Below are positions 1 through 64,000 of a stretch of DNA of 64,000 nucleotides, piece after piece; position 1 is the first letter of the stretch, and each line of letters begins with the position of its first letter. A model generated the notes under the pieces. It had not been told where the DNA came from. It ran no database searches and saw only the letters and a program-made list of their open reading frames with translations. A program made the translations under genes and the position numbers. Origin of the DNA: Planctomycetota bacterium (GTDB lineage Bacteria; Planctomycetota; B15-G4); NCBI GenBank assembly GCA_029259725.1, contig JAJDER010000013.1, positions 8,623-72,622 on the forward strand. The letters run 5' to 3'.

Positions 1-305
1 TTGGAGGCTTGGACTTCGGTGTCTACGGGACCGGGGCTCCGGGCCTGAGCCTGGGCTTGCTGCTCGTCGGCCGCCCGCTTCCCCTCCCCCTCGTCGCGCA
101 AGGTGTGTCCGTCTGGGTCGACCCGACGCAGCCGATCGTTTTGTCCGTCTGGAGCGATGAAGCCGGCTACGCAGAGCTGCCGCTGCCGCTCGCCGACGAC
201 CCGCGCCTGCTGGACCTCGAGGCCGTCGCGCAACTGTTCTGGCCGGAGGCCTGTGGCCGCGGTCTCGTGGCCACGGCCGCCCTGCGGATCCGCGTCCAGC
301 CCTGA
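1..305 (+). CDS. 3' fragment of a gene cut by the window edge; putative secreted-protein tail (divergent copy of the recurrent C-terminal module)
   Basis: The frame is open from the window edge (codon phase of nt 3) to TGA 303-305. The tail ..LPLPLADDPRLLDLEAVAQLFWPE..ATAALRIRVQP resembles the C-terminus of 11339-12907 (..VPNNPGLVGLVVYFQAVHF..SNGIEFTICN). The 'start' at nt 9 in the ORF track is only the first alternative start codon. Confidence 0.45.
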   Translation, partial: GGLDFGVYGTGAPGLSLGLLLVGRPLPLPLVAQGVSVWVDPTQPIVLSVWSDEAGYAELPLPLADDPRLLDLEAVAQLFWPEACGRGLVATAALRIRVQP

Positions 306-360
306 ACGCGCCGGGCGTTGCGCGGTTGGGTTGGCCGCACCCGTGCGCGCTCTGACCGCC

Positions 361-1668
361 TCACCCGCCGGCCACGACCCCCGCCGCCACGGCGCCCCCA
401 ACCACGATCACGGTCAGCGCGATCTTCCACCAGCTGTACGGCGCCTTGCCGACCACGCGACCGGTCTGCCCGTGCACGAGCACCGTGTAGGTCTTCTCGC
501 GGTACCTGTAGGCCAGCGACCAGATCGGCAGCAGCACGTGCTTCCAGTGCACGTCCGAGATCTGGTTGCGCACGGCGAGGCTGCGCTGCGTGTCGCCGGG
601 CACGTCGCCCGAGCAACGGCTGCGCTGCTGTTGCTCGATGCGCGCCTGGCCGCCCACCCAGCCCTGCTCGAGGTCCACCTGGTACTCCTCGGCGCGCCAG
701 CCGGCCAGGTAGTGCGGGCGGTAGGGCACCAGGCCCGAGGTGTCGAAGCTCCCGAGCTTCTGCAGCAGGTCCGCGTCGAGCCCCTTGCTGGCGGGCACGA
801 GCAGATCGTCGTAGACGTCGTCGCGCTCGCCCCAGGCGGGGACCCAGCGCACCTTCCGCACCCGGCGCGTGCGCGTGACCATGCGCCCGTTCACCCGGGT
901 GATGTAGGTCTGGTTGACGTAGTAGTAGTACCCGGCGTCGGCGGTCCAGTCGCTGTGCACGCTCGCGTCGAAGGTCCAGTAGGGCACGTAGACGCCCACC
1001 GAATCGAAGCGCTTGGTGTCCTTGAGGTCGTTCGGCCGGAACCAGAGTCCGCCGATCCACTTGGCGAACGCGGTCTCCACGCCGCCCTTGCCGATGTCCA
1101 GCGGGATCAGGGACTCGGGGCGGATCGCGTTGCGGTTGGCCTCCTGGCTGAGCACCGACGAGCTGCCGCAGTAGACGCAGCTCTTCGCGGTGGTCACCTC
1201 CTCGTGGGCGACGCGCGCGCCGCAGGTGTCGCACTGGAGCACGCGCAGGTCCACGCCCAGTCCGCGCGCGGCGGTGCCGGCCTCCGACAGCGGGCGCTCC
1301 AGGATCGTGCCCTCGCCCCGGTCGACGGCGCGCACGTGGCCGCAGTATTGACAGTGCATGGCGTCCTCGTCGGGATGCCACCGCATGCGCGCGCCGCAGT
1401 TGTCGCAGGGGAAGACCTCGCGGTCGCTCTCCTCGCGCATCAGCGCGTCGACCTCGGGGTTCTCGTCGAGGATCTCGGCCACGGCCGCGTCGCCCTTCAA
1501 GCGGGGCGCGTCGAGGGGCTCGTCCACGAACCCGCCAGCGCCGTGGCCGGTGTCCGCCGTGCCCTGCTCCGTCTCGCCGAGCATGCCGGGCGACGCGGAT
1601 CCCGTGCTCGACGGGCCGGTCTCGCGGCGCGGATCTCCCTCCGGCGTGTGGCTGATGATGTCGGCCAT
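361..1668 (-). CDS. Double zinc-ribbon protein with C-terminal membrane anchor (uncharacterised family)
   Basis: 435 aa. ATG 1668 is preceded by GGGAG. Two CxxC-x14-CxxC ribbons (CDNC..CQYC, CDTC..CVYC). C-terminal TM segment WWKIALTVIVVGGAVAAGVVAGG. Protein-like composition, unlike the overlapping Arg/Ala-rich ORFs 103-1851 and 167-1381. Confidence 0.75.
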   Translation of the reverse strand: MADIISHTPEGDPRRETGPSSTGSASPGMLGETEQGTADTGHGAGGFVDEPLDAPRLKGDAAVAEILDENPEVDALMREESDREVFPCDNCGARMRWHPDEDAMHCQYCGHVRAVDRGEGTILERPLSEAGTAARGLGVDLRVLQCDTCGARVAHEEVTTAKSCVYCGSSSVLSQEANRNAIRPESLIPLDIGKGGVETAFAKWIGGLWFRPNDLKDTKRFDSVGVYVPYWTFDASVHSDWTADAGYYYYVNQTYITRVNGRMVTRTRRVRKVRWVPAWGERDDVYDDLLVPASKGLDADLLQKLGSFDTSGLVPYRPHYLAGWRAEEYQVDLEQGWVGGQARIEQQQRSRCSGDVPGDTQRSLAVRNQISDVHWKHVLLPIWSLAYRYREKTYTVLVHGQTGRVVGKAPYSWWKIALTVIVVGGAVAAGVVAGG

Positions 1669-1945
1669 CGCTCCCGTTGCTTATCCTGTCCCGGCCGGCG
1701 ATGGAAGCCGGCGCGTCGTTTTCCCACCGATGCGGGTCCTCGGAGCACTCGGGCAGTCACGCTCCGATCCCCGTTCCCGATCGGCCACCGCTCGCGGTGC
1801 GTCGATGGTTGGGCGGCGAGGCGCCGGGCTTGCAGGCCGCGTCGGACGTGAAGAGCATTCCAGGCAACAGGACACCGGGGCGACATCCTGCTCCGCGCCG
1901 CAGGCACATCTGCGCGCGGGGCCCACACTCGTCGGAGGAGAACTC

Positions 1946-3076
1946 ATGGGCGTGATGGACTGGTTCAAGCGCGGCGTCGGCGAGATGATGGTCGCGCGCC
2001 CGGACGAGGCGAAGTCGCAGGTCGTCTGGAAGCACCCTGACTCGACCATCCCGATGAAGTCGCAGCTCACGGTCGAGGCCGACGAGCTCGCGGTGTTCTT
2101 CCGCGACGGCAAGGTGGTGCAGACGCTCGGCCCCGGCCGCCACACCCTCGACAGCAGCAACCTGCCCTTCCTCTCCGAGCTGGTGGACTCCTTCACCGGC
2201 GGCAACGTGTTCATCGCCGAGGTGTTCTTCGTGAACACGCGCGAGCACACGGGTCTGAAGTTCGGCGGCCGCGTGGGTCACGTCGAGGACCCCAAGAGCG
2301 GCATGCCGGTCGAGACCATGGTCCACGGCGAGTTCGCCTTCAAGGTGGACGACCCCGAGGAGCTGATCGTCGGCCTGGTGGGCATGGGCCGCGCCGAGGC
2401 CTTCCAGGTGCGCAGCTGGATGAAGGAGCAGGTGCTGAAAGTCATCCGCGACCGCATCGCCGAGTTGCTGGTGAAGAACAAGTGGCCGCTGCTGGACGTG
2501 ACCTCTGGCGCCTACACCGAGGAGATCGAGGCCGACGTGCTGGCGGGCGTGGGCAGGCACGTCGACGGCTACGGGGTGCGCATCCCGCGGCTGGGCAACT
2601 TCGTCATCGCCATCGACGAGGAGGACGCCGACAACCTCAAGAAGCTCTACACCGACGCGGCCTACCTGCGCACGGTCGGTGGCGTGGGCGCCTACCAGCA
2701 GTTCGCGGCGGGCAAGGCGCTCATGGGTGCCGGTGAAGGCATGGCCAAGGGCGGCGGTGGTGGCGGCGGCGAGGGCGGCAGCGGTGCCCAGGGCGGCCTG
2801 ATGGGCGGCGCGGGGCTCGGCGTCGGCTTCGGCCTGGCGCAGATGCTGGTGCAGGACCGGAGCGGCGGGCAGACCCTCGCACCGGCGGCGCCGGGCGTGC
2901 AGTGTCCCAAGTGCATGGCTTCGGTGTCGGCCGGCCGCTTCTGCGGCGCGTGCGGCGAGGAGCTGGCCATCAAGAAGGAGGAGGCGGCGACGGCGGCGGC
3001 GTACTGCACCGGCTGCGGCAGCCCCATGGCGGCCGACGCGAAGTTCTGCGGCCAGTGCGGGTCCAAGGCCGACTGA
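1946..3076 (+). CDS. SPFH/band-7 domain protein with C-terminal zinc ribbons (COG4260 / B. subtilis YdjI-like architecture)
   Basis: ATG 1946 has GGAGGAG 6 nt upstream; the 5' extension of ORF 1358-3076 is Arg/Ser-rich junk. SPFH-like body (VFFRDGKVVQTLGPGRHTLDSSNLPFL, GVRIPRLGNFVIAIDEED), poly-Gly linker (GGGGGGGEGG) and two terminal ribbons (CPKC..CGAC, CTGC..CGQC). Confidence 0.85.
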   Translation: MGVMDWFKRGVGEMMVARPDEAKSQVVWKHPDSTIPMKSQLTVEADELAVFFRDGKVVQTLGPGRHTLDSSNLPFLSELVDSFTGGNVFIAEVFFVNTREHTGLKFGGRVGHVEDPKSGMPVETMVHGEFAFKVDDPEELIVGLVGMGRAEAFQVRSWMKEQVLKVIRDRIAELLVKNKWPLLDVTSGAYTEEIEADVLAGVGRHVDGYGVRIPRLGNFVIAIDEEDADNLKKLYTDAAYLRTVGGVGAYQQFAAGKALMGAGEGMAKGGGGGGGEGGSGAQGGLMGGAGLGVGFGLAQMLVQDRSGGQTLAPAAPGVQCPKCMASVSAGRFCGACGEELAIKKEEAATAAAYCTGCGSPMAADAKFCGQCGSKAD

Positions 3077-3077
3077 G

Positions 3078-3698
3078 TTGACCGACCACCGAGCCTGCCC
3101 GGACTGCGGCGCGGTACCGAAGACCCTCGACGCGCGCTTCTGCGAGTTCTGCGGCACCGAACGGCCGCGCCCGGAAGCGTCGACGGCGGTCGTGGTCGGG
3201 CCGCACGGTGATCTGCCCGCGCGGTTCGCGGCGCTGCAGCGTCACGCCGAGCAGCCAGAGCTGATGCAGCACACGCCGGATGCCTCGAAGGCGCTGACGA
3301 AGCCCGGCTGCGCGCTCGCGGGAATGGTGCCGTTCGCCGTCGTGTCGGGGATCATGACCGTGGCGTTCCTCAACACGGCCCCGGGCCCGCTGGCGATCGT
3401 CCCCGGTGCCATGTTCCTGTTCGGGATCGCGATGGTGATCAAGCAGATGCGCTACATGAAGCGCGTGAACAGCGCGCCGCTGGAACGGCTTCCTTCCCTC
3501 GTCGTCGGGGAACGCACCGAGGTCACCGGCGGCGAGCACGCGACCACGACGTACTACCTCACGCTGCAGACCGAGGACGGCGCGCGCCGCGAGCTGAAGG
3601 TGGACGGCGCGACCGTCGGACGTCTCGGGCAGGGCGACCTCGGGCTGGCGTACCTGAAGCACGACCTGCTGCTGGACTTCGTGCGCGTCGACGTGTGA
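3078..3698 (+). CDS. Zinc-ribbon / two-TM protein with DUF2500-like C-terminal beta domain
   Basis: TTG 3078 lies 1 nt after the SPFH stop (TGA 3074-3076). N-terminal CPDC..CEFC ribbon. Two hydrophobic helices (MVPFAVVSGIMTVAFL, IVPGAMFLFGIAMVI). The C-terminus TTYYLTLQTEDGARRELKVDG..GDLGLAYLKHDLLLDF recalls DUF2500 (from memory, unverified). Confidence 0.7.
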   Translation: MTDHRACPDCGAVPKTLDARFCEFCGTERPRPEASTAVVVGPHGDLPARFAALQRHAEQPELMQHTPDASKALTKPGCALAGMVPFAVVSGIMTVAFLNTAPGPLAIVPGAMFLFGIAMVIKQMRYMKRVNSAPLERLPSLVVGERTEVTGGEHATTTYYLTLQTEDGARRELKVDGATVGRLGQGDLGLAYLKHDLLLDFVRVDV

Positions 3699-3905
3699 GC
3701 TGGGGCCGATCGGCTCTGGCATCCGTCGCGGCGCTGTGGCACGGCATCGCTCTGCTTCGGCCTTCGCCTCACGGCTGCGCCCCGCTGTAGGCACGTGACC
3801 GGCGGGGCGTCGGCGCCCGGATCGCGGAATCGAGGTCCACGGCAGCGCTCGCGCCGGTAACCTCTGCGAGCCGGCAGGATTCCCCCGCCAACCCAGGAGA
3901 TGGGC

Positions 3906-4559
3906 ATGCCTCCCTTCAGCGGACTCGCCCGCGTCGTGGTCACGCCCGACGCCTCCGACCCCAGCGCGACCGTCTCGGTCACGCTCACGTCCAGCGCCGG
4001 CTCGACGCAGAAGGACTTCACGGCGCGCGTGGACGGCACGCCCACCGGCCCGAGCAAGCTCAACCTGAGCGCGCCCTACACGAGCGGGTCGCCCTTCGGC
4101 GTCACGCTGACGTTCCTCGACGGAACCACGTCGCAGACCCTGGACCTCGCGCTGGACGGTTCGCAGACCACCGGTGGCCAGGTCTCGGCCCTGCTCACGT
4201 TCGCGGAGGAGGAGGACCCGGGCGGCCCCGCGCGCGAGCAGATGACGCTCAACACGGACATGGACTTCGGCACCGACGGCAACGTGACGCTGGTCATCCA
4301 CATGACGCCGCTCGAGCAGAGCGCCGACGTCACCTCCATCGGGGTCACCACGAACATCGACGGGGGCGCGGCATCGGAGGCCTCCTGGAGCTCGTACACC
4401 GGCAAGACCGACTGGACCGGGGCGGACAGCGTGCACGTCGTCCTCGAGTACACCGAACTCAACGGCGGCCAGAGCCAGAGCATGAACGGCGACATGGTCA
4501 TCTCGGGCCTGGCCGCCTCCACCGCCGGCATCGGCGACATCACCACGAGCGGGAGCTGA
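3906..4559 (+). CDS. Orphan Thr/Ser/Gly/Asp-rich beta-type protein, paralogue A of a tandem pair; no signal peptide
   Basis: ATG 3906 has AGGAG 6 nt upstream (ATG 3900 is also possible). 217 aa. Shares blocks with the next gene (SAGSTQKDFT/TAGSTQNDVT; LNTDMDFGTDGNVTLVIHMTPLEQ/FNTSMDFQADGNVLVTIDLQPLEEQ; GLAASTAGIGDITTSG/GLAAQTIRSATITASG). No family recognised. Confidence 0.6.
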   Translation: MPPFSGLARVVVTPDASDPSATVSVTLTSSAGSTQKDFTARVDGTPTGPSKLNLSAPYTSGSPFGVTLTFLDGTTSQTLDLALDGSQTTGGQVSALLTFAEEEDPGGPAREQMTLNTDMDFGTDGNVTLVIHMTPLEQSADVTSIGVTTNIDGGAASEASWSSYTGKTDWTGADSVHVVLEYTELNGGQSQSMNGDMVISGLAASTAGIGDITTSGS

Positions 4560-4563
4560 GCAC

Positions 4564-5211
4564 ATGCCTACCGAATACAGCGAGAACGTCACCGCCGAGG
4601 TGATCATCAACGAACCACTGGGCGGGCCGCAGGGCATCGCCTTCACCTTCCCGCAGACCGCCGGCAGCACGCAGAACGACGTGACCGGGGCCATCGCGAC
4701 CAGCCCGATCCGGCCGACGGAGATCTCCGGGCGCTCGCCCTACACGCTGAACCAGGAGTTCACCCTCCATCTCGGCTACGAGATCGGCGGGGCCCCGGTG
4801 GCGGGGAGCTGCAGCGTCACGCCGGTCAGGACCGGGGTGCTTCCCGGCACGATCATGATCGACGACTCGCGGCGCGAGGTGAAGACCTTCAACACCTCCA
4901 TGGACTTCCAGGCCGACGGCAACGTGCTCGTCACGATCGACCTGCAGCCGCTGGAGGAGCAGCAATTCGTCACGCTGATCGTGGTCAAGGCGCAGGTCGG
5001 CTCGGGCTCGGAGACGGGTCTGGCGCTGACCGGCCTGGCGGGCAACATCGACTGGGATGGCTCGCCCTCGCTCGAGGCCTCGATCGCCTACATGGAGTCT
5101 CGCACCGGCCTGAGCGGGCAGATCCATCTGACGGGGCAGGTCACGGTCACCGGGCTCGCCGCACAGACGATCCGCTCGGCGACGATCACTGCCAGCGGGT
5201 ACGCGGAGTGA
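4564..5211 (+). CDS. Orphan beta-type protein, paralogue B of the tandem pair
   Basis: ATG 4564 lies 4 nt after the stop of paralogue A, with GGGAG 8 nt upstream. 215 aa. Collinear similarity to 3906-4559. Both start with Met-Pro. Confidence 0.6.
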   Translation: MPTEYSENVTAEVIINEPLGGPQGIAFTFPQTAGSTQNDVTGAIATSPIRPTEISGRSPYTLNQEFTLHLGYEIGGAPVAGSCSVTPVRTGVLPGTIMIDDSRREVKTFNTSMDFQADGNVLVTIDLQPLEEQQFVTLIVVKAQVGSGSETGLALTGLAGNIDWDGSPSLEASIAYMESRTGLSGQIHLTGQVTVTGLAAQTIRSATITASGYAE

Positions 5212-5224
5212 GCGACCGGGGCCG

Positions 5225-8200
5225 TCAGCGCGCGAGTCCGTCGTAGACGAACGCGGCCCAGGCGTAGGGGTGGGCGGTGGTGCGCTCGGGGTCGCCGCGA
5301 CGTGACCGGTCTCCGAGTCCGCCGCCGCGCTCGTCCACCTCGGCCAGGGCTTCGTCGCCGCGTAGCAGGGACAGGCGCGCGCGACGCAGGGCCTCGGCCG
5401 GGGGGCGGCCTTCGGTCAGCAGGCCGCGATAGAACACCGCCATGAGCTCGGCGGTGGCCAGGTCGTCCACGCGCCAGAGGCTGGCGATCACCGCGCGCGA
5501 GCCGGCGTGCAGGAAGGCGCGGGCCAACGACTGCACGCCCTCGGCGCGCTGCAACTCGCCGCGCGCGGTCTCGCAGGCCGAGAGCACGGTCAGGTCGGCG
5601 TCCAGGTCCAGTTCCAGCAGGTCGGCCAGGGGGACGAAGCCGTCGTCGTCGCCCTCGGGCGACAGCACGAGCCCGGAGCGACGCGCGTCCTCGGCGTCCA
5701 GCAGGGCGTGGGTCGCGAAGTGCAGGATGCGGTGGCGGCGCAGGTCCCCGGACAGGGCGGAGGGGCTGGCGTCGGCGCCGATGCGCAGGTCGAGGCGTTC
5801 GTCCACGAACGCGCCGCTGCGTACCTCGTCGTCCAGCGCCTCGATGCCCAGGTCGCGGGCGATGGCGCGCGCCTCGGTGCGCGTGCCGAACAGCCGAGGC
5901 AGCCGGCCCAGGTCCACGGTGGTGCGTTGGGCGGCCACGTGCGCGGGCAGCTCCACCTCGGAGATGTAGGTCGGGTCCGCCAGCACCAGCGCCGAACCGT
6001 CGCCGGCCCGTGGCGGCGTCGCGGCCAGCAGCGCGAGCACCGAAGACGACGGCCCGTACACGACGAGGTGCCGCTCCAGGACGAAGGTCAGCTGGTCGAA
6101 GCGCGTGGGCTTCGCGACGGAGGATTCGACCACCAGCGCGTCGAAGGACAGGCCGGCCAGCAGCGGGCAGGGCACGAGCACCAGCGGTCCGTCCTCGGCG
6201 AGCGGCGCGCCGTCGACCCCGAGGACCGGGCGCAGCAACAGCTCGTACAGCGCACGGCCCTGGGCGGCGACGTCCGCCACGTCGGACAGCGCGGCTCGGT
6301 CCGCCAGTCCGGCCACGAAGGCGTCGACCAGCTCGCCGATCTCCGCGCGGTCCCCCAGCGCGTGCCGCTCGATGCCGTCCGGCGAGATCACGTACGCGCC
6401 GAGACCGTGCTTGCCCTCCACGAACTCCACCAGTCGACCGCGCCTCCGGAGCACCGCGTCCACGAGCTGCTCCGGCGTGGGCGCACGGGGGACGTCCAGC
6501 ACAGCCTCGCGCGGTGCACGTTCGGCCAGCTCGGCCTGCAGCCCGGCCCGACGCGCGGCGAGGTCGTCCACCTCGTCGCGCAGCCGCGAGGCCTCGTCGC
6601 CCACCGCGTCGTCACGTACCGCGACCGCCAGCTGCTGCCGTGCGCCCTGGAGCGCGTTCTCGACATCGCGCAGATCCCGGCGCAACGGGGCGACGTCCGC
6701 CGAGCGCCCACCCGAGCGGTGCTCGGCGATGCCCGCCAGCAACGCCTGGCCCTTCCAGAGATCGGCGCGCGCGAAGCCTGCCCGGGCAGCGGCGTCGCGC
6801 GTCGCCGGATCGCGCGCCGCCGCCACGCGCCGCGCGGCCAGGTCCTGCGCGAACTCGCCGCACTCCGCCAGCGCCTTGACGGAGCGCAGCTGCGCCAGCG
6901 TCTCGGTCGGCAGGCCCAGCAGGGCTTCCGCGCGCAGGTGCTCCTCGGCGCGCACCAGCGACGATTCCGCGGTGGGCAGATCCCCGAGCTCCAGGGAGGC
7001 CTCGACGTGGACCAGCAGCGGGTAGAGCTCGGCGCGCCAGTCCCCGGTGACGCGCGCGGCCGCCATCGCTTCGGTGGCCCGAGCCTGCGCGGTCTCTGCG
7101 TCGCCAAGGCGCAGATGCAGGTCGGCCAGGTTGCTCGCCAGGCTCGCATCGTGCTCGGCGCCCACATCCTGCGCCAGCTCCTGCATCGAGGTGCCGAGAT
7201 CGAGCGCGCGAGCGAAGTCGCCGGCGTCGTACGCGAGCATGAACAGGCCTTGTCGGGCCTTGAACTCCACCTCGCCGGAACCGACGGACCGCGCCAGCTC
7301 CAGCGCGCGTTCGTAGCTCGCCCGGGCCGGCGCCGGATCGGTGTCCCGGCGCCCCGCGTTGCCCAGCTCCACGAGCAGCTCGGCGCGGAACGCCGGTTCG
7401 AAGTCCTCGGGCAGCAGGGCCAGCGCCTGCGCCAGGGCGGCCGCGCCGTCGGTGCGCTCGCCGAGCTGGATGAGCAGGCTGCCCAGGTTGCCGAGGGCCG
7501 TGGCCTCGACGCGCAGGTCTCCGATCTCGCGGGCCAGGGCGAGGCAGGCGTCGTAGCTGGCGAGCGCGTCGCCGTAGCGTCCACGCGTCACCTCGATGTT
7601 GCCGAGTTGACCGAGCGCGGCCGCCTTCAGCTCGGGTAGCGGGGCGGCGTCCAGCGCCCGCTCGTACAACCGCTCGGCTTCGAAGAAGTGTGCGCAGGAC
7701 TGCTCGAACTGCCCGGCCGCCAGCAGCGCGCTCGTGGTGGCGCCCGGCTCCTCCACCTGCTCGGCCAGCGCCAGTGCCGCCTCGTGCCCCGCGCGCGCGG
7801 CCGCGATGTCCCCGCGCGCGGCGTCGAGGCGCGCGAGCTGCGACAGGTTGGCGATCCGGTTGCGGTCGTCGCCGGCGGCGAGCATGAGCTCCTGCGCGAC
7901 GAGATACCAGGCGCGGGCATCGTCCAGGCGACCCAGCGCGCGGTAGGCGTCGCCCAGGCGTGAGGCGCCCAGCAGGCGCAGCTGTGCGTGGCCGAGCTGT
8001 TCGGACTCGGCCAGCCCCTGCTCCAGCAGCGCGATCGCCGCGTCCAGCTCGCCGTCGCGCGAGAGCACCGAGCCGAGGTAGACGTGTCCGGCCGCGAGGA
8101 TCACCGGGTGGCCCAGCTCGTCGGCCAACGGCTGGAGCCTCTCGAAGCACTGTCGTGCCGGCGCGAACAGGCGCGCGTTGAAGAAGACCTGCCCCGCGTT

Positions 8201-8386
8201 GAAGTAGCCCAGGGCGGCATTCTGGACGTCACCCTGCTCGGCGGCCGTCCGGGCCTGCTCCATCAGCGCGCGGCCCTGGGCCTCCGGGTCGTCCTGCGCC
8301 ACGGCCCCGCCGACCGCGAGGAGCACGGCGAGCGCGAGCGGCTGGAGCGGGGCGGCGACGTCGGCGAGGACTGGCCGGGGCGACAT
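5225..8386 (-). CDS. Secreted TPR-repeat / coiled-coil / CHAT-domain (caspase-like clan CD) protein
   Basis: ATG 8386 (MSPRPVLADVAAPLQPLALAVLLAVGGAVA|QDD, a signal-peptide-like N-terminus). About 600 aa of TPR-like helical repeats. C-terminal CHAT with a His/Cys dyad context (ILHFATHALLD ... LTVLSACETARG) and the typical end HPYAWAAFVYDG. Upstream of 8386, the 2535-aa ORF 5225-12832 is antisense shadow. Confidence 0.85.
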   Translation of the reverse strand: MSPRPVLADVAAPLQPLALAVLLAVGGAVAQDDPEAQGRALMEQARTAAEQGDVQNAALGYFNAGQVFFNARLFAPARQCFERLQPLADELGHPVILAAGHVYLGSVLSRDGELDAAIALLEQGLAESEQLGHAQLRLLGASRLGDAYRALGRLDDARAWYLVAQELMLAAGDDRNRIANLSQLARLDAARGDIAAARAGHEAALALAEQVEEPGATTSALLAAGQFEQSCAHFFEAERLYERALDAAPLPELKAAALGQLGNIEVTRGRYGDALASYDACLALAREIGDLRVEATALGNLGSLLIQLGERTDGAAALAQALALLPEDFEPAFRAELLVELGNAGRRDTDPAPARASYERALELARSVGSGEVEFKARQGLFMLAYDAGDFARALDLGTSMQELAQDVGAEHDASLASNLADLHLRLGDAETAQARATEAMAAARVTGDWRAELYPLLVHVEASLELGDLPTAESSLVRAEEHLRAEALLGLPTETLAQLRSVKALAECGEFAQDLAARRVAAARDPATRDAAARAGFARADLWKGQALLAGIAEHRSGGRSADVAPLRRDLRDVENALQGARQQLAVAVRDDAVGDEASRLRDEVDDLAARRAGLQAELAERAPREAVLDVPRAPTPEQLVDAVLRRRGRLVEFVEGKHGLGAYVISPDGIERHALGDRAEIGELVDAFVAGLADRAALSDVADVAAQGRALYELLLRPVLGVDGAPLAEDGPLVLVPCPLLAGLSFDALVVESSVAKPTRFDQLTFVLERHLVVYGPSSSVLALLAATPPRAGDGSALVLADPTYISEVELPAHVAAQRTTVDLGRLPRLFGTRTEARAIARDLGIEALDDEVRSGAFVDERLDLRIGADASPSALSGDLRRHRILHFATHALLDAEDARRSGLVLSPEGDDDGFVPLADLLELDLDADLTVLSACETARGELQRAEGVQSLARAFLHAGSRAVIASLWRVDDLATAELMAVFYRGLLTEGRPPAEALRRARLSLLRGDEALAEVDERGGGLGDRSRRGDPERTTAHPYAWAAFVYDGLAR

Positions 8387-8518
8387 GCAGGCTCCGTCAC
8401 GGGGACACGTCGGCAGGGAGTATGCCAGAGGGGCAGCGGACTCCGCAGTCGAGGTGAAGGCCGGCGCGCTATCATCCGGCGCCCGCGACGGCCGCGGGTC
8501 GCGAAGGCGGGAGGCGCG

Positions 8519-11107
8519 ATGGCAGATCCGGACGGCACGACGAGCGACGCGGCGACCGGACCGGCGGGTGGCGCAGCCCCGGCCGCACGCGCGATCACCC
8601 TGGCCGCCCTGCTCGGCACGGCGACCGCCGTCGGGCTCCAGGTCCTGCTCCCGCGGGTGTTCTCGGTGGTGCTCTGGTACCACCTCGGGTTCTTCGCCGT
8701 CAGCCTCGGCATGCTCGGCTTTGCGGCCGGCGGCGCGCTGGTGGAGCGGCGCACCGCGCGCGGCGGCCGCTGGAACCCGGCCGGCGTGGCGCTCTTCGCA
8801 GCCCTCAGCTGGGTCGTTGCCGTGACGGTCGTGGTGCACCTGCCCCTGGAGGCCTCGGGCCTGATCGACTCGCGCGGAGACCGCGTGCGGCTCGTGATCC
8901 TGGGTCTGGTGCTCGCCGTGCCCTTCTCGGCCCTGGGCACGCTCGTGTGCCAGGCGCTGCACGACGGTCGCGAGCAGCTTGGGCGCACCTACGGGCTCAC
9001 CTTCCTCGGCGGCGCCCTCGGCGCTGCCGGCGCGGTGGGGGTCATGCAGCTCGCGGGCCTGCGTCGCACGGCCGCCGTGCTCGCGGCGCTGCCCCTGCTC
9101 GTCGCGCTGCTCGCCGGCCGCCGCTGGCAACGCGTCCTGGCCGGCGTGCTCGTCCTGGCTGCCGGCGGACTGTTCGTCGAGGACGACCTCTGGCTCTCGC
9201 TCGAGAGTCGCAAGCACTTCCCGCGCGTGCCGCCCTCGGCGGTGCTGGCCGAAGCCGACGACGCGACCAGTCACGTGCTCTTCTACGACAACCCGGACCA
9301 CCACGGGCTGTGGCCCTCGGTCGACACCGACCCGGCGACGCTGCCCGAGACCGTCGGTGTGGCCATCGACACCTGGGCGATCACCTTCCTCACCGCGTGG
9401 GATCCCCACGCGACCGGCGCCGCGGGAACCGGCGCCGCGGGAACCGACGCCGCGGGAACCGACGCCGCCGGCGACAACACGCTGGCCGCCGACACCCCGG
9501 CCGCCACGCGCACGGTCATCGCCGCGAACGGCGAGGCCTACCCGGCGTTCATCGACGAGCACCAGGCCGGGCTCGCCTTCGTCGGTGCCGCCCCCGGCTT
9601 CTCGTCGCTGATCATCGGCGCGGGCGGGGGCTGGGACGTGCTCACCGCGCTGCGCGAGGGCGCCGGCCACGTGACGGCCGTGGAGCTCAACCCGCACATC
9701 GTCGACGCGGTGAAGGGCCCGTGGGCCGAGTTCACCGGACACCTCTACAGCGACCCGCGCGTGGAGGTGCACGCCGCCGAGGGCCGCCACTTCGCGGAGC
9801 ACGACGAGCGCACCTATGACCGCGTGGTGCTCGCGGGCGTCGACACCTTCGCGTCCACCCAGGCCGGCGCCATGGCCCTGGCCGAGAACGACCTCTACAC
9901 GATCGAGGCCTTCGACACCTGGCTCGAACGACTCGCGCCCGGCGGCGTGCTGTGCCTCACGCGCTGGTGGTTCGAGCCTCCACGCCAGACGCCGCGGCTG
10001 GTCCTGACCGCGGCCGAGGGTCTGCGCCGCGCGGGCATCCGGGATCCCGGCGCGCACATCGTGGTCGGGCGCGGCGAGCAGAACTCGCTCACCTTCGTGA
10101 AGCGCAGCGAGCCCTTCACCGACGCCGAGCGCCGCGAACTGGCGGCGGCGTTCCAGCAGCGCAACGCGGCGCTCGTCTACGCGCGCGGGCTGCCGGGCCA
10201 CCCGCTGCTCTCGGCGCTGCTCGACGTGGGCGGCTACGAGGGCTGGACGCTGGAGGGCCTGGCGCCCGTGGTCGAGGGCTATCCCTATCGCATCGACCCG
10301 TGCACCGACGACCGGCCCTTCTTCTTCGAGACCGCGCGGCTCGCGACCCTGTTCCGCAGCGAGGGTGACTGGATCCACGACCGACTCGGCGGTCACGAGG
10401 TCCTCGCGGCCACGCTGGCGGTCCTGCTCGTGCTGGTCCTGCCCCTGCTGTTCGCCGGCGGACGCGCGACGCGACAGGCGACAGGCCAGGCTGCGGGCGC
10501 GCCGCCTGAATCCCGCGGCGCGCGGGCGCGGAGCTTGTTGCCGTTCCTGCTGCTCGGCTTCGCCTACATGTTCGTCGAGATCCCGTTGCTGCAGCGCCTG
10601 ACCCTGGTGCTCGGTCACCCGGTCTACGCGGTGGCGGTCGTGCTCGTCGCGCTGCTCGTGTTCTCGGGCCTCGGCTCGGTGCTCGCCGGTCGGCAGCGGA
10701 CGCCGCGACCGGCGACCGCGATGCTGCTCGCCGCGGTCACCATCCCGGCCGTGCTGCTCGGCCTGCACGCGCTGCTCGTCCCGGTGATCTCGGGCTGGCC
10801 GTTGTGGCCGCGCATCGGCGGGGTCCTGCTCCTGCTGGCCGCGCCGGCGCTGGTCATGGGCGCCTGCTTCCCGCTCGCCGTGCGGCGGCTCGGTGTCGAG
10901 CGCGTGCCGTCGGCGTTCCTGTGGAACGGGCTCGCGTCGGTGCTCGCGGGCCCGCTCGCGGTGCTCGTCGCGCTCGAAGTCGGCTTCACGGCGACCCTGC
11001 TCACCGGTGCGGGCGCATACCTGCTCGCGGCCGCGTGCCTCGTGACGGCGAAGGCGACGACCGGAAACACCGCGGGCGACCCGGTGGAAACCGGATTCCC
11101 GGCTTGA
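8519..11107 (+). CDS. Polytopic membrane protein with central spermidine-synthase-like (SpeE-fold) domain
   Basis: ATG 8519 with GGGAGG 5 nt upstream. N- and C-terminal multi-TM regions flank a Rossmann-like core (LIIGAGGGWDVLTALREGAGHVTAVELNPHIV .. YDRVVLAGVD). This architecture is usually annotated as fused MFS/spermidine synthase. Confidence 0.7.
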   Translation: MADPDGTTSDAATGPAGGAAPAARAITLAALLGTATAVGLQVLLPRVFSVVLWYHLGFFAVSLGMLGFAAGGALVERRTARGGRWNPAGVALFAALSWVVAVTVVVHLPLEASGLIDSRGDRVRLVILGLVLAVPFSALGTLVCQALHDGREQLGRTYGLTFLGGALGAAGAVGVMQLAGLRRTAAVLAALPLLVALLAGRRWQRVLAGVLVLAAGGLFVEDDLWLSLESRKHFPRVPPSAVLAEADDATSHVLFYDNPDHHGLWPSVDTDPATLPETVGVAIDTWAITFLTAWDPHATGAAGTGAAGTDAAGTDAAGDNTLAADTPAATRTVIAANGEAYPAFIDEHQAGLAFVGAAPGFSSLIIGAGGGWDVLTALREGAGHVTAVELNPHIVDAVKGPWAEFTGHLYSDPRVEVHAAEGRHFAEHDERTYDRVVLAGVDTFASTQAGAMALAENDLYTIEAFDTWLERLAPGGVLCLTRWWFEPPRQTPRLVLTAAEGLRRAGIRDPGAHIVVGRGEQNSLTFVKRSEPFTDAERRELAAAFQQRNAALVYARGLPGHPLLSALLDVGGYEGWTLEGLAPVVEGYPYRIDPCTDDRPFFFETARLATLFRSEGDWIHDRLGGHEVLAATLAVLLVLVLPLLFAGGRATRQATGQAAGAPPESRGARARSLLPFLLLGFAYMFVEIPLLQRLTLVLGHPVYAVAVVLVALLVFSGLGSVLAGRQRTPRPATAMLLAAVTIPAVLLGLHALLVPVISGWPLWPRIGGVLLLLAAPALVMGACFPLAVRRLGVERVPSAFLWNGLASVLAGPLAVLVALEVGFTATLLTGAGAYLLAAACLVTAKATTGNTAGDPVETGFPA
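9413..9472 (+). repeat. In-frame 15-bp tandem repeat (4 units) encoding (T-G/D-A-A-G)n linker inside the SpeE-like gene
   Basis: accggcgccgcggga x2, accgacgccgcggga, accgacgccgccggc. Codon-phased (9413 is a codon start). The protein reads TGAAGTGAAGTDAAGTDAAG. Confidence 0.9.
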
Positions 11108-11338
11108 TGTCGCGCTGACGCGGCGGCGCGCGGCGCATATGCATCGGCCCGCCCTGACCGCCGCGCGCGGAGTGGGGTGTTTGCGGAAACGCGCACGACC
11201 TTCTGGGATTCGGAACCCGTGATAGGTTGGCGGTCCCCCCGAAGGAGCCGCGTCTCTCTCCCAAGACCCGGCGGCTCCGCACGCTGGATGTCCGGCGTGC
11301 TTCGTTCCACCCAGCGATCCCGAAACCCGGAGACGGCC

Positions 11339-12907
11339 ATGACCAGGCTGCGTCTGTTCGCGGCGGCGGTGTGTACTGCCACGCTTGCTGTTCCTTCCTT
11401 CGCCCAGATCTCGCCCGCCCAGGCCCTGCTGGACGACACCGCGGTGCTGACCGCGCTGCGCGTCGGCGAGGCGTCCGTGCAGTCCCTTGAGGTGCCGGAC
11501 ACCGCCGGCCTCGCCTTCATCGTGGACGTGGCCCTCGACGGCGTCGATCACGAGCTGATCCTCTCGCCCTACGAGCTGCGCGGCTCCGGGTACCAGTTGC
11601 TCGTGCAGGGCGCGGACGGCGCGATCGACCTGTTCGAGTCCGGCGCCAACACCACCTACCGCGGCTTCGTCGCCGGTCACGAGGACAGCGTCGTGGCCGG
11701 CTCGCTCTTCAAGGGCCAGCTCACGGCGCTCGTGTCCCTGGGCGATGAGATCTACGGCATCCAGCCCGTGAACGGCGTGCTGCCCGACGCGGCCCCCGAC
11801 CGTCACGTGGTCTACGCCGAGAGCGCGGTCCAGCCCCACAGCGGCCGCTGCGTGGCCCTGCCCAACCCGCTCGCCCAGCCGTCGCCCCCGGTGGCCGGTT
11901 CCCCCGACGGCGGCCCGGCGCCGCTCAAGGTGGTCGAGCTCGCCTGCGACGCGGACGTGCAGTTCTACCAGGACAACGGCAGCTCGGTGTCCGCCACCGA
12001 GGCCGACATCACCAACGTGATCAACGCCATGGGCGCGATCTACCTGGACGACACCGGCGTCATCTACGAGATCACCACGATCATCGTGCGCACGTCCGAG
12101 CCGGACCCGTACACCAGCAGCAGCGCCTTCACGCTGCTCGACCAGTTCGTCGCGGAGTGGACCACCAACCAGGCGGCGATCCCGCGCGACCACGCGCAGC
12201 TCTTCACCGGACGCAACATCGACGGCGGCATCATCGGCATCGCGTACCTCGACGTGATCTGCAACTTCGGCTTCGGCTACGGTCTGGTCGAGTCGAACTT
12301 CACCAATGACTTCACGACGCGCGTGGGCCTCTCGGCGCACGAGGCCGGCCACAACTGGGGCGCGGGCCACTGCGACGGCCAGGGTGACTGCAAGATCATG
12401 TGCTCGTTCATCGGCGGTTGCGCGGGGGACGTGACCTCGTTCGGCAACAGCTCGATCAACGCGATCACCTCGACCAAGAACAGCGCGCCGTGCCTCTCCG
12501 ACCCGGTCGGTCCGGGTTGCGGTCCGGTCTCCTTCGGCGACGGCAACGACACGACGCTGACGGGGACCGGCACCGGCTCCATCGGTGACGCGGTCACGCT
12601 GACCTACTCGGACCCGTCGGTGGCGCCCAGCAACGCGTTCGTCGTCGTGGCGGGGAGTCAGGGCAACCAGCCCTTCGGCGGCGTGGGCACGCTGTTCTTC
12701 ACCCCGGCGTCGATCCTGTTCTTCACGGCGGGCGTGAGCTTCGGCAGCACCGGTGACACACCCAGCGAGGTGATCAACGTGCCCAACAACCCCGGGCTCG
12801 TCGGGCTCGTGGTCTACTTCCAGGCGGTGCACTTCAACGGCGTGTTCGGGGGCCCCGGCACGATCACCGAACTCAGCAACGGCATCGAGTTCACCATCTG
12901 CAACTGA
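11339..12907 (+). CDS. Secreted metzincin zinc metalloprotease (reprolysin/M12B-like) with divergent shared C-terminal module
   Basis: ATG 11339. Signal peptide MTRLRLFAAAVCTATLAVPSFA|Q. Extended zinc motif HEAGHNWGAGHCDG (HExxHxxGxxH) followed by the Met-turn candidate KIMC. C-terminal ~90 aa beta module. Confidence 0.8.
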   Translation: MTRLRLFAAAVCTATLAVPSFAQISPAQALLDDTAVLTALRVGEASVQSLEVPDTAGLAFIVDVALDGVDHELILSPYELRGSGYQLLVQGADGAIDLFESGANTTYRGFVAGHEDSVVAGSLFKGQLTALVSLGDEIYGIQPVNGVLPDAAPDRHVVYAESAVQPHSGRCVALPNPLAQPSPPVAGSPDGGPAPLKVVELACDADVQFYQDNGSSVSATEADITNVINAMGAIYLDDTGVIYEITTIIVRTSEPDPYTSSSAFTLLDQFVAEWTTNQAAIPRDHAQLFTGRNIDGGIIGIAYLDVICNFGFGYGLVESNFTNDFTTRVGLSAHEAGHNWGAGHCDGQGDCKIMCSFIGGCAGDVTSFGNSSINAITSTKNSAPCLSDPVGPGCGPVSFGDGNDTTLTGTGTGSIGDAVTLTYSDPSVAPSNAFVVVAGSQGNQPFGGVGTLFFTPASILFFTAGVSFGSTGDTPSEVINVPNNPGLVGLVVYFQAVHFNGVFGGPGTITELSNGIEFTICN

Positions 12908-12929
12908 GCGGGGGACGGCAGACCCGAGT

Positions 12930-12965
12930 GCGGGCCGGGGCGGCGAGTGAGCCGTCCCGGCCCGC
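12930..12965. terminator. GC-rich hairpin between convergent genes (possible bidirectional terminator)
   Basis: 10-bp perfect stem gcgggccggg/cccggcccgc (12930-12939 / 12956-12965) with a 16-nt loop. An alternative pairing is gggacggc (12912-12919) with gccgtccc (12951-12958). No U-tract. Confidence 0.35.
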
Positions 12966-13006
12966 GTCGTGTCCGGAGCCGCTCCGAGAGCACCACTCCG
13001 AACGCG

Positions 13007-15343
13007 TCAGTCCGAGGCCGTGACTGCCACCGCGTTGCTGGCGATGAAGCCGGCCGGTCCGCCGGGGTCGCGGATCCAGGCCTGCAGCACGAGCTGGAAG
13101 CCCACCGGCACGCCTCCGGGCGCGAGCGCCGCGAGGGCCAGGTGCCCGTCCGGCCCGGTGGGCAGCGCGGGGACGAAGGCGAGCGGCGCGGGGACGAGGC
13201 GGCCGCCGCGGAATGGTGCGCGCGCGATCTCGGCGCCGATGATGAGCGTGGCCGTGGTGTCCGCGGGCGCGTCGCCGAGCAGGATCAGGAGCGGTTCATC
13301 GAAGACGAGGCGGCCGCGGCCGCGGAGCGTGGGCGCTCGGCCGTCCGCGCCGGGCAGGGCGTCGCCCAGGTCGGTCCAGGCGTCGTCGGGCAGGGCCAGG
13401 AACACCGACAACTGCTCGGCGGCGAACCGACCGAGCACGCGTTCGGTCGCGCCGTCGCCATCGACATCGAGGATCGCGAGCCGCAGGCCGCCGAACGCGG
13501 GCGGCGGGGCCGGGCGCCCGGTCGCGGCGTCCGGCGAGAGCGGGGTTGCCGAGAGCGGGGTTGCCGACAGCCGGGTTGCCGACAGTGGCGTTGCGGACAG
13601 TGGCGTTGCGGACATCGGCGCGGGCGACATCGATGCTGGCAACGAGGCCGGTGGCCGGAACGCGTCCAGCTCCTCCGGCGACGCGAGCCTCTCCAGTCCG
13701 GCCCAGGCGCGCGGCGTCGAGACCCAGATCTCGATCGGCGGCCCGCACCGCGACGCGCGCCAGAGATCGAGCGCGAGCCGGTCCGGGCAATCCGGGAGGA
13801 AGAGCCGCCCGACGGGACCTCCGGCCAGCGTTCCGTAGGGCCTGAAGCCGAGGGCGTGCAGGTTCATCGCGTCGAGCTGGGTGCGTGACCAGCGGGCGCC
13901 GGTGCTGCGCATGAAGACCTCGGCGCCGCCGTCCCTTAGGGCCCGTCGCGGATCGAAGGGGCCCTGGCTCCACTGCGCGAGGTCGCCGTAGGGCGGGAAC
14001 TCGCGCACGCCGTGCTTGAACCGCGTCCGGTCCACGACGAGGCGATCCTCGAGGGCGACGGGGTGCTCCGGCGTGGCGAGCGCCGCCGCCAGGGCCGCTG
14101 CCGAGAAGCGCGTGTCGGCGCTGTCGAGCAGGCTCAGGTAGCGCATCGACCCGGCCAACGGCAGGAGCACGAGCACGACCGCGGCGGAGGTGGCCACCGC
14201 GCGCGGACGCAGGCTGAGTGCCGCGGCGGCGGCCAGCGGGGCGACGAAGGGCAACACGGCCACGGCGTAGCGCACCTTGGCGCCGAGCAACATGCCCATC
14301 ACCACGACGATGACGGCCGGGAAGATCAGGTAGGCGACCGCGTCGCGAGCGCGGAGCGGCCCGCGGCGACGGGTGAGCATCCCCAGGCCGAGCAGCGCGA
14401 ACGCGAAGGCCGCCGGCGCGGCGCTGAACCAGGACAGGGCCACGTCCGGCAGCTCGGCGAAGAAGCGTTGCAGGAAACCGAGTTCGAGCAGCTTGGTCAG
14501 CAGGCCGAGGGAGCTGTTGTCCTCGGCCGCGCTGGTCGGCAGGGCCCGGACCCAGGCCGGGTTCCGCGCCAGGCCGTCCAGCAGCGCGAGCGTCGCGGTG
14601 AACGTGACGGCGTAGACGGCCGCGAGGGTGAGCGCGCGCCGCCACGGTCGCACCAGCAGCAGCATCGACACGAGCGCGGCGCCGGCCAGCAACAGTCCGA
14701 GCTGGAACAGGGCCGCCACCGCCCCGGCGCCGACCCCGGCGAGGAGTGCGCGCCTCGGTGTCGCCCCGTGGTCGTGGAGCACCACTTGCAGCCACGGCAC
14801 GGCGGCGAAGACCAGCAGCGTGGTGACCGGCACGTGCGGCCGGACCTGGTGCGCGTGCAACACCAGCAGGGGCGCGACGGCCACCATCGCCGCGGCGAGC
14901 AGCGCGGCACGGCGGTCCAAGGTCACGCGCGCGAGCAGGTAGACCGCCAGCGGGAGCAGCGCGCCGAGCAGCCCGCCGTAGATGCGGCCGAGGGCGTGGT
15001 GGCGGGTCGGATCGGCGAGGCTGTCCAGCCACGCGGGCCAGCTCGCCGCGTCCGCATCCCCGATCAGCCGCCCGACCGCGTAGGCCACGACATCCGTCGC
15101 CGCGTACAGGTACACCTGCGCCGCGGGGTAGATGCTCTCGTCCGCGAACCAGCCCTGCCGCAACAGGTCCACGGCCTGCTCCGCCTGCACGTAGTCGCTG
15201 TGCAGCGGGTGGGGCAGATAGGCATCGACGTGCCAGAGTCGCAGCAACGCGGCGAGGAGCACGAGCGCCACGAGCACCAGGCGCACCCGGCGCGCCGGTG
15301 GTACCGCGGGTGGAGTCGGCGTGAGCGAGGCGGAGTCGGCCAT
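13007..15343 (-). CDS. Polytopic GT-C-type glycosyltransferase-like protein (family 39/ArnT/PMT_2-like) fused to a repeat linker and the shared C-terminal module
   Basis: ATG 15343. About 450 aa with >=10 hydrophobic helices and an N-terminal pattern typical of GT39-like enzymes (LLAALLRLWHVDAYLP..SDYVQAEQAVDLL). A soluble ~300-aa C-terminal part contains (SATPL)n and ends APFRGGRLVPAPL..VPVGFQLVLQAWIRDPGGPAGFIASNAVAVTASD. Confidence 0.65.
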   Translation of the reverse strand: MADSASLTPTPPAVPPARRVRLVLVALVLLAALLRLWHVDAYLPHPLHSDYVQAEQAVDLLRQGWFADESIYPAAQVYLYAATDVVAYAVGRLIGDADAASWPAWLDSLADPTRHHALGRIYGGLLGALLPLAVYLLARVTLDRRAALLAAAMVAVAPLLVLHAHQVRPHVPVTTLLVFAAVPWLQVVLHDHGATPRRALLAGVGAGAVAALFQLGLLLAGAALVSMLLLVRPWRRALTLAAVYAVTFTATLALLDGLARNPAWVRALPTSAAEDNSSLGLLTKLLELGFLQRFFAELPDVALSWFSAAPAAFAFALLGLGMLTRRRGPLRARDAVAYLIFPAVIVVVMGMLLGAKVRYAVAVLPFVAPLAAAAALSLRPRAVATSAAVVLVLLPLAGSMRYLSLLDSADTRFSAAALAAALATPEHPVALEDRLVVDRTRFKHGVREFPPYGDLAQWSQGPFDPRRALRDGGAEVFMRSTGARWSRTQLDAMNLHALGFRPYGTLAGGPVGRLFLPDCPDRLALDLWRASRCGPPIEIWVSTPRAWAGLERLASPEELDAFRPPASLPASMSPAPMSATPLSATPLSATRLSATPLSATPLSPDAATGRPAPPPAFGGLRLAILDVDGDGATERVLGRFAAEQLSVFLALPDDAWTDLGDALPGADGRAPTLRGRGRLVFDEPLLILLGDAPADTTATLIIGAEIARAPFRGGRLVPAPLAFVPALPTGPDGHLALAALAPGGVPVGFQLVLQAWIRDPGGPAGFIASNAVAVTASD
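13536..13640 (-). repeat. In-frame 15-bp tandem repeat (~7 decaying units) encoding (L/M-S-A-T-P)n linker in the GT-C gene
   Basis: The plus strand reads gagagcggggttgcc x2, gacagccgggttgcc, gacagtggcgttgcg x2, gacatcggcgcgggc, gacatcgatgctggc. The protein reads ASMSPAPMSATPLSATPLSATRLSATPLSATPLSP. Confidence 0.9.
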
Positions 15344-15652
15344 GGGAGACGCGCCGGCGCGGCGGGGCCGGTGGGCGCGTCGATCGACTCTATCCCCCTC
15401 GCGCCGGAAATGGCGCGAGGAGCCGCCGAAGCCCGTCTCCCCTTGGGCTTCAACGACCCCCCGCAACCGGAAAGGGTTCCTTCATGCCGGGGCTCGAGGA
15501 CGCGGTGGATAGCCGGCGTGATCTCGCCCTTCCCTCGTTCCCTGTCTCTGAGTGTGTGCTTGCGCGGCGGGCGGTCTCTCTTCCTCCCGCGGCGTGAAGA
15601 GAGTGTCCTCCGGTCTCGCGGATCCGGCCAACACGACGCGGGTGTAAGGCAG

Positions 15653-15686
15653 AGAACCCCGCACTCGACATCGAGTGCGGGGTTCT
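15653..15686 (-). terminator. Perfect 15-bp stem / 4-nt loop hairpin 35 nt downstream of the 15721-16131 gene (intrinsic-terminator-like)
   Basis: agaaccccgcactcg-acat-cgagtgcggggttct. All 15 pairs are Watson-Crick. On the minus strand it is followed by CUCUGCCUUAC (pyrimidine-rich, not a clean U-tract). Confidence 0.5.
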
Positions 15687-15720
15687 TGTCGGTGGCCCGT
15701 GCGGACGGACGCGGCCCGGT

Positions 15721-16131
15721 TCAGTCGCCGAGCTGGATCACCACGAGCTCCAGGCGGTCGCGCAGGGCCGCGGGCGGCGCCGGGAGGATGACCGTCGACT
15801 CGGCGTCGAGCACGTGGTGCCCGAGGGGCACGGCCACGGCCCCGTCGAGCACGATCCACAGCACGAGCGTGTCGCCCGGCGCGCCGGAGGTCTCGATCAC
15901 GAGCGTGTCGCGGGTTCGACCCTCGGTGGCCGGGAGCACGAAGACGCGCGGGCCCTGGGCCCCGGTGAGGGCGGCGGGCGGTCCGGCGTGCGCCTTGGCG
16001 ATCGGTCGCGTGTGCAGGCCCGGGATCTGCTCCTCGCCGTCGCTCAGAGCGGTCGTGCCACCGGTGGCGGCGGCCGACGTGGCGAGGATCAGGGCGGTCA
16101 GGGCACTCAACAGCGTCATGCGGAGAGTCAT
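15721..16131 (-). CDS. Small secreted protein (136 aa), function unknown
   Basis: ATG 16131 overlaps the stop of the upstream HTH gene by 4 nt (ATGA). Signal peptide MTLRMTLLSALTALILATSAAA|T. The C-terminus (VILPAPPAALRDRLELVVIQLGD) loosely resembles the core of the recurrent C-terminal module. Confidence 0.55.
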   Translation of the reverse strand: MTLRMTLLSALTALILATSAAATGGTTALSDGEEQIPGLHTRPIAKAHAGPPAALTGAQGPRVFVLPATEGRTRDTLVIETSGAPGDTLVLWIVLDGAVAVPLGHHVLDAESTVILPAPPAALRDRLELVVIQLGD

Positions 16132-17108
16132 CTCTCGACCCCCTTCTGCAGGGCGGACGGGTCGCGCGGCAGCAGTTCCGGCGCGGTGTGGGACCAGTGG
16201 GTCGTCAGGTGGGGCAGGTCGCCGTGGCTCCAGGCCCGGTCGAACTCCTCGCCGCGGTGTTGCCTGGTCACGAGCGCGAGGCGTTCGGCTTCAGCGGGCG
16301 CACAGGCGTCGCCCAGGCCGAGGGCGTGGTCGACGGTCTTCAACGCGTTCGGCCACACGCCGCTGGAGCTGGTGTGGGGCAGGGCGATGCCGTCGTACAG
16401 CCGGCCGAAGCCCGCGGTGGTCAACTCCCGGTCCCCGAGCAGCAGTCCGGCCCGGGCCAACACGTAACCGGCATAGGACCGCGCGTTGCCCGGCAGGAAG
16501 GTCGAGATGGCCGCCGCGGTGGTGGCCTGGGCCTCGTCGTCCAGACGCCGCGCCATGAGGCTCGTGGCGCGCAGGGCCGGCGGGCGCAGGCGCCGCGACT
16601 CGGGCTTGTCGACCATGGTGGTGAAGGTCAGCAGCAGGTTGTTGCACATGAAGGGGCGCACGCTCGGCGGCGCGTGGATCGCTTCCAGGTACAGCACCTG
16701 CGTGTCGATGTCGGAACGCAGCAGCGGGTTCGTGCCGCGTTGCGCCCGGGCGCGCTTGGCGTGCAGTAGCGAGAAGCGTCTCGCCTCGGTGTCGGCGTCG
16801 TCGCCCAGCAGCTCTTCGAGCCGGGAGTCGACGTTGCGCTCCACGATCACGTCCGGGCGTCCCTCCAGACCCTCGATGATCGCGAGGATGCCCATCATCT
16901 TGGACCGGGTCCGCCGCGGCTCGTAGCCCGGCTTGCGGTTCAGGAAGTTGGTGATGCTCGAGCAGCTGACGCCGACCTGGTCGGCGAGCCACTGGTTGTT
17001 GCAGCCCGTGAGCTCCTTGAATTCGACGAAGCTCGCGATGGCCGCGAAGTACCGTTCTTCGAGTCCCGGCCCCTCGGGGAGGGACCTGACTGCGTCGGCG
17101 CCTGACAT
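16128..17108 (-). CDS. XRE-like helix-turn-helix protein with ~250-aa uncharacterised helical C-terminal domain
   Basis: 326 aa. N-terminal HTH candidate FKELTGCNNQWLADQVGVSCSSITNFLNRK. The remainder is helical with no family recognised. Translationally coupled to 15721-16131. Confidence 0.65.
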   Translation of the reverse strand: MSGADAVRSLPEGPGLEERYFAAIASFVEFKELTGCNNQWLADQVGVSCSSITNFLNRKPGYEPRRTRSKMMGILAIIEGLEGRPDVIVERNVDSRLEELLGDDADTEARRFSLLHAKRARAQRGTNPLLRSDIDTQVLYLEAIHAPPSVRPFMCNNLLLTFTTMVDKPESRRLRPPALRATSLMARRLDDEAQATTAAAISTFLPGNARSYAGYVLARAGLLLGDRELTTAGFGRLYDGIALPHTSSSGVWPNALKTVDHALGLGDACAPAEAERLALVTRQHRGEEFDRAWSHGDLPHLTTHWSHTAPELLPRDPSALQKGVER

Positions 17109-17259
17109 CCGCGCTCTCCATGAACCCCACCCACCGCCATTCCCGCGTTGCGCTGAGTCTATCCCGACCCTGGAAGCGCGACGGGCCTACACCTGGATCG
17201 TGTAGGGACCGGGGAATGCGCTTTCCCATACGTCGTCGAGGCAGCGACGGTGACCGGCC

Positions 17260-19419
17260 TCAGGGCGTGGTCGCGCGCAGGGCCCCGGTGGCGGCCAGGC
17301 CGTGCGGCGCGGCGAAGTCGGGCGCCCAGCCCTGGAACCACAGCGAGATGCCCGAGGGCACGCCTGAGGGCCAGATCGTGGGCAGCACGACCTGCCCGAG
17401 CCCGTTGGTCGGCAGGCCGACGACGAGGTCGGGCGCGGGCACGAGCACGCCGCCCTTGAACGGCGCGTTCACGTCGGAGAATCCGACCACCAGGGAGAGC
17501 GTGGAGAAGGGGAAGGTGTCGCACGCGGCGAGGCGCAGGTCCGAGAGCGGCTCGAGCGTGCCCGACCCGGAGAGCTTCGGCGCGAAGAGACCGGGCAGGC
17601 CGTTGCCGAGTTCGGTCCACGGATCGTGGTCGACGTGCTCGAGCCGGAAGGTGTCCAGGATCACGCCGGTCGCATCGAGGAACGACACGTCGAGCTGCCG
17701 GTCGTCCACGTCGAGCACCAGCGAGCCCAGGGTGAGCAGGCTGGTGACCATGACGGGGTGGTTGAGCGGTCCCTCGTCGGTGAGCTTGCCCGAGCTGCCG
17801 GCCACGGCGTAGACGGTGCCGTTGTGCGGGCCGACGGGCGTGCGGTAGGCGCCGTCGCCGGCCGGGTCGCCGTCGCCGTCGTCCACGACCATGCACGGCT
17901 CGAAGGTGAAGCCGCCCTCGTAGTGACCGTCGATGAGCATCGACCGCTCATAGCTGTGGCTGTGCCCGTTGAGCACCAGGTCCACGCCGTGATCCTCGAG
18001 CAGCGGCAGGATGTTCTCGCGCATGTCGATCAGGTCGTCTTCCAGGTCGCTGTCGTGGCTGCCCTTGCTGTACGGCGGGTGGTGCCAGTAGGCGACGATC
18101 CACTCCTGCGTGGTGGCCAGCAGATCGGCCTCGGCCCAGCTCCACATGACGCCGCCGGGCGCGCTGCTGCTGCCCTCGCTGTCGAGGCACAGGAAGTGCA
18201 CGTTGCCCCAGTCGAACGAGTAGTAGCTCTCGGTGTTGCTGGCGACGCCGCCGGCCTCGCCCAGCGTCGGCAGCGTGAACAGCGTCCAGTAGGTGAACAG
18301 GCTGTCGTCGTGGTTGCCGCGGGTGGGCCACGCGGGGGAGGCCTGCAGCACGTCGGCGTACTGGTCGAAGAGCGCCGACTCGTACTCGGCGTCGCTGCCC
18401 GCGTCGTAGGCGTTGTCGCCGAGCATCAGCCAGAAGTCGGGGACGCCGCCGTTGAAGGCCAGGAAGGCGTCGCGCACCGACGCGGCCAGCGAGTCGGAGC
18501 TGCCCGAGTCCCCGACGACCCACACGCGGAAGGGGTCGGTGCTGCCGATCGGCGGCGCCGTGGTGAAGGTGTGCGCGACATCGCCGCCCTCGAAGACGTG
18601 GGTCGGCGTGCCGATGTCGTAGTAGTACTGCGTGGCGGGCGACAGGCCGGTGAGCGTGATCTCGTGGTCGAAGGTGTCGACGTTGTCGTCGACCGTGTTG
18701 GTCAGCGAGCCGGGGGCGGCGCCCCAGCGCAGCCGCCCGAGGGTCTGGCTGTCGGTGCGCCAGCGGAGCGTGACCGCGTCGGGGCGCGTGCGCTGGAGGT
18801 AGGGCCCGCGGATCACGATCTCGTTCTCGGCCATGGTCAGCTCCAGGTCGAAGCTGATGTCCGAGCTGTCCGGCGCGCGCTGGTGCACTTCGGCGGCGAG
18901 CGTGTTCGTGCCGGTCACGAGCAGCGCAGGGTCCACGCTGAAGATGACCACCACGTCCTCCTCGCTGCCGTTCGCGGTCGAGGTCGCGAGGCTCAGGTAG
19001 TCCACGCCGAGGGCCGCCATCTCCGAGCGCGCGATCTCGGTGCCGTTGAGGTAGACGATGGCGCCGTCGTCGCGCACCAGCTCCAGCCGGCCGTTGGTGT
19101 AGGGCGACGGGTCGGCGACCTCGAAGGTCGTGCGGAAGTAGGTGGTTGGGAACTTGTCGGTGGAGCTGGGACCGAAGCCGACCTCGGTGGCCTCGTCGCC
19201 GTCGCCGTAGCCGAGGTGCGCCGGCCCGCTGAGCCAGACCGAATCGTCGAAGCCGGGGAGGATCCAGGCGGTGCCCTGATCGCTGCCGTCGTCGAGGTAC
19301 TTCCAGGTCGAGTGTCGCGGGAGCACCACGTCGGTGAGCGTGGTCTGCGCGGCGGGCGCGGGGACGAGCAGCGCGAGCAGCGCGACGCAGGGGAGCGGGA
19401 GCAACACGGTGCGGATCAC
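17260..19419 (-). CDS. Secreted purple-acid-phosphatase-like metallophosphoesterase with N-terminal lectin-like domain and shared C-terminal module
   Basis: GTG 19419 (GGAG 7 nt upstream) overlaps the upstream stop (GTGA). Signal peptide VIRTVLLPLPCVALLALLVPAPAAQ. Metallophosphatase motifs GDSG, GDNAY, GNHD, HHPPYS and GHSHSYER. C-terminal APFKGGVLVPAPD..WPSGVPSGISLWFQGW..ALRATTP. Confidence 0.85.
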   Translation of the reverse strand: MIRTVLLPLPCVALLALLVPAPAAQTTLTDVVLPRHSTWKYLDDGSDQGTAWILPGFDDSVWLSGPAHLGYGDGDEATEVGFGPSSTDKFPTTYFRTTFEVADPSPYTNGRLELVRDDGAIVYLNGTEIARSEMAALGVDYLSLATSTANGSEEDVVVIFSVDPALLVTGTNTLAAEVHQRAPDSSDISFDLELTMAENEIVIRGPYLQRTRPDAVTLRWRTDSQTLGRLRWGAAPGSLTNTVDDNVDTFDHEITLTGLSPATQYYYDIGTPTHVFEGGDVAHTFTTAPPIGSTDPFRVWVVGDSGSSDSLAASVRDAFLAFNGGVPDFWLMLGDNAYDAGSDAEYESALFDQYADVLQASPAWPTRGNHDDSLFTYWTLFTLPTLGEAGGVASNTESYYSFDWGNVHFLCLDSEGSSSAPGGVMWSWAEADLLATTQEWIVAYWHHPPYSKGSHDSDLEDDLIDMRENILPLLEDHGVDLVLNGHSHSYERSMLIDGHYEGGFTFEPCMVVDDGDGDPAGDGAYRTPVGPHNGTVYAVAGSSGKLTDEGPLNHPVMVTSLLTLGSLVLDVDDRQLDVSFLDATGVILDTFRLEHVDHDPWTELGNGLPGLFAPKLSGSGTLEPLSDLRLAACDTFPFSTLSLVVGFSDVNAPFKGGVLVPAPDLVVGLPTNGLGQVVLPTIWPSGVPSGISLWFQGWAPDFAAPHGLAATGALRATTP

Positions 19420-20507
19420 GGGGAGTCTCCGGGTGTCGGCGCGACGCAGGGCGGGTGCGAGGCCTGCGCGGGCGGCGGCGCGGCGCAGGCGGCGAGTCCG
19501 TCGCGCGCGCGCTGGCGCAGGGTGAGCAGGGCGGCGCTCTGGCGTCGGCGCGCGGGCAGGCGTTCCCAGGCGGCGAGGCACGCGCGGTAGGCGTCGGCGC
19601 CTTCACGCGGGCGGCCCGCGGCGAGCAACAGGTCGCCCTGCGTGACCCACCAGCTCTCGAGGCGCGCTGCCGGGGGCCCGACGGGGGCGGGCCCCGCCGC
19701 AGGTTCTGCCGCAGGTCCCGCTGCGGGTCCCGCTGCGGAGGCGACGGGCGCAGGCCTCGCGGCGGCGTGACGCGCCAGGGCGGCGTCGTGGCGGCCGAGG
19801 CGTTGCTCGAGCACCAGCGCCTCGCGGACCAGGGCGGGGGACGGGCCGGCCGCGGCCAGGGCCTCGTCGAGCGCGGCCAGCGCCGCCTCGGCGTCGGGCT
19901 CCGCCAGCAGCCGCGCCCGCCGCAGGGACAGCTCGGCCGACGGGCCGCCGTGAGCGAGGGCCCGCGCGAGGTCGTCGGCGGCCTCCCACGACCGCCCGAG
20001 TTCCTCGAACAGGTCCGCGCGCAACAGCCACGCCGCGGCGAGGTCCGGCGCGCGGCCGAGCAGGGTGTCGAGCTGGTCCTCGGCCGTGTCGTGCCAGCCC
20101 AGCGCGACGTGCAGGCGGGCCCGCAGCAGCGCGGCGTCGGCGCGACCGGCCTGCAGCGTCTCGGCGTGGTCGAGGGCCGTAAGCGTGCCGGCCCAGTCGT
20201 CGAGGTCGAGGCGCAGCTCGGCCAGGTCGATCCAGGCCGCGACGTCTCCGGGAGCTTCGGTCGCGCGCTCCTCGGCCCGGACGAGCCGCGCCGGCAGGCC
20301 GTCGTGGGCGGGCCGGGTCGCGGCGGGCGGCGCCGCGCGGGGTGACGGCGCGAGGGGCGACGCCGCGAGGGGCGCCGCGGCAACAGGTGACGCTGCAACG
20401 GTTGACGCCGCGACGGGCGACGCGGCCCCCGAGGAGAGCAGGCACGACACGAGCGCGACGGCTCGCAGCCGCGCGGGGCTCACGGCGAGTCCACGACCGC
20501 GCCTCAT
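19416..20507 (-). CDS. Secreted Ala-rich TPR-like helical-repeat protein
   Basis: ATG 20507 overlaps the upstream stop (ATGA). Signal-like N-terminus MRRGRGLAVSPARLRAVALVSCLLSSG. Ala/Pro repeat linkers. TPR-like helices (AAWIDLAELRLDLDDWAGTLTALDHAE, AAAWLLRADLFEELGRSWEAADDLARAL). Confidence 0.6.
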   Translation of the reverse strand: MRRGRGLAVSPARLRAVALVSCLLSSGAASPVAASTVAASPVAAAPLAASPLAPSPRAAPPAATRPAHDGLPARLVRAEERATEAPGDVAAWIDLAELRLDLDDWAGTLTALDHAETLQAGRADAALLRARLHVALGWHDTAEDQLDTLLGRAPDLAAAWLLRADLFEELGRSWEAADDLARALAHGGPSAELSLRRARLLAEPDAEAALAALDEALAAAGPSPALVREALVLEQRLGRHDAALARHAAARPAPVASAAGPAAGPAAEPAAGPAPVGPPAARLESWWVTQGDLLLAAGRPREGADAYRACLAAWERLPARRRQSAALLTLRQRARDGLAACAAPPPAQASHPPCVAPTPGDSP

Positions 20508-21454
20508 CCCTTGTCCGGGTGATCCAGGAACACGAGCGTCGCGCCGACCACGCCGAAGGGCGCGAGCACCGGGACCAGGTTGACGGGCACGCCCAGGCCG
20601 AGCAGCAGGTCCCAGTGCCGACGTCCCCACGCGGCGCGCACGCGACCGGGGTAGCGCTTGCGCGACAGCGTGATGTCGAGCAGGGCGGCGCCCGAGTAGA
20701 ACGCGCCGGCGATCACCAGGAACGGCGCGCCGATGGCCGTGAAGCTGAGCACGAAGAGGATCGACATGACCAGCAGCTGCCGCGCGAGCAGGTACAGCGC
20801 GGCCTTCAGCGCGCGCAGGCTGTCGGGGATCATCGCGCGCAGCGGCCGCCCGGGGTCCTTCAGGCCGAAGCGCTCGTTCTCGGTCTTCTCGCTCAGGAAA
20901 TCGTAGAAGGGCGCGTTGAACACGCCCTGCAGCATGACCGCGAGCACCAGCGCGACGAGCACCACGAGCACGCCGAAGATCGGGGCGAGGATCCAGTCGA
21001 TGGCCACGCGCAGCCAGTCGATCCACGCCGGCCAGGCCTCGGTCAGGTCCGGCGTCAGCGCGTCGAGCCAGGTCAGCCCGGCGGTGATCATGACGCCGGT
21101 GACGAGCACGTTCAGGATCAAGGGGGCGATGATCCACGACCACAGCCGCGGGTGGTCCAGCACGAAGCGGATGCCGCGCAGCGTCGCGCCGAGACCGCGC
21201 ACGAAGCTGGGCAGCCGGCTGGGCATGGGTGGCGGCGTGGCCTCGTTGAGGCAGCGCGTGCAGGGGCGCATCGACTGCCCGGGGTCGGGCAGGAAGCCGC
21301 AGTTCCAGCAGCGCGTGCCCGCCGGGCGGGGCTGGTGGCGGCCGCCCGCCGCCCTGGACGAGCCCCCCGGCACGAACCCCGGGGGCGGTGACGGAGGGCG
21401 CTCGCCGGGGCCGGGCGGAGAGGGCTGACTCGAGGGCGGAGGCGGGGGCGACAT
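20504..21454 (-). CDS. EI24/CysZ-like polytopic membrane protein with Pro-rich N-terminus and zinc ribbon
   Basis: ATG 21454. The N-terminus is PPPPPSSQPSPPGPG with CWNC..CTRC. The body has 4-5 TM helices and motifs of the EI24/CysZ (DUF540) type (GLGATLRGIRFVLDHPRLW.., FNAPFYDFLSEKTE). It is the first gene of a three-gene, overlap-coupled operon. Confidence 0.65.
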   Translation of the reverse strand: MSPPPPPSSQPSPPGPGERPPSPPPGFVPGGSSRAAGGRHQPRPAGTRCWNCGFLPDPGQSMRPCTRCLNEATPPPMPSRLPSFVRGLGATLRGIRFVLDHPRLWSWIIAPLILNVLVTGVMITAGLTWLDALTPDLTEAWPAWIDWLRVAIDWILAPIFGVLVVLVALVLAVMLQGVFNAPFYDFLSEKTENERFGLKDPGRPLRAMIPDSLRALKAALYLLARQLLVMSILFVLSFTAIGAPFLVIAGAFYSGAALLDITLSRKRYPGRVRAAWGRRHWDLLLGLGVPVNLVPVLAPFGVVGATLVFLDHPDKG

Positions 21455-21686
21455 GGTCCCTTGCGTACCACAGGACCGGCGCCGCGTCCCGCCCGTCTGC
21501 TAGGATCCGGCGTTCCGCGGCGGCCGCGAAAGCGCCACTCCCGGGGCGCCTCGACCTGGACGTTTCCCGCGCGCCTCGCTAGCCCCTCGCTGTTGCCCCG
21601 AGCTGTCGCCCCGACCTGTCGCTCTCACTCGCAGCCCTCCTCAAGAGCTGGTCCCCACGCACCGGACCGGCGCCCGGATCACCGCC

Positions 21687-22853
<1,167 letters not shown>

Positions 22854-22875
22854 CGGGCGCGGGCGGAGCGGAGCG

Positions 22876-23892
22876 TTGACGGACGGCGCGGAGGAGCGCG
22901 GGGCGGGCGGAGGCGCTGGTCGAGCGGCGTCCGGTGCTCGTGGTGCAGCGGAAGCGCCCTTCGACTTCGCGTCGATGCATCCATGCTTCGTGTGCGGGGT
23001 CGCGCGGTCCGGCACGTCGTTGCTCAAGGGCCTGCTCGACGGGCATCCGCAGGTGATGCTGCTGCCGGGCGAGTCCTTCGCCGCGGACTGGCACGACGCG
23101 GCGGATCCGGTGGCGGGCTTCCTCGCGGGCAGCAACTTCACCAAGTTCTTCGAGCCGGGCAGCGGGATCTATCTCGCGCTGGAACAGAAGCTGCGCGCCA
23201 GGCTCACCGGCCCGACCGATCTGCGCGGCGCGCTGATCGCGCTCTACGAGGCCGGCGCCGAGCTGTGGCCGCCGCCGCCCGGCTCGCGGGTGTGGGTCGA
23301 GAAGACGCCGCGCCACCTGCGCGTGCTCCCGGCGCTGCTGTCCACGTTCGGCGACCGCGCGCGCGGCGTGGTCGTGGTGCGCGATCCGCGCGGCACCATG
23401 TCCAGCCAGCAGAAACGCTGGAGCCGGGGCGGCGCCGCCGCCGTCCGCACCTTCGCGCGGCGCTGGGCCACGGCCGATCGGCTGGTCGCGCAGTACCAGG
23501 CCGAGCTGCCCGCCGCGCTGGTCGTGCGCTACGAGGACCTGGTGCTCGACACCGAACCGCACATGCGCCGCATCGCCGACGCGCTCGGCCTCGACTGGGA
23601 CCCGATCCTGGTCACGCCCACCCGCGGCGGCGAGCCCTGGGGCGGCAACTCCTCCTTCGGCGACAAGGCCGCCGGCATCAGCGACCACTCGCTGCGGCGC
23701 TGGGAGCAGTCGCTGGACCCGGCGGACGTCGCGCTGCTGGAGTCACTGCTCGGCAAGCGCATGGCTGCGTGGGGCTACGAGTTGTCGACGGACGCGGGTG
23801 GCGGCGGGTTGCGCAGGCTGGCGATGGAGGCCAACGCGGCGCGGCATGCGCGGCGTGAGCGGAAGCGTGCGCGGGGGCTGGGGCGCGGCTGA
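22876..23892 (+). CDS. Sulfotransferase-family protein (P-loop-like PAPS-binding motif)
   Basis: 5'-PSB-like CGVARSGTSLLKGLL and 3'-PB-like VVVVRDPRGTMSS. The start is uncertain: TTG 22876 (GGAGCGGAGCG upstream) or ATG 22975 (MHPCFVCGVARSGTSLL). Confidence 0.7.
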   Translation: MTDGAEERGAGGGAGRAASGARGAAEAPFDFASMHPCFVCGVARSGTSLLKGLLDGHPQVMLLPGESFAADWHDAADPVAGFLAGSNFTKFFEPGSGIYLALEQKLRARLTGPTDLRGALIALYEAGAELWPPPPGSRVWVEKTPRHLRVLPALLSTFGDRARGVVVVRDPRGTMSSQQKRWSRGGAAAVRTFARRWATADRLVAQYQAELPAALVVRYEDLVLDTEPHMRRIADALGLDWDPILVTPTRGGEPWGGNSSFGDKAAGISDHSLRRWEQSLDPADVALLESLLGKRMAAWGYELSTDAGGGGLRRLAMEANAARHARRERKRARGLGRG

Positions 23893-24000
23893 GAGGGGCT
23901 GAGAGTGCCGGTTGCGCTTCGCACTCCCCGAATCCGAGGGGAGGGGTACGCTGGTTTCAGCGCCCTCGGTCCACGGTGCGGCGCGCCATGGAGGGAAGCC

Positions 24001-26076
24001 ATGCGCCAGATCGCTCTCGCACTCGTGCCCGTGTTCCTGCTCGCGTCGGTTGTCCCATCGCACGCGCAGTTCACCGACCTGCAGCCCGGCCCCAACTTCG
24101 CGCCGCCCACGCATGAGTTCGGCAAGAACCGTTCCGAGAACATCGACGTCGGCGATGTGGACAACGATGGCGACCTCGACGTGATCGTCGCCAACGGCGG
24201 CGACTTCGGCAACGAGCCCAACCGCATCTTCATCAACGCGGGCGGACTCCAGGGCGGGACCGTCGGCGTGTTCAACGAGGAGACCGCGACGCGTTTCGCA
24301 GGCGTGCCCGACGACGCGAGTCGCGACATCGACTTCGCGGACATCGACGGTGACGGCGATCTCGACGTCTTCGTGGCCAACCGGGGTCACAACAGCGCCG
24401 GGCAGGTCAGCCGCTTCTACGTGAACCAGGGTGGGCTCCAGGCGGGTGCACTCGGGTTCTTTGGCGAGGACACGAACAACCGTTGGGGCGCGCTGCTGGA
24501 CGTTCCGCAAGCTGACCAGGTGTTCGGAGGCGACGCCGGTCCCTGGGAGGACTGGTCCTGCGAGTGTGAGTTCGCCGACCTCGACAACGACGGCGACCTG
24601 GACCTCTTCCACAGCTCGTACGGGCCCTCGATGAATGGGAGCCGACCGAGTCGCATCTTCCTCAACGACGGGGCCGGGGTCTTCGACGAGCTGTTTCCGT
24701 GGGTGGACCCCGGCGCCGACATCATGCTGCACACACGGGAGCTGGCGCTGATGGACCTGGACGGCGACTTCGATCTCGACATCGTCAACGCGAGTCGCGA
24801 CAGCCAGGCCCGCATCTTCATCAGCAACCTCTACAGCCCGACGACCGGCTCGACGCAGCTCTACACGGACACGACGGAAGCGTCGCTCTTCGCGACGGGA
24901 TCGACCGCAAGCGGATTCTCCAACTACGAGACCGAGGTCGCGGACTTCGACGGCGACGGCGACTTCGACGCCTGGATGGGCGACTACTTCGGGGACTATC
25001 GCGACAAGATCCTCCTGAACAAGGGCCTCGATGCGAACGGGGCCGTGGTGTTCCAGGAGTCGAACGGTCCCGGGCCCGTCCTGATCCACGGCGATCCCTT
25101 CAGCCTCGACTTGGAGGTGAACGCCATCGACTTCGATGGAGACGGTGACCTGGACGTGATGGCCGCGAACTTCAGCGGCACGAACCATGTCTACGTGGGT
25201 GGGAACGCGCAGGGCTTGGCGGGCCAGTACCACAACACGACCGGGCAGGGGACCAGCCTCTATCCGCAGATCGAGACTCCGGGCTTTGGGAACAGCGGGA
25301 CGGCGAGGGACGGTGAAGCCGGCGACCTCGACAACGACGGTGACACCGACTACCTGATCGCGAATGACGCCAACCAGGACAACGACCGCTGGGACAACGT
25401 CCTGGGCGTCCCCGACACCCACGCCCCCGAGGCGCTGGACGAGCGCATCGCGGTCGGTCTCGCGGTCGGGTCCGGCGGCGGCGTCGTGGTCAACGTGCAG
25501 CTGCGCGACAACGCCCCGAGCGATCTGATCCGCCTCTACGACGTCGTGCTCGTGCACCAGCCGGGCGACGTCTCCGTCGACATGTTCAGCCAGGGCAGCC
25601 AGCAGTTCCGCGCCGAGATCCCCGCGAGCGCGACCAGCTTCGTGATCCACGCGACGGACCTGGCCGGCAACATCGGCATCTCGAACGTGCAGGACCTCGG
25701 CGGTGCGTTCACGGAACTCGGGTGCGCCGACGCCGGGGTGACGGGAGCCCCGCTCTTCTCGGGGGCCGGCCCGCTCACGGCGGGCTCGGCGGCGAGCTTG
25801 CTCCTGTCGAGCGCCGCACCCTCCGCGCCGGCGATGTTCTTCGTCGCGTTCGGCCCGGGTGGAGCCGGCGCACCGTTCAAGGGAGGCACGCTCAAGGCGG
25901 TGCCGGTGCTGTTCGGGGTCGCGCTCACGACCGACGCCACCGGCAGCGCGGCCATCCCGTTCGTCACGCCGGGCGGTCTCAGCGGTGGCAGCGTGGTCGG
26001 CCAGTGGGCCATCAGCGACGCCGTGGCCAGCGCGAACGCGTCGCTGAGCAACGCGCTGCAGTTCGGCTTCCCGTAG
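24001..26076 (+). CDS. Secreted FG-GAP/VCBS-repeat (integrin-alpha-like beta-propeller) protein with shared C-terminal module
   Basis: ATG 24001 (GGAGGGA upstream). Signal peptide MRQIALALVPVFLLASVVPSHA|Q. At least 7 Ca-binding-type repeats (DVDNDGDLD, DIDGDGDLD, DLDNDGDLD, DLDGDFDLD, DFDGDGDFD, DFDGDGDLD, DLDNDGDTD). C-terminal APFKGGTLKAVPV..SLSNALQFGFP. Confidence 0.85.
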   Translation: MRQIALALVPVFLLASVVPSHAQFTDLQPGPNFAPPTHEFGKNRSENIDVGDVDNDGDLDVIVANGGDFGNEPNRIFINAGGLQGGTVGVFNEETATRFAGVPDDASRDIDFADIDGDGDLDVFVANRGHNSAGQVSRFYVNQGGLQAGALGFFGEDTNNRWGALLDVPQADQVFGGDAGPWEDWSCECEFADLDNDGDLDLFHSSYGPSMNGSRPSRIFLNDGAGVFDELFPWVDPGADIMLHTRELALMDLDGDFDLDIVNASRDSQARIFISNLYSPTTGSTQLYTDTTEASLFATGSTASGFSNYETEVADFDGDGDFDAWMGDYFGDYRDKILLNKGLDANGAVVFQESNGPGPVLIHGDPFSLDLEVNAIDFDGDGDLDVMAANFSGTNHVYVGGNAQGLAGQYHNTTGQGTSLYPQIETPGFGNSGTARDGEAGDLDNDGDTDYLIANDANQDNDRWDNVLGVPDTHAPEALDERIAVGLAVGSGGGVVVNVQLRDNAPSDLIRLYDVVLVHQPGDVSVDMFSQGSQQFRAEIPASATSFVIHATDLAGNIGISNVQDLGGAFTELGCADAGVTGAPLFSGAGPLTAGSAASLLLSSAAPSAPAMFFVAFGPGGAGAPFKGGTLKAVPVLFGVALTTDATGSAAIPFVTPGGLSGGSVVGQWAISDAVASANASLSNALQFGFP

Positions 26077-26137
26077 AGGTCGGGGCTGGCGTGAGCCGTG
26101 CGGGTGACACGCCGCGACGGCCGCGACGATCGAGTGC

Positions 26138-26653
26138 CTAGAGCGGCTCGATCACGATCTGCACGTCGGCCGCGGTGCCCACGTCGCCCCAGGTGAGGCC
26201 CTCCGCGGGCTGCACCTTCACCACGAAGCTGATCGTCGTGGCGCGCCCTTTGGGCTGCTCCTGACCGAGGAGTAGCGCGGCGAAGAACCTGGCGTTCTCG
26301 AGGTGGATGTCCGACGCCGTCTGTACGACGGGCTCGGTGGACCCGAGTTCCCGCGTCTGGTGGGTCCACAGCGTGCCGAGCACGACCTGACCGAGCTTCA
26401 CCGAGTGGACGACGGACACGATGCGCGCGGGGCCCGGCGACAGGTCCGGCATGCACGGCTCGGTCACCGAGATGAACGACTCGACCACGGCGCCTTTCGG
26501 CGCGGGGGAGAGGCGGTGCTTCGTGACCCACGGTTGCGGGTCGTTGCCCGCGGGCTGCGCGGGCGTCGGCGTGGGTGTGTCCTGGATCGCGGTGAGGGCG
26601 GACACGCCCGTCAGCATCAGTGCGACCGCAGTGAGCCTCAGCGTCTTCATCAT
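26138..26653 (-). CDS. Small secreted protein (171 aa), unknown function; last gene of the STK-sigma operon
   Basis: ATG 26653 with GGAGGAG upstream. Signal peptide MMKTLRLTAVALMLTGVSALTA|IQD followed by a Pro/Thr linker. No family recognised. Confidence 0.5.
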   Translation of the reverse strand: MMKTLRLTAVALMLTGVSALTAIQDTPTPTPAQPAGNDPQPWVTKHRLSPAPKGAVVESFISVTEPCMPDLSPGPARIVSVVHSVKLGQVVLGTLWTHQTRELGSTEPVVQTASDIHLENARFFAALLLGQEQPKGRATTISFVVKVQPAEGLTWGDVGTAADVQIVIEPL

Positions 26654-26694
26654 GGGGTTCTCCTCCGCGCATCCGGGTTCGAGCACACGCCAGC

Positions 26695-28527
26695 TCACGG
26701 CGTCGTGCCGCTCAGCGCGTTGCTCGCCGCGAAGCCCGCCGGGCCCGTCGCGTCGGCGATCCACACCTGGTAGTGGAGCGTCAGCGCGGCCGGCACGCCG
26801 GACGGCCAGGGGGCCGAGAGTTGCCAGCCACCGGCGGCGTCCGTCATCAGGCCGCCGACGACGATGTCCGGCGACGGGGTCAGGATGCCGCCCTTGAACG
26901 GCAGCGCGGCCACCGAGGACCCGATCACCATCCAGGCGGCGCTCGACGCCGCGGCGGACGCGAGCGCGAAGTTCACCGGGTCGTCGGCCAGCAGCGTGCC
27001 GTCCGCTCCGAGCACGGGCTCGCCGGTCGCGCCCGCCAGCGCGTTGCCGAGGTCGACCCAGGGATCCAGCCCGGCCGCGAAACGCAGCTTGTGCACCCGG
27101 CCGATGCCGCCACCGTCGTAGATGACGACGCAGTGGACGTCACCCGTGACGGGGTGGCTCTCCAGCGCGACGAGGAAGCCCAGGCCCGACGCGAAGTCCT
27201 GCGCCGCCGTCGCCGATCCGCCGGCGAACTCGACCGTCTTGATCCAGCCGCCGGTCCAGTCGCCGATGAACAGGCGGCCGTCGTGCTCCGCCGGATAGCT
27301 GCCGCCCGGATAGAACGTCCCGCCCACCGCGCAGGATCCGACGAAACCGTTGCCCGGCGCGCCGTTGGTGTCGAGGTGGACGCCGGCCGGCTTCAGGTCC
27401 GAGGCCTGGAAGTGGTGCCACGCGAGTGCCGGGTTCGTCGGCGTGCCTGCCTGCGCCGTGTTGCAGTTGGGGAAGGTCGGGCCCGGCGGGTTGAAGCCCT
27501 GGTAGGACCCGACCTGCGCGAAGCCTTCCTGGCACGGCCAGCCGAAGTTCTCGCCGCCCTGGCAGAGGTTGAGCTCCTCGCGCAGGAACCAGCCCACGTC
27601 GCCGATGGCGAGCACGTCCGAGCTGCCGTCCAGCGTGCCGGCCGGCGCGAGCGCCACGCGGAACGGGTTGCGCAGGCCCAGCGCCCACACACGGCTCGGG
27701 TTGCTGGCCGGGTCCCCGTCGTAGAACGGATTGCCCGGCAGGCCGAGTCCGGTCGCGGGATCGATGCGCAGCACCTTGCCGGCCATGCTCTCGAGCTGCT
27801 GCGAGCGGAACGCGCCGGCGTCCTGCGCGGCGGGTGTCGGCCCCTTCTGGCCCGAGACCGGGTGCACGAAGTCGTCGAAGCCGGCGTCGTCGTTCCCGCC
27901 ATTGTCGGTCAGGTCCCAGTGCGCGCCGTCGCCGGCGGTGACGAACAGCGTGCCGTCCGACGCGAAGATCAACGAACCGTTGCTGTGGCTGTTGTGCAGC
28001 GAGGCGATCGCGTCCGGGACGGCGCCGTCCGGCAGTGGGTGCCCGATGAGCACCTCACGGCTGGCGAGGTCCGCGACGAGCTGGCCGGCGGACAGCGTCG
28101 CCTTGTAGCGCGCGAGGCGCGAGAAGCCGAACGAGTTCGAGGGCCCGTAGGCCGGGTCGTTGCCCGGCTGCGACGACACCGGGTAGAGCAGGTAGACCCA
28201 GCTCGTGGCTCCGTCGTCCGCCGCCCACCCGGGATGGAAGGCCAAGCCGAGCAGGCCGCGATCCCAGTCGCTGTTGATCTCGGTGGACAGGTCGATGAAC
28301 GGCAGCGGCTGCACCGCGCTGCCGTCGTGCACCAGGACGACGCCGCCCTTCTGCAGGATCAGCATGGTGCCGTCCGGCGCGAACTTCATCCCGGTGGGAT
28401 CGTCGAACGCGCCGGGCACGGGCACGAGTTCGAACCCCGGGGGAAGCGTCTGGGCACTCGCCGGTACGTCGAGACCGCAGACGGCGGCGAGCATGAGCAC
28501 GAGCGACAAGCTGCTGGCGCGGAACAT
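26695..28527 (-). CDS. Secreted PQQ-dependent sugar dehydrogenase-like beta-propeller (glucose/sorbosone dehydrogenase family) with shared C-terminal module
   Basis: ATG 28527 (GGGAGGA upstream). Signal peptide MFRASSLSLVLMLAAVCGLDVPASA|Q. GSDH-family blocks (LPPGFELVPV..FDDPTGMKFAPDG, DRGLLGLAFHP, HNGGSL-like HSNGSLIFASDGTLFV, GLRNPFR, GKVLRIDP). C-terminal LPFKGGILTPSPD..SNALSGTTP. Confidence 0.8.
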   Translation of the reverse strand: MFRASSLSLVLMLAAVCGLDVPASAQTLPPGFELVPVPGAFDDPTGMKFAPDGTMLILQKGGVVLVHDGSAVQPLPFIDLSTEINSDWDRGLLGLAFHPGWAADDGATSWVYLLYPVSSQPGNDPAYGPSNSFGFSRLARYKATLSAGQLVADLASREVLIGHPLPDGAVPDAIASLHNSHSNGSLIFASDGTLFVTAGDGAHWDLTDNGGNDDAGFDDFVHPVSGQKGPTPAAQDAGAFRSQQLESMAGKVLRIDPATGLGLPGNPFYDGDPASNPSRVWALGLRNPFRVALAPAGTLDGSSDVLAIGDVGWFLREELNLCQGGENFGWPCQEGFAQVGSYQGFNPPGPTFPNCNTAQAGTPTNPALAWHHFQASDLKPAGVHLDTNGAPGNGFVGSCAVGGTFYPGGSYPAEHDGRLFIGDWTGGWIKTVEFAGGSATAAQDFASGLGFLVALESHPVTGDVHCVVIYDGGGIGRVHKLRFAAGLDPWVDLGNALAGATGEPVLGADGTLLADDPVNFALASAAASSAAWMVIGSSVAALPFKGGILTPSPDIVVGGLMTDAAGGWQLSAPWPSGVPAALTLHYQVWIADATGPAGFAASNALSGTTP

Positions 28528-28569
28528 GCGTTGTCCTCCCGGGACCCGAATGAGGACCAACGGTATCAC

Positions 28570-29187
28570 TCATCCCGGCGCCTGCCTCCGGCGGAGGACC
28601 TTGCCCAGTTCGACCAGGGCCTGGGCGTGCATCATGCGCGCGGCGTCCGAACTCGGGCGGCCGGTCTGCTCGGCGATGGACGCCCAGGACTCGCCCACGT
28701 AGAGCCGCATCACGATCAGGTCGCGATGTTCGGCCGTGAGTTCGTCGAGTGCCGCCTCCAGGAGTGCCGCCTGTTCGTCCGCGGCGGCTCGCTCGACGGG
28801 GAGAGTCACGTTCGCGGTCGGATCCACGCCGATGGTCCCGCTGGCTCCGGGCGCGACCAGGCGCTGCTCGCGCCGGGCGTCCCGCTTGGCTGCCCCGTGC
28901 CGATCCGCGGCCGCGTAGACCTGTCGCTCGGCCAGCGTCGCGAGCCACTTGATCAGGCTGGCTTCATCCCGGACTTCGAATCGCTCGAAGGACCGGACCG
29001 CCTCCAGGAAGGTCTCCTGCAGGATGTCGGCACTGTCCACCCGGCGTCGGAGTGCGGCACCGAGCCGCGCACGCACGACCTTGCGCACGCGTTCGTAGTA
29101 GCGGGCGCAGAGCGCGTCGAGGGCGGCCGCGTCCCCGGCCTGGGCGCGTTGCACGAGATCGAGCGAGCGGGTGACGTCTGCGTCCAT
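28570..29187 (-). CDS. ECF-type sigma-70 family factor (STK-linked type)
   Basis: 205 aa. Region 2 (DSADILQETFLEAVRSFERF..SLIKWLATLAERQV), a long sigma2-sigma4 linker, and region 4 HTH (LIVMRLYVGESWASIAEQTGRPSSDAARMMHAQAL). It lies 33 nt downstream of the kinase gene on the same strand. Confidence 0.85.
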   Translation of the reverse strand: MDADVTRSLDLVQRAQAGDAAALDALCARYYERVRKVVRARLGAALRRRVDSADILQETFLEAVRSFERFEVRDEASLIKWLATLAERQVYAAADRHGAAKRDARREQRLVAPGASGTIGVDPTANVTLPVERAAADEQAALLEAALDELTAEHRDLIVMRLYVGESWASIAEQTGRPSSDAARMMHAQALVELGKVLRRRQAPG

Positions 29188-29220
29188 GGCTGAGAGAGCG
29201 GCGTGGCCGCTGGGAACCCA

Positions 29221-31215
29221 TCATACGTCGTCCTCCGCTCCGTCCTCCGCTCCGTCCAACGCGGGCTCTGCCGGGGCGGGCTGGACCGCGAACCAGCACA
29301 CGAAGCGATGCAGGTCCTCGGGCCACGCATCGTGCTCGGGAGCGGAGGCTTCCGTGGCCAGGGCCTCGGCCAGGTTCCGGCGCTGCGTGTCCGTGACGGC
29401 GACGGCGCCACCGCGATTCGATGGGGCGGCTTCGAGCAGTTCGCGAGCCCGGTCGATCCCGACACCGGGCGATCCGGCTGGAAGGAGATACGCCTCGCGC
29501 GCCAGGGCGTCCAGCCACTCCGCCAGCTCCGCTGCGGGTCTGGCGGTGGCGAAGACCCAGAGCCCTTCGTAGCCGACCTCGGCCACGGGCTCGCCCACCG
29601 TCGCGCCCCCGACATGCACCGCACCGGCTGCGGGTTCCACGAGCAGGTCCCAGTCCGACGCCTCCGGCGCTTCGGTCGGCAGCAGCAGGACCGGCTTGCG
29701 GGGCAGGATCCAGTCGGCGCTGCGCTGTCGACCGAGGACCGAGAGGACGTAGACGTGGACCGGGGCCTCGGCCTGGATGCGGACACCCAGGATGTCGCCG
29801 GCGCGAGCGATGTCGTCCAGCTCGGTATCGAGAGGCACGAGTCGATGGCCGTCGTACCGCGCAGCCGTGAGCAGGACCGCGGCACCGGGCGTCCGGGTGT
29901 TCATCCACCAGGCCACCACCACGAGCAGCCCTGCGGCCAGTGCAGCGAAGACGTGACGGCGTCGCCGCGCCAGTGCCACGAGCCGCGTGAGCGGACCCGC
30001 ACCGCGCTCCAGGAGCGCGACCGGGACTTCTGTCCCGCCGAGGTATCGATCCAGATCGTCACGCAGGTCGCGTGCGCTGGCATAGCGCCGGGTGGTGTCG
30101 GCGTGCATGGCCTTGAGGCAGATGGCGTCGAGGGCGGCCGGCACCGTCGGATCGACTTCGCTCGGCGTGCGCAGGTCTCCGGCCACGATCCGATCCATGA
30201 CGACGCTGACGCTGTCCCCGGAGTAGGCCCGATCCAGTGTCAGCAACTCGTAGAGGATCACGCCGAGCTGGTACACATCGGTTCTCGGGTCGGCCCCGAC
30301 AGTCTTGCGGCGCACCTGTTCCGGCGACAGGTACGGGGGTGTGCCGACCAGGCCCCGGGTCACGGCGCCCACGCCGCTGCCGAAGGTGGCGGCCAGACCG
30401 AAGTCGAGGACGACGGGCGTGCCGTCTCCGCGCACCAGCACGTTGGACGGCTTCAGGTCGCGGTGCAGGATGCCGGCACCGTGCGTGGCCTCGAGTGTTG
30501 CCGCCAGACCGCGCGCGAAGCCGGAAACGGTGCACCACCACGAGCCGCTGTCGACCGGGTGCTCGTGACCCTTCGGCAACGGCTTGTCCACGGCGGCCAG
30601 CAGGGCCCTTCCCGACGTGGGTGCTCGCCGCCGCCCGTCGGCCGAGGTCTTGAGCGACGCGCGCACGCGCTCGAGCACTTCGTCCAATCCTCGGCCCTCG
30701 ATCAGGTCCATGACCAGGAAGGGGCCGAACGCGCTCCAGCCGGCCTCGTGGATGGCCACCACGCCGGGGTGCTGAAGCGATGCGAGCGCACGACACTCCT
30801 GTTGGAAACGCTCCTGCGGGGAGAACGCGCTGCCCTCGGCTTGTTCCGCCGTCACGATCTTCAGGGCGACGAGCCGGTCGAGCTGCAGGTCGTGCGCTTC
30901 GAAGACGCGGCCCATGCCGCCGGCACCGATCTCGCGGACGAGGCGATACCGATCCACGAGGATCGCACCGGGACCGGCCGCGGGCCGGAGTGGGTGCGGG
31001 GTCGGCGCGGTCACGACGGAGGACTCGATCAGGGCGCGCGCACCCTGCGCGTCGGCGACCAGCTGCCGGAAGACGACGGCCTCGTCGAGACCGAGCCTCG
31101 CGGCCCAGACGTCCATGTCCCCGGGATCACCACCCTCGAGCGCTTTCAGGTAGAGCGCAGCGAGCCGGTCGGGCGAGCCGGCACCCGCGGGGTCGGGGAG
31201 AGTCGGATTCGTCAT
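29221..31215 (-). CDS. Hanks-type Ser/Thr protein kinase with one TM helix and an extracytoplasmic DUF4384-like domain
   Basis: ATG 31215 (GGAGGCG upstream). GAGGMGRV, VALK, HRDLKPSNVL, DFGLA, GTPPYLSPE. TM segment HVFAALAAGLLVVVAWW. The external domain has the pattern GDILGVRIQAEAPVHVYVLSV (DUF4384-like, from memory). Confidence 0.9.
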   Translation of the reverse strand: MTNPTLPDPAGAGSPDRLAALYLKALEGGDPGDMDVWAARLGLDEAVVFRQLVADAQGARALIESSVVTAPTPHPLRPAAGPGAILVDRYRLVREIGAGGMGRVFEAHDLQLDRLVALKIVTAEQAEGSAFSPQERFQQECRALASLQHPGVVAIHEAGWSAFGPFLVMDLIEGRGLDEVLERVRASLKTSADGRRRAPTSGRALLAAVDKPLPKGHEHPVDSGSWWCTVSGFARGLAATLEATHGAGILHRDLKPSNVLVRGDGTPVVLDFGLAATFGSGVGAVTRGLVGTPPYLSPEQVRRKTVGADPRTDVYQLGVILYELLTLDRAYSGDSVSVVMDRIVAGDLRTPSEVDPTVPAALDAICLKAMHADTTRRYASARDLRDDLDRYLGGTEVPVALLERGAGPLTRLVALARRRRHVFAALAAGLLVVVAWWMNTRTPGAAVLLTAARYDGHRLVPLDTELDDIARAGDILGVRIQAEAPVHVYVLSVLGRQRSADWILPRKPVLLLPTEAPEASDWDLLVEPAAGAVHVGGATVGEPVAEVGYEGLWVFATARPAAELAEWLDALAREAYLLPAGSPGVGIDRARELLEAAPSNRGGAVAVTDTQRRNLAEALATEASAPEHDAWPEDLHRFVCWFAVQPAPAEPALDGAEDGAEDDV

Positions 31216-31414
31216 CGCGTCTGCGCCTCCAGGCGCCGGGTTGCGGCTTCCCATCCTATGGGCACCGCCAGCCGTGAGCGAAGGTAGCCGGAGCGGTCGG
31301 GCCTGGATCCCGGGTTTTCTGGAGGTCGTCCCTTCGGTCGAGCGGCCCGCCTCCCATGTCGGGGGCGAGCGGAGCCACGAGGGCTTCCTCGGCCACGAAC
31401 CGGAGGAAACGAAG

Positions 31415-33160
31415 ATGTTCACCAGGACCCTGATCAACGCCGGCCTCGTTCTCGCCAGCCTGGCCGCCCCCGCGGCCCCCCAGCTGCTCTCCGACGAACA
31501 GGTCTGGGACTTCGAGAACAAGAAGCACCTCTCCCGGATGCCGACCACCCAGACGGAGGTCGACTCCCGCATCCGCGTCACCTGGATCGACAAGGACTGC
31601 AAGCAACTCGGGAGAGGCATCGCCTTCGAGGGCAAGCAGGAAGGGGGCTGGGGTTCGCTGCTGCTGAACCACTTCTCCGAAGGACTCGGGACGTTCCGTT
31701 CCCGCTGTTACCTGGTCGGAGACGACGACTCGCTGCTCGCCCTCGAGACCCGCGGCGCGATTCGCATCGCCACGGTCGACCACGACTACTACCTGTTCGC
31801 GGTGAAGACGCCCGGCGGAATCGGAGCGTTCCTCGCGGCCGACAGCGAGGCCGTCTCTCCGCTCTTTGATCTGGGTCTCCCCGGTGCGAGCGCGTGTGAC
31901 CTGGAGCTCGTCCTGTTCGAGACCGAAGTGGCGGCACGGGCGCGGGCGGTCGGACCCTGCAACGGAGACGCCGAGCCGGTCCTGGGAGCCTGGGTTGACA
32001 TCGGGACCTACCCGCTGGACGCCGGCGCCGACGGGAGCGCCGACGGGGACGACGACGACCTCGATGAGGAGACCGAGGAGGAACTCCACCAGCTCTCGAA
32101 GCTGCTCCAGGGTCAGTTCGCCTACCTGGTGGGGGCCTCCGGCCTGAGCAAGAAGGAGACGCGGGTGGTCTTCAACCAGCTGTGGACCGAAGCGGATTTG
32201 CTGAGCGGGTTGTTCCAGCATGACTTCTTCACCGAGGTCACCGCGATCCAGGCCGACCTCCGTGACCTGCAGACGCAGGCCGCTGACGCGAACGACGCTC
32301 CGGGGCAGCAGGTCGCCCTGGCGGACGGCGCCGCCCAGATCGGCGACCTCCGCGATCGCACCGAGGCCCTGCTGCTGGCTCTCGATGGGTCCACGGTTTC
32401 GGGTGCGTCCGGCGTCGGCGGGGCGGATGTGGCGCCCGGGCCGCTCGCCGAGACGGTCCAGAAGAAGCTCGCGATGAAGAACCTGAAGGTCGTGTCCAAG
32501 AACCTCGTTGCCGCCCAGAAGGGCGCGGACAAGGGCAGCGTGAAGTTCATCAAGAAGTACGTGTGCCTGCTGCAAAAAGCGCTCGAGCGGCTCACGGCGA
32601 CCGGCTACAACTTTCGCGGCTTCAAGGCCACGCGCATCGCGCACCTCCCGCTGCCAGCCCTGGTCAAGCCCGACGTGACCCCGTCCGGTGGCGGCGGCGG
32701 TGGCGGCACGGGGAACGCCACGCTCCAGGCCGACTTCGTCTACGGCACGGGCTTCACCGAGAGCCTGAGCGCGTCGGGCGCCGACGTGACGGCCGAGTAC
32801 CAGGTGTCCTCGGGCTTCACCTTCATCTCGGCCACGGGCCCGAACGGCGTGCTCAGCATGCAACTGGGGTACGACCCGTTGACCGAGGGTGCCCAGGTGT
32901 TCAACAGCAAGGTGTTCGCGGCGCCCTTCACGGGCAGCCTGCACAGCTTCAACTGGCAACCCCTGGGCGCCCCGGGTGGCTTCCTGCCGCCGCCCTTCAG
33001 CATGGGTGGATCCACGGCGGCCCTCTCGGTCGAGGTGGAGATCACGCAGAACGCCGGCGGTGAATTCGACCTCACCTTCTCCGGGACGCTGTTCGGCATC
33101 AACGGCTCCACGGCCCAGATCGACGGCTCGGGCTCGATGGCCTGGACCGTCACGAACTGA
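31415..33160 (+). CDS. Secreted 581-aa orphan protein (N-domain, acidic linker, helical Lys-rich region, poly-Gly, C-terminal beta domain)
   Basis: ATG 31415 (GGAGGA 8 nt upstream). Signal peptide MFTRTLINAGLVLASLAAPAA|PQ. DGDDDDLDEETEEE, KKLAMKNLKVVSKNLVAAQKGADKGSVKFIKKY, SGGGGGGGTG. No family recognised. Divergent from the kinase gene. Confidence 0.6.
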   Translation: MFTRTLINAGLVLASLAAPAAPQLLSDEQVWDFENKKHLSRMPTTQTEVDSRIRVTWIDKDCKQLGRGIAFEGKQEGGWGSLLLNHFSEGLGTFRSRCYLVGDDDSLLALETRGAIRIATVDHDYYLFAVKTPGGIGAFLAADSEAVSPLFDLGLPGASACDLELVLFETEVAARARAVGPCNGDAEPVLGAWVDIGTYPLDAGADGSADGDDDDLDEETEEELHQLSKLLQGQFAYLVGASGLSKKETRVVFNQLWTEADLLSGLFQHDFFTEVTAIQADLRDLQTQAADANDAPGQQVALADGAAQIGDLRDRTEALLLALDGSTVSGASGVGGADVAPGPLAETVQKKLAMKNLKVVSKNLVAAQKGADKGSVKFIKKYVCLLQKALERLTATGYNFRGFKATRIAHLPLPALVKPDVTPSGGGGGGGTGNATLQADFVYGTGFTESLSASGADVTAEYQVSSGFTFISATGPNGVLSMQLGYDPLTEGAQVFNSKVFAAPFTGSLHSFNWQPLGAPGGFLPPPFSMGGSTAALSVEVEITQNAGGEFDLTFSGTLFGINGSTAQIDGSGSMAWTVTN

Positions 33161-33170
33161 GTCTCCGCGC

Positions 33171-33221
33171 CGACGACGATGCCAGGCCCGGTCGGGTTGC
33201 AACCCGACCGGGCCGTCGTCG
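33171..33221. terminator. Long GC-rich hairpin between convergent genes (likely bidirectional terminator)
   Basis: Palindrome ggcccggtcgggtt-gc-aacccgaccgggcc (33185-33214), extended by cgacgac (33171-33177) pairing with gtcgtcg (33215-33221). It lies 11 nt after the stop of 31415-33160. Confidence 0.5.
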
Positions 33222-33262
33222 TACCGGGCCACTCTCGGCGCGCATGACTTCCGCCACGAACG

Positions 33263-36200
33263 CTAGGACCACGCACCACTCAACACGAAGGCAGCCCAGG
33301 TCGCCGGCCGACCCTCGCCGTGGCGGCGCCGCTGGAGCTCGAGCATCTCGAGTTGCGCTCGACGCAGGGCTTCGGCGCGACCGAGCCCGTCGATCCAGAG
33401 GGCTCGATAGAAGCGCTCCATCAACGCGGCGGTCGAGCCGTCATCCACGGCCCACAGCGACGCGATCAGGGTCCGGGCACCAGCGAGGTGGAAGGCCCGC
33501 CGCAGTCCGATCAGCCCCTCGCCGGCGCGTGGCTCGCCGAGACCCGTTCCGCACGCGCTGAGCACGACGAGTTCGGTCGCGGACAGATCGAGCCAGGCCA
33601 CCTCTGCGGCCGTGAGGTGGGCGTCGGGATCAGCGTTGGCACCGGCGCACACGAGCCCCGCGGCCAGGCCGGGGAAACGGTGGCGCAGCAGGTCAGCGGC
33701 GTTCGCGTCGGCGGCGCTCACGTCGGTCTCGATCGGAGGCTCGAAGAACGCGTGCGTCGCGAGGTGCAACACCTTCGCGCGCGACATCTCGTCCCGGACG
33801 CGGGCCTTCGTGGCGCCAGCCCCCGTCAACAGCACGCGTGGGGCCTGCTCTCCGAACTTCTCGGCATGAAGGTCGAGCACCACCCGGGATTCGTAGGCCG
33901 TGGCTGGCAGGGGAGCCCAACGCTTGCCTCCCCCTCCACCGGGGGTACGGGGCGTCGCCTCTCCGGTGCCATCGAAGCGCACGTCCCCCACGCTGACCAG
34001 CGACGAAGAACCGGAGGAGGGCAGGGGCTCCTTGGTAGCGGGGTCGACGAGCACGACGTCATGGGACTCCAGCAGGTAGCGCTCATCCTCGAGCAGGATG
34101 GCGCCCCAGGGCACCATGCCCACGATTCCGTCGGGAGAGATCTGGAGGCGCCCCACCCCGTCCAGGTGTGATGCGAGAGGTTCCCACAGACTTGCGCGCA
34201 GTCGATTGTTGGCCGGCCCTGTCCGACCCGTTGCTCGATCGACGGACAGGATCTCGGCGAGGAAGTCCCGGACGTCGGCTTCCAGTACGGAGAGGTCCCC
34301 GAGATCGATCCGGCGCACGCCATCGCGACCGCCCCGGCGGATCCAGGCGCTGACGCGCGGTGAAGCCCAGTGGCCGGGTCCGGCTGCCGCCCGGTCGGTG
34401 TCGTAGGGTCGCCAGATCAGGAGATCCGCGAGCGCGGTCCCTTCCGGAAGCGTGGGCGTCGGCAGCCGATTCCGAGGTGTCGGCAAGCCGGTCGCCCCCA
34501 GTCTCCGCTCCAGCTCGTCGCGTTCTCGCGTCAGCGCTTCGAGCTGCTCCGGTGACGCCGACATCCGAGTCGCCATGACCGAGAGGCCCGCCTGGACCTC
34601 GCGCAGCCGGTCGAGGGATGGCGTCAGGTCTTCGTCCTGCTGGTCATGGAGCGCCCGACGGCCCGCGAGCTGGTAGCGGGCGAGCCTCCCCTTCCACAGC
34701 AGGATCGCCCGGTGCACCTCGTCCTCCCGGTCGAGCTCCGACGACAGTCCGATCAACAGGTCGAGATGGGACCGGTAGGCCCCGATGAAGTCGAGCGCCT
34801 CGGGCTCGGAGAACGCCGCGAGGGTCAACTCGAGGTGCCTGTCGAGCGGCTCGATCGTTGACCACGTGAGGTCCCAGGCCTGCTCGGATTGCCCGAGCTC
34901 GATGAACCGTTGGGCCAGGTTGCCGACACGCTCGAGCGTGAGCGGATGATCGGCACCGACAGTCGCCCGCGACATGTCGACGGAGCGCCGGAGCAGAGCC
35001 ACGGCGGCTTCCGGATCACCGCTCTCGGCGAGAGTGACGGCCAGGTTGTTGAGGGCCAGTGCGATGTCGGGATGGTCTCCCGCATGGGCGGCTTCGACGA
35101 TCGACAGGGCGCGCCTGAGGTCATCGACCGCCTCGGCGTGACGCCCTGCCTGCCCCAGGGCCCGCGCACGCCGGCCGAGGTCCTTGGCGAGCACGGGGTG
35201 GTCGGGTCCGGCTTGCAGGACGCGTGCAGAGACGACACCGTCGAGAAGCTCCAGGGAAGCCGTGGTCTCGCCCAGCCGACTCAACACTCCCGCCAGGGCG
35301 GCCTGGGTGTCCAGCAACGCGGGAGTCCCCGGAGCGAGAGCGGTCGACTGGATCTCCAGGGCCCGCTGGTGATAGGTGCGCGCCACCGTGTCCTGCCCCA
35401 CGCCCTCGTGGAACTGTCCGAGGTGGAACAGGGCGAGCCCCACGCGGGGATGGCGACCGCCCAGCTCGTCCTGGATGACGGCCAGGGCCTGTTCTCGATG
35501 ATGCCGCGCTTCCGGAATCCGGCCGACCTCTTCCAGAGCGGCGGCGAGGCTCGTTGCCGCCCGGGCGGTGTCGAGGTGGTCGGCGCCGTGGACGTCCACG
35601 AACATCGTCCATGAGCGTTCCAACAGACGCAGCGCACCCTTCGCGTCCCCGCCCGCTCGCCGCGCTCGTGCGAGGTTGGCCAGCGAGGCCGCCGTGAGCG
35701 CGCTCGCCCCGGTGAGGTCCTCTCTCAGCTCGAGAGCCGCCTGCAGTCTCTCCCGTGCCCGTGCGAGGTCGCCGGTGTCCGTGAGCAGGATGCCGAGGTT
35801 CGTGAGGGTGGCGGCGAGCTTCATGGGATCGCGAGGCTCCGCGGACTCACGGATCGCGAGCGCCCGTTCGTACATGCTTCGCGCTTCGGCCCAGGCACCG
35901 CCCTGGTGCAGCATGGTGGCGAGGTCGTTGGCCCGGCCGGCGATGATGCCTGCGTCCGGATCCGTTCCCGCTTCGGCCAGTTCGAGGGACAGACGGCCGA
36001 GGACCGCGGCCGAGATCAGGTCTCCCCGCTGCAGCGCCATCCGCGCGAAGTCGTTGGCGCGCAGGGAGCGATCACGCTGTTGAGCGTTGCTCGCGTCGAT
36101 GCGCGTGGCGATCACGACCATCGTCTCCCGAGCGACGTCCGAGCGTCCTGCCTGAGCGGCTCGACCATGGAGCTGGCCGAGCGCGTCGAGCGCCTCGTCG

Positions 36201-36337
36201 CCGGGGATCTCGGAGAGGAGCTCGAGCGCGCGCCGCAACTCGTCCGGTGGCGGATCGTCCGGCGCGCGCGTACCCACGGTCGCCAACGCGACCATCAGCA
36301 CGGGCGTCAGGAGCCGGTGAGCGCTCATCCAGTGCAT
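33263..36337 (-). CDS. Secreted TPR-repeat / CHAT-domain (caspase-like) protein, second copy of this architecture
   Basis: ATG 36337 or 36328 (MSAHRLLTPVLMVALATVGTRA, signal-like). About 12 TPR_12-like repeats (NLGILLTDTGDLARARERLQAAL, LNNLAVTLAESGDPEAAVALLRRSV ..). CHAT dyad context VLHLATHAFFE ... LVVLSACGTGLG, ending RPATWAAFVLSGAW. Confidence 0.85.
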   Translation of the reverse strand: MHWMSAHRLLTPVLMVALATVGTRAPDDPPPDELRRALELLSEIPGDEALDALGQLHGRAAQAGRSDVARETMVVIATRIDASNAQQRDRSLRANDFARMALQRGDLISAAVLGRLSLELAEAGTDPDAGIIAGRANDLATMLHQGGAWAEARSMYERALAIRESAEPRDPMKLAATLTNLGILLTDTGDLARARERLQAALELREDLTGASALTAASLANLARARRAGGDAKGALRLLERSWTMFVDVHGADHLDTARAATSLAAALEEVGRIPEARHHREQALAVIQDELGGRHPRVGLALFHLGQFHEGVGQDTVARTYHQRALEIQSTALAPGTPALLDTQAALAGVLSRLGETTASLELLDGVVSARVLQAGPDHPVLAKDLGRRARALGQAGRHAEAVDDLRRALSIVEAAHAGDHPDIALALNNLAVTLAESGDPEAAVALLRRSVDMSRATVGADHPLTLERVGNLAQRFIELGQSEQAWDLTWSTIEPLDRHLELTLAAFSEPEALDFIGAYRSHLDLLIGLSSELDREDEVHRAILLWKGRLARYQLAGRRALHDQQDEDLTPSLDRLREVQAGLSVMATRMSASPEQLEALTRERDELERRLGATGLPTPRNRLPTPTLPEGTALADLLIWRPYDTDRAAAGPGHWASPRVSAWIRRGGRDGVRRIDLGDLSVLEADVRDFLAEILSVDRATGRTGPANNRLRASLWEPLASHLDGVGRLQISPDGIVGMVPWGAILLEDERYLLESHDVVLVDPATKEPLPSSGSSSLVSVGDVRFDGTGEATPRTPGGGGGKRWAPLPATAYESRVVLDLHAEKFGEQAPRVLLTGAGATKARVRDEMSRAKVLHLATHAFFEPPIETDVSAADANAADLLRHRFPGLAAGLVCAGANADPDAHLTAAEVAWLDLSATELVVLSACGTGLGEPRAGEGLIGLRRAFHLAGARTLIASLWAVDDGSTAALMERFYRALWIDGLGRAEALRRAQLEMLELQRRRHGEGRPATWAAFVLSGAWS

Positions 36338-36518
36338 CCCCCATCAGGACACGGCTGCCTTCGCCCGGATCCCAGAGAGCCAGGGCGACCCCCGCGAGCC
36401 CGAGCGTCCTGATCATCAGGCGTCCTCCTGGGGTGCCGGGCTCGATGATACGCCCGTGCTGGGCGAGCGGGCAGCCACCCGTGACGGAACGACGCGCTCG
36501 AGGAACGCGGGCCCTCGA

Positions 36519-37577
36519 TCACGCCCCGAAGGCGGCCTCATACGTCGCCCGCAGCGTGCGCCCGTCGGTTGCGCACTCCGTCAGCGTCGTCCAGCGCCCC
36601 GGCCGCGTGTCCGGCGCCTGACGCGCGGCGTCGAGGAACGTCGCGCGATCGATGCCGAGTCCCTCGGGCATGGTGATCATCCCGATCGCCTCGCCGAAGC
36701 TCCGCAGCGGTGCCGGGTCCTCACCCTGCAGCGCGGTGCAGAAGATCGTGGCGACGCCGACCTGCTCGCCGTGGAGGCCACCCTCGATGTCCATGCGGTC
36801 GAGCTGGTGGCTGATCAGGTGTTCGCTGCCGCTGCACGGGCGGCTGTTGCCGCTGATCTCCATGGCCACGCCGCTGAGCAGCAGGCCCTCGACCACGCGC
36901 TCCAGGAACGCGGGGTCGTCGATGTCGGGCTTCGGCGCATCGACCACCTGACGCGCGGCGCCCAGCGCGAAGGTGCGCGCCATGCCGTCCACCAGGGCCT
37001 TGTCGGCAGCGGCGGCGCGATCCCAGTCGCGGCAGGCCGTGAGATTGCTGAGCAGGTCGCCGACGCCGGCCAGACGCAGGCGCCTGGGCGCGCCCGCGAG
37101 CACGTCGAGGTCGATGATCACGCCCGACGGCATGGTCGCGCCCACGCTGCGGCGCTTGCCGTCGGTGGCGAGCACGGCGACGGGGGAACCGAAGCCGTCG
37201 TTGCTCGCCGCCGTCGGCAGCGAGATCCACGGCAGACGCTTCTCGGACGCGGCGAGCTTGGCCACGTCGATCACCGAGCCCCCGCCCACGGCGAGCACCA
37301 CCTGCGGGAAGAAGCCCTCGATCAGCGCGTTCTTCACGCGGTCCGCCTCGGCGAAGGTGCCGCCGAACACCTCCTCGACGCGCACGGTCACGCCGGCGGC
37401 CTCGAGCGCGGTGGCCACGCGGTGCGCCGGCGGCTGCGTGGGCCCGTCGCCCATGATCACGAGCGCGCGGGCGAAGGAGAGGTTGCAGGCGGCGAGCGCC
37501 TCGGGCACGTCGTCGAAGGCCCCCGCGCTCACGCGGGTCACCAGCGGCAAGTGGACGGTCTGGAGCAGCGTGCCCAT
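36519..37577 (-). CDS. sn-Glycerol-1-phosphate dehydrogenase-family protein (EgsA/AraM-like, iron-ADH superfamily)
   Basis: 352 aa, with GGGGAG 5 nt before ATG 37577. GGGSVIDVAK nucleotide loop. LPTAASNDGFGSPVAVL and SGSEHLISHQLD match the G1PDH-type substrate/metal motifs as I remember them (archaeal PTxASHDGIASP / GSEHxxSH). Confidence 0.7.
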   Translation of the reverse strand: MGTLLQTVHLPLVTRVSAGAFDDVPEALAACNLSFARALVIMGDGPTQPPAHRVATALEAAGVTVRVEEVFGGTFAEADRVKNALIEGFFPQVVLAVGGGSVIDVAKLAASEKRLPWISLPTAASNDGFGSPVAVLATDGKRRSVGATMPSGVIIDLDVLAGAPRRLRLAGVGDLLSNLTACRDWDRAAAADKALVDGMARTFALGAARQVVDAPKPDIDDPAFLERVVEGLLLSGVAMEISGNSRPCSGSEHLISHQLDRMDIEGGLHGEQVGVATIFCTALQGEDPAPLRSFGEAIGMITMPEGLGIDRATFLDAARQAPDTRPGRWTTLTECATDGRTLRATYEAAFGA

Positions 37578-37592
37578 GGTCGTCTCCCCGTG

Positions 37593-38453
37593 CTACCCGG
37601 CGTTCCCGCACGTCGGCGCGGCGCCCGCGCTGCCCGCGCTGTTCGCGCCGCCCGCAACCGCCGCGGCGTCGAAGCCCGCGGCGATCCTCCCGGCCTCGGC
37701 CAGGTCCTCCGGCGTGTCGACCTCGGTCCAGGGCCGGCCGCCCGTGGAGCACTTGCCGATCACCACCTCGTCGACGATGCCGTTCAACGCGCCCTCGTAC
37801 CAGTCGTCGGTCTGGCCCGCGTCGATCATGCGCGCGAGGCTGCGGTAGTATGCCGCCAGCGCGGCGCCGCGGAAACGCAGCATGCCGATGTACTCGCCGT
37901 GGCTCGCCGCCGGGTCGAGATCCTTGCCGATGCGGCGCAGGCGTCCATCGGCGTAGACGACTTTCATCTGCTCCTCGGCCAGGGCGCAGGTGTCGTCGAT
38001 GGTGAGCAGGGCGTCGCCGTCGGTGGACAGGAGCGTGGTGAGGATCTGCGGGTGGAAGAGCGTGTCGCCGTTGATCAACAGCAGGTCGTCGGGCACGTGG
38101 CCTGCCAGCAGGTGCACCGAATAGACGTTGTTGTGCACGTCCCACAGCGGGTTGTGGATGCGCGCGACGTCGGGGTGCTCGCGCTCCAGCGCCTCGACGG
38201 CGTGGCCGCTGACCACGCGGATGTCGCGGCCCGGGATGCCGGCGGCGGCGAGCGCGTCGAGCTGGCGCGACAGGATCGAGCGGCCGGCCACCTGCAGCAG
38301 GCTCTTGGGCAACGCGTCCGTCAAGGATCCCAGCCGCGACCCGCGCCCGGCAGCGAGGATGCACACGACCGGGTGCGTCGCGGACGTCGCGGGCGGGGTG
38401 TCGGGCGCGGTGTCGGGCGCGGTGCCGGGCGAGCTGTCTTCGGTGGGCGTCAT
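37593..38453 (-). CDS. Nucleotidyltransferase (LicC/COG1213-like cytidylyltransferase)
   Basis: ATG 38453 overlaps the upstream stop (ATGA). After a Pro/Thr-rich leader comes the signature ILAAGRGSRLGSLTDALPKSLLQVAGRSIL. GDTLF. The 712-aa ORF 37593-39731 is an out-of-phase extension across the upstream gene. Confidence 0.7.
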   Translation of the reverse strand: MTPTEDSSPGTAPDTAPDTPPATSATHPVVCILAAGRGSRLGSLTDALPKSLLQVAGRSILSRQLDALAAAGIPGRDIRVVSGHAVEALEREHPDVARIHNPLWDVHNNVYSVHLLAGHVPDDLLLINGDTLFHPQILTTLLSTDGDALLTIDDTCALAEEQMKVVYADGRLRRIGKDLDPAASHGEYIGMLRFRGAALAAYYRSLARMIDAGQTDDWYEGALNGIVDEVVIGKCSTGGRPWTEVDTPEDLAEAGRIAAGFDAAAVAGGANSAGSAGAAPTCGNAG

Positions 38454-39574
38454 GGAGGGCGGGTCAGCGAGACGTCGGATCGCACGGCCGGCTCGGGCAG
38501 CCCCGCGATGCGGTGCAGCGCGGCCAGCGCAGCCGCGGTGGCGTGGCCCGGATGGTAGTAGACGTCGTGCAGCGCCGCTCGTCGATCTTCGCTCCGGGCC
38601 TCCGGATCGGCCAGTTCGGCGGCGATCAGCTCGGGCAGGGCGCGGGGATCGCTGCAAGCGGTGCCGATGCGCGTGCGCCAGGTGGTCACGTCGGCCTCGC
38701 CGGCGCGCTGGTCGAGCTGGCCCTCGAAGGTCATGAAGATCGCCGGGCGGTCGAGGTGCAGCCACTCGAAGGCCACCGACGACAGATCGGTGATGAGCAG
38801 GTCCGCGGCGTGCATGAGCGGGACCACGTCCCAGACCGCGGGCGTGGCGAAGTGCGCGTGCGACCGCGCGTGCGCGTCCAGCACCGAGCGCCAGTCGAGA
38901 CGGCCGTAGCGCGGGTCGAGCGAGTTGTCGTGGGGCTTGCAGATCACGTTGAGGTCGAGGCCGGTCCGCGTGCCGGCCTCGCCCGACGCCGTGAGCCCGG
39001 ACAGCGCCGCGAGGATCTCCTCGCCCATCTTCTCGAGCGACGACTCGTGGCCCCAGGTCGGCGCGTAGAGCACGGTGGGCTTGTCCGGATCGAGGCCGTG
39101 CTCGCGCAGGGTCGCGGTGCGGTCGAGGGAACCGTCGGTGAGCCGATCGGTCTTCGGGAACCCGATCTCGTGCAGGCCCGGGTCGCCCGCTTGCACGAGG
39201 CCGCGCTCGATCAGCCGGCGCCGCAGCCACGGGCCGATCAGGAACACGTGGTCGTAGTCGGCCACGCGCCGGTTCATGTTGTGGCCCTTGCCCGAGATGC
39301 CGTGGAAGATCTGCACCGTCGCCTTGGCGTGGCGCGTGGCCAGGATCCAGTCGGCGGACACGAGCACGTCCGGCCGCGCGAACTTGGCGCGCCAGTTGGG
39401 GCGTCGTTTGGCGGGGAGCGCGCCGACCTTGTCGAACAGCGTCGTGCTCGAGGACCCGTGCTCCTTGCCGTACAGGTGCACGTCCCAGCCGCCGGCCGCC
39501 AGCAGCCCGCGATGGAGCGGCCGGAAGACCTCGTAGTTCATGGGACGCTTGGCGCGGAAGGCGACGACCGGCAT
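38450..39574 (-). CDS. CDP-glycerol glycerophosphotransferase-family protein (TagB/TagF-like)
   Basis: 374 aa. Blocks typical of Glyphos_transf: KPTVLYAPTWG, a HP..-type motif (VICKPHDNS), and DLLITDLSSVAFEWLHLDRPAIF. Confidence 0.7.
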   Translation of the reverse strand: MPVVAFRAKRPMNYEVFRPLHRGLLAAGGWDVHLYGKEHGSSSTTLFDKVGALPAKRRPNWRAKFARPDVLVSADWILATRHAKATVQIFHGISGKGHNMNRRVADYDHVFLIGPWLRRRLIERGLVQAGDPGLHEIGFPKTDRLTDGSLDRTATLREHGLDPDKPTVLYAPTWGHESSLEKMGEEILAALSGLTASGEAGTRTGLDLNVICKPHDNSLDPRYGRLDWRSVLDAHARSHAHFATPAVWDVVPLMHAADLLITDLSSVAFEWLHLDRPAIFMTFEGQLDQRAGEADVTTWRTRIGTACSDPRALPELIAAELADPEARSEDRRAALHDVYYHPGHATAAALAALHRIAGLPEPAVRSDVSLTRPP

Positions 39575-39729
39575 GCGGCCATCGTAGAGAACGCCCCCGG
39601 CAGTGTCGTGAGCGCGCGGGACGGCCCGCCGAGACCCGGCGACGGCGAACCGCTAGTATCCTGAACCGTGATCCGTGGGCCCCCGCGGCCCGCGCACGCT
39701 TCTCCGGCCCTCCGGACCCTGCTCCCGCC

Positions 39730-40779
39730 ATGGCCGCTCCCGGCTCCGACGCTCCCGTCTTCGTGGTCGGTCACCCGCGCTCGGGGACCACGCTGCTGCG
39801 GCTGATCCTCAACGCCCACCCGCGCATCGTGATCCCGCCGGAGGGGCACGTGGTCAGCTTCCTGCGTCGCTGCGAGCAGAAGTACGGCCCGATGAGTGAC
39901 GACGACGCCTTCGAGCGGGCCATCGACCGGCTCGCCCACAAGGACCGCCAGAAGGAGTGGGGCTTCACGCCGGACCAGATCATCGACGTCTGCCTGCAGG
40001 GCGAGCACAGCCCGGCCGGCATCTTCGCCTCGCTCATGTCGCTCTGGACCGAGCAGTCGGGCAAGCCGCGCTGGGGCGAGAAGACGCCGGGCAACTACCG
40101 CTACATCGAGGACGTGACCGGCTGGTTCCCGAAGGCGCAGGTCGTGCACATCGTGCGCGACGCGCGGGACGTGGCCGTGAGCTGCCTGACGCCACCCTTC
40201 TCGGATCGGTACGACAAGGGCAACGAGTACGAGGTCGCCCTGCGCTGGCGCGACGCCGTGCACCGCGGCCGCAGGGCGGCCCAGGCGCTGGGCCCGCAGC
40301 GCTACACGGAGTTCCGCTACGAGGACCTGACCGCCGAGCCCGAGCGGCTGGTCCACGCGCTGTGCGACTTCCTGCACGAGGACTTCGTGCCCGAGATGAT
40401 GGACTTCCACCGCGGCGCCCAGGGCAAGCTTTCGCGCGGCGAGCAGTCGTTCCACAAGCGCACCCACGGCGAGGTCGACCGCAAGCGCGTCGAACGCTGG
40501 CGCCGCGACGTGCCGCGCGAGTTCGTGATGCGGGTCGAGGGCATGGCGGGCAAGGAGCTTGCTGAACTCGGGTACGAGCTCTCGGGGTTCGAGCCGACGC
40601 TGGGGTTGCGGGCCGAGTTCCTGGCGCAGAAGCTCAAGCCGCGCAAGCTGACCCGGACCTTCAAGCCCAAGGGCGGGGGCTCGAGCGACAAGCAGAGTCG
40701 CTCGGCATCCGGCACCGGTGGGCCCGACGCCGGGGGGCCCGACGCCGCGGTGGCGCCGGACGACGCGCAGGCCGACTGA
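39730..40779 (+). CDS. Sulfotransferase-family protein
   Basis: VFVVGHPRSGTTLLRLIL (5'-PSB), VVHIVRDARDVAVS (3'-PB), YEDL. 349 aa with a Gly/Ser/Asp-rich tail. The sigma gene starts 19 nt downstream. Confidence 0.8.
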   Translation: MAAPGSDAPVFVVGHPRSGTTLLRLILNAHPRIVIPPEGHVVSFLRRCEQKYGPMSDDDAFERAIDRLAHKDRQKEWGFTPDQIIDVCLQGEHSPAGIFASLMSLWTEQSGKPRWGEKTPGNYRYIEDVTGWFPKAQVVHIVRDARDVAVSCLTPPFSDRYDKGNEYEVALRWRDAVHRGRRAAQALGPQRYTEFRYEDLTAEPERLVHALCDFLHEDFVPEMMDFHRGAQGKLSRGEQSFHKRTHGEVDRKRVERWRRDVPREFVMRVEGMAGKELAELGYELSGFEPTLGLRAEFLAQKLKPRKLTRTFKPKGGGSSDKQSRSASGTGGPDAGGPDAAVAPDDAQAD

Positions 40780-40798
40780 GCGCGGCGGGGGAGCCCAC

Positions 40799-41476
40799 AT
40801 GGACACGGACGCCCGCCCCCCCGACCCCACTCCCGCGGACCCGCCGCCCCCTGACCCGGACGACGAGTCGGTCACGCGTCACCTCGCCCGCGGTGCCCAG
40901 GCCGGCGACGAGGCGCGCTTCTCCGCGCTGTGCGAACGCCTCGCCCCGGCGCTCTACGGCTGGTCGGTGCTGCGCATCCCGCCCGAGCTGCGCGCGCGCC
41001 TGCAGCCCGAGGACCTGATGCAGGACGTGTGGCTGCGCGCGTTGTCGGCCTTCGGGAGCTACGACGCCGATCGCGGACCGCTGCGCCCGTGGTTGTTCCA
41101 GGTGGCCAAGTACACGCTGCTCGATGCGCTGCGTCGAGGGCGCGTGCGCGTGCAGCCGCGCCAGGAGCCCGCGCCCGACGGAGGTTCGGACGCCGGCGGC
41201 GGCGCGCGGCTCTCCCAGGTTCCCGACGACGCCACCGCGGTCAGCCAGCGCGTGGCCCGCCGCGACGACGTGGCCGCGTTCCTCGCGCACGTCGAGACCC
41301 TGCCCGAGGAGGACCGCGACCTGCTCGTGCACCACGGACTCGAGGGTCTCAGCCTGGGCCAGGCCGCCGAGCGCCTCGGTCTGGAGAAGGCCGCCGCGCA
41401 GAAGCGCTGGCAACGATTGCGCGCGCGGCTTGCGGAGCACGGCTGGCCCGAGGGCATGTTCGAGCCGGGCGCATGA
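40799..41476 (+). CDS. ECF-type sigma-70 family factor
   Basis: ATG 40799 (GGGGGAG upstream). Pro-rich N-terminus. Region 2 PEDLMQDVWLRALSAFGSYD..LRPWLFQVAKYTLLDALRR. Region 4 LLVHHGLEGLSLGQAAERLGLEKAAAQKRWQRL. Confidence 0.8.
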   Translation: MDTDARPPDPTPADPPPPDPDDESVTRHLARGAQAGDEARFSALCERLAPALYGWSVLRIPPELRARLQPEDLMQDVWLRALSAFGSYDADRGPLRPWLFQVAKYTLLDALRRGRVRVQPRQEPAPDGGSDAGGGARLSQVPDDATAVSQRVARRDDVAAFLAHVETLPEEDRDLLVHHGLEGLSLGQAAERLGLEKAAAQKRWQRLRARLAEHGWPEGMFEPGA

Positions 41477-41489
41477 GGCCGGGCGGCAC

Positions 41490-44400
41490 TCAGCGTCCGT
41501 ACGCGTCGACCCAGTCCGGCAGCTCGTCGATGGCAGCGCGCTCGCGGGCCACGCTCACCAGGTCCACCGGCCAGACCCGTGCTGTTCCGTCCTGACCGGC
41601 GGTCACGACGAAGCGCCCGTCTGGGCTGAACCGCGCGCGATGCACCGGACCCTCATGCCCGGTCAGGCGCACGATGAAGCGTTTGTCCCGCGGCTCCCAG
41701 ATCAGCGCCGAACCGTCGTAGCTCGCGGTGACGTACAGGTCTCCGCCCGGCTGGCGATCGAGGGTCGTCGTGCGGTCACTGTGGTGGCCGGCGCTGTTGT
41801 AGATGTTGTTCGACGCGGGGTCCTGCAAGAGCACGGTCGGGTTCCAGCGCGCGGTGACCAGCACCTCGCGCCCACGACCCGTGAAGCGCACCGTGCCGAG
41901 AGTGGTCGTCGGCTGCTCGGCCAGCAGGGAACCGTCGTCGAGATTCCACCAGCGGATCTTGGTGTCCTGGCTCACGGCGACCAGGACCTGGCCATCCGCG
42001 GAGACGTCGACGTCGTAGATCGTGTGCTGCGCGTGCGAAACGGCGGTCTCCGCCCAGCGTTCGAGGACGTGGCGTGCGTCTCCGCTGGCCGTGTCCCAGA
42101 CGCGGATGCTGCGGTCGGAGGCGCCGGTCACGACCAGGCGGCTGTCGGGCGTCCAGGCCACGCAGGCGATGTCCGCGCCGTGGCCCGTGAGCTCCCGACG
42201 GACCGCTCCCGTCGAAGCGTCCCGCAGCAGCAGCCCGCCGGCCAGGTCACCGCTGAGCAACCAGCGCCCGTCGGGGGATGCGCTGAGGACCGTGACCTCG
42301 GCGTCGTGAGACCGCGCGGGCGGGCGGGGTGCTCCGGTGGACGTGTCCCACAGCCTGACGGCCCCGTCGGCCGAGGCCGTGGTCACCGAGGCGCCGCCGT
42401 CGACGTAGACGCCGGCGACCACCCGGCTCTGGTGATCGAGCGTCGCGCGCGGCGAGCCATCGGCCGTATTCCACAACCTCGCCGTACCGTCGGACGATGC
42501 GGTCAGCACGGACCGCCCGTCGGGTGCGAAGGCGACATCCCGGACCGGACCGGTGTGCCCCCGGAGCTCGAGCAGGCCGGGGCGGTCGGGGAGGTACCAC
42601 ACGTCCGCCCAGCTATCACCGCCCTGGCTGATCAGGCGCGTGCCGTCGCCGGTCCAGTGCACTCCGAAGATCATGCCGGAGGAGCCGCGCAGGACCTCGA
42701 CCAGCTCACCGGTGACGGCATCGTGGATGCGCACGACGCGGTCGTAGCTGCCGGTCGCGAGACGGCTTCCATCGGGTGAGTAGTCCGCGCAGTACACGGC
42801 GCGCGAACCCTGGTCGGGCAACTCGATCAGGCGCTCGCCCGTGTGGGCATCCCAGACCGACGACGGCGAAGGATGCGGTGTGGTGATGTCGCCCGGGTCG
42901 CAGGTGGTCACGATCCGGGTGCCGGTCGGGTCGAAGGTCACCGAGTGCACGATGCCCGTGTGTTCCAGGACGAACCGGGTCGTGCCGTCCGACAGGTCGT
43001 GCATGGCCACCGTGCCGTCGCGCGAGGCGGTGGCGAGGCGGGTTCCGTCCGGAGCGAAGGCGGCGGTGGTGATGAGGTCCGCGTGGCCGCCGAACGAGGC
43101 CAGGAGGGTGCCCTCGGGAACGGACCAGAGGCCGGCGCCAGCGGTGGCGGGTGCGTCGTCGCTGCCCGGTGTGCCCGAGATGGTGACGAGGAGATCACCG
43201 GTCTCGTCGAACAGCACGTCGCTCACGGCGCCCAGGTGGTCGGACAGGAGCAGGCCGAGGCCGTCGCCGCCGCTGGTCCACAGGCGCGCGGTGCCGTCGT
43301 TGCCGGCGGTGGCGAAGTGCTCGCCATCCGGAGCGAAGGCCACGTCGCGTACGGAGTCCTCGTGGGCCTCGTATTCGAAGGCGACGTCGCCGGTCGACGC
43401 GCGGTGCAGTCGCACCACGCCACTCTCGTCGCCGGTCACGATCCAGCTGCCGGTCGGGTCGAGGTCGGCCTTCCGGGCACCCGAGAATTCCAGAGAGAAC
43501 ACCGACTCGCCCGAAGCCAGGTCGTACAGGTTCAGGCCGTTGCGACAGACCAGCATGCGCTCACCGAACAGGGACAGGTCCATCCCCCGTCCAGGAGAGC
43601 CGCGGACCTTGATCCGGTGCTCGAGTCGGCTTCGCTGCAGCGCGGCGAGCAGGGCGTTGTTGGACTCGAATCCCGGGCTCAGCGACGCGGCCTCCAGCGC
43701 CATCGTCAAGGCCGCCGTCGGGTTGTCCTCGGCCACGATCATGGCCAGGTTGGCGATGGCCTGCCCGCGAGCGCGAGACAGCGCCTGCTCCTTCTCGTCG
43801 CTCTCGGTGCGCACGTCGGCGAGCAGCGCGAGCGTCACTCCGAGCCCGATGCCGAGCACGACGACGAGCAACAGCCCGGACATCGCCAGGGCGGGATTGC
43901 GCTGGACCCAACGCCGCAGATGCACGAGGGGACCCGAGCGGCGCGCGGTGATCGGTTCGTACAGACGCACGCGACGCAGGTCTTCGGCCAGCTCGAGCGC
44001 GTTGCCGTAGCGGCGCTGGCGGTCCTTGTCCATGGCCACGGCGAGGACGACGACGAGGTCCGCGGGCGCCGCCGGGCTCAGGCGCGCGGGTGAGACGGGC
44101 TCCTCGTTGCAGATGGCCTGCTCGAGCCGGTTTCCCGAACCGGAGAAGGGACGCTGGAGCGTGAGGCACTCGTAGAGCGTGACCGCGAGCGAGTAGACGT
44201 CGGTGCGCGCATCGAGCTCGCGACCATCGCCGAGGATCTGCTCGGGGCTCATGTACGCGGGCGTGCCGAAGGCCTCCCCGGAGCGGGTCAGCGTCGGGGT
44301 GCCGTCCTCGGTAGGGCGTGCCAGCCCGAAGTCGAGGATCACGGGCTCCCCGCGCTGGTCGACCATCAGGTTGGCGGGTTTGACGTCGCGGTGGATGACG

Positions 44401-45131
44401 CCGGCTTCGTGAGCGGCGTGCAGCGCCCGGGCGGCACGTTCGAACACGGCCAGCAGGCGACGCACGCCGACGGGATCGCCCGGACCGCAGACGACGCCGC
44501 CCGGCGTGTCCGCGGCGACGGTCGATCCGGGGCCTCCGCCCGCGATGCTGGTGGATGCTGGCGTCGAAGACTCGGTCGCCGAATCCGCCGCCGGGTGGTG
44601 ACCCTGCTGGGCGCGTCGGGCACGCTTGACGAGTTCGGCGAGGGTCTCGCCCTCGACCGCGCGCATGGCCACCCAGGGCGGGTCCGCATGCAGGTCGGCG
44701 CGATGCACGGCGCACAGCCCCGGGTGGTCGAGTCGTGCGACGATCTCGACTTCTCGCCGCAGCCGTGCACGCCGCGCGCTCGACAGGACGCCGGCCGGCG
44801 TGCGGATGATCTTGAGCGCCACGTCACGTCCGAGGGCCGTCTCTCGCGCCAGGTACACGGTGCCCTGGCCACCGCGGCCCAGTTCGCGCTCGATCGTGAA
44901 CCCGGGAATCTCCGGCGGCGTCGGAGGCTCGATGTCGGCGCTCTCCGGGAACATCGACGCGCTCTCGGCCGCGAGCAGCCGCACGTGCTCGGCGGCCACG
45001 TCGTCCTCGTATCCGGGGAAGCGCGCGAGGTAGTCCTGCAGCGTGCGCTGCCGCCCTTCGCGCCGGTCCCTCAGGAACAGCTCGACGAAGTCGAAGACGT
45101 GCGACGCCGTGTCGAGTTCGGCGGGATCCAC
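41490..45131 (-). CDS. Ser/Thr protein kinase - TM - WD40 beta-propeller protein (1213 aa)
   Basis: GRGGQGTVY, VALK, HRDVKPANLM, DFGLA, GTPAYMSPE. TM segment ALAMSGLLLVVVLGIGLGVTLALL. At least 12 WD40-type repeats (DGTARLW, DGTVAMHD, DRVVRIHD, DGAVRLWD, DRSIRVWD, DGTARVWP ..). Confidence 0.9.
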   Translation of the reverse strand: MDPAELDTASHVFDFVELFLRDRREGRQRTLQDYLARFPGYEDDVAAEHVRLLAAESASMFPESADIEPPTPPEIPGFTIERELGRGGQGTVYLARETALGRDVALKIIRTPAGVLSSARRARLRREVEIVARLDHPGLCAVHRADLHADPPWVAMRAVEGETLAELVKRARRAQQGHHPAADSATESSTPASTSIAGGGPGSTVAADTPGGVVCGPGDPVGVRRLLAVFERAARALHAAHEAGVIHRDVKPANLMVDQRGEPVILDFGLARPTEDGTPTLTRSGEAFGTPAYMSPEQILGDGRELDARTDVYSLAVTLYECLTLQRPFSGSGNRLEQAICNEEPVSPARLSPAAPADLVVVLAVAMDKDRQRRYGNALELAEDLRRVRLYEPITARRSGPLVHLRRWVQRNPALAMSGLLLVVVLGIGLGVTLALLADVRTESDEKEQALSRARGQAIANLAMIVAEDNPTAALTMALEAASLSPGFESNNALLAALQRSRLEHRIKVRGSPGRGMDLSLFGERMLVCRNGLNLYDLASGESVFSLEFSGARKADLDPTGSWIVTGDESGVVRLHRASTGDVAFEYEAHEDSVRDVAFAPDGEHFATAGNDGTARLWTSGGDGLGLLLSDHLGAVSDVLFDETGDLLVTISGTPGSDDAPATAGAGLWSVPEGTLLASFGGHADLITTAAFAPDGTRLATASRDGTVAMHDLSDGTTRFVLEHTGIVHSVTFDPTGTRIVTTCDPGDITTPHPSPSSVWDAHTGERLIELPDQGSRAVYCADYSPDGSRLATGSYDRVVRIHDAVTGELVEVLRGSSGMIFGVHWTGDGTRLISQGGDSWADVWYLPDRPGLLELRGHTGPVRDVAFAPDGRSVLTASSDGTARLWNTADGSPRATLDHQSRVVAGVYVDGGASVTTASADGAVRLWDTSTGAPRPPARSHDAEVTVLSASPDGRWLLSGDLAGGLLLRDASTGAVRRELTGHGADIACVAWTPDSRLVVTGASDRSIRVWDTASGDARHVLERWAETAVSHAQHTIYDVDVSADGQVLVAVSQDTKIRWWNLDDGSLLAEQPTTTLGTVRFTGRGREVLVTARWNPTVLLQDPASNNIYNSAGHHSDRTTTLDRQPGGDLYVTASYDGSALIWEPRDKRFIVRLTGHEGPVHRARFSPDGRFVVTAGQDGTARVWPVDLVSVARERAAIDELPDWVDAYGR

Positions 45132-45290
45132 GGGCTCACCTTATGCGGGCCGGGGCGGGGGCGCCATCGAGGCCGATCGAGAGTGCGGGGGACAAGAGGC
45201 CCCCGGGCCCATCGTCGGACCCGGGGGCTCCCCCACGAGACCGCCGGGAAGCTCGGGGGCTCCGGGCGGGGAACAGAAGCACGTCGAGCG

Positions 45291-47165
45291 TCAGGGTGCC
45301 GTGATCTGCAGCGTGTTGCTGAGCCACACACCCTGCGGCGCGAGCGCGTCGGCCACCGCCGACTGCATGAACAGCTCGAAGCCGGCGGGGATGCCCGCGG
45401 GCCACAGGTACGGCAGGTCGATCGAACCTTCGGCGTTGGTGAACAGACCGACCTGGAGCAGCACCGGCACGGGCGCGAGCTCGCCGCCCTTGAACGGCAC
45501 CGGGTCGTACGTCAGGCCGATGAACAGGACGGCCGTGCTCAGTGGCGGCGAGTCGCGCAGCATGAGCAAAGCCGGCGCGGTGGGCAGGACCAGCGGCCCG
45601 CCGCCCGACAAGGGCTCCTTGATCAGCGTGACGTGGCCGACGTAGTTGCCCTTGTTCTTGTCGCCCTTGTTCGTGTACGGTGTGGGTTCGTCGGTCGTGG
45701 CCGTGATGAACATCTCCGGGATGCCTTCGCAGGTGAAGGTCAGGCCCGGGCGGTCGCTCACCTGCGCCGAGTCGAGCGCCGGTGCCAGCAGACGCAGCTC
45801 ATCGATGGTGTGGGCCGTGGGACCGACGGTGAACGTCGTGGGCTGCGAGAACTGCACCGCGATGCCGGTGCTGCCCGGATCGGAGTGTCCGCCTCCGGTC
45901 GTGCGGTATTCCCAGCAGTGCGAGACGTCGAAGAACGAGTCGATGCCGTACGGGCCACCGAAGCTCGGATCGCCGGTGACCACGACGCTGCCGGCCACGC
46001 AGCCTTCGTAGTACCAGATCGTGCCGAGCATCTTGGGATCGCAGCCGAAGTCGATCGAGGCCGGCAGGCCCGGCCCGTTGTCCGTGGCCGTGATCGTGGC
46101 GAAGTCCTCGTGCAGCTCGCCGCCGACGATCGCCTGGCCGCTCACGGTGAGCGTGGGGGGCGCGCCCGCGCCGCCGCCTCCGCTGCCGGGCGGATCCACG
46201 GCGACCGAGCCGCTTTGGATGTGTGTGCCGTGGTCACCGCCGAGATCGACCGAGAAGCCGTCGCAGCCGGACGAGCCCAGGTTGCTGATCTTGAGCTTGC
46301 CGCCCTGCTTCTCGACCCGCGCGTCGTCGGTGCCGGTCACGCTGGCACCGAGCGCCATCTGACCGAGGTGCACGATCGACACGTCGCCGGTGTCGCCGAA
46401 CATGAGCTCCATGCGGGTCACGACCACGTCGCCGGTCGCGCCGACGGGAAGCAGCTCGATCAGGTCGCAGGCGGGGATCGGATCGGGGCCGCCGCCCGGC
46501 CCGCTGATGCCGACGATCTCGAAGACCGGGAAGAATCCCAGGCAGCAGTACACCGGCTCGTCGGTGTCGATGCCTTCGACGTAGTAGATGTACTTGGGGC
46601 CGAAGGGCAGGATGATGTCGTCGTCGTCCGGGTCGAGCACGGCCGGGTAGAGGTACGGCGTGGCCGCGTCGAAGGCGCGGAAGGTGTAGCCGGTCGCCCC
46701 GATCGGTGAGTAGTCCGCGCTGACCAGGGCCACCGCGCCGTGGACCGGGTCGAAGGCCTGCTCGACGGAGAGGGTGCCGAGCAGCTGGGACACGCCACCG
46801 TCCACCGTGCCGTAGACCTTGCCGGTCATGGTCGCGCCCGGTGCACCGAGCGGGAACGCTTCCTCGAGTTCCAGCTCGACACCGTCGGTGCCTTCGCCGA
46901 GATCGATGCTGAACCCGTCGCATCCGGACGAGCCGAGGTTGCTGATGATCAGCTTGTTCTTGCCTTCGGGCGTGAGCCCCTCGGTGAGCACGGCGTTGTC
47001 GATCGACGCCGCGTCGATGCCGAAGATGCGCACGGGCGGCGGCGGCGTGCCGTCGGCCTGGGCTGCGGTGGGCGCGCCGAGGGCGCAGGTCAGGGCTGCA
47101 GCGAGGCCACAGGCCGCGAACGTGTGGTGCCGGCGTGGGGCCGGGTCGGAACGGTGGATCCGCAT
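45291..47165 (-). CDS. Secreted Cys-containing orphan protein (624 aa) with an internal duplicated motif and shared C-terminal module
   Basis: ATG 47165 (GGAGGA upstream). The signal region is RRHHTFAACGLAAALTCALGAPTAAQA. Duplicated K(L)xISNLGSSGCDGFS[IV]DLG. C-terminal VPFKGGELAPVPV..WPAGIPAGFELFMQ..SNTLQITAP. Confidence 0.65.
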   Translation of the reverse strand: MRIHRSDPAPRRHHTFAACGLAAALTCALGAPTAAQADGTPPPPVRIFGIDAASIDNAVLTEGLTPEGKNKLIISNLGSSGCDGFSIDLGEGTDGVELELEEAFPLGAPGATMTGKVYGTVDGGVSQLLGTLSVEQAFDPVHGAVALVSADYSPIGATGYTFRAFDAATPYLYPAVLDPDDDDIILPFGPKYIYYVEGIDTDEPVYCCLGFFPVFEIVGISGPGGGPDPIPACDLIELLPVGATGDVVVTRMELMFGDTGDVSIVHLGQMALGASVTGTDDARVEKQGGKLKISNLGSSGCDGFSVDLGGDHGTHIQSGSVAVDPPGSGGGGAGAPPTLTVSGQAIVGGELHEDFATITATDNGPGLPASIDFGCDPKMLGTIWYYEGCVAGSVVVTGDPSFGGPYGIDSFFDVSHCWEYRTTGGGHSDPGSTGIAVQFSQPTTFTVGPTAHTIDELRLLAPALDSAQVSDRPGLTFTCEGIPEMFITATTDEPTPYTNKGDKNKGNYVGHVTLIKEPLSGGGPLVLPTAPALLMLRDSPPLSTAVLFIGLTYDPVPFKGGELAPVPVLLQVGLFTNAEGSIDLPYLWPAGIPAGFELFMQSAVADALAPQGVWLSNTLQITAP

Positions 47166-47401
47166 CTCTCTTCCTCCAGGCGGGGCGGTGGGCCCCGCGG
47201 GTCTCGTGGTGGACACGGGTTCGCAGCCCGGTCGGCACCGTGGACACCGGGAGGAAGAAAAGGGAGCGCCGGAGTGGGCGCCGGAACGGCCACGACCCGC
47301 GAGCGCCGGAGCGATCGCGGGTCGGGGAGGGGGCGGCGGGGGGGGGCTCCGCCCGAGGCGGATGCGGGGGCGCGGTGCCGGTCAGCCGGCGGCGCGGGCG
47401 C

Positions 47402-49630
47402 TCACTTCACCTTGAAGACCAGCTTGTAGCGCCCGCCGTTCGCATCGACGTTCGAGAGGCTCAGCGTGTACACGTCGGCCACGGCCACCTCGATCTTGGT
47501 CTGGCTGGCCAGCGTACCCTTGGCGTTCACCTTCTTGTCCTTGCCGTAGACGAAGTCGTCCAGGTCGTCGTCGAAGGCGAAGTCCACCTGGGTGGCGTCC
47601 TGCTTGTCGCCCTTGATCGAGACGCTGAGCTGCTGGCCGGCGGCGAGCTCGAACTCGATCTGGTGTTCGTCCAGGCTGCCCAGGAACTCGGAGTTGAAGG
47701 CCAGGGCCAGCTTCTCGCCCTCGAGCACCGTGAAGCGATGGTTGCCGGTCTCGGGCGCGCCCTTGAGTCCGTGGGCCATGGCGGCGCCGAGCAGCTTGCC
47801 CGCGTTCTTGGTGTTCTTCTTCAGGTTGCCCGGCGCGGTCAGGATGCCGGCCAGGATCGAGTCGACGCAGGCGGAGTAGAAGGCCTCGTAGGCGGCCTGG
47901 ATGTTGCCCGCGTTGAGGACCGGGAAGCCGACCTCGGCGCTGCTCTGCGGCCAGTCGAGCATGTCGACCAGGAAGAGCGGGTCGGTGAACTTGTTCTTCA
48001 GCGCCGTGCGCGAGCGCCAGGTGAACGCGCCGAAGATCTCGCCGGCGTCGTGCTCCTCGGGCCACCCGGGCAGGAAGCCGGGCGTGTCGAACAGGTTGTC
48101 CTGCAGGGTGACCGCGGATTCGAGGTCGCGCAGGGCCTCGTCGAAGAGGGCGATGTCCGGGCCCGAATGGAACGCGAACACCTCGCCCACGAGCGGGTCG
48201 CGCAGCAGCGTGGACGCGCCGTAGTCCGCCAGGGCCTCGTTGACCGCGCGCTCGGGCGAGTCGAGGTCGCCGGCGCCGAACACGCCGCCCGCGCCATGCA
48301 CCAGCGCGTGGGTGTACTCGTGGATCACGACGCTCGGGTCGCGGGACAGGTCGTCCATGACGTCGAACGAGATCTCGGTGAACTCGCCGAACAGCAGGTA
48401 GCCGGGCGGGAACCCCGTGTCGCCCTCGTCGGCATCGACGCTGGTGAAGAAGGCGTTCACGTAGCCGTCGCCCGCGTCGTCGAAGTTCACGAACACCGGC
48501 ATCGAGTAGTCGATCGGGCTGCTGCCGTAGACCTTGCCCATGTACCGGCCGGCGGCCTGCACCCAGTAGTAGGTGTTGGTGTGGTCGAACAGGTTGTAGA
48601 CCTCGATGAGGCCGGTGGTCGTCGGGTCGTCGTCGCCGTACTCGAACACGTAGTCCGGTGCGAAGGCGACCGGGATCGGGCCGCCGTCGGGCGCGTCGAC
48701 GACCTGGCCCCAGCGACCGTTGAGCATGCCGTCGATGGCGATGCCGGGGACGATGTCGCTCTTGCCCAGGTCCTTGAACGAGGTCAGGCCGTCCTTCGCG
48801 GCGAGCGCAGCCGCGGGGTTCTTGTAGGCGCTGCCCTTGCCCGTGCCGGTCTTGAACTCGTGCTCGAGCGGCAGCGGCCCGGCGCCGTCCTCGTCGTAGA
48901 GGAAGGTGCCGCTGCCGTGGGTCACGTTCTCGAAGACGCGCACGACCGAGCCGTCGGCGGCGTCGACCTCGACGCTGATCGGGACCATGCTCCCGGCGGG
49001 AATGGCGTCGATGCGGTAGAGCAGGCGCGGGCTGCCGTCCACCAGGCGGCCGACGCGGTTCAGGACCGGGTCGGTGCGGAACTCGGTCAGGCCCAGGGCG
49101 CCGAGGCCCGCGAGGGCGGCGGTCCGGCCGGCGCCCTCGTCGAGCACGGGCGGGGGCAGGCGCGCGGCGTCGTCGGAGACGAAACCGCGGGCCGAGAGGA
49201 TGTCGCCTTGCTCGTCGTAACGCAGGGTCATGCCGTGACCCTCGAACTCGAAGCCGTGCACGCGCTGGCCCATGCGCGCGTGGCGCGTGCTGCCATCAGC
49301 ACGGCGGCTGAGGTCCCGCGCATCGTCCAACTCGACGTCGCGAGTCACGCCGAACGCCTCACCGAAGGCATCCAGGAAGGCGCGGCTGCGCGCGCGCGCA
49401 TCGTCACCGGGCATGCGCACACGACCGCGCATGGAGCGCGCGAGCTCCTCGCCGTCACCCTGCTGCACGATCAGACCCGCGGCCTTGGCTCGAGCGACGG
49501 CCTGACGCGAGCGCTCGAAGCGGTCGTCGTCCGGCGCTCCGACGGGGCCTCCTCCGGCACGGCCGGTCTGGGCAGCGGGGGAGGCGGACAAGAGGACCAG
49601 GGTGGCGACGACGAGGCACAGGCGCGGCAT
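47402..49630 (-). CDS. Secreted thermolysin-like (M4/M36-type gluzincin) metalloprotease with FTP/PepSY-like propeptide and C-terminal PPC-like beta domain
   Basis: ATG 49630. Signal peptide MPRLCLVVATLVLLSASPAA|Q. The zinc site is VIHEYTHALVHG with the downstream third ligand NEALADYG. C-terminal ~110 aa Lys-rich beta domain (..YTLSLSNVDANGGRYKLVFKVK). Confidence 0.8.
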   Translation of the reverse strand: MPRLCLVVATLVLLSASPAAQTGRAGGGPVGAPDDDRFERSRQAVARAKAAGLIVQQGDGEELARSMRGRVRMPGDDARARSRAFLDAFGEAFGVTRDVELDDARDLSRRADGSTRHARMGQRVHGFEFEGHGMTLRYDEQGDILSARGFVSDDAARLPPPVLDEGAGRTAALAGLGALGLTEFRTDPVLNRVGRLVDGSPRLLYRIDAIPAGSMVPISVEVDAADGSVVRVFENVTHGSGTFLYDEDGAGPLPLEHEFKTGTGKGSAYKNPAAALAAKDGLTSFKDLGKSDIVPGIAIDGMLNGRWGQVVDAPDGGPIPVAFAPDYVFEYGDDDPTTTGLIEVYNLFDHTNTYYWVQAAGRYMGKVYGSSPIDYSMPVFVNFDDAGDGYVNAFFTSVDADEGDTGFPPGYLLFGEFTEISFDVMDDLSRDPSVVIHEYTHALVHGAGGVFGAGDLDSPERAVNEALADYGASTLLRDPLVGEVFAFHSGPDIALFDEALRDLESAVTLQDNLFDTPGFLPGWPEEHDAGEIFGAFTWRSRTALKNKFTDPLFLVDMLDWPQSSAEVGFPVLNAGNIQAAYEAFYSACVDSILAGILTAPGNLKKNTKNAGKLLGAAMAHGLKGAPETGNHRFTVLEGEKLALAFNSEFLGSLDEHQIEFELAAGQQLSVSIKGDKQDATQVDFAFDDDLDDFVYGKDKKVNAKGTLASQTKIEVAVADVYTLSLSNVDANGGRYKLVFKVK

Positions 49631-49783
49631 GGGGAGACGCTCCGGGGACGGGGCAGGCGGCAAGGCCAGCGGCCCTTGCACCCGAAGTCGCCTATCGACA
49701 CACCACCGGGGTGGGTTGAGCCTCGGATCCGGCGCGCCGTGCAGGCCCGGACCGGTGGCGTGGAACCCGCGTTTCCACCTCGG

Positions 49784-50380
49784 TCAGCTGTCCTCGTAGG
49801 ACTTGGCCAGCTCGGCGATGCGCTTCGTGATGCGGTGCTTCACGTTGTAGACCTTGCCTCGAGCGACGCCGAACTCCTCGGCCACCTCTTCGCCGGACCG
49901 ATCGCCGAAGGCCATGGCGGAGAAGATCGCGAACTGCTCCTCGTCCACTTCCGCCTGGACCCGCTTCAGGCAGCGCTCGAAGACGGCGCGGCGCCACTCC
50001 TGTTCCCACCACTGCTCGAGTTCGTCGTCGCTCACCGCGAGCTGCTCGAACAGCGACGCGGCGGTCTCCATCCCCGCCGGCGAGCGCTCACCGCGCTTCA
50101 GGATGCGACGGCGCGCGTTGAGGATCTGGCGATTGGCGATGCCGAAGAGCCAGCTCTTCATGCGGCCCTTGCTCGGGTCGTAGCGTCCTTGCCGGAAGGC
50201 CTGCGCGAAGGCGATCAACGTCTCCTGCGCGGCGTCGTCGGCGTCCGCGGCGTTCAGTCCCCGGCGGCGTCCGAAGCGCACGATCGGCTCCCGGTAGTGC
50301 TCGGCGAGCAGTTCCCAGGCGGTGTTCTCGGCGAAGTCGTGCAGCTTCTCGAGAACGGTGGAGGTGGTGACCCACTCCAT
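49784..50380 (-). CDS. ECF-like sigma-70 family factor
   Basis: ATG 50380 (GAGGAAGGA upstream). 198 aa. Region 2 DADDAAQETLIAFAQAFRQGRYDPSKGRMKSWLFGIANRQILNARR. Region 4 FGDRSGEEVAEEFGVARGKVYNVKHRITKRI. Confidence 0.8.
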   Translation of the reverse strand: MEWVTTSTVLEKLHDFAENTAWELLAEHYREPIVRFGRRRGLNAADADDAAQETLIAFAQAFRQGRYDPSKGRMKSWLFGIANRQILNARRRILKRGERSPAGMETAASLFEQLAVSDDELEQWWEQEWRRAVFERCLKRVQAEVDEEQFAIFSAMAFGDRSGEEVAEEFGVARGKVYNVKHRITKRIAELAKSYEDS

Positions 50381-50502
50381 GTCGGCTTCCTTCCTCGGCA
50401 ACCCTTCGGGGCGGCCCACTGTACAGAAGACAAGCCGGCCCGCCACGGTGTGCGCGTGGCGGGCCGGCTGGGGTTGTCCGTGTGCGTCTCGGAGCGGGCG
50501 GC

Positions 50503-51057
50503 TCAGTACGCGCCGGCCGAGGTGGAGGCGGTGGTGTTGTTGGCCAGAGAGAAGCGCTGGAGCGACACCTCGATGTCGGCCAGGCTCCCGATGATGGCGA
50601 CACTCACGGCGGTGAGCGTGTTCTGCTTCTTCGAGCCCGGCAGCTCCTGCAGCTTGACGGCGCGCTTGACCATCACGTCGGGGCTCGCCGTGAAGTTGCC
50701 CGGGCCCATGCCCAGGGCGGTGTCGAGGATCGTGATGCTGGCGTTGCCCTGGCCGTTGTCGTTGCCGCCGCCGCTGATGGTACCGACCACCGCGGACAGG
50801 CCGCCGGCGCTGAACGTCACGGCGCCGGACTTGAGGTCGGCCTTCACCTTGCCCTTGCTCGTGGTCACGGTGACTTCTCCCTCGCCCCACTTGACGTCAC
50901 GGCCGTAGGGCATGACGTAGGGACGCAGGACGTCGACGATGATGATGGGGTCGGGGGAACCACCCTGGGTGGCACTGGAACCCGACATGTTCTGGGCGTC
51001 GGCGGAAGCGGCGAACAGGCTGGCGATCACGATCGTGCTGGCGATGGTCTTGAACAT
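50503..51057 (-). CDS. Small secreted Gly/Ser/Thr/Lys-rich protein (184 aa), unknown function; first gene of the sigma-protease cluster
   Basis: ATG 51057 (GGGGAG upstream). Signal peptide MFKTIASTIVIASLFAASADA|Q. Its codon usage is visibly less GC-biased than that of its neighbours. No family recognised. Confidence 0.55.
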   Translation of the reverse strand: MFKTIASTIVIASLFAASADAQNMSGSSATQGGSPDPIIIVDVLRPYVMPYGRDVKWGEGEVTVTTSKGKVKADLKSGAVTFSAGGLSAVVGTISGGGNDNGQGNASITILDTALGMGPGNFTASPDVMVKRAVKLQELPGSKKQNTLTAVSVAIIGSLADIEVSLQRFSLANNTTASTSAGAY

Positions 51058-51190
51058 GGGTCTACTCCCCTTTGTGGTGTACCTGGTTCTTGTTAGGGCC
51101 ACTGCGGCCCGAGTGGTTCTTGCGAGCGCCGTTCAAGTGCGTCTCGGACGTGCGCTCCGAGTGTGTTTGGCACGACGTCGCCGCGGTCTC

Positions 51191-51218
51191 TGACCCGAAC
51201 TGAAAAGACTTCGTTCCC
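51191..51218 (-). promoter_or_regulatory. Candidate ECF-type promoter (GGAAC-N17-GGTC) ~135 nt upstream of 50503-51057
   Basis: The minus strand reads tcGGGAACgaagtcttttcagttcgGGTCAgag. This is a local AT-richer patch in a GC-rich spacer. Pattern resemblance only. Confidence 0.2.
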
Positions 51219-51813
51219 GACCTGCGCTGCGCGCTTCACCCCGCGTGCGGCTTCGCCGTCTCGTCTTCTCCCTTAAGGGGCGAAGGCCAACGGGCCGCAG
51301 CAAGAGACGGGCGGGTCACATCCAGGTCACCCAGGCCGTCGCCTGGTCCCAGGACGGCGCGCTGCACGGCGGTGCGTCGGCAGTGCGCGCGTGGCGTGCC
51401 ATGCCTACAGGCGTTGCACGGTGCGGCACGTGCGTGGCACGGCACGGCGCGGCACGTGCGCGAGGGGGCCGCGAGGCGCGTGAGAAAAGAGGGAGGGCGG
51501 CCGAGGGCTCTCCAGCCTCGACCGCCCTCGGTGGGCGGGCCCGTGGGGGGGCGTCCGTCGTCTCTCTCTCTCTTCCCTTCTTCCCCGCGGTCGCCGAACG
51601 GAGGGGCGCCTCCGTCGGATGCTCCGGCGACCGCAGTCCTCGCTGCGCTCACCCCCGAGCGAGCGTTGGTCAGCGTGGACACAGGTGATTGGCCCCACGG
51701 AGGTGGATCTCTGCGAAGACCTGGAAACAATTCCGCGGCGCGGTGCGCACAGGCCTACCCTCGGCGCGCGAGGGCGGGTGGGCCCCGTCGGGCGGAAACG
51801 CGCGGAGGTCGGC

Positions 51814-52923
51814 TCAGCGAGCTCCGAGAGCCTCGCGCAGGACGGCCAGGGTCCGGCGAGCCACCTGCTCCCAGCCGTACTCGGCCCGGACCCGTTCGGG
51901 ACCCCTTCTCCGCAGGGCTTCGAGGCGGTGGGTGTCTCCGACCAGGCGCGCCAGGGTCGCGGCGAAGTCGTCGAGGTCCTCGGGATCGAAGAAGTCGGCT
52001 GCGTCTCCACCGGTTTCGGGCAGGGCGCCGCGGTTGCTGCTGAGCACGGGCGCGCCGCATCCCTGGGCCTCGAGCACGGGCAGGCCGAAGCCCTCGTGGA
52101 ACGAGGCGCACACATACAGGCCCGCGCCGGTGAGGAGCGCGGGGTAGAGCTCGTCATCGACCCAGCCGGGAAGCAGCACGCGCTCGGCGGGCAGGCCCAA
52201 CTCGTCGGCGCGGGCGGCGAGGCGTGCGGCGTCGTCGTCGCGCGGGCCGCCGAGGACCAGGACCCACTCCTCGGGAAGCGCCGCGCGCACGAAGGCCTCG
52301 AGCAGCCCGTCCTGGTTCTTGCGCCTGCTGTAGCCCCCGACGTGGAGCACGTAGGGTCGCTCCCCGAGCCCGAGGACCGCGCGTGCCGCCGCGATCTGTT
52401 CGGGGCCGCGCGGCGCGAACCGCGCGACGTCCACGCCCAGGGGCACGACCCGGAGCCGCTCCGCGGGCAGATCGAGGTGTTCTTCCGCGGCCTGTCCGCC
52501 CTGTCGGCTGGAGACGATGATCAGGTCGGCGCGCGCGATGGTCTGCCGGATGCGGGCGCGGCGCGTCCGGCGCCACGCCTCGGTGGACAGCTCGGGGAAC
52601 TCGAAGACGTTGATGTCGTGCAGCGCGAAGGTCTTGGCGAAGCGGCCGCCACGCGGAAGCCGGGTGCCCGTGCCGTGGAAGGCGTCGAGCGGTCCCAGGG
52701 TCCACTCCGGCCGCGCTTCGAACATCACCCGCGCCGAATGCCCCGGGAGGATGTCCTCCACGAGCGAGCGCTTGAAGACCCGACCCGGGCGCAGCGCCAT
52801 GACGATGTCGAGGTCCGGCTCGACGACGGCGCAGGCACGGATCAGCTCCGCGCCGTAGTTGCCGATGCCGCCACGCTGCGGTTTGGCGCAGCTGGTGACG
52901 TCGAAGCCGATCCTCGGTGTCAC
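51814..52923 (-). CDS. Glycosyltransferase family 4 (GT-B, Glycos_transf_1)
   Basis: GTG 52923 overlaps the DUF1844 stop (GTGA). N-terminus VTPRIGFDVTSCAKPQRGGIGNYG. C-terminal signature ASFHEGFGLPVLEAQGCGAPVLSSN. Confidence 0.8.
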   Translation of the reverse strand: MTPRIGFDVTSCAKPQRGGIGNYGAELIRACAVVEPDLDIVMALRPGRVFKRSLVEDILPGHSARVMFEARPEWTLGPLDAFHGTGTRLPRGGRFAKTFALHDINVFEFPELSTEAWRRTRRARIRQTIARADLIIVSSRQGGQAAEEHLDLPAERLRVVPLGVDVARFAPRGPEQIAAARAVLGLGERPYVLHVGGYSRRKNQDGLLEAFVRAALPEEWVLVLGGPRDDDAARLAARADELGLPAERVLLPGWVDDELYPALLTGAGLYVCASFHEGFGLPVLEAQGCGAPVLSSNRGALPETGGDAADFFDPEDLDDFAATLARLVGDTHRLEALRRRGPERVRAEYGWEQVARRTLAVLREALGAR

Positions 52924-53237
52924 GACGACGCGCTGACCACCTTCATGCGCAGGTCCGCGAGAACGCCCGTGACGTAGGTGTCTTCCTCGTCGGTGCGGTT
53001 GCCACGGGTCTTCTGCTCGAGCATCGCGAGGGTGTCGACCAGGAAGCGCGCCGCGCGCAGGTCGAGTTCCTTCTTGCCGGTGATCGGGTTGTCGACGTGT
53101 CCGAGGGACATGGCCACCTGGGAAGCGAGGTGGAACACGTGCGTCTGGAGCGTCGGCGCCGGCATGGGCGGCAGCTGCGCATCGGAGTCGGCGTCCGAAC
53201 TCGGCGTCGGGGCTTCGGCGGGATCGATGTCGGACAC
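52920..53237 (-). CDS. DUF1844-family small acidic protein
   Basis: 105 aa. FHLASQVAMSLGHVDNPITGKKELDLRAARFLVDTLAMLEQKTRGNRTDEE matches the DUF1844 pattern (..LG...NP.tGk...dL..A...ID.L.mL..KT.GN...eE) as I recall it. Confidence 0.65.
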   Translation of the reverse strand: MSDIDPAEAPTPSSDADSDAQLPPMPAPTLQTHVFHLASQVAMSLGHVDNPITGKKELDLRAARFLVDTLAMLEQKTRGNRTDEEDTYVTGVLADLRMKVVSASS

Positions 53238-53294
53238 GTGCGGTTCTCCTGGGGGCGGTGCGCGACGTCGCCGGCGCGCTTCGGTGCCGCCGGT

Positions 53295-54938
53295 CTAGCT
53301 GGCCTGGCCGGCGCGGACCGGCGTCCGTGTCGGGAACGGATCGTCGCCGCCGCCTGAAGCCGCCTTCACGAAGTCGCGGAAGAGCGGGTGCGCCCTGGTC
53401 GGCTTGCTCTTGAACTCGGGGTGGAACTGCACCGCCACGTACCACGGGTGACCCGGGATCTCCACGATCTCGACCAGGTCCTTGTCCAGCGACAGGCCGG
53501 TGAAGGTCATGCCGTGCTGCTCGAACGTGGCGCGGTACTCGTTGTTGAACTCCCACCGGTGACGGTGGCGCTCCTGGATCTGGTCGGTTCCGTACGCGCT
53601 CCGGGCGCGGCCCTCGCGCAGCCTGCAGACCTGGGCGCCGAGGCGCATGGTGCCGCCCTTGTCGGTGACCTTGAGTTGCGCGTCGAGGAGGCTGAGCACG
53701 GGATGCGGCGTGGTCGGATCGACCTCGGTGCTGTTGGCGTCCTCGAGGCCGCACACGTTGCGGGCGAACTCGATCACCGCCATGTGCAGGCCGTAGCAGA
53801 GGCCCAGGTAGGGGATGCCGTGCTCGCGCGCGAACTTCGCGGCGAGCACCTTGCCCTCGATGCCGCGGCCGCCGAAACCGCCCGGCACGCAGATGCCCTG
53901 CACGCCGCCGAGCGTGGCGTCCACGTTGCTCGTGTCGATGTCGTCGCTGGACACCTTGCGCAGCTTGATCTTCACCTCGTTGGCGATGCCCGCGTGCGCG
54001 ATGGCTTCGTAGACCGACTTGTAGGCGTCGTGCAGGTCCATGTACTTGCCGACGACGGCGATCTCCACCTCGCGGGTCGCGCGCACGACGGTGTCGACGA
54101 TGGCCTCCCAGTCGGACAGGTCCGGCTCGGGCATCGACAGGCCGAGGTGTTGACCGATCAGCGCGTGCAGGCCCTGACGCCGCAGCATGAGCGGCACCTC
54201 GTAGATCGAGTGCTCGACGTCACGCTCCTCGATCACGCCCTCGGGGCGCACGTTGCAGAACATCGAGATCTTGCGGCCCATCTCCTCGGTCATCGGTTCC
54301 GTGGTGCGGCAGATGAGCAGGTCGGGCTGGATGCCGATCTCGCGCAGCTTGCCCACCGACTGCTGCGTGGGCTTGGTCTTCAGCTCGCCGCTCGCCGCCA
54401 GGTACACGAGCAGCGTGAGGTGGATGAACAGGCAATCGCCGGCGGGGTGCTGGATGCCGTACTGCCGGATCGCCTCGAGGAACGGCAGTGACTCGATGTC
54501 GCCCACCGTGCCGCCGATCTCGGTGATGACCACGTCCACGTCGGGCGTCGACAGCTTGTCGATGGCCGCCTTGATCTCGTCGGTGACGTGCGGGATGACC
54601 TGCACCGTCTGGCCCAGGTACTCGCCGGCGCGCTCCTTGGCGATGATCGACTGGTAGATCTTCCCGGTCGTGTAGTTGCAGTCCGCGGTGAGCGGCGCGT
54701 CCGTGAAGCGCTCGTAGTGGCCGAGGTCGAGGTCCATCTCGGACCCGTCGTCGAGCACGTACACCTCGCCGTGCTGATACGGGTTCATCGTGCCCGGATC
54801 GACGTTGATGTACGGATCCAGCTTCTGCATGCGCACGGACAGGCCGCTCTTCTCGAGCAGGCAGCCGATGCTGGCGGCCGTGAGGCCCTTGCCCAGAGAG
54901 CTGACCACGCCACCGGTCACGAAGATGTGCTTGGTCAA
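53295..54938 (-). CDS. pyrG: CTP synthase
   Basis: 547 aa, TTG start 54938. [44 protein letters not shown], and the GATase part [16 protein letters not shown] .. HRHRWEFN. Confidence 0.95.
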
Positions 54939-55687
54939 GACTCGCTCTCCGCCCGGATGCGCTCCACGAAGCGAGCGTAGTCGTCGGGTGTATCGATTCC
55001 CAGGGCATCATGATCCGTCAGGACCACGGCGATGGACAGCCCCAGTTCCAGCGCGCGCAGTTGCTCGAGGCGCTCCCGGCCTTCCAGCGCGGTGGGCGCC
55101 GTCGCGGTGAAGCGCTCGAGCGCGTCGCGACGCCAGCCGTACACGCCGATGTGCAGGTGTGCGCCGAGCGGCTCGCTCCCGTGCGGGATCGGAGCCCGGC
55201 TGAAGTAGAGCGCGCGCAGGCTCTCGGGCGTCGTGCCGCCGGGGACCACCTTGACGTTGTTCTGGTCCAGGTACGCCGCCTGCTCCTCGGCGCGGAAGGG
55301 CCGGGCGAGCGTCGCCAGGTCCTCGTCGCCGGCCTCGAGGCGGGCGATGAGCCGATCGAGGTCGGCCGGGTCCACCTCCGGCTCGTCGCCCTGCACGTTG
55401 AGCAGGACGTCGATGCCGGGCAGGCCGCGGCCCACCTCGGCCACGCGGTCCGAGCCGGAACGGTGGTTCTCGGAAGTCATGGCCGCCTCACCGCCGAAGG
55501 CCACCACGGCGTCGTGGATGCGGATGTCGTCGGTGGCCACGATCACGCGCTCGAGGCGCTGGGCGCGGGAGACCTGCTCCCAGACGTGCCGGATCAGGGG
55601 TCTGCCCGTGTCCGCCAGGAGCGGCTTGCCGGGCAGGCGGGAGCTGGCGAAGCGTGCGGGCAGGACGGCGACGGCCCGAAGGCTCAC
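54935..55687 (-). CDS. kdsB: 3-deoxy-manno-octulosonate cytidylyltransferase (CMP-Kdo synthetase)
   Basis: GTG 55687 overlaps the upstream stop (GTGA). [40 protein letters not shown](R)LEQLRALE. The stop overlaps the pyrG TTG (TTGA). Confidence 0.9.
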
Positions 55688-56256
55688 GGCCGCCCCCCGC
55701 CCACGATCCTCCGGGACGCGTTGCGCAGGGTCTGTGCTCCTCCCGGGTTCTCCACATACTGCAGCGCGCCGATGCCGCCGTAGTAGTCGTCGAGCAGCAG
55801 CTTCATGTCGGCGAACCGCATGATCTGGTCCGCGGTCGCGCCGGTGACCGGCACGACGAACGAGGCCTGGAGGTCTCCACGGCTCACGCTGACCCAGCCG
55901 CGGGCCAGTTGGGGGGGCGCGCCGGGCTGCGCCGTCTCCGCGAAGCCCAGCCGGTCGAGGTCCGAGAGCAGGGCCCCGATGACCTCGTCCCGGGCCAGCT
56001 TCAGCGTTGCATCGGCCCGCAGCCGCGACGACATGCCGGCGTGGTCCGGGTGGCTCTCGTTCGCCAGGGCGAGGTGCAGGTCGTTCTGGGAGTCGTAGAG
56101 TTCCACGACGACGCGGTCGGTGCCCAGCGTCCCGGTCGACGCGCAGCTTGCCAGCAGCGGCAGGGTGACGGCGGTGAGCAGGATGAAGACGGCACGTAGA
56201 CCGGCAGATCGGGGTGTGACGGTAGCCGAGCGGGGCGGAGCTGGATGGCCGAGCAC
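55684..56256 (-). CDS. Putative lipoprotein, unknown function
   Basis: Lipobox LPLLAS|C after a hydrophobic segment (LRAVFILLTAVTLPLLASCAST). The most plausible start is GTG 56256 (GGAGAG upstream); the longer ORF to 56400 has an Arg/Pro-rich extension. The start is uncertain. Confidence 0.5.
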   Translation of the reverse strand: MLGHPAPPRSATVTPRSAGLRAVFILLTAVTLPLLASCASTGTLGTDRVVVELYDSQNDLHLALANESHPDHAGMSSRLRADATLKLARDEVIGALLSDLDRLGFAETAQPGAPPQLARGWVSVSRGDLQASFVVPVTGATADQIMRFADMKLLLDDYYGGIGALQYVENPGGAQTLRNASRRIVGGGRP

Positions 56257-56385
56257 GAGACTCTCCGGGAGCTGGTGACGCGGGTGGAGTCGGTAGGATG
56301 GGGCCGGCCAAGGCGCGGCTCCCGGTGGACCGGAGGCGCCCCAGGAGTGGGTCTTGCCGGGCTTCCGGCCCAAGCCGTCGAGCCT

Positions 56386-57144
56386 ATGAAAGGCGTTCAA
56401 ACCCTGTCAAGACAAGCAGATACGCTCGATGCGCCGCCGCCGGGGCCGGCTCCGGGTGGCCCGCTGCCCCTGTCCGCGGAAGAGCTCGCCGAGCTGCCGC
56501 GGGAGGTGCTGAAGGACGAGGGTGATCGCAATCCGCTCGTGTCACGGATCGAGGCGCCCGAGGGCCCGCTGGTGTTCAAGACCTGGGAGCCGGAGCGCGG
56601 CGGCCTGCTGCGCTGGTGGGCCGACCTCAATCAGCGCCGCGAGCGCCGTCACTACCTCCTGTTGGCGGACGTGCCCGGCATCCCACGCCTGCACCGGATC
56701 GGGCCCGGAAACGCCTTCGCGGTGGCTTTCATCGAGGGCCAGGATCTCGGTCGGCAGGTCGAGGCGGCCCGACTGGCCGCGGGCTTGGACAGTTTCGAGC
56801 GGCGCCTCGCCGGGATGCACGCCCGCCGTTTCGCCCACCTGGACCTGCATCAGAAGCGCAACGTGCTGATCGACGCAGCCGGTGAGGCCTGGATCATCGA
56901 TCTCGGGCAGGGCCTCGACTGTTCACGCTGGTGGTGCCGCCCGCTGTTCCCGCTGCTGGCCTGGATCGATCGACGCGCGATCGACAAGTTCCGGGCTCGC
57001 TATGCGCCGCAGACCCTCGACCCGGCACGCCGCGATGCTCTCGTCGCTCGCTACGGCGGTCGCCGCCGTCGCCCGGTGCTGCTCTGGATCCGTCGACTGC
57101 TCCGCCGTTACGTCGTCGGGGAAGACCCGCACGCGCGCGATTGA
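56386..57144 (+). CDS. Atypical kinase-fold protein (Kdo/WaaP/RIO-like)
   Basis: ATG 56386. Catalytic-loop-like FAHLDLHQKRNVLID and DFG-like IIDLGQG. Basic C-terminus. Divergent from the lipoprotein-kdsB-pyrG operon. Confidence 0.5.
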   Translation: MKGVQTLSRQADTLDAPPPGPAPGGPLPLSAEELAELPREVLKDEGDRNPLVSRIEAPEGPLVFKTWEPERGGLLRWWADLNQRRERRHYLLLADVPGIPRLHRIGPGNAFAVAFIEGQDLGRQVEAARLAAGLDSFERRLAGMHARRFAHLDLHQKRNVLIDAAGEAWIIDLGQGLDCSRWWCRPLFPLLAWIDRRAIDKFRARYAPQTLDPARRDALVARYGGRRRRPVLLWIRRLLRRYVVGEDPHARD

Positions 57145-57213
57145 ATCGCGCGGGCCCCGCGCATACGATCGCCCCCAGTTGGTTTCGAAGCCTGTGGCGG
57201 TGCTTCGGGGAGG

Positions 57214-58230
57214 GTGAGTTTGACTCGGACAGGGTCTGTCGAGAACGCGATTGTCGTCGGCATCTTTGCGGTCATCGTTGCGATCCTCGGGATCGCGGTG
57301 TGGGGCGCAGGAGGTGACGGAATGCTGGGCCCGGCTGATGGCGGCGGGCTGAGCGACACGGTGTCGGCGCGCGATGTGTCCGGGCCGACGGTCATTCCCC
57401 CTGGTGTGGATGACAAGCTCGCCGAAGCGCAGGCGCGACGTGATGACATCGCGATGCGTCAGCGCGAGGGAGTCGACGAGCTGCTGCGTGACCGTGGTCC
57501 CGGCGGTGGCATGGGCCGCCCGTCGGGACCTGCCGCAGACGGTCGCGGGGGTCAGCCCGGTTCGGAGCGCGGAGCTCTCGCGCAGGGCACCGACCGCGCC
57601 GATCCGCGCGGGCCGGCTGCCGGCGCCGGCGCTTTCCGCGCGGGCAACCCCTCGCTGAGCAACGACGTCCCGGTCCAGGGGCGCGGGCAGGTGCCTCAGG
57701 GGCCCGCCGAGGTCAGCCAGGCCCCGCCTCAGCCCGCCGGGCCCGCCTTCAACCAGGCCGTCGTCAAGGAGGGCGACACGCTCTGGAAGATCGCCAAGCA
57801 GGCGTACGGCGATGGCGATGTCGGCCGCATGGTCGATCTGATCCTCGAGGCCAACCCCGAGGTCGCCGCCGATCTGATCCAGCCGGGGCAGGTGCTGAAG
57901 CTCCCCTCGGCGCTGCCCGCCGGCGTGGTCACCAGGCCGCTGCTCGCGCCCACCGATCCGGTCACCAAGCCGCAGCCCGCGGCCGGCACGCAGCCGGGTG
58001 CGTCGCTGGACGGCACCGTGAAGCCCAGCGGCGAAGCGCCGACGCAGGCGACGACGGGTGACTTCCGCTTCTACGAGGTCCGCGAGGGTGACACGCTCGA
58101 TGCGATCGCCAAGCGCGAGATCGGATCGGACGCCACGTTCCATGACATCTGGGTCCTGAACCGCGAGCGTCTCGAATCGCCCGAGCGGATCTACCCGGGC
58201 CAGACGTTGCGCCTCCCGGCGAAGCGCTGA
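57214..58230 (+). CDS. Membrane-anchored protein with two LysM peptidoglycan-binding domains
   Basis: GTG 57214. N-terminal TM AIVVGIFAVIVAILGIAVW. Low-complexity Gly/Pro region. LysM 1 is VVKEGDTLWKIAKQAYG..QPGQVLKLP and LysM 2 is YEVREGDTLDAIAKREIG..YPGQTLRLP. Confidence 0.8.
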   Translation: MSLTRTGSVENAIVVGIFAVIVAILGIAVWGAGGDGMLGPADGGGLSDTVSARDVSGPTVIPPGVDDKLAEAQARRDDIAMRQREGVDELLRDRGPGGGMGRPSGPAADGRGGQPGSERGALAQGTDRADPRGPAAGAGAFRAGNPSLSNDVPVQGRGQVPQGPAEVSQAPPQPAGPAFNQAVVKEGDTLWKIAKQAYGDGDVGRMVDLILEANPEVAADLIQPGQVLKLPSALPAGVVTRPLLAPTDPVTKPQPAAGTQPGASLDGTVKPSGEAPTQATTGDFRFYEVREGDTLDAIAKREIGSDATFHDIWVLNRERLESPERIYPGQTLRLPAKR

Positions 58231-58245
58231 CGCGAGGAGCAGCCC

Positions 58246-59424
58246 GTGGACGACGAACGCGTCGTCATCGGGCTCATGTCCGGGACTTCCGCTGACGGCA
58301 TCGACGCGGTCGCCGTGTTCCTCGCCGGTGACGACCCGCCGAGCTTGCGTGTCGGTCGGCTGTGTAAGCTCCCGTTCGACGAGGCGTTCCGCGCACGCGT
58401 ACTCGCCGCGCCGGACGCGCGCGCGCCCGAGCTGGCCCTGCTCCACGTCGAACTCGGGCGGCGCTTCGGTGACGCGGCGCGCGCGGCCATGGGCGCCGAG
58501 GGACTCTCGCCCGGCGACGTGCACGCGGTGGCCTGCGCGGGCGTGACCGTCGTGCACCTGCCTCCCGATCCCGACGCGCGCGGTCCCGATGCCGAGGGCG
58601 CGACCCTGGCCCTCGGCGACGGCGACGTGATCGCCGAGCGCAGCGGCTGCCGCGTGGTCTCCGACCTGCGCGCGCGGGACCGGGCGGCGGGGGGGCAGGG
58701 CGCCCCGCTGGTGCCGTTCGCGGACCGGTTGCTGTTGCACGATGCCACCCGGATCCGCGCGGCGCTGAACCTGGGAGGCATCGCCAACCTGACCGTGGTG
58801 CCGCCCGAGGGCGATGTGATCGCTTTCGACACCGGGCCCGGCAACATGCTCATGGACGGCGCGCTCGCGCACCTGAGCGGAGGTAGCCGGCGCTTCGACG
58901 ACGGCGGAGCCCTGGCCCTCGCCGGCCGGATCGACGAGGGCTGGCTGGCTGCGCTGCTGGCCGCCGACGGATTCCTGCGCCTGTCGCCGCCCAAGTCCAC
59001 CGGACGCGAGCGCTACGGCCGGGCCTGGATCGAAGCGCACGCCACCGACCTGGCTGCGCGCGAGTTGCCCGATGTGCTCGCCACGCTGGCCGCCTACACC
59101 GTGCGGACCGTGGCCGAAGCCCTTCAGCGCTGGGCGCCACCTGCCCACCCGTCGGAGTCGCTCGCCTCGTCCCGGCCCGCCGACCTGGTCGTCTCCGGCG
59201 GCGGCGCCCTCAACCACGCGCTGATGCGGGGCCTGCGCCAAGCCCTCCCCGACATCGACGTGACCGACAGCGAGACCACCCTCGGCCTCCCGGTGCTGGC
59301 CAAGGAGGCGGTGGCCTTCGCGCTGCTGGCTGACGCGACCCTGGCCGGCGTGCCCTCCGCGCTGCCCTCCGTCACCGGGGCGCGTCGCGCGGCCGTGCTG
59401 GGAAAGATCAGCCCGGCGCCCTAG
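58246..59424 (+). CDS. anmK: Anhydro-N-acetylmuramic acid kinase
   Basis: GTG 58246. VIGLMSGTSADGIDAV, GQGAPLVPF, LNLGGIANLT, FDTGPGNMLMD, SGGGALN. Confidence 0.9.
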   Translation: MDDERVVIGLMSGTSADGIDAVAVFLAGDDPPSLRVGRLCKLPFDEAFRARVLAAPDARAPELALLHVELGRRFGDAARAAMGAEGLSPGDVHAVACAGVTVVHLPPDPDARGPDAEGATLALGDGDVIAERSGCRVVSDLRARDRAAGGQGAPLVPFADRLLLHDATRIRAALNLGGIANLTVVPPEGDVIAFDTGPGNMLMDGALAHLSGGSRRFDDGGALALAGRIDEGWLAALLAADGFLRLSPPKSTGRERYGRAWIEAHATDLAARELPDVLATLAAYTVRTVAEALQRWAPPAHPSESLASSRPADLVVSGGGALNHALMRGLRQALPDIDVTDSETTLGLPVLAKEAVAFALLADATLAGVPSALPSVTGARRAAVLGKISPAP

Positions 59425-59530
59425 CGGCGTCGCCCTACCGGCGTCGCGGTTGCGCACTCGCCCGGAGCCGGTCATGCTCGCGCGCCGCGCGTCCCCAGCG
59501 CGCACCCACCAGCAGCTTCGGAGCGACGGC

Positions 59531-60391
59531 ATGGACCCGGTGAGCATCGGCGTGATCGGCGGTAGCGGCCTGTACGAGGTCGACGGCCTCACCGACGTGC
59601 AGGAGGTCTTCCCCGACACGCCCTTCGGCAAGCCGTCGGACTCGATCGTGGTCGCGTCGCTGGATGGCGTGCGCCTGGCGTTCCTGCCGCGGCACGGTCG
59701 CGGACACCGCCTGCTGCCGACCGAGGTGCCGAGCCGCGCGAACATCGCCGCGCTCAAGCTCATGGGCGTGCGGAAGATCATCAGCTTCAGCGCCGTGGGC
59801 AGCCTGTGCGAGGAGATGGCGCCGCGCCACTTCGCGGTGCCGACGCAGCTGATCGACCGCACGCGGCACCGGCCCGACACGTTCTTCGGCGAGGGCATCG
59901 TCGGGCACGTGGCCTTCGCCGACCCCTTCGCCAACGACATCGGGCGGATCCTCTACGACTCCATGGGTGAGCTGGACATCACGCGGCATCACGGCGGCAC
60001 GCTGGTGTGCATGGAGGGGCCGCTGTTCAGCACGCGCGCCGAGTCGGAGCTGTACCGCAGCTGGGGCGCGCAGCTGATCAACATGTCGGCCATCCCCGAG
60101 TCCAAGCTCGCGCGCGAGGCCGGCATCGAGTACGGGCTGGTGTGCATGGTCACCGACTACGACTGCTGGCACACCGATCACGAGGACGTCGACATCCAGA
60201 TGGTGCTCGAGACGCTCTCGCTCAACGGGGACCACGCCAAGCACCTGCTCAAGGCCGCGCTGCCGCGGGTGGCGGCGGCTCCGCGCGACGAGGCGATCGC
60301 CAACGCGACGCAGTTCGCGGTGATCACCGCGCCCGAGAAGCGGCCCGCCGAGACCGTCGCGAAGCTCACGGGCATCATCGACGGGCTGTAG
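59531..60391 (+). CDS. mtnP: S-methyl-5'-thioadenosine phosphorylase
   Basis: ATG 59531. IGVIGGSGLY, FLPRHGRGH, SAVGSL, CMEGPLFSTRAES, INMSAIPESKLAREAGI.Y..V..VTDYDCW. Confidence 0.9.
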   Translation: MDPVSIGVIGGSGLYEVDGLTDVQEVFPDTPFGKPSDSIVVASLDGVRLAFLPRHGRGHRLLPTEVPSRANIAALKLMGVRKIISFSAVGSLCEEMAPRHFAVPTQLIDRTRHRPDTFFGEGIVGHVAFADPFANDIGRILYDSMGELDITRHHGGTLVCMEGPLFSTRAESELYRSWGAQLINMSAIPESKLAREAGIEYGLVCMVTDYDCWHTDHEDVDIQMVLETLSLNGDHAKHLLKAALPRVAAAPRDEAIANATQFAVITAPEKRPAETVAKLTGIIDGL

Positions 60392-60554
60392 GGCGCGCGG
60401 AGGGTCGCGGGGCGGTCCACGCGGGGGCCACCCGGCCGGCGGTGCGGCCGGCGGTGCGGTCCGCGGCGCGGGTGGGTCGCGGATTGGCGGGTTGGTGACG
60501 GCGGGTTCGCGCGGACGTCGAGGCGTTACGGTGGGGCTGTTCCGGAGGGCGCCC

Positions 60555-61112
60555 ATGAAGCGACGCGTGGTCCTACTGCTCCTGGCCGCCGTGGCCATCG
60601 CGGTGTCCGTCGACTTCGTCGGCGAGGGACGCGCCGCGGATTCGGCTGAGTCCAGTGCGGACCTGGCGCTGGGCGGTCCTTCCGTCCAAGCGCTGCCCGC
60701 GGACGCCCTGCCCGTGGACGCCCGGCCCGTCGCGGCGGTCGCACCGGTCCGCCCGATCCCGCGCCGGTGGGAGGGCAGCTGGAGCTCGAGCCTGGCCGGC
60801 CTCTTCCACGGCACGCTGCAGACCGAGCTGCCCGATCCCTTCCCGGTCGGCGAGAGCTTCAGCTGCACCGCCACCGTGCGCTACGCCGAGGACAGCCTCT
60901 ATCACCCGGGCAAGTACGACATCTACCGCGTCGAGGGCCGCTACGACCCGGAGGCGAAGGCGGACGCGACCCTGGTGCTCACCGCCGCCAAGGGCGATCA
61001 GGTGCTCACGTTCACGGGCCGGCTGTCGGCCGCCGGCGACACCATCGAGGGGCGCTACTCGTCGAAGGGGCCCTTCGACCGCGGCAGCTTCGAGGCGCGG
61101 CGCGAGCCCTGA
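60555..61112 (+). CDS. Secreted/anchored small protein (185 aa), unknown function
   Basis: ATG 60555 (GGAGGG upstream). N-terminal MKRRVVLLLLAAVAIAVSV. No family recognised. Confidence 0.5.
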   Translation: MKRRVVLLLLAAVAIAVSVDFVGEGRAADSAESSADLALGGPSVQALPADALPVDARPVAAVAPVRPIPRRWEGSWSSSLAGLFHGTLQTELPDPFPVGESFSCTATVRYAEDSLYHPGKYDIYRVEGRYDPEAKADATLVLTAAKGDQVLTFTGRLSAAGDTIEGRYSSKGPFDRGSFEARREP

Positions 61113-61144
61113 ACGCGGCGCGAGCCCTGAACGCGGCGCGAGCC
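61097..61144 (+). repeat. 18-bp direct tandem repeat (2.7 copies) spanning the stop codon of 60555-61112
   Basis: gcggcgcgagccctgaac at 61097-61114 and 61115-61132, then gcggcgcgagcc at 61133-61144. Each full unit contains an in-frame TGA. Confidence 0.9.
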
Positions 61145-61165
61145 GCGGCGCCGCCCTGCGGGCGT

Positions 61166-61324
61166 CTACCTGCGCGCGACCTCGGCCTCACCCGGGGTGC
61201 CGTGGGCTTCGGCCCGACTGCGATCGGCGCCGAGGATCTGGAGCGCGCCGAGGCCCAGGAGCAAGGCCACGACCAGGCCGAGCAGAGGCAGGATCAGGCT
61301 TTCGCTCGTCGGACGGGACATCAT
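61166..61324 (-). CDS. Possible small single-TM protein (52 aa)
   Basis: ATG-ATG at 61324/61321 with GGAG 3-6 nt upstream. TM LILPLLGLVVALLLGLGALQIL. The longer ORF to 61399 starts inside the IS inverted repeat and is rejected. Short, with no homology signal. Confidence 0.25.
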   Translation of the reverse strand: MMSRPTSESLILPLLGLVVALLLGLGALQILGADRSRAEAHGTPGEAEVARR

Positions 61325-61392
61325 CGGCTCCGTGTGGGCGCTCTTCTTCTCGGCAGCGGGCGGGGGCGAGCTGGAGAGAAGGACGGTGCTAG

Positions 61393-63073
61393 CCCGCATC
61401 TCTCACGAGCTGTAGCGAGAGGGTGATTTTGGCGACTGGTCGAGGCTCGGGAGGCGCGGGGCCTCGGTTCGGGTGGGGTTTCAGGCGACTCGGCCGCGAG
61501 CACAGTGGGGCCGAGACCTCAGGCGGTCGAAAAAGCGTCGATCGAGACGGACCTCGCCTGCGACTTGCACCACACGGGGAGCCGGCCGCCTGCTGCGTCA
61601 GCCCGGCGGTCGCACCAGCTGGCCGTGGACGTGAGCGAAGAGGCTCTGATACGGGCAGCCGCTCGCCAGCGAGATCCAGATGCGTCGGGCCGTGATGCGG
61701 ATCCGCGCACCGATCTTCAGCAGCTTGCTGCGGATCGTGTGGCACTGTGCCCTGGCCATCGACGTGCCGGCCAGACCGATGCGGCGCATCGCCGACAGCA
61801 GCAGGTACGCGATCGACGAGAAGAGCAGCCGGTGCCGGTTGGCGCGCATCGTCGCGGCGCTCGTGCGATCGGCGAAGAGATAGTTTTGCTGCTCCTTGAT
61901 GCGGTTCTCCATGTCGCCGCGCGCACAGTAGACCTGCTCGTACAGCGTCTTGCCGTCGATCTCGGTGACGGGCTTGCTGGTCACGATGAAGCGCGGGTTG
62001 CTGCCCTTGTCCAGGTGCTCGGCCTTGGCCACGACACGCCGCGTGCGGCTCCAGCTGTCGAGCGTGCGGTAGCGCAGCTCACGGAAGAAACGGGCCGGCC
62101 TGTCCGTCAGCGCGTGCAGCACCGCGGCGTCCTCGAGCGATCGCTCGATCATGCCCGCAAGACGCGGATTGCGGGCGAGTCCCAGCACGTAGTGCACCTC
62201 GTGCTGCTCGCACCAGGACAGGATCGACTCCCGGCAGAAGCCCGAGTCGGCGCGGATCATGATGCTCGTCGTCGGCCACGCCGCGCGGATCTGACCCACG
62301 ATCCGCTCCAGCTCTTCGACCGAGCCCGCCGCGCCGTCGATGTCGCTGGTGCGCAGGCGCGCGCAGAGCAGGTGCTCGCCGCAGAAGATGTACAGCGGCA
62401 GGTAGCAGTACTCGTCGTAGTAGCCGTGGAAGAAGCGGCCTTCCTGATGACCGTGCAACGGATCGTCCGTTGCGTCGAGATCGAGGATGATCTCCTTCGG
62501 CGGCGCCTCGTGCGCTTCGAGGAAGACATCCACCAGCAAGCGGTCGACGGCGTCTTCGCCGAGCACGATCTTCTTGTAGCGGGCGGCTGCCGTCGCGTCG
62601 GCCGGCGTCAGCTCGAGCCGGTTCAGCGTGCTCTTGCCGGCCAGCGGACGCCGGCCCGGCTCGCTGCGGCCGAGCATCACACCCACCAGCGGGTCGTGGC
62701 GCCACTCGTCGTGATCGACGAGGTCCTCGTACCCGAGGGCCAGCCCGTACACGCGCTGCGAGACCAGCTCCTCGGCCGTGTGCGAGATCCGCGCCGGGTC
62801 GCGGTGATCGGTGAAGCAGGACGCGAATCGACGCAGGATCGATGTCCGTCGCTCGGTGGCCGAGAGCAGCAGCGCGCCGCCGTCGGACGTGATCGTCCCC
62901 CCGTCGAAACGGGCTTCGACCTGACGCCGACCCAGTCGATGAAACAGGTATCCCTGTGCGGTACACTCTGCGCTCAACAGGCTGCCCTCCGTGTGGCTGC
63001 GTAAACGTTGCTTGACACACCGTTTATGCCTACGGGAGCAGCCTGTTTCTATGTCCGTCGTGAGAGATGCGGG
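61393..63073 (-). mobile_element. Intact IS1380-family insertion sequence (1681 bp) with 16-bp perfect terminal IRs and 4-bp CTAG target-site duplication
   Basis: The IR is cccgcatctctcacga at 61393-61408, with its exact reverse complement tcgtgagagatgcggg at 63058-63073. It is flanked by ctag (61389-61392) and ctag (63074-63077). A single transposase ORF fills the element. Size, CC-starting IRs and the 4-bp duplication fit IS1380-family properties. Confidence 0.85.
61598..62977 (-). CDS. IS1380-family DDE transposase
   Basis: 459 aa. TTG 62977 with GGAGGG 7 nt upstream. The N-terminus ..VEARFDGGTITSDGGALLL.., LDLDATDDPLHGHQEG.FFHGYY, YLPLYIF, IRADSGF and YCARGDMENRIKEQ are blocks that I recognise from IS1380/ISEcp1-type transposases. 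Confidence 0.9.
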   Translation of the reverse strand: MSAECTAQGYLFHRLGRRQVEARFDGGTITSDGGALLLSATERRTSILRRFASCFTDHRDPARISHTAEELVSQRVYGLALGYEDLVDHDEWRHDPLVGVMLGRSEPGRRPLAGKSTLNRLELTPADATAAARYKKIVLGEDAVDRLLVDVFLEAHEAPPKEIILDLDATDDPLHGHQEGRFFHGYYDEYCYLPLYIFCGEHLLCARLRTSDIDGAAGSVEELERIVGQIRAAWPTTSIMIRADSGFCRESILSWCEQHEVHYVLGLARNPRLAGMIERSLEDAAVLHALTDRPARFFRELRYRTLDSWSRTRRVVAKAEHLDKGSNPRFIVTSKPVTEIDGKTLYEQVYCARGDMENRIKEQQNYLFADRTSAATMRANRHRLLFSSIAYLLLSAMRRIGLAGTSMARAQCHTIRSKLLKIGARIRITARRIWISLASGCPYQSLFAHVHGQLVRPPG

Positions 63074-63088
63074 CTAGAGTCGGGCGCC

Positions 63089-63505
63089 ATGACAACCGAC
63101 GACACGCCCGCCCGCGTCGACAAGAGCGAGGCCCAGTGGCGCGCCCAGCTCACGCCCGAGCAGTTCCAGGTCACCCGCAAGAGCGGCACCGAGCGCGCCT
63201 TCACGGGCGTGTACTGGGATGCCAAGGAGGCCGGGCTCTACCGCTGTATCTGCTGCGACGCGCCCCTGTTCCGCAGCGAGACCAAGTTCGACAGCGGCAC
63301 CGGCTGGCCCAGCTTCTGGGACATCGCCGAGGGCGGGGCCGTGGTCACCAAGACCGACCGCTCGTGGTTCATGAAGCGCACCGAGGTCCTGTGCGGGCGC
63401 TGTGACGCCCACCTGGGCCACCTCTTCGACGACGGTCCGCAGCCCACCGGGCAGCGCTACTGCATGAACTCGGCGGCGCTGAGGCTGGAGCGGGACGAGG
63501 TCTGA
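63089..63505 (+). CDS. msrB: Peptide-methionine (R)-S-oxide reductase
   Basis: ATG 63089. 138 aa. [10 protein letters not shown], two CxxC zinc pairs (CICC, CGRC), GTGWPSF, and [10 protein letters not shown]...RYCMNS containing the catalytic Cys. Confidence 0.9.
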
Positions 63506-63609
63506 GGCCGCGGCAGGACCCGGGCCTGAAGCGGGCCGGGGCCGCGTTCCCGTTGCCCCGGGACCCCGCCACGCGGCACCATGCCGGGCCGCCCCAGGAG
63601 AGCCCGGCC

Positions 63610-64000
63610 ATGTCCGAGTCCGCCACCCGCTGGCCCAGCGACATCGAGATCGCCCAGGCCGCCGTGCTGCAGCCCATTCGCGACATCGCGGCCCGGCTCG
63701 ACATCGACGAGGCGGACCTCGTCCCCTACGGGCATGACAAGGCCAAGGTCTCGCGGAGTCTGTTCACGCGCCTGGCCGACAAGCCCGACGGCAAGCTGGT
63801 GCTGGTCACGGCGATCAACCCGACCAAGGCGGGCGAGGGCAAGACGACGACCACGGTGGGGCTCGGCGACGCGCTCGCCCGGCTCGACCACCGCACGATG
63901 ATCTGCCTGCGCGAGCCGTCCCTGGGTCCGTGCTTCGGCATGAAGGGCGGCGCGGCGGGCGGCGGGCGCGCGCAGGTCGTGCCCATGGAGGACATCAACC
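63610..64000 (+). CDS. fhs: Formate--tetrahydrofolate ligase, 5' part (runs off the window)
   Basis: ATG 63610 (AGGAGAG 8 nt upstream). It is absent from the ORF track because the frame has no stop. My translation is [74 protein letters not shown], which are classic FTHFS motifs. Confidence 0.9.

Follow-up and report, generated by a model that had tools for sequence, protein, structure and literature searches.

What would a bacterium make with an operon that joins a dehydrogenase of the glycerol-1-phosphate type to a nucleotidyltransferase and a TagF-like transferase? The question is raised by a 64,000-nt stretch of planctomycete DNA with 71 % G+C (contig JAJDER010000013.1, positions 8,623 to 72,622; hereafter, the window), where three minus-strand genes follow each other in the order GPT (38450-39574, 374 aa), NT (37593-38453, 286 aa) and DH (36519-37577, 352 aa). 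Their GC1/2/3 values (0.71/0.50/0.94, 0.70/0.52/0.96 and 0.72/0.52/0.95, respectively) are the codon signature of real genes; an overlapping 712-aa ORF (37593-39731) has a flat, non-coding codon profile in its 5′ part. The initial annotation had described these three ORFs, with an ATGA overlap between the first two and 15 nt between the last two, and all of this is found in the sequence: the ATG of NT (38453-38451) overlaps the TGA of GPT (38452-38450), and the NT/DH spacer, CACGGGGAGACGACC, contains the Shine-Dalgarno-like run GGGGAGA. The sole other start for NT is a GTG at 38366 (codon 30), but the ATG is favoured because GC3 is 0.97 across codons 1-29, even though the Pro/Thr-rich N-terminal extension that they encode is missing in homologues. 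Profile matches of GPT to Glyphos_transf PF04464 (66 bits, cutoff 22), of NT to NTP_transf_3 PF12804 (51 bits, cutoff 27) and of DH to Fe-ADH_2 (105 bits) uphold the original TagF-like, LicC-like and G1PDH-family labels. The order GPT-NT-DH is repeated in locus L001, with proteins 65, 61 and 64 % identical. This repetition, together with the enrichment of NT-DH adjacency in one part of the DH tree (see below), rules out a chance arrangement. The host appears to be a kdsB-carrying diderm of the Gram-negative type; kdsB (54935-55687), already noticed before, passes its equivalog cutoff (TIGR00466, 165 bits against 155).

DH is predicted to be a member of the G1PDH (EgsA/AraM) family, with an Fe-ADH fold, that converts DHAP and NAD(P)H to sn-glycerol-1-phosphate. 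Its top NCBIfam model was G1PDH NF002022, with 247 bits (86 for GldA and 20 for DHQS), which is below the curated equivalog cutoff of 413 bits. Matches in the PDB were to 3CE9 (2.5e-53), archaeal G1PDH (~1e-34) and GldA (~1e-14), and the identity of 33-39 % to EgsA from archaea with obligate G1P lipids is about the level expected between archaeal sequences of different phyla. Residues D174, H253 and H269 are kept, and so are the G1PDH-specific D184-W185, S245-R246-P247-x-S249-G250, S256, D260, R325, R328 and T330. Indeed, DH retains every polar residue conserved in at least 90 % of 40 archaeal EgsA sequences, whereas E. coli GldA and AroB lack the SRPxSG segment, DW184-185, D260, R325 and R328. 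Profile, PDB E-values and specific residues thus place DH with G1PDH, as first proposed, rather than with GldA or DHQS. The close clade of DH has a bootstrap of 100 %, and identities of 54-65 % within the window clade fall sharply to 47 % and below; the AraM-like 9H4X is in another bacterial group of the NJ tree.

NT is of the LicC/IPCT type and is predicted to act as a CTP:sn-glycerol-1-phosphate cytidylyltransferase. The core motifs, LAAGxGxRL and PK among others, are invariant. Its closest PDB sequences are LicC (the best), the CMP-aminoethylphosphonate-type enzyme 6PD1 and IPCT, and its best NCBIfam match is the IPCT domain, from the di-myo-inositol-phosphate (compatible solute) pathway. 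The best characterised relatives are all cytidylyltransferases for small phospho-alcohols, in line with the cytidylyltransferase activity ascribed to it earlier. NT is not homologous to TagD (PF01467), and neither NT nor its resident counterpart in related genomes (see below) matched a curated equivalog.

GPT is a transferase of the TagB/TagF family of CDP-alcohol (glycerophosphate) transferases, with a single GT-B catalytic module. The closest PDB folds to its AF2 model (pLDDT 91.8) are TagF, Cps3D and TarL. Both conserved histidine motifs of the TagF family are present, and the family-invariant residues are H91-G92, K213/H215 and D263-S265-S266-E270; in the alignment, QIFHG is the counterpart of the QTWHG motif of canonical members and H215 corresponds to His584 of TagF, a residue replaced by Ala in the variant chain of 3L7M. 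Profile, predicted fold and motifs therefore agree with the glycerophosphotransferase family originally assigned. GPT looks catalytically competent, judging from the TagF fold and the match of His215 to His584, and its TagB-like size, with one catalytic module, would allow the addition of a single unit or a short chain. Orthologues with 52-65 % identity occur in L001 and in L089-L091. Since those in L089-L091 pair with another NT and have no linked DH, GPT may also take ordinary CDP-3-glycerol, so that stereochemistry would perhaps be irrelevant to it; promiscuity for the enantiomer is known for some TagF-like enzymes and GCTs (PMC8262930).

Across genomes, NT and DH adjoin or overlap each other in 14 of the 24 loci of group (i) of the DH tree, with no NT neighbour detected at the other 10, and in none of the loci of the HAD-linked bacterial group (0/24; p = 8e-6) or of the archaeal clade (0/38; p = 7e-8). 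The NT-linked loci span Actinomycetota, Bacillota, WOR-3, CPR and two archaea. In 100 % of bootstraps, all NT-linked DHs lie on one side of a tree split and the HAD-linked group on the other, although the monophyly of the NT-linked DHs has a bootstrap of only 16 %, and NT identity follows DH identity across loci. The adjacency enrichment, the tree split and this parallel in identities indicate that NT and DH form a functionally coupled, co-evolving cassette; a search for NT-DH fusion proteins found none. Beside the cassette there are TagF-like transferases (window, L001, L005, L010, L028 and L044), CDP-OH_P_transf proteins (L095, L013, L003 and L017), flippases and LCP ligases. In L005, NT-DH takes the place of TagD within a TagO/TagA/TagF/LCP cluster, and it also occurs elsewhere in clear envelope-polymer settings, with TagO, TagA, LCP and Wzx. 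The cassette product is likely to be a CDP-alcohol, because two unrelated CDP-alcohol-using transferase families, flippases and LCP ligases adjoin it, because it stands in for TagD in L005, and because the best characterised relatives of NT are cytidylyltransferases. NT-DH is a two-gene supply module widespread in many bacterial phyla. The three-gene unit of the initial annotation exists and is repeated in L001, but our survey found the exact triad to be rare (window and L001), the conserved units being the NT-DH cassette and an NT-GPT-sulfotransferase core peculiar to this lineage.

This core includes gene ST2 (39730-40779, plus strand, 349 aa), coding for a PAPS-type sulfotransferase (Sulfotransfer_3, 126 bits) and divergent from GPT. 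The 155-bp intergenic region (39575-39729) is, from this divergent geometry, the probable control region for both units; neither a sigma-70 consensus match nor an intrinsic terminator was found in 36200-40000. Orthologues of ST2 (55-68 % identity) lie directly downstream of GPT (L089-L091) or DH (L001), and ST2 belongs to the operon unit, its partnership with GPT being conserved in this lineage. Synteny also delimits the left flank of an ancestral block (20504-23892), with genes assigned by Pfam/NCBIfam as CysZ/EI24 sulfate-transporter-like (20504-21454, minus strand), acyl-CoA dehydrogenase (ACAD; 21687-22853, plus strand) and sulfotransferase ST1 (22975-23892, plus strand). This synteny is seen in L089, L090, L091 and a JGI contig; in the relatives this flank is directly upstream of NT-GPT-ST2, whereas in the window ca. 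12.6 kb of signalling genes intervene. The relatives' ACAD and ST1 are 81-83 % and 34-48 % identical to those of the window, and a functional link of the flank to the operon, via sulfate supply, is possible. Three relatives carry a gene for an MscS-type mechanosensitive channel (1150 aa) between ST1 and NT; the window, L001 and L091 do not have this gene.

GPT, ST2, ACAD and PyrG are orthologous to genes of L089-L091 (52-83 % identity), and NT-GPT-sulfotransferase is the conserved core of the lineage. NT is 61, 55, 40 and 37 % identical to DH-adjacent NTs, and only 34-38 % identical to the NT with the same role in the closest syntenic genomes. Because its neighbours are orthologous, NT so divergent, the gene order changed and DH absent from L089-L091, the resident, non-orthologous NT seems to have been displaced by the NT-DH cassette in the window and in one relative.

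We propose, with moderate confidence, a pathway from DHAP through sn-glycerol-1-phosphate to CDP-glycerol and transfer to a probably sulfated acceptor, of which we infer the chirality, the nucleotide and the acceptor. DH, going by its family and residues, would use NAD(P)H to reduce DHAP to sn-glycerol-1-phosphate, a pool of which is, to our knowledge, otherwise absent from bacteria. NT would join this compound and CTP to give CDP-1-Gro, with an sn-1 linkage, as suggested by its family, co-evolution and context. Family, fold and catalytic residues suggest that GPT would then move glycerophosphate from CDP-1-Gro to an acceptor hydroxyl at the cytoplasmic membrane face, releasing CMP, and conserved synteny that ST2 may modify the same product. 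NT-DH would be a mobile two-gene cassette, inserted beside GPT and ousting a resident NT that had no dedicated dehydrogenase; such a swap would imply that the NT of the cassette depends on what DH makes. On this view, to which we give a somewhat better than even chance, the operon would by itself both supply and transfer glycerol phosphate of 'archaeal' chirality. A route through CDP-1-glycerol, the mirror-image building block of surface polymers, appears undescribed for bacteria in the literature searched, where a 2021 paper considers the compound "likely absent" from them (PMC8262930), so the initial view that this is not a textbook pathway holds.

It is unlikely, although in keeping with the logic of TarJ/TarI (CDP-ribitol) and AbpA/AbpB (CDP-arabinitol), that the substrate of DH is some other keto-phosphate than DHAP, that NT activates the reduced product and that the TagF-like enzyme receives a different CDP-alditol or a CDP-hydroxy-acid as its donor. 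DH does score under the G1PDH equivalog cutoff and its clade is set off by the drop in identity; besides, the TagF family uses several CDP-polyols (e.g., TarL and CDP-ribitol, 8VA1), and LicC-type enzymes activate varied small phospho-compounds, CpgD being an example from the literature. Nevertheless, DH keeps all EgsA-conserved polar residues, including those missing in GldA, is as close to bona fide archaeal EgsA as cross-phylum archaeal sequences should be, and has no operon partner that could supply an unusual ketose phosphate. We find it equally improbable that the donor is made as proposed but ends in a soluble or small anionic compound, such as a sulfated glycerophospho-osmolyte, instead of an envelope polymer or decoration. 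DH, NT, GPT and ST2 lack predicted TM segments, no glycosyltransferase for an acceptor polymer, flippase, ABC exporter or LCP ligase adjoins the operon in the window, and the IPCT match of NT, the MscS-type channel of three relatives and the conservation of a CysZ-like transporter and two sulfotransferases in the block would all suit an osmolyte. However, the characterised TagF-family enzymes all use lipid-linked or polymeric acceptors, as is well established and seen in the PDB matches, NT-DH lies elsewhere in envelope-polymer contexts, and the channel gene is missing from the window itself.

A salvage or catabolic DH, returning sn-glycerol-1-phosphate from the turnover of Gro1P-containing envelope to DHAP while NT uses ordinary Gro3P, has still less in its favour: the G1PDH reaction is reversible, as known from established enzymology, the orthologous GPT-ST2 core works in relatives without a linked DH, and GCT-type enzymes can be promiscuous for the enantiomer (PMC8262930), but this would leave unexplained why DH travels with one NT type over many phyla, why loss of the resident NT coincides with gain of the cassette and why NT-DH replaces TagD in the teichoic-acid-type cluster of L005. 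Least probable, and very unlikely, is a role of DH like that of AraM, which provides PcrB of Bacillus subtilis with G1P; the sn-glycerol-1-phosphate would then go into ether lipids of the archaeal type, and the adjacency of NT and GPT would be incidental. It is the only role known from experiment for a bacterial G1PDH (Guldan 2008, 2011, cited in PMC8262930 and PMC4244643), and phylogenetic papers have speculated on it for the bacterial clan (PMC6431249). Yet neither GGGPS/PcrB, whose absence nearby had been remarked on, nor DGGGPS was found among the coding ORFs of the window or the genes listed for L001, L003, L004, L005 and L095; moreover, the recurrent partner of DH is NT and not a prenyltransferase, and 9H4X is placed in the other bacterial group.

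The proposed CDP-1-glycerol pathway shares its logic, glycerol phosphate plus CTP to CDP-glycerol and then transfer, with the TagD/TarD and TagB/TagF enzymes of poly(glycerol phosphate) wall teichoic acid and with TagF-like capsule polymerases, and GPT is a TagF-family GT-B enzyme by profile, fold and catalytic His. Activation, however, would be by a Rossmann NT of the LicC/IPCT type in place of a TagD-type enzyme (PF01467), and the dedicated G1PDH attached to it leads us to predict the opposite enantiomer; the setting also differs, in being a diderm with kdsB and in having a sulfotransferase gene as the partner. TarI/TarJ, AbpA/AbpB and Gtp1-3 (CDP-2-glycerol) likewise place a reductase and a cytidylyltransferase, of the same broad nucleotidyltransferase fold class as NT, beside a transferase that consumes the CDP-polyol. 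However, TarJ is a medium-chain Zn-ADH, whereas DH is an Fe-ADH-fold G1PDH homologue with DHAP as its predicted substrate. The pneumococcal Gtp route, cited initially as a precedent, is one in that it, too, is a small module supplying an isomer of CDP-glycerol, but the analogy goes no further because it needs Gtp3, a glycerol-2-phosphotransferase with no counterpart here. DH shares its family and its conserved metal and substrate residues with archaeal EgsA and B. subtilis AraM (EC 1.1.1.261), from which the same reaction is predicted; their G1P goes to the GGGPS/PcrB prenyltransferase for ether lipids in archaea and Bacillus, whereas here it would go to nucleotide activation. The one natural use known for CDP-1-glycerol is in archaeal glycerophosphoinositol synthesis, where the GCT of Archaeoglobus fulgidus prefers Gro1P (PMC8262930). 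The partner of IPCT is a CDP-alcohol phosphotransferase (DIPPS), as is that of the cassette in L095, L013, L003 and L017. Those are archaeal or hyperthermophile compatible-solute pathways, in hosts where G1P is a bulk metabolite, whereas the pathway of the window is bacterial, would bring its own G1PDH and would feed a TagF-type enzyme.

Because the G+C content of the window is about 71%, long spurious ORFs are plentiful in it. The ORFs of the minus-strand operon at 36519–39574, which code for a TagF-type glycerophosphotransferase (GPT), a LicC/IPCT-type nucleotidyltransferase (NT) and a dehydrogenase of the G1PDH family (DH), have a GC3 of 0.94–0.96 and a GC2 of about 0.5, the codon signature of real genes, which is absent from a 712-aa ORF overlapping GPT and NT. 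An ATGA at 38453–38450 is common to the stop codon of GPT and the start codon of NT, and the 15-nt spacer between NT and DH (CACGGGGAGACGACC) includes an SD-like GGGGAGA. The codon GC profile and the junction sequence thus bear out the initial annotation, which had described three minus-strand ORFs with an ATGA overlap and a 15-nt gap. The only alternative start for NT is a GTG at 38366; the GC3 of 0.97 in codons 1–29 favours the ATG, against which counts a Pro/Thr-rich N-terminal extension that is missing in the homologues. A scan of positions 36200–40000 for promoters and terminators found none, as expected for a 71% G+C genome that does not follow the sigma-70 consensus. Elsewhere, GC3-based gene calls overlap on opposite strands at 5225–11107 (minus, 5225–10768; plus, 7988–11107), the plus-strand ORF being without a Pfam match.

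DH (36519–37577, minus strand) matched the NCBIfam model for G1PDH, NF002022 (EC 1.1.1.261), with 247.4 bits over a full-length alignment (residues 6–334 to profile positions 6–332), short of the 413 bits required of an equivalog. A GldA-type glycerol dehydrogenase, whose profile also matched with 86 bits, and a DHQS-like enzyme, with 20 bits, were weighed against this assignment. In the PDB, E-values were about 1e-34 for archaeal G1PDH and 1e-14 for GldA, and the tree sets DH apart from E. coli GldA and AroB. The metal triad is kept (D174, H253, H269), as are D184-W185, S245-R246-P247-x-S249-G250-x-E252, S256, H257, D260, R325, R328 and T330; we defined G1PDH-specific positions as polar, conserved in at least 90% of 40 archaeal EgsA sequences and lacking in E. 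coli GldA, which is gapped or different there. Profiles, structures, residues and tree therefore side with G1PDH, as the initial annotation had proposed, and argue against both GldA, on its score and the G1PDH residues kept, and DHQS, on its score. A further alternative, a role in archaeal-type lipids as in AraM-PcrB or EgsA-GGGPS, is very unlikely since GGGPS/PcrB is missing from the loci: none occurs among the coding ORFs of the window, the absence of an adjacent one having been remarked on earlier, or in the gene lists of five loci with homologues (L001, L003, L004, L005 and L095). The product of DH is thus expected to be sn-glycerol-1-phosphate (Gro1P).

NT (37593–38453, minus strand) is a MobA/LicC-type nucleotidyltransferase (PF12804, 51.4 bits; cutoff, 27). 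Its best PDB sequence matches are LicC (3e-7), 6PD1 (6e-7) and IPCT (1e-6), all of which we take to be cytidylyltransferases acting on small phospho-compounds (CTP:phosphocholine for LicC), and the source names of its homologues likewise indicate such enzymes. A search of curated equivalogs with NT gave none above its cutoff, the best scoring 68 bits against 580. The nucleotide loop L33-A34-A35-G36-x-G38-x-R40-L41 and the downstream P49-K50 are invariant both in NTs of the window type and in the NTs found beside GPT in related genomes (resident NTs). CTP is the predicted nucleotide because the partner transferases use CDP-alcohols. PF01467 is absent from its Pfam matches, which places NT outside the TagD/TarD HxGH cytidylyltransferase family, and it is predicted to act like TagD without belonging to that family. 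Two distant NT homologues, P0296 (414 aa) and P0304 (418 aa), are fused to a TagD-type PF01467 domain, with two cytidylyltransferase folds in one protein; a search for NT-DH, DH-GPT or NT-GPT fusions found none, the NT fusions being to the TagD-type domain only.

GPT (38450–39574, minus strand) matched Glyphos_transf (PF04464) over residues 98–319 with 66.2 bits (gathering score, 22.1). It scored only 23 bits with the TarF equivalog model, against a cutoff of 550, and is therefore no orthologue of a named Tag/Tar enzyme. Its AlphaFold model (pLDDT 91.8, pTM 0.91) has as best Foldseek PDB matches TagF (3L7J/3L7I; E about 4e-13, TMq 0.57–0.66), Cps3D and TarL, with generic GT-B epimerases close behind; the modeled fold is accordingly a GT-B fold nearest to TagF-type enzymes. 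The transferase thus matches a glycerophosphate family in both profile and predicted fold, in line with the earlier assignment. Residues invariant in the family alignment (n = 30 members) include H91-G92, K213/H215 and D263-S265-S266-E270. H215, in K213-x-H215, aligns to TagF His584 ("RMH584Y"), a position at which Cps3D and TarL also have His and the variant chain of 3L7M has Ala. Alignment to the TagF profile stopped short of H91-G92 ("QIFHG"), a region that aligns with the "QTWHG" of canonical TagF-like ORFs in three other loci (L010, L028 and L044); the "WHG" motif presumably corresponds to TagF His444, the first catalytic histidine. PDB entry 3L7M is titled "TagF, H548A", yet its variant chain differs from the wild type at index 584 (RMH to RMA); two digits seem to have been swapped in the title.

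Close DH homologues (54–65% identity) are few, and identity then falls to 47% or less. A search with the DH alignment gave at least 80 loci in named genomes (matches listed, 29–44% identity; the window genome and its close relatives are not among them), further DH homologue loci were added for context, and NT, GPT and sulfotransferase genes were located by HMM scan; a DH search of metagenome contigs gave only two loci, both distant. Among the matches listed and the added loci, NT is adjacent to or overlaps DH in 14 loci: close or metagenomic relatives (L001, L003, L005), Blastococcus (L004), Solirubrobacterales (L010), Marinithermofilum (L013), WOR-3 (L016), archaea (L017, L018), Thermoleophilaceae (L028), Kerfeldbacteria (L029), Clostridia (L038), an uncultured bacterium (L044) and Streptomyces (L084). 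NT identities to the window protein of 61, 55, 40 and 37% go with DH identities of 64, 58, 40 and 42%, so that NT tracks DH. In the DH neighbour-joining tree, all NT-linked DHs, including the clade of the window, fall in one region, where NT adjacency among these listed and added loci is 14/24, against 0/24 and 0/38 in the other two DH groups (p = 8e-6 and 7e-8). Bootstrap analysis on Poisson distances gave 100% for the close DH clade of the window, 99% for the archaeal EgsA clade, 100% for a second bacterial group together with PDB 3CE9, and 100% for some split dividing that group from all NT-linked DHs; strict monophyly of the NT-linked DHs received 16%. NT and DH form a cassette that co-evolves and is widespread.

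The second bacterial group has other neighbours. A HAD-superfamily protein of about 235 aa with a DFDGT motif lies directly upstream of DH in 16 of the 24 loci listed (L007, L011, L012, L014, L019, L022–L026, L032, L035, L036, L040, L050 and L083; e.g. L040:9291–9995, plus strand), a NagD-like HAD protein occurs in five more (L021, L047, L058, L067 and L077; e.g. L077:9209–9991, plus strand), and NT in none. A HAD gene next to DH, without NT, suggests a distinct module of G1PDH and phosphatase. The structural-genomics entry 3CE9, deposited as a "glycerol dehydrogenase", groups with the G1PDH family through its 100% bootstrap with these HAD-linked proteins, and carries Ser where nearly all other members have the Arg of the S-R-P motif; its deposited name is probably inaccurate.

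The NT-DH pair lies beside TagF-like transferases in the window and in L001, L005, L010, L028 and L044, and beside CDP-alcohol phosphotransferases in L095, L013, L003 and L017, the first two exceeding the Pfam cutoff and the last two falling slightly under it with the DxxDGxxAR signature present. These two transferase families are unrelated and both use CDP-alcohol donors. Other neighbours are Wzx-type flippases (L016 and L029), LCP ligases (L004 and L005) and, in Streptomyces, a GT2 glycosyltransferase. The strongest argument for a CDP-alcohol product that serves envelope polymers comes from L005, where NT-DH sits in the slot of TagD within a TagO/TagF/TagA/LCP cluster. The donor of GPT would then be CDP-glycerol made from Gro1P (CDP-1-Gro).

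The GPT family is narrow (68 matches in 5.8 billion proteins). In four related genomes, one of them NCBI "Planctomycetota bacterium DHS20C15", it belongs to a conserved block consisting of CysZ/EI24, an acyl-CoA dehydrogenase (ACAD), sulfotransferase ST1, (an MscS channel), NT, GPT, sulfotransferase ST2 and GT4-DUF1844-pyrG-kdsB, with no DH. The window shares these flanks but carries insertions, and its operon is inverted relative to ST2. Compared with the block in three relatives (L089–L091), about 12.6 kb of signalling genes are inserted on one side of the operon (24001–36337; FG-GAP protein, GSDH-like protein, ECF sigma, Ser/Thr kinase, a 628-aa unknown and TPR-CHAT) and about 6.4 kb on the other (40718–47165; ECF sigma, a 1213-aa kinase-WD40 and a 624-aa unknown). 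Three relatives have an MscS/MscK-type mechanosensitive channel of about 1150 aa placed between ST1 and their resident NT (L089:2648–6178 and L090:2594–6058, plus strand); its gene is missing from the window, L001 and L091. Identities between the window and L089–L091 are 52–56% for GPT, 55–68% for ST2, 81–83% for ACAD, 78% for PyrG and 34–38% for NT; judged by sequence, the first four are orthologous to their counterparts and NT is non-orthologous. The window NT is closer to that of the Gram-positive-type cluster L005 (40%) than to those of L089–L091. Gene order is NT-GPT-ST2 in the relatives and GPT-NT-DH-ST2 in L001. The most economical interpretation is insertion of the NT-DH cassette with loss of the resident NT. 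That the incoming NT carries its own substrate supply is an argument for its dependence on the DH product, and since an orthologous GPT works without a linked DH in the relatives, GPT may not be enantiomer-selective. The analysis shows gene structure, families, residues, NT-DH co-inheritance, genomic contexts and NT displacement, and it supports, as far as computation reaches, the earlier reading of the operon as making, activating and transferring glycerol phosphate.

The operon is surrounded in the window by signalling genes (Ser/Thr kinases, a TPR-CHAT protein and ECF sigma factors), and AnmK and a GT4 glycosyltransferase are also present. TagD, TagO, exporter, LCP and GGGPS/PcrB genes were sought in the window and none was found. 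A bona fide kdsB, above the TIGR00466 cutoff and followed by pyrG, makes the earlier suggestion of a diderm reasonable. ST2 (39730–40779, plus strand) is divergent from GPT, 155 bp apart, and ST1 lies at 22975–23892 (plus strand); the two are paralogous (29% identity), with weak NoeE-like matches. Together with a CysZ-like sulfate transporter (20504–21454, minus strand) they are kept in synteny with GPT in the four related genomes, and this conservation of CysZ and two sulfotransferases points to a sulfated product, although we infer the sulfation. A 759-aa protein (47402–49681, minus strand; no Pfam or NCBIfam match), kept beside ST2 in L089–L091 with 40–43% identity, was considered as exporter or polymerase, which its single N-terminal signal-anchor-like segment and HEYTH (HExxH) motif argue against; these features suggest a secreted metalloprotease, as yet unclassified. 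Close to the window's right end, at 61598–62752 (minus strand), is a DDE transposase that seems intact (DDE_Tnp_1_4, 430 bits).

The chirality of glycerol phosphate is treated as a divide between bacterial (G3P) and archaeal (G1P) lipids, and a second accepted divide separates wall teichoic acids (sn-glycerol-3-phosphate, Gro3P, via CDP-glycerol) from lipoteichoic acids (Gro1P, via phosphatidylglycerol). A CDP-1-glycerol route encoded in bacterial genomes would blur the latter. An archaeal glycerol-phosphate cytidylyltransferase (GCT) favours Gro1P (Litschko et al., PMC8262930). No report of CDP-glycerol-1-phosphate or of a glycerol-1-phosphate cytidylyltransferase was found in the literature searched, most subscription journals being outside its coverage, in agreement with the initial annotation, which did not recognize the route as a known pathway. 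Phylogenies of G1PDH include a deep bacterial clan whose role was left open, operon structure being uninformative (PMC6431249, PMC5059525), and a 2026 synteny survey of Streptomyces placed araM by a sugar-phosphate NT, a CDP-alcohol phosphatidyltransferase, GT2 and tagGH, with no interpretation given (PMC13118837).

We tentatively suggest, as a possibility that falls somewhat short of probable, that much of the bacterial "G1PDH clan" is one half of a mobile NT-DH cassette making CDP-sn-glycerol-1-phosphate for envelope glycopolymers, not for archaeal-type lipids. In that case, the Gro1P enantiomer, which textbooks keep for lipoteichoic acid and archaeal lipids, would be the building block of some "wall-teichoic-acid-type" polymers in Actinomycetota and Bacillota and of a sulfated glycerophospho-conjugate in this Planctomycetota-like diderm; the swap of resident NT for cassette in the window lineage would amount to a natural change of donor enantiomer, with the TagF-type transferase unchanged. 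The route would give the bacterial G1PDH homologues, whose role is open in the lipid-divide literature (PMC6431249, PMC5059525), a concrete, testable function, and would predict polymers resisting Gro3P-specific hydrolases such as GlpQ. The prediction is directly testable because cultured organisms (Blastococcus colisei, Streptomyces silvisoli and Marinithermofilum abyssi) carry the cassette, whose enzymes would also be a natural source of enantiopure CDP-1-Gro, now made by glycoconjugate chemists with promiscuous GCTs.

Among known systems, the pneumococcal Gtp1-Gtp2-Gtp3 pathway to CDP-2-glycerol differs by its third gene: judged by gene content, the operon consists of DH, NT and GPT only, with a sulfotransferase and the TPR-CHAT protein as neighbours, and the absence of a Gtp3-like glycerol-2-phosphotransferase speaks against this pathway. 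The logic is that of the "reductase + cytidylyltransferase" modules for CDP-polyol supply, here with a G1PDH and a LicC-type NT that would supply transferases of the TagF or CDP-alcohol type; each component is of a known family, and their combination appears to be new among such modules.
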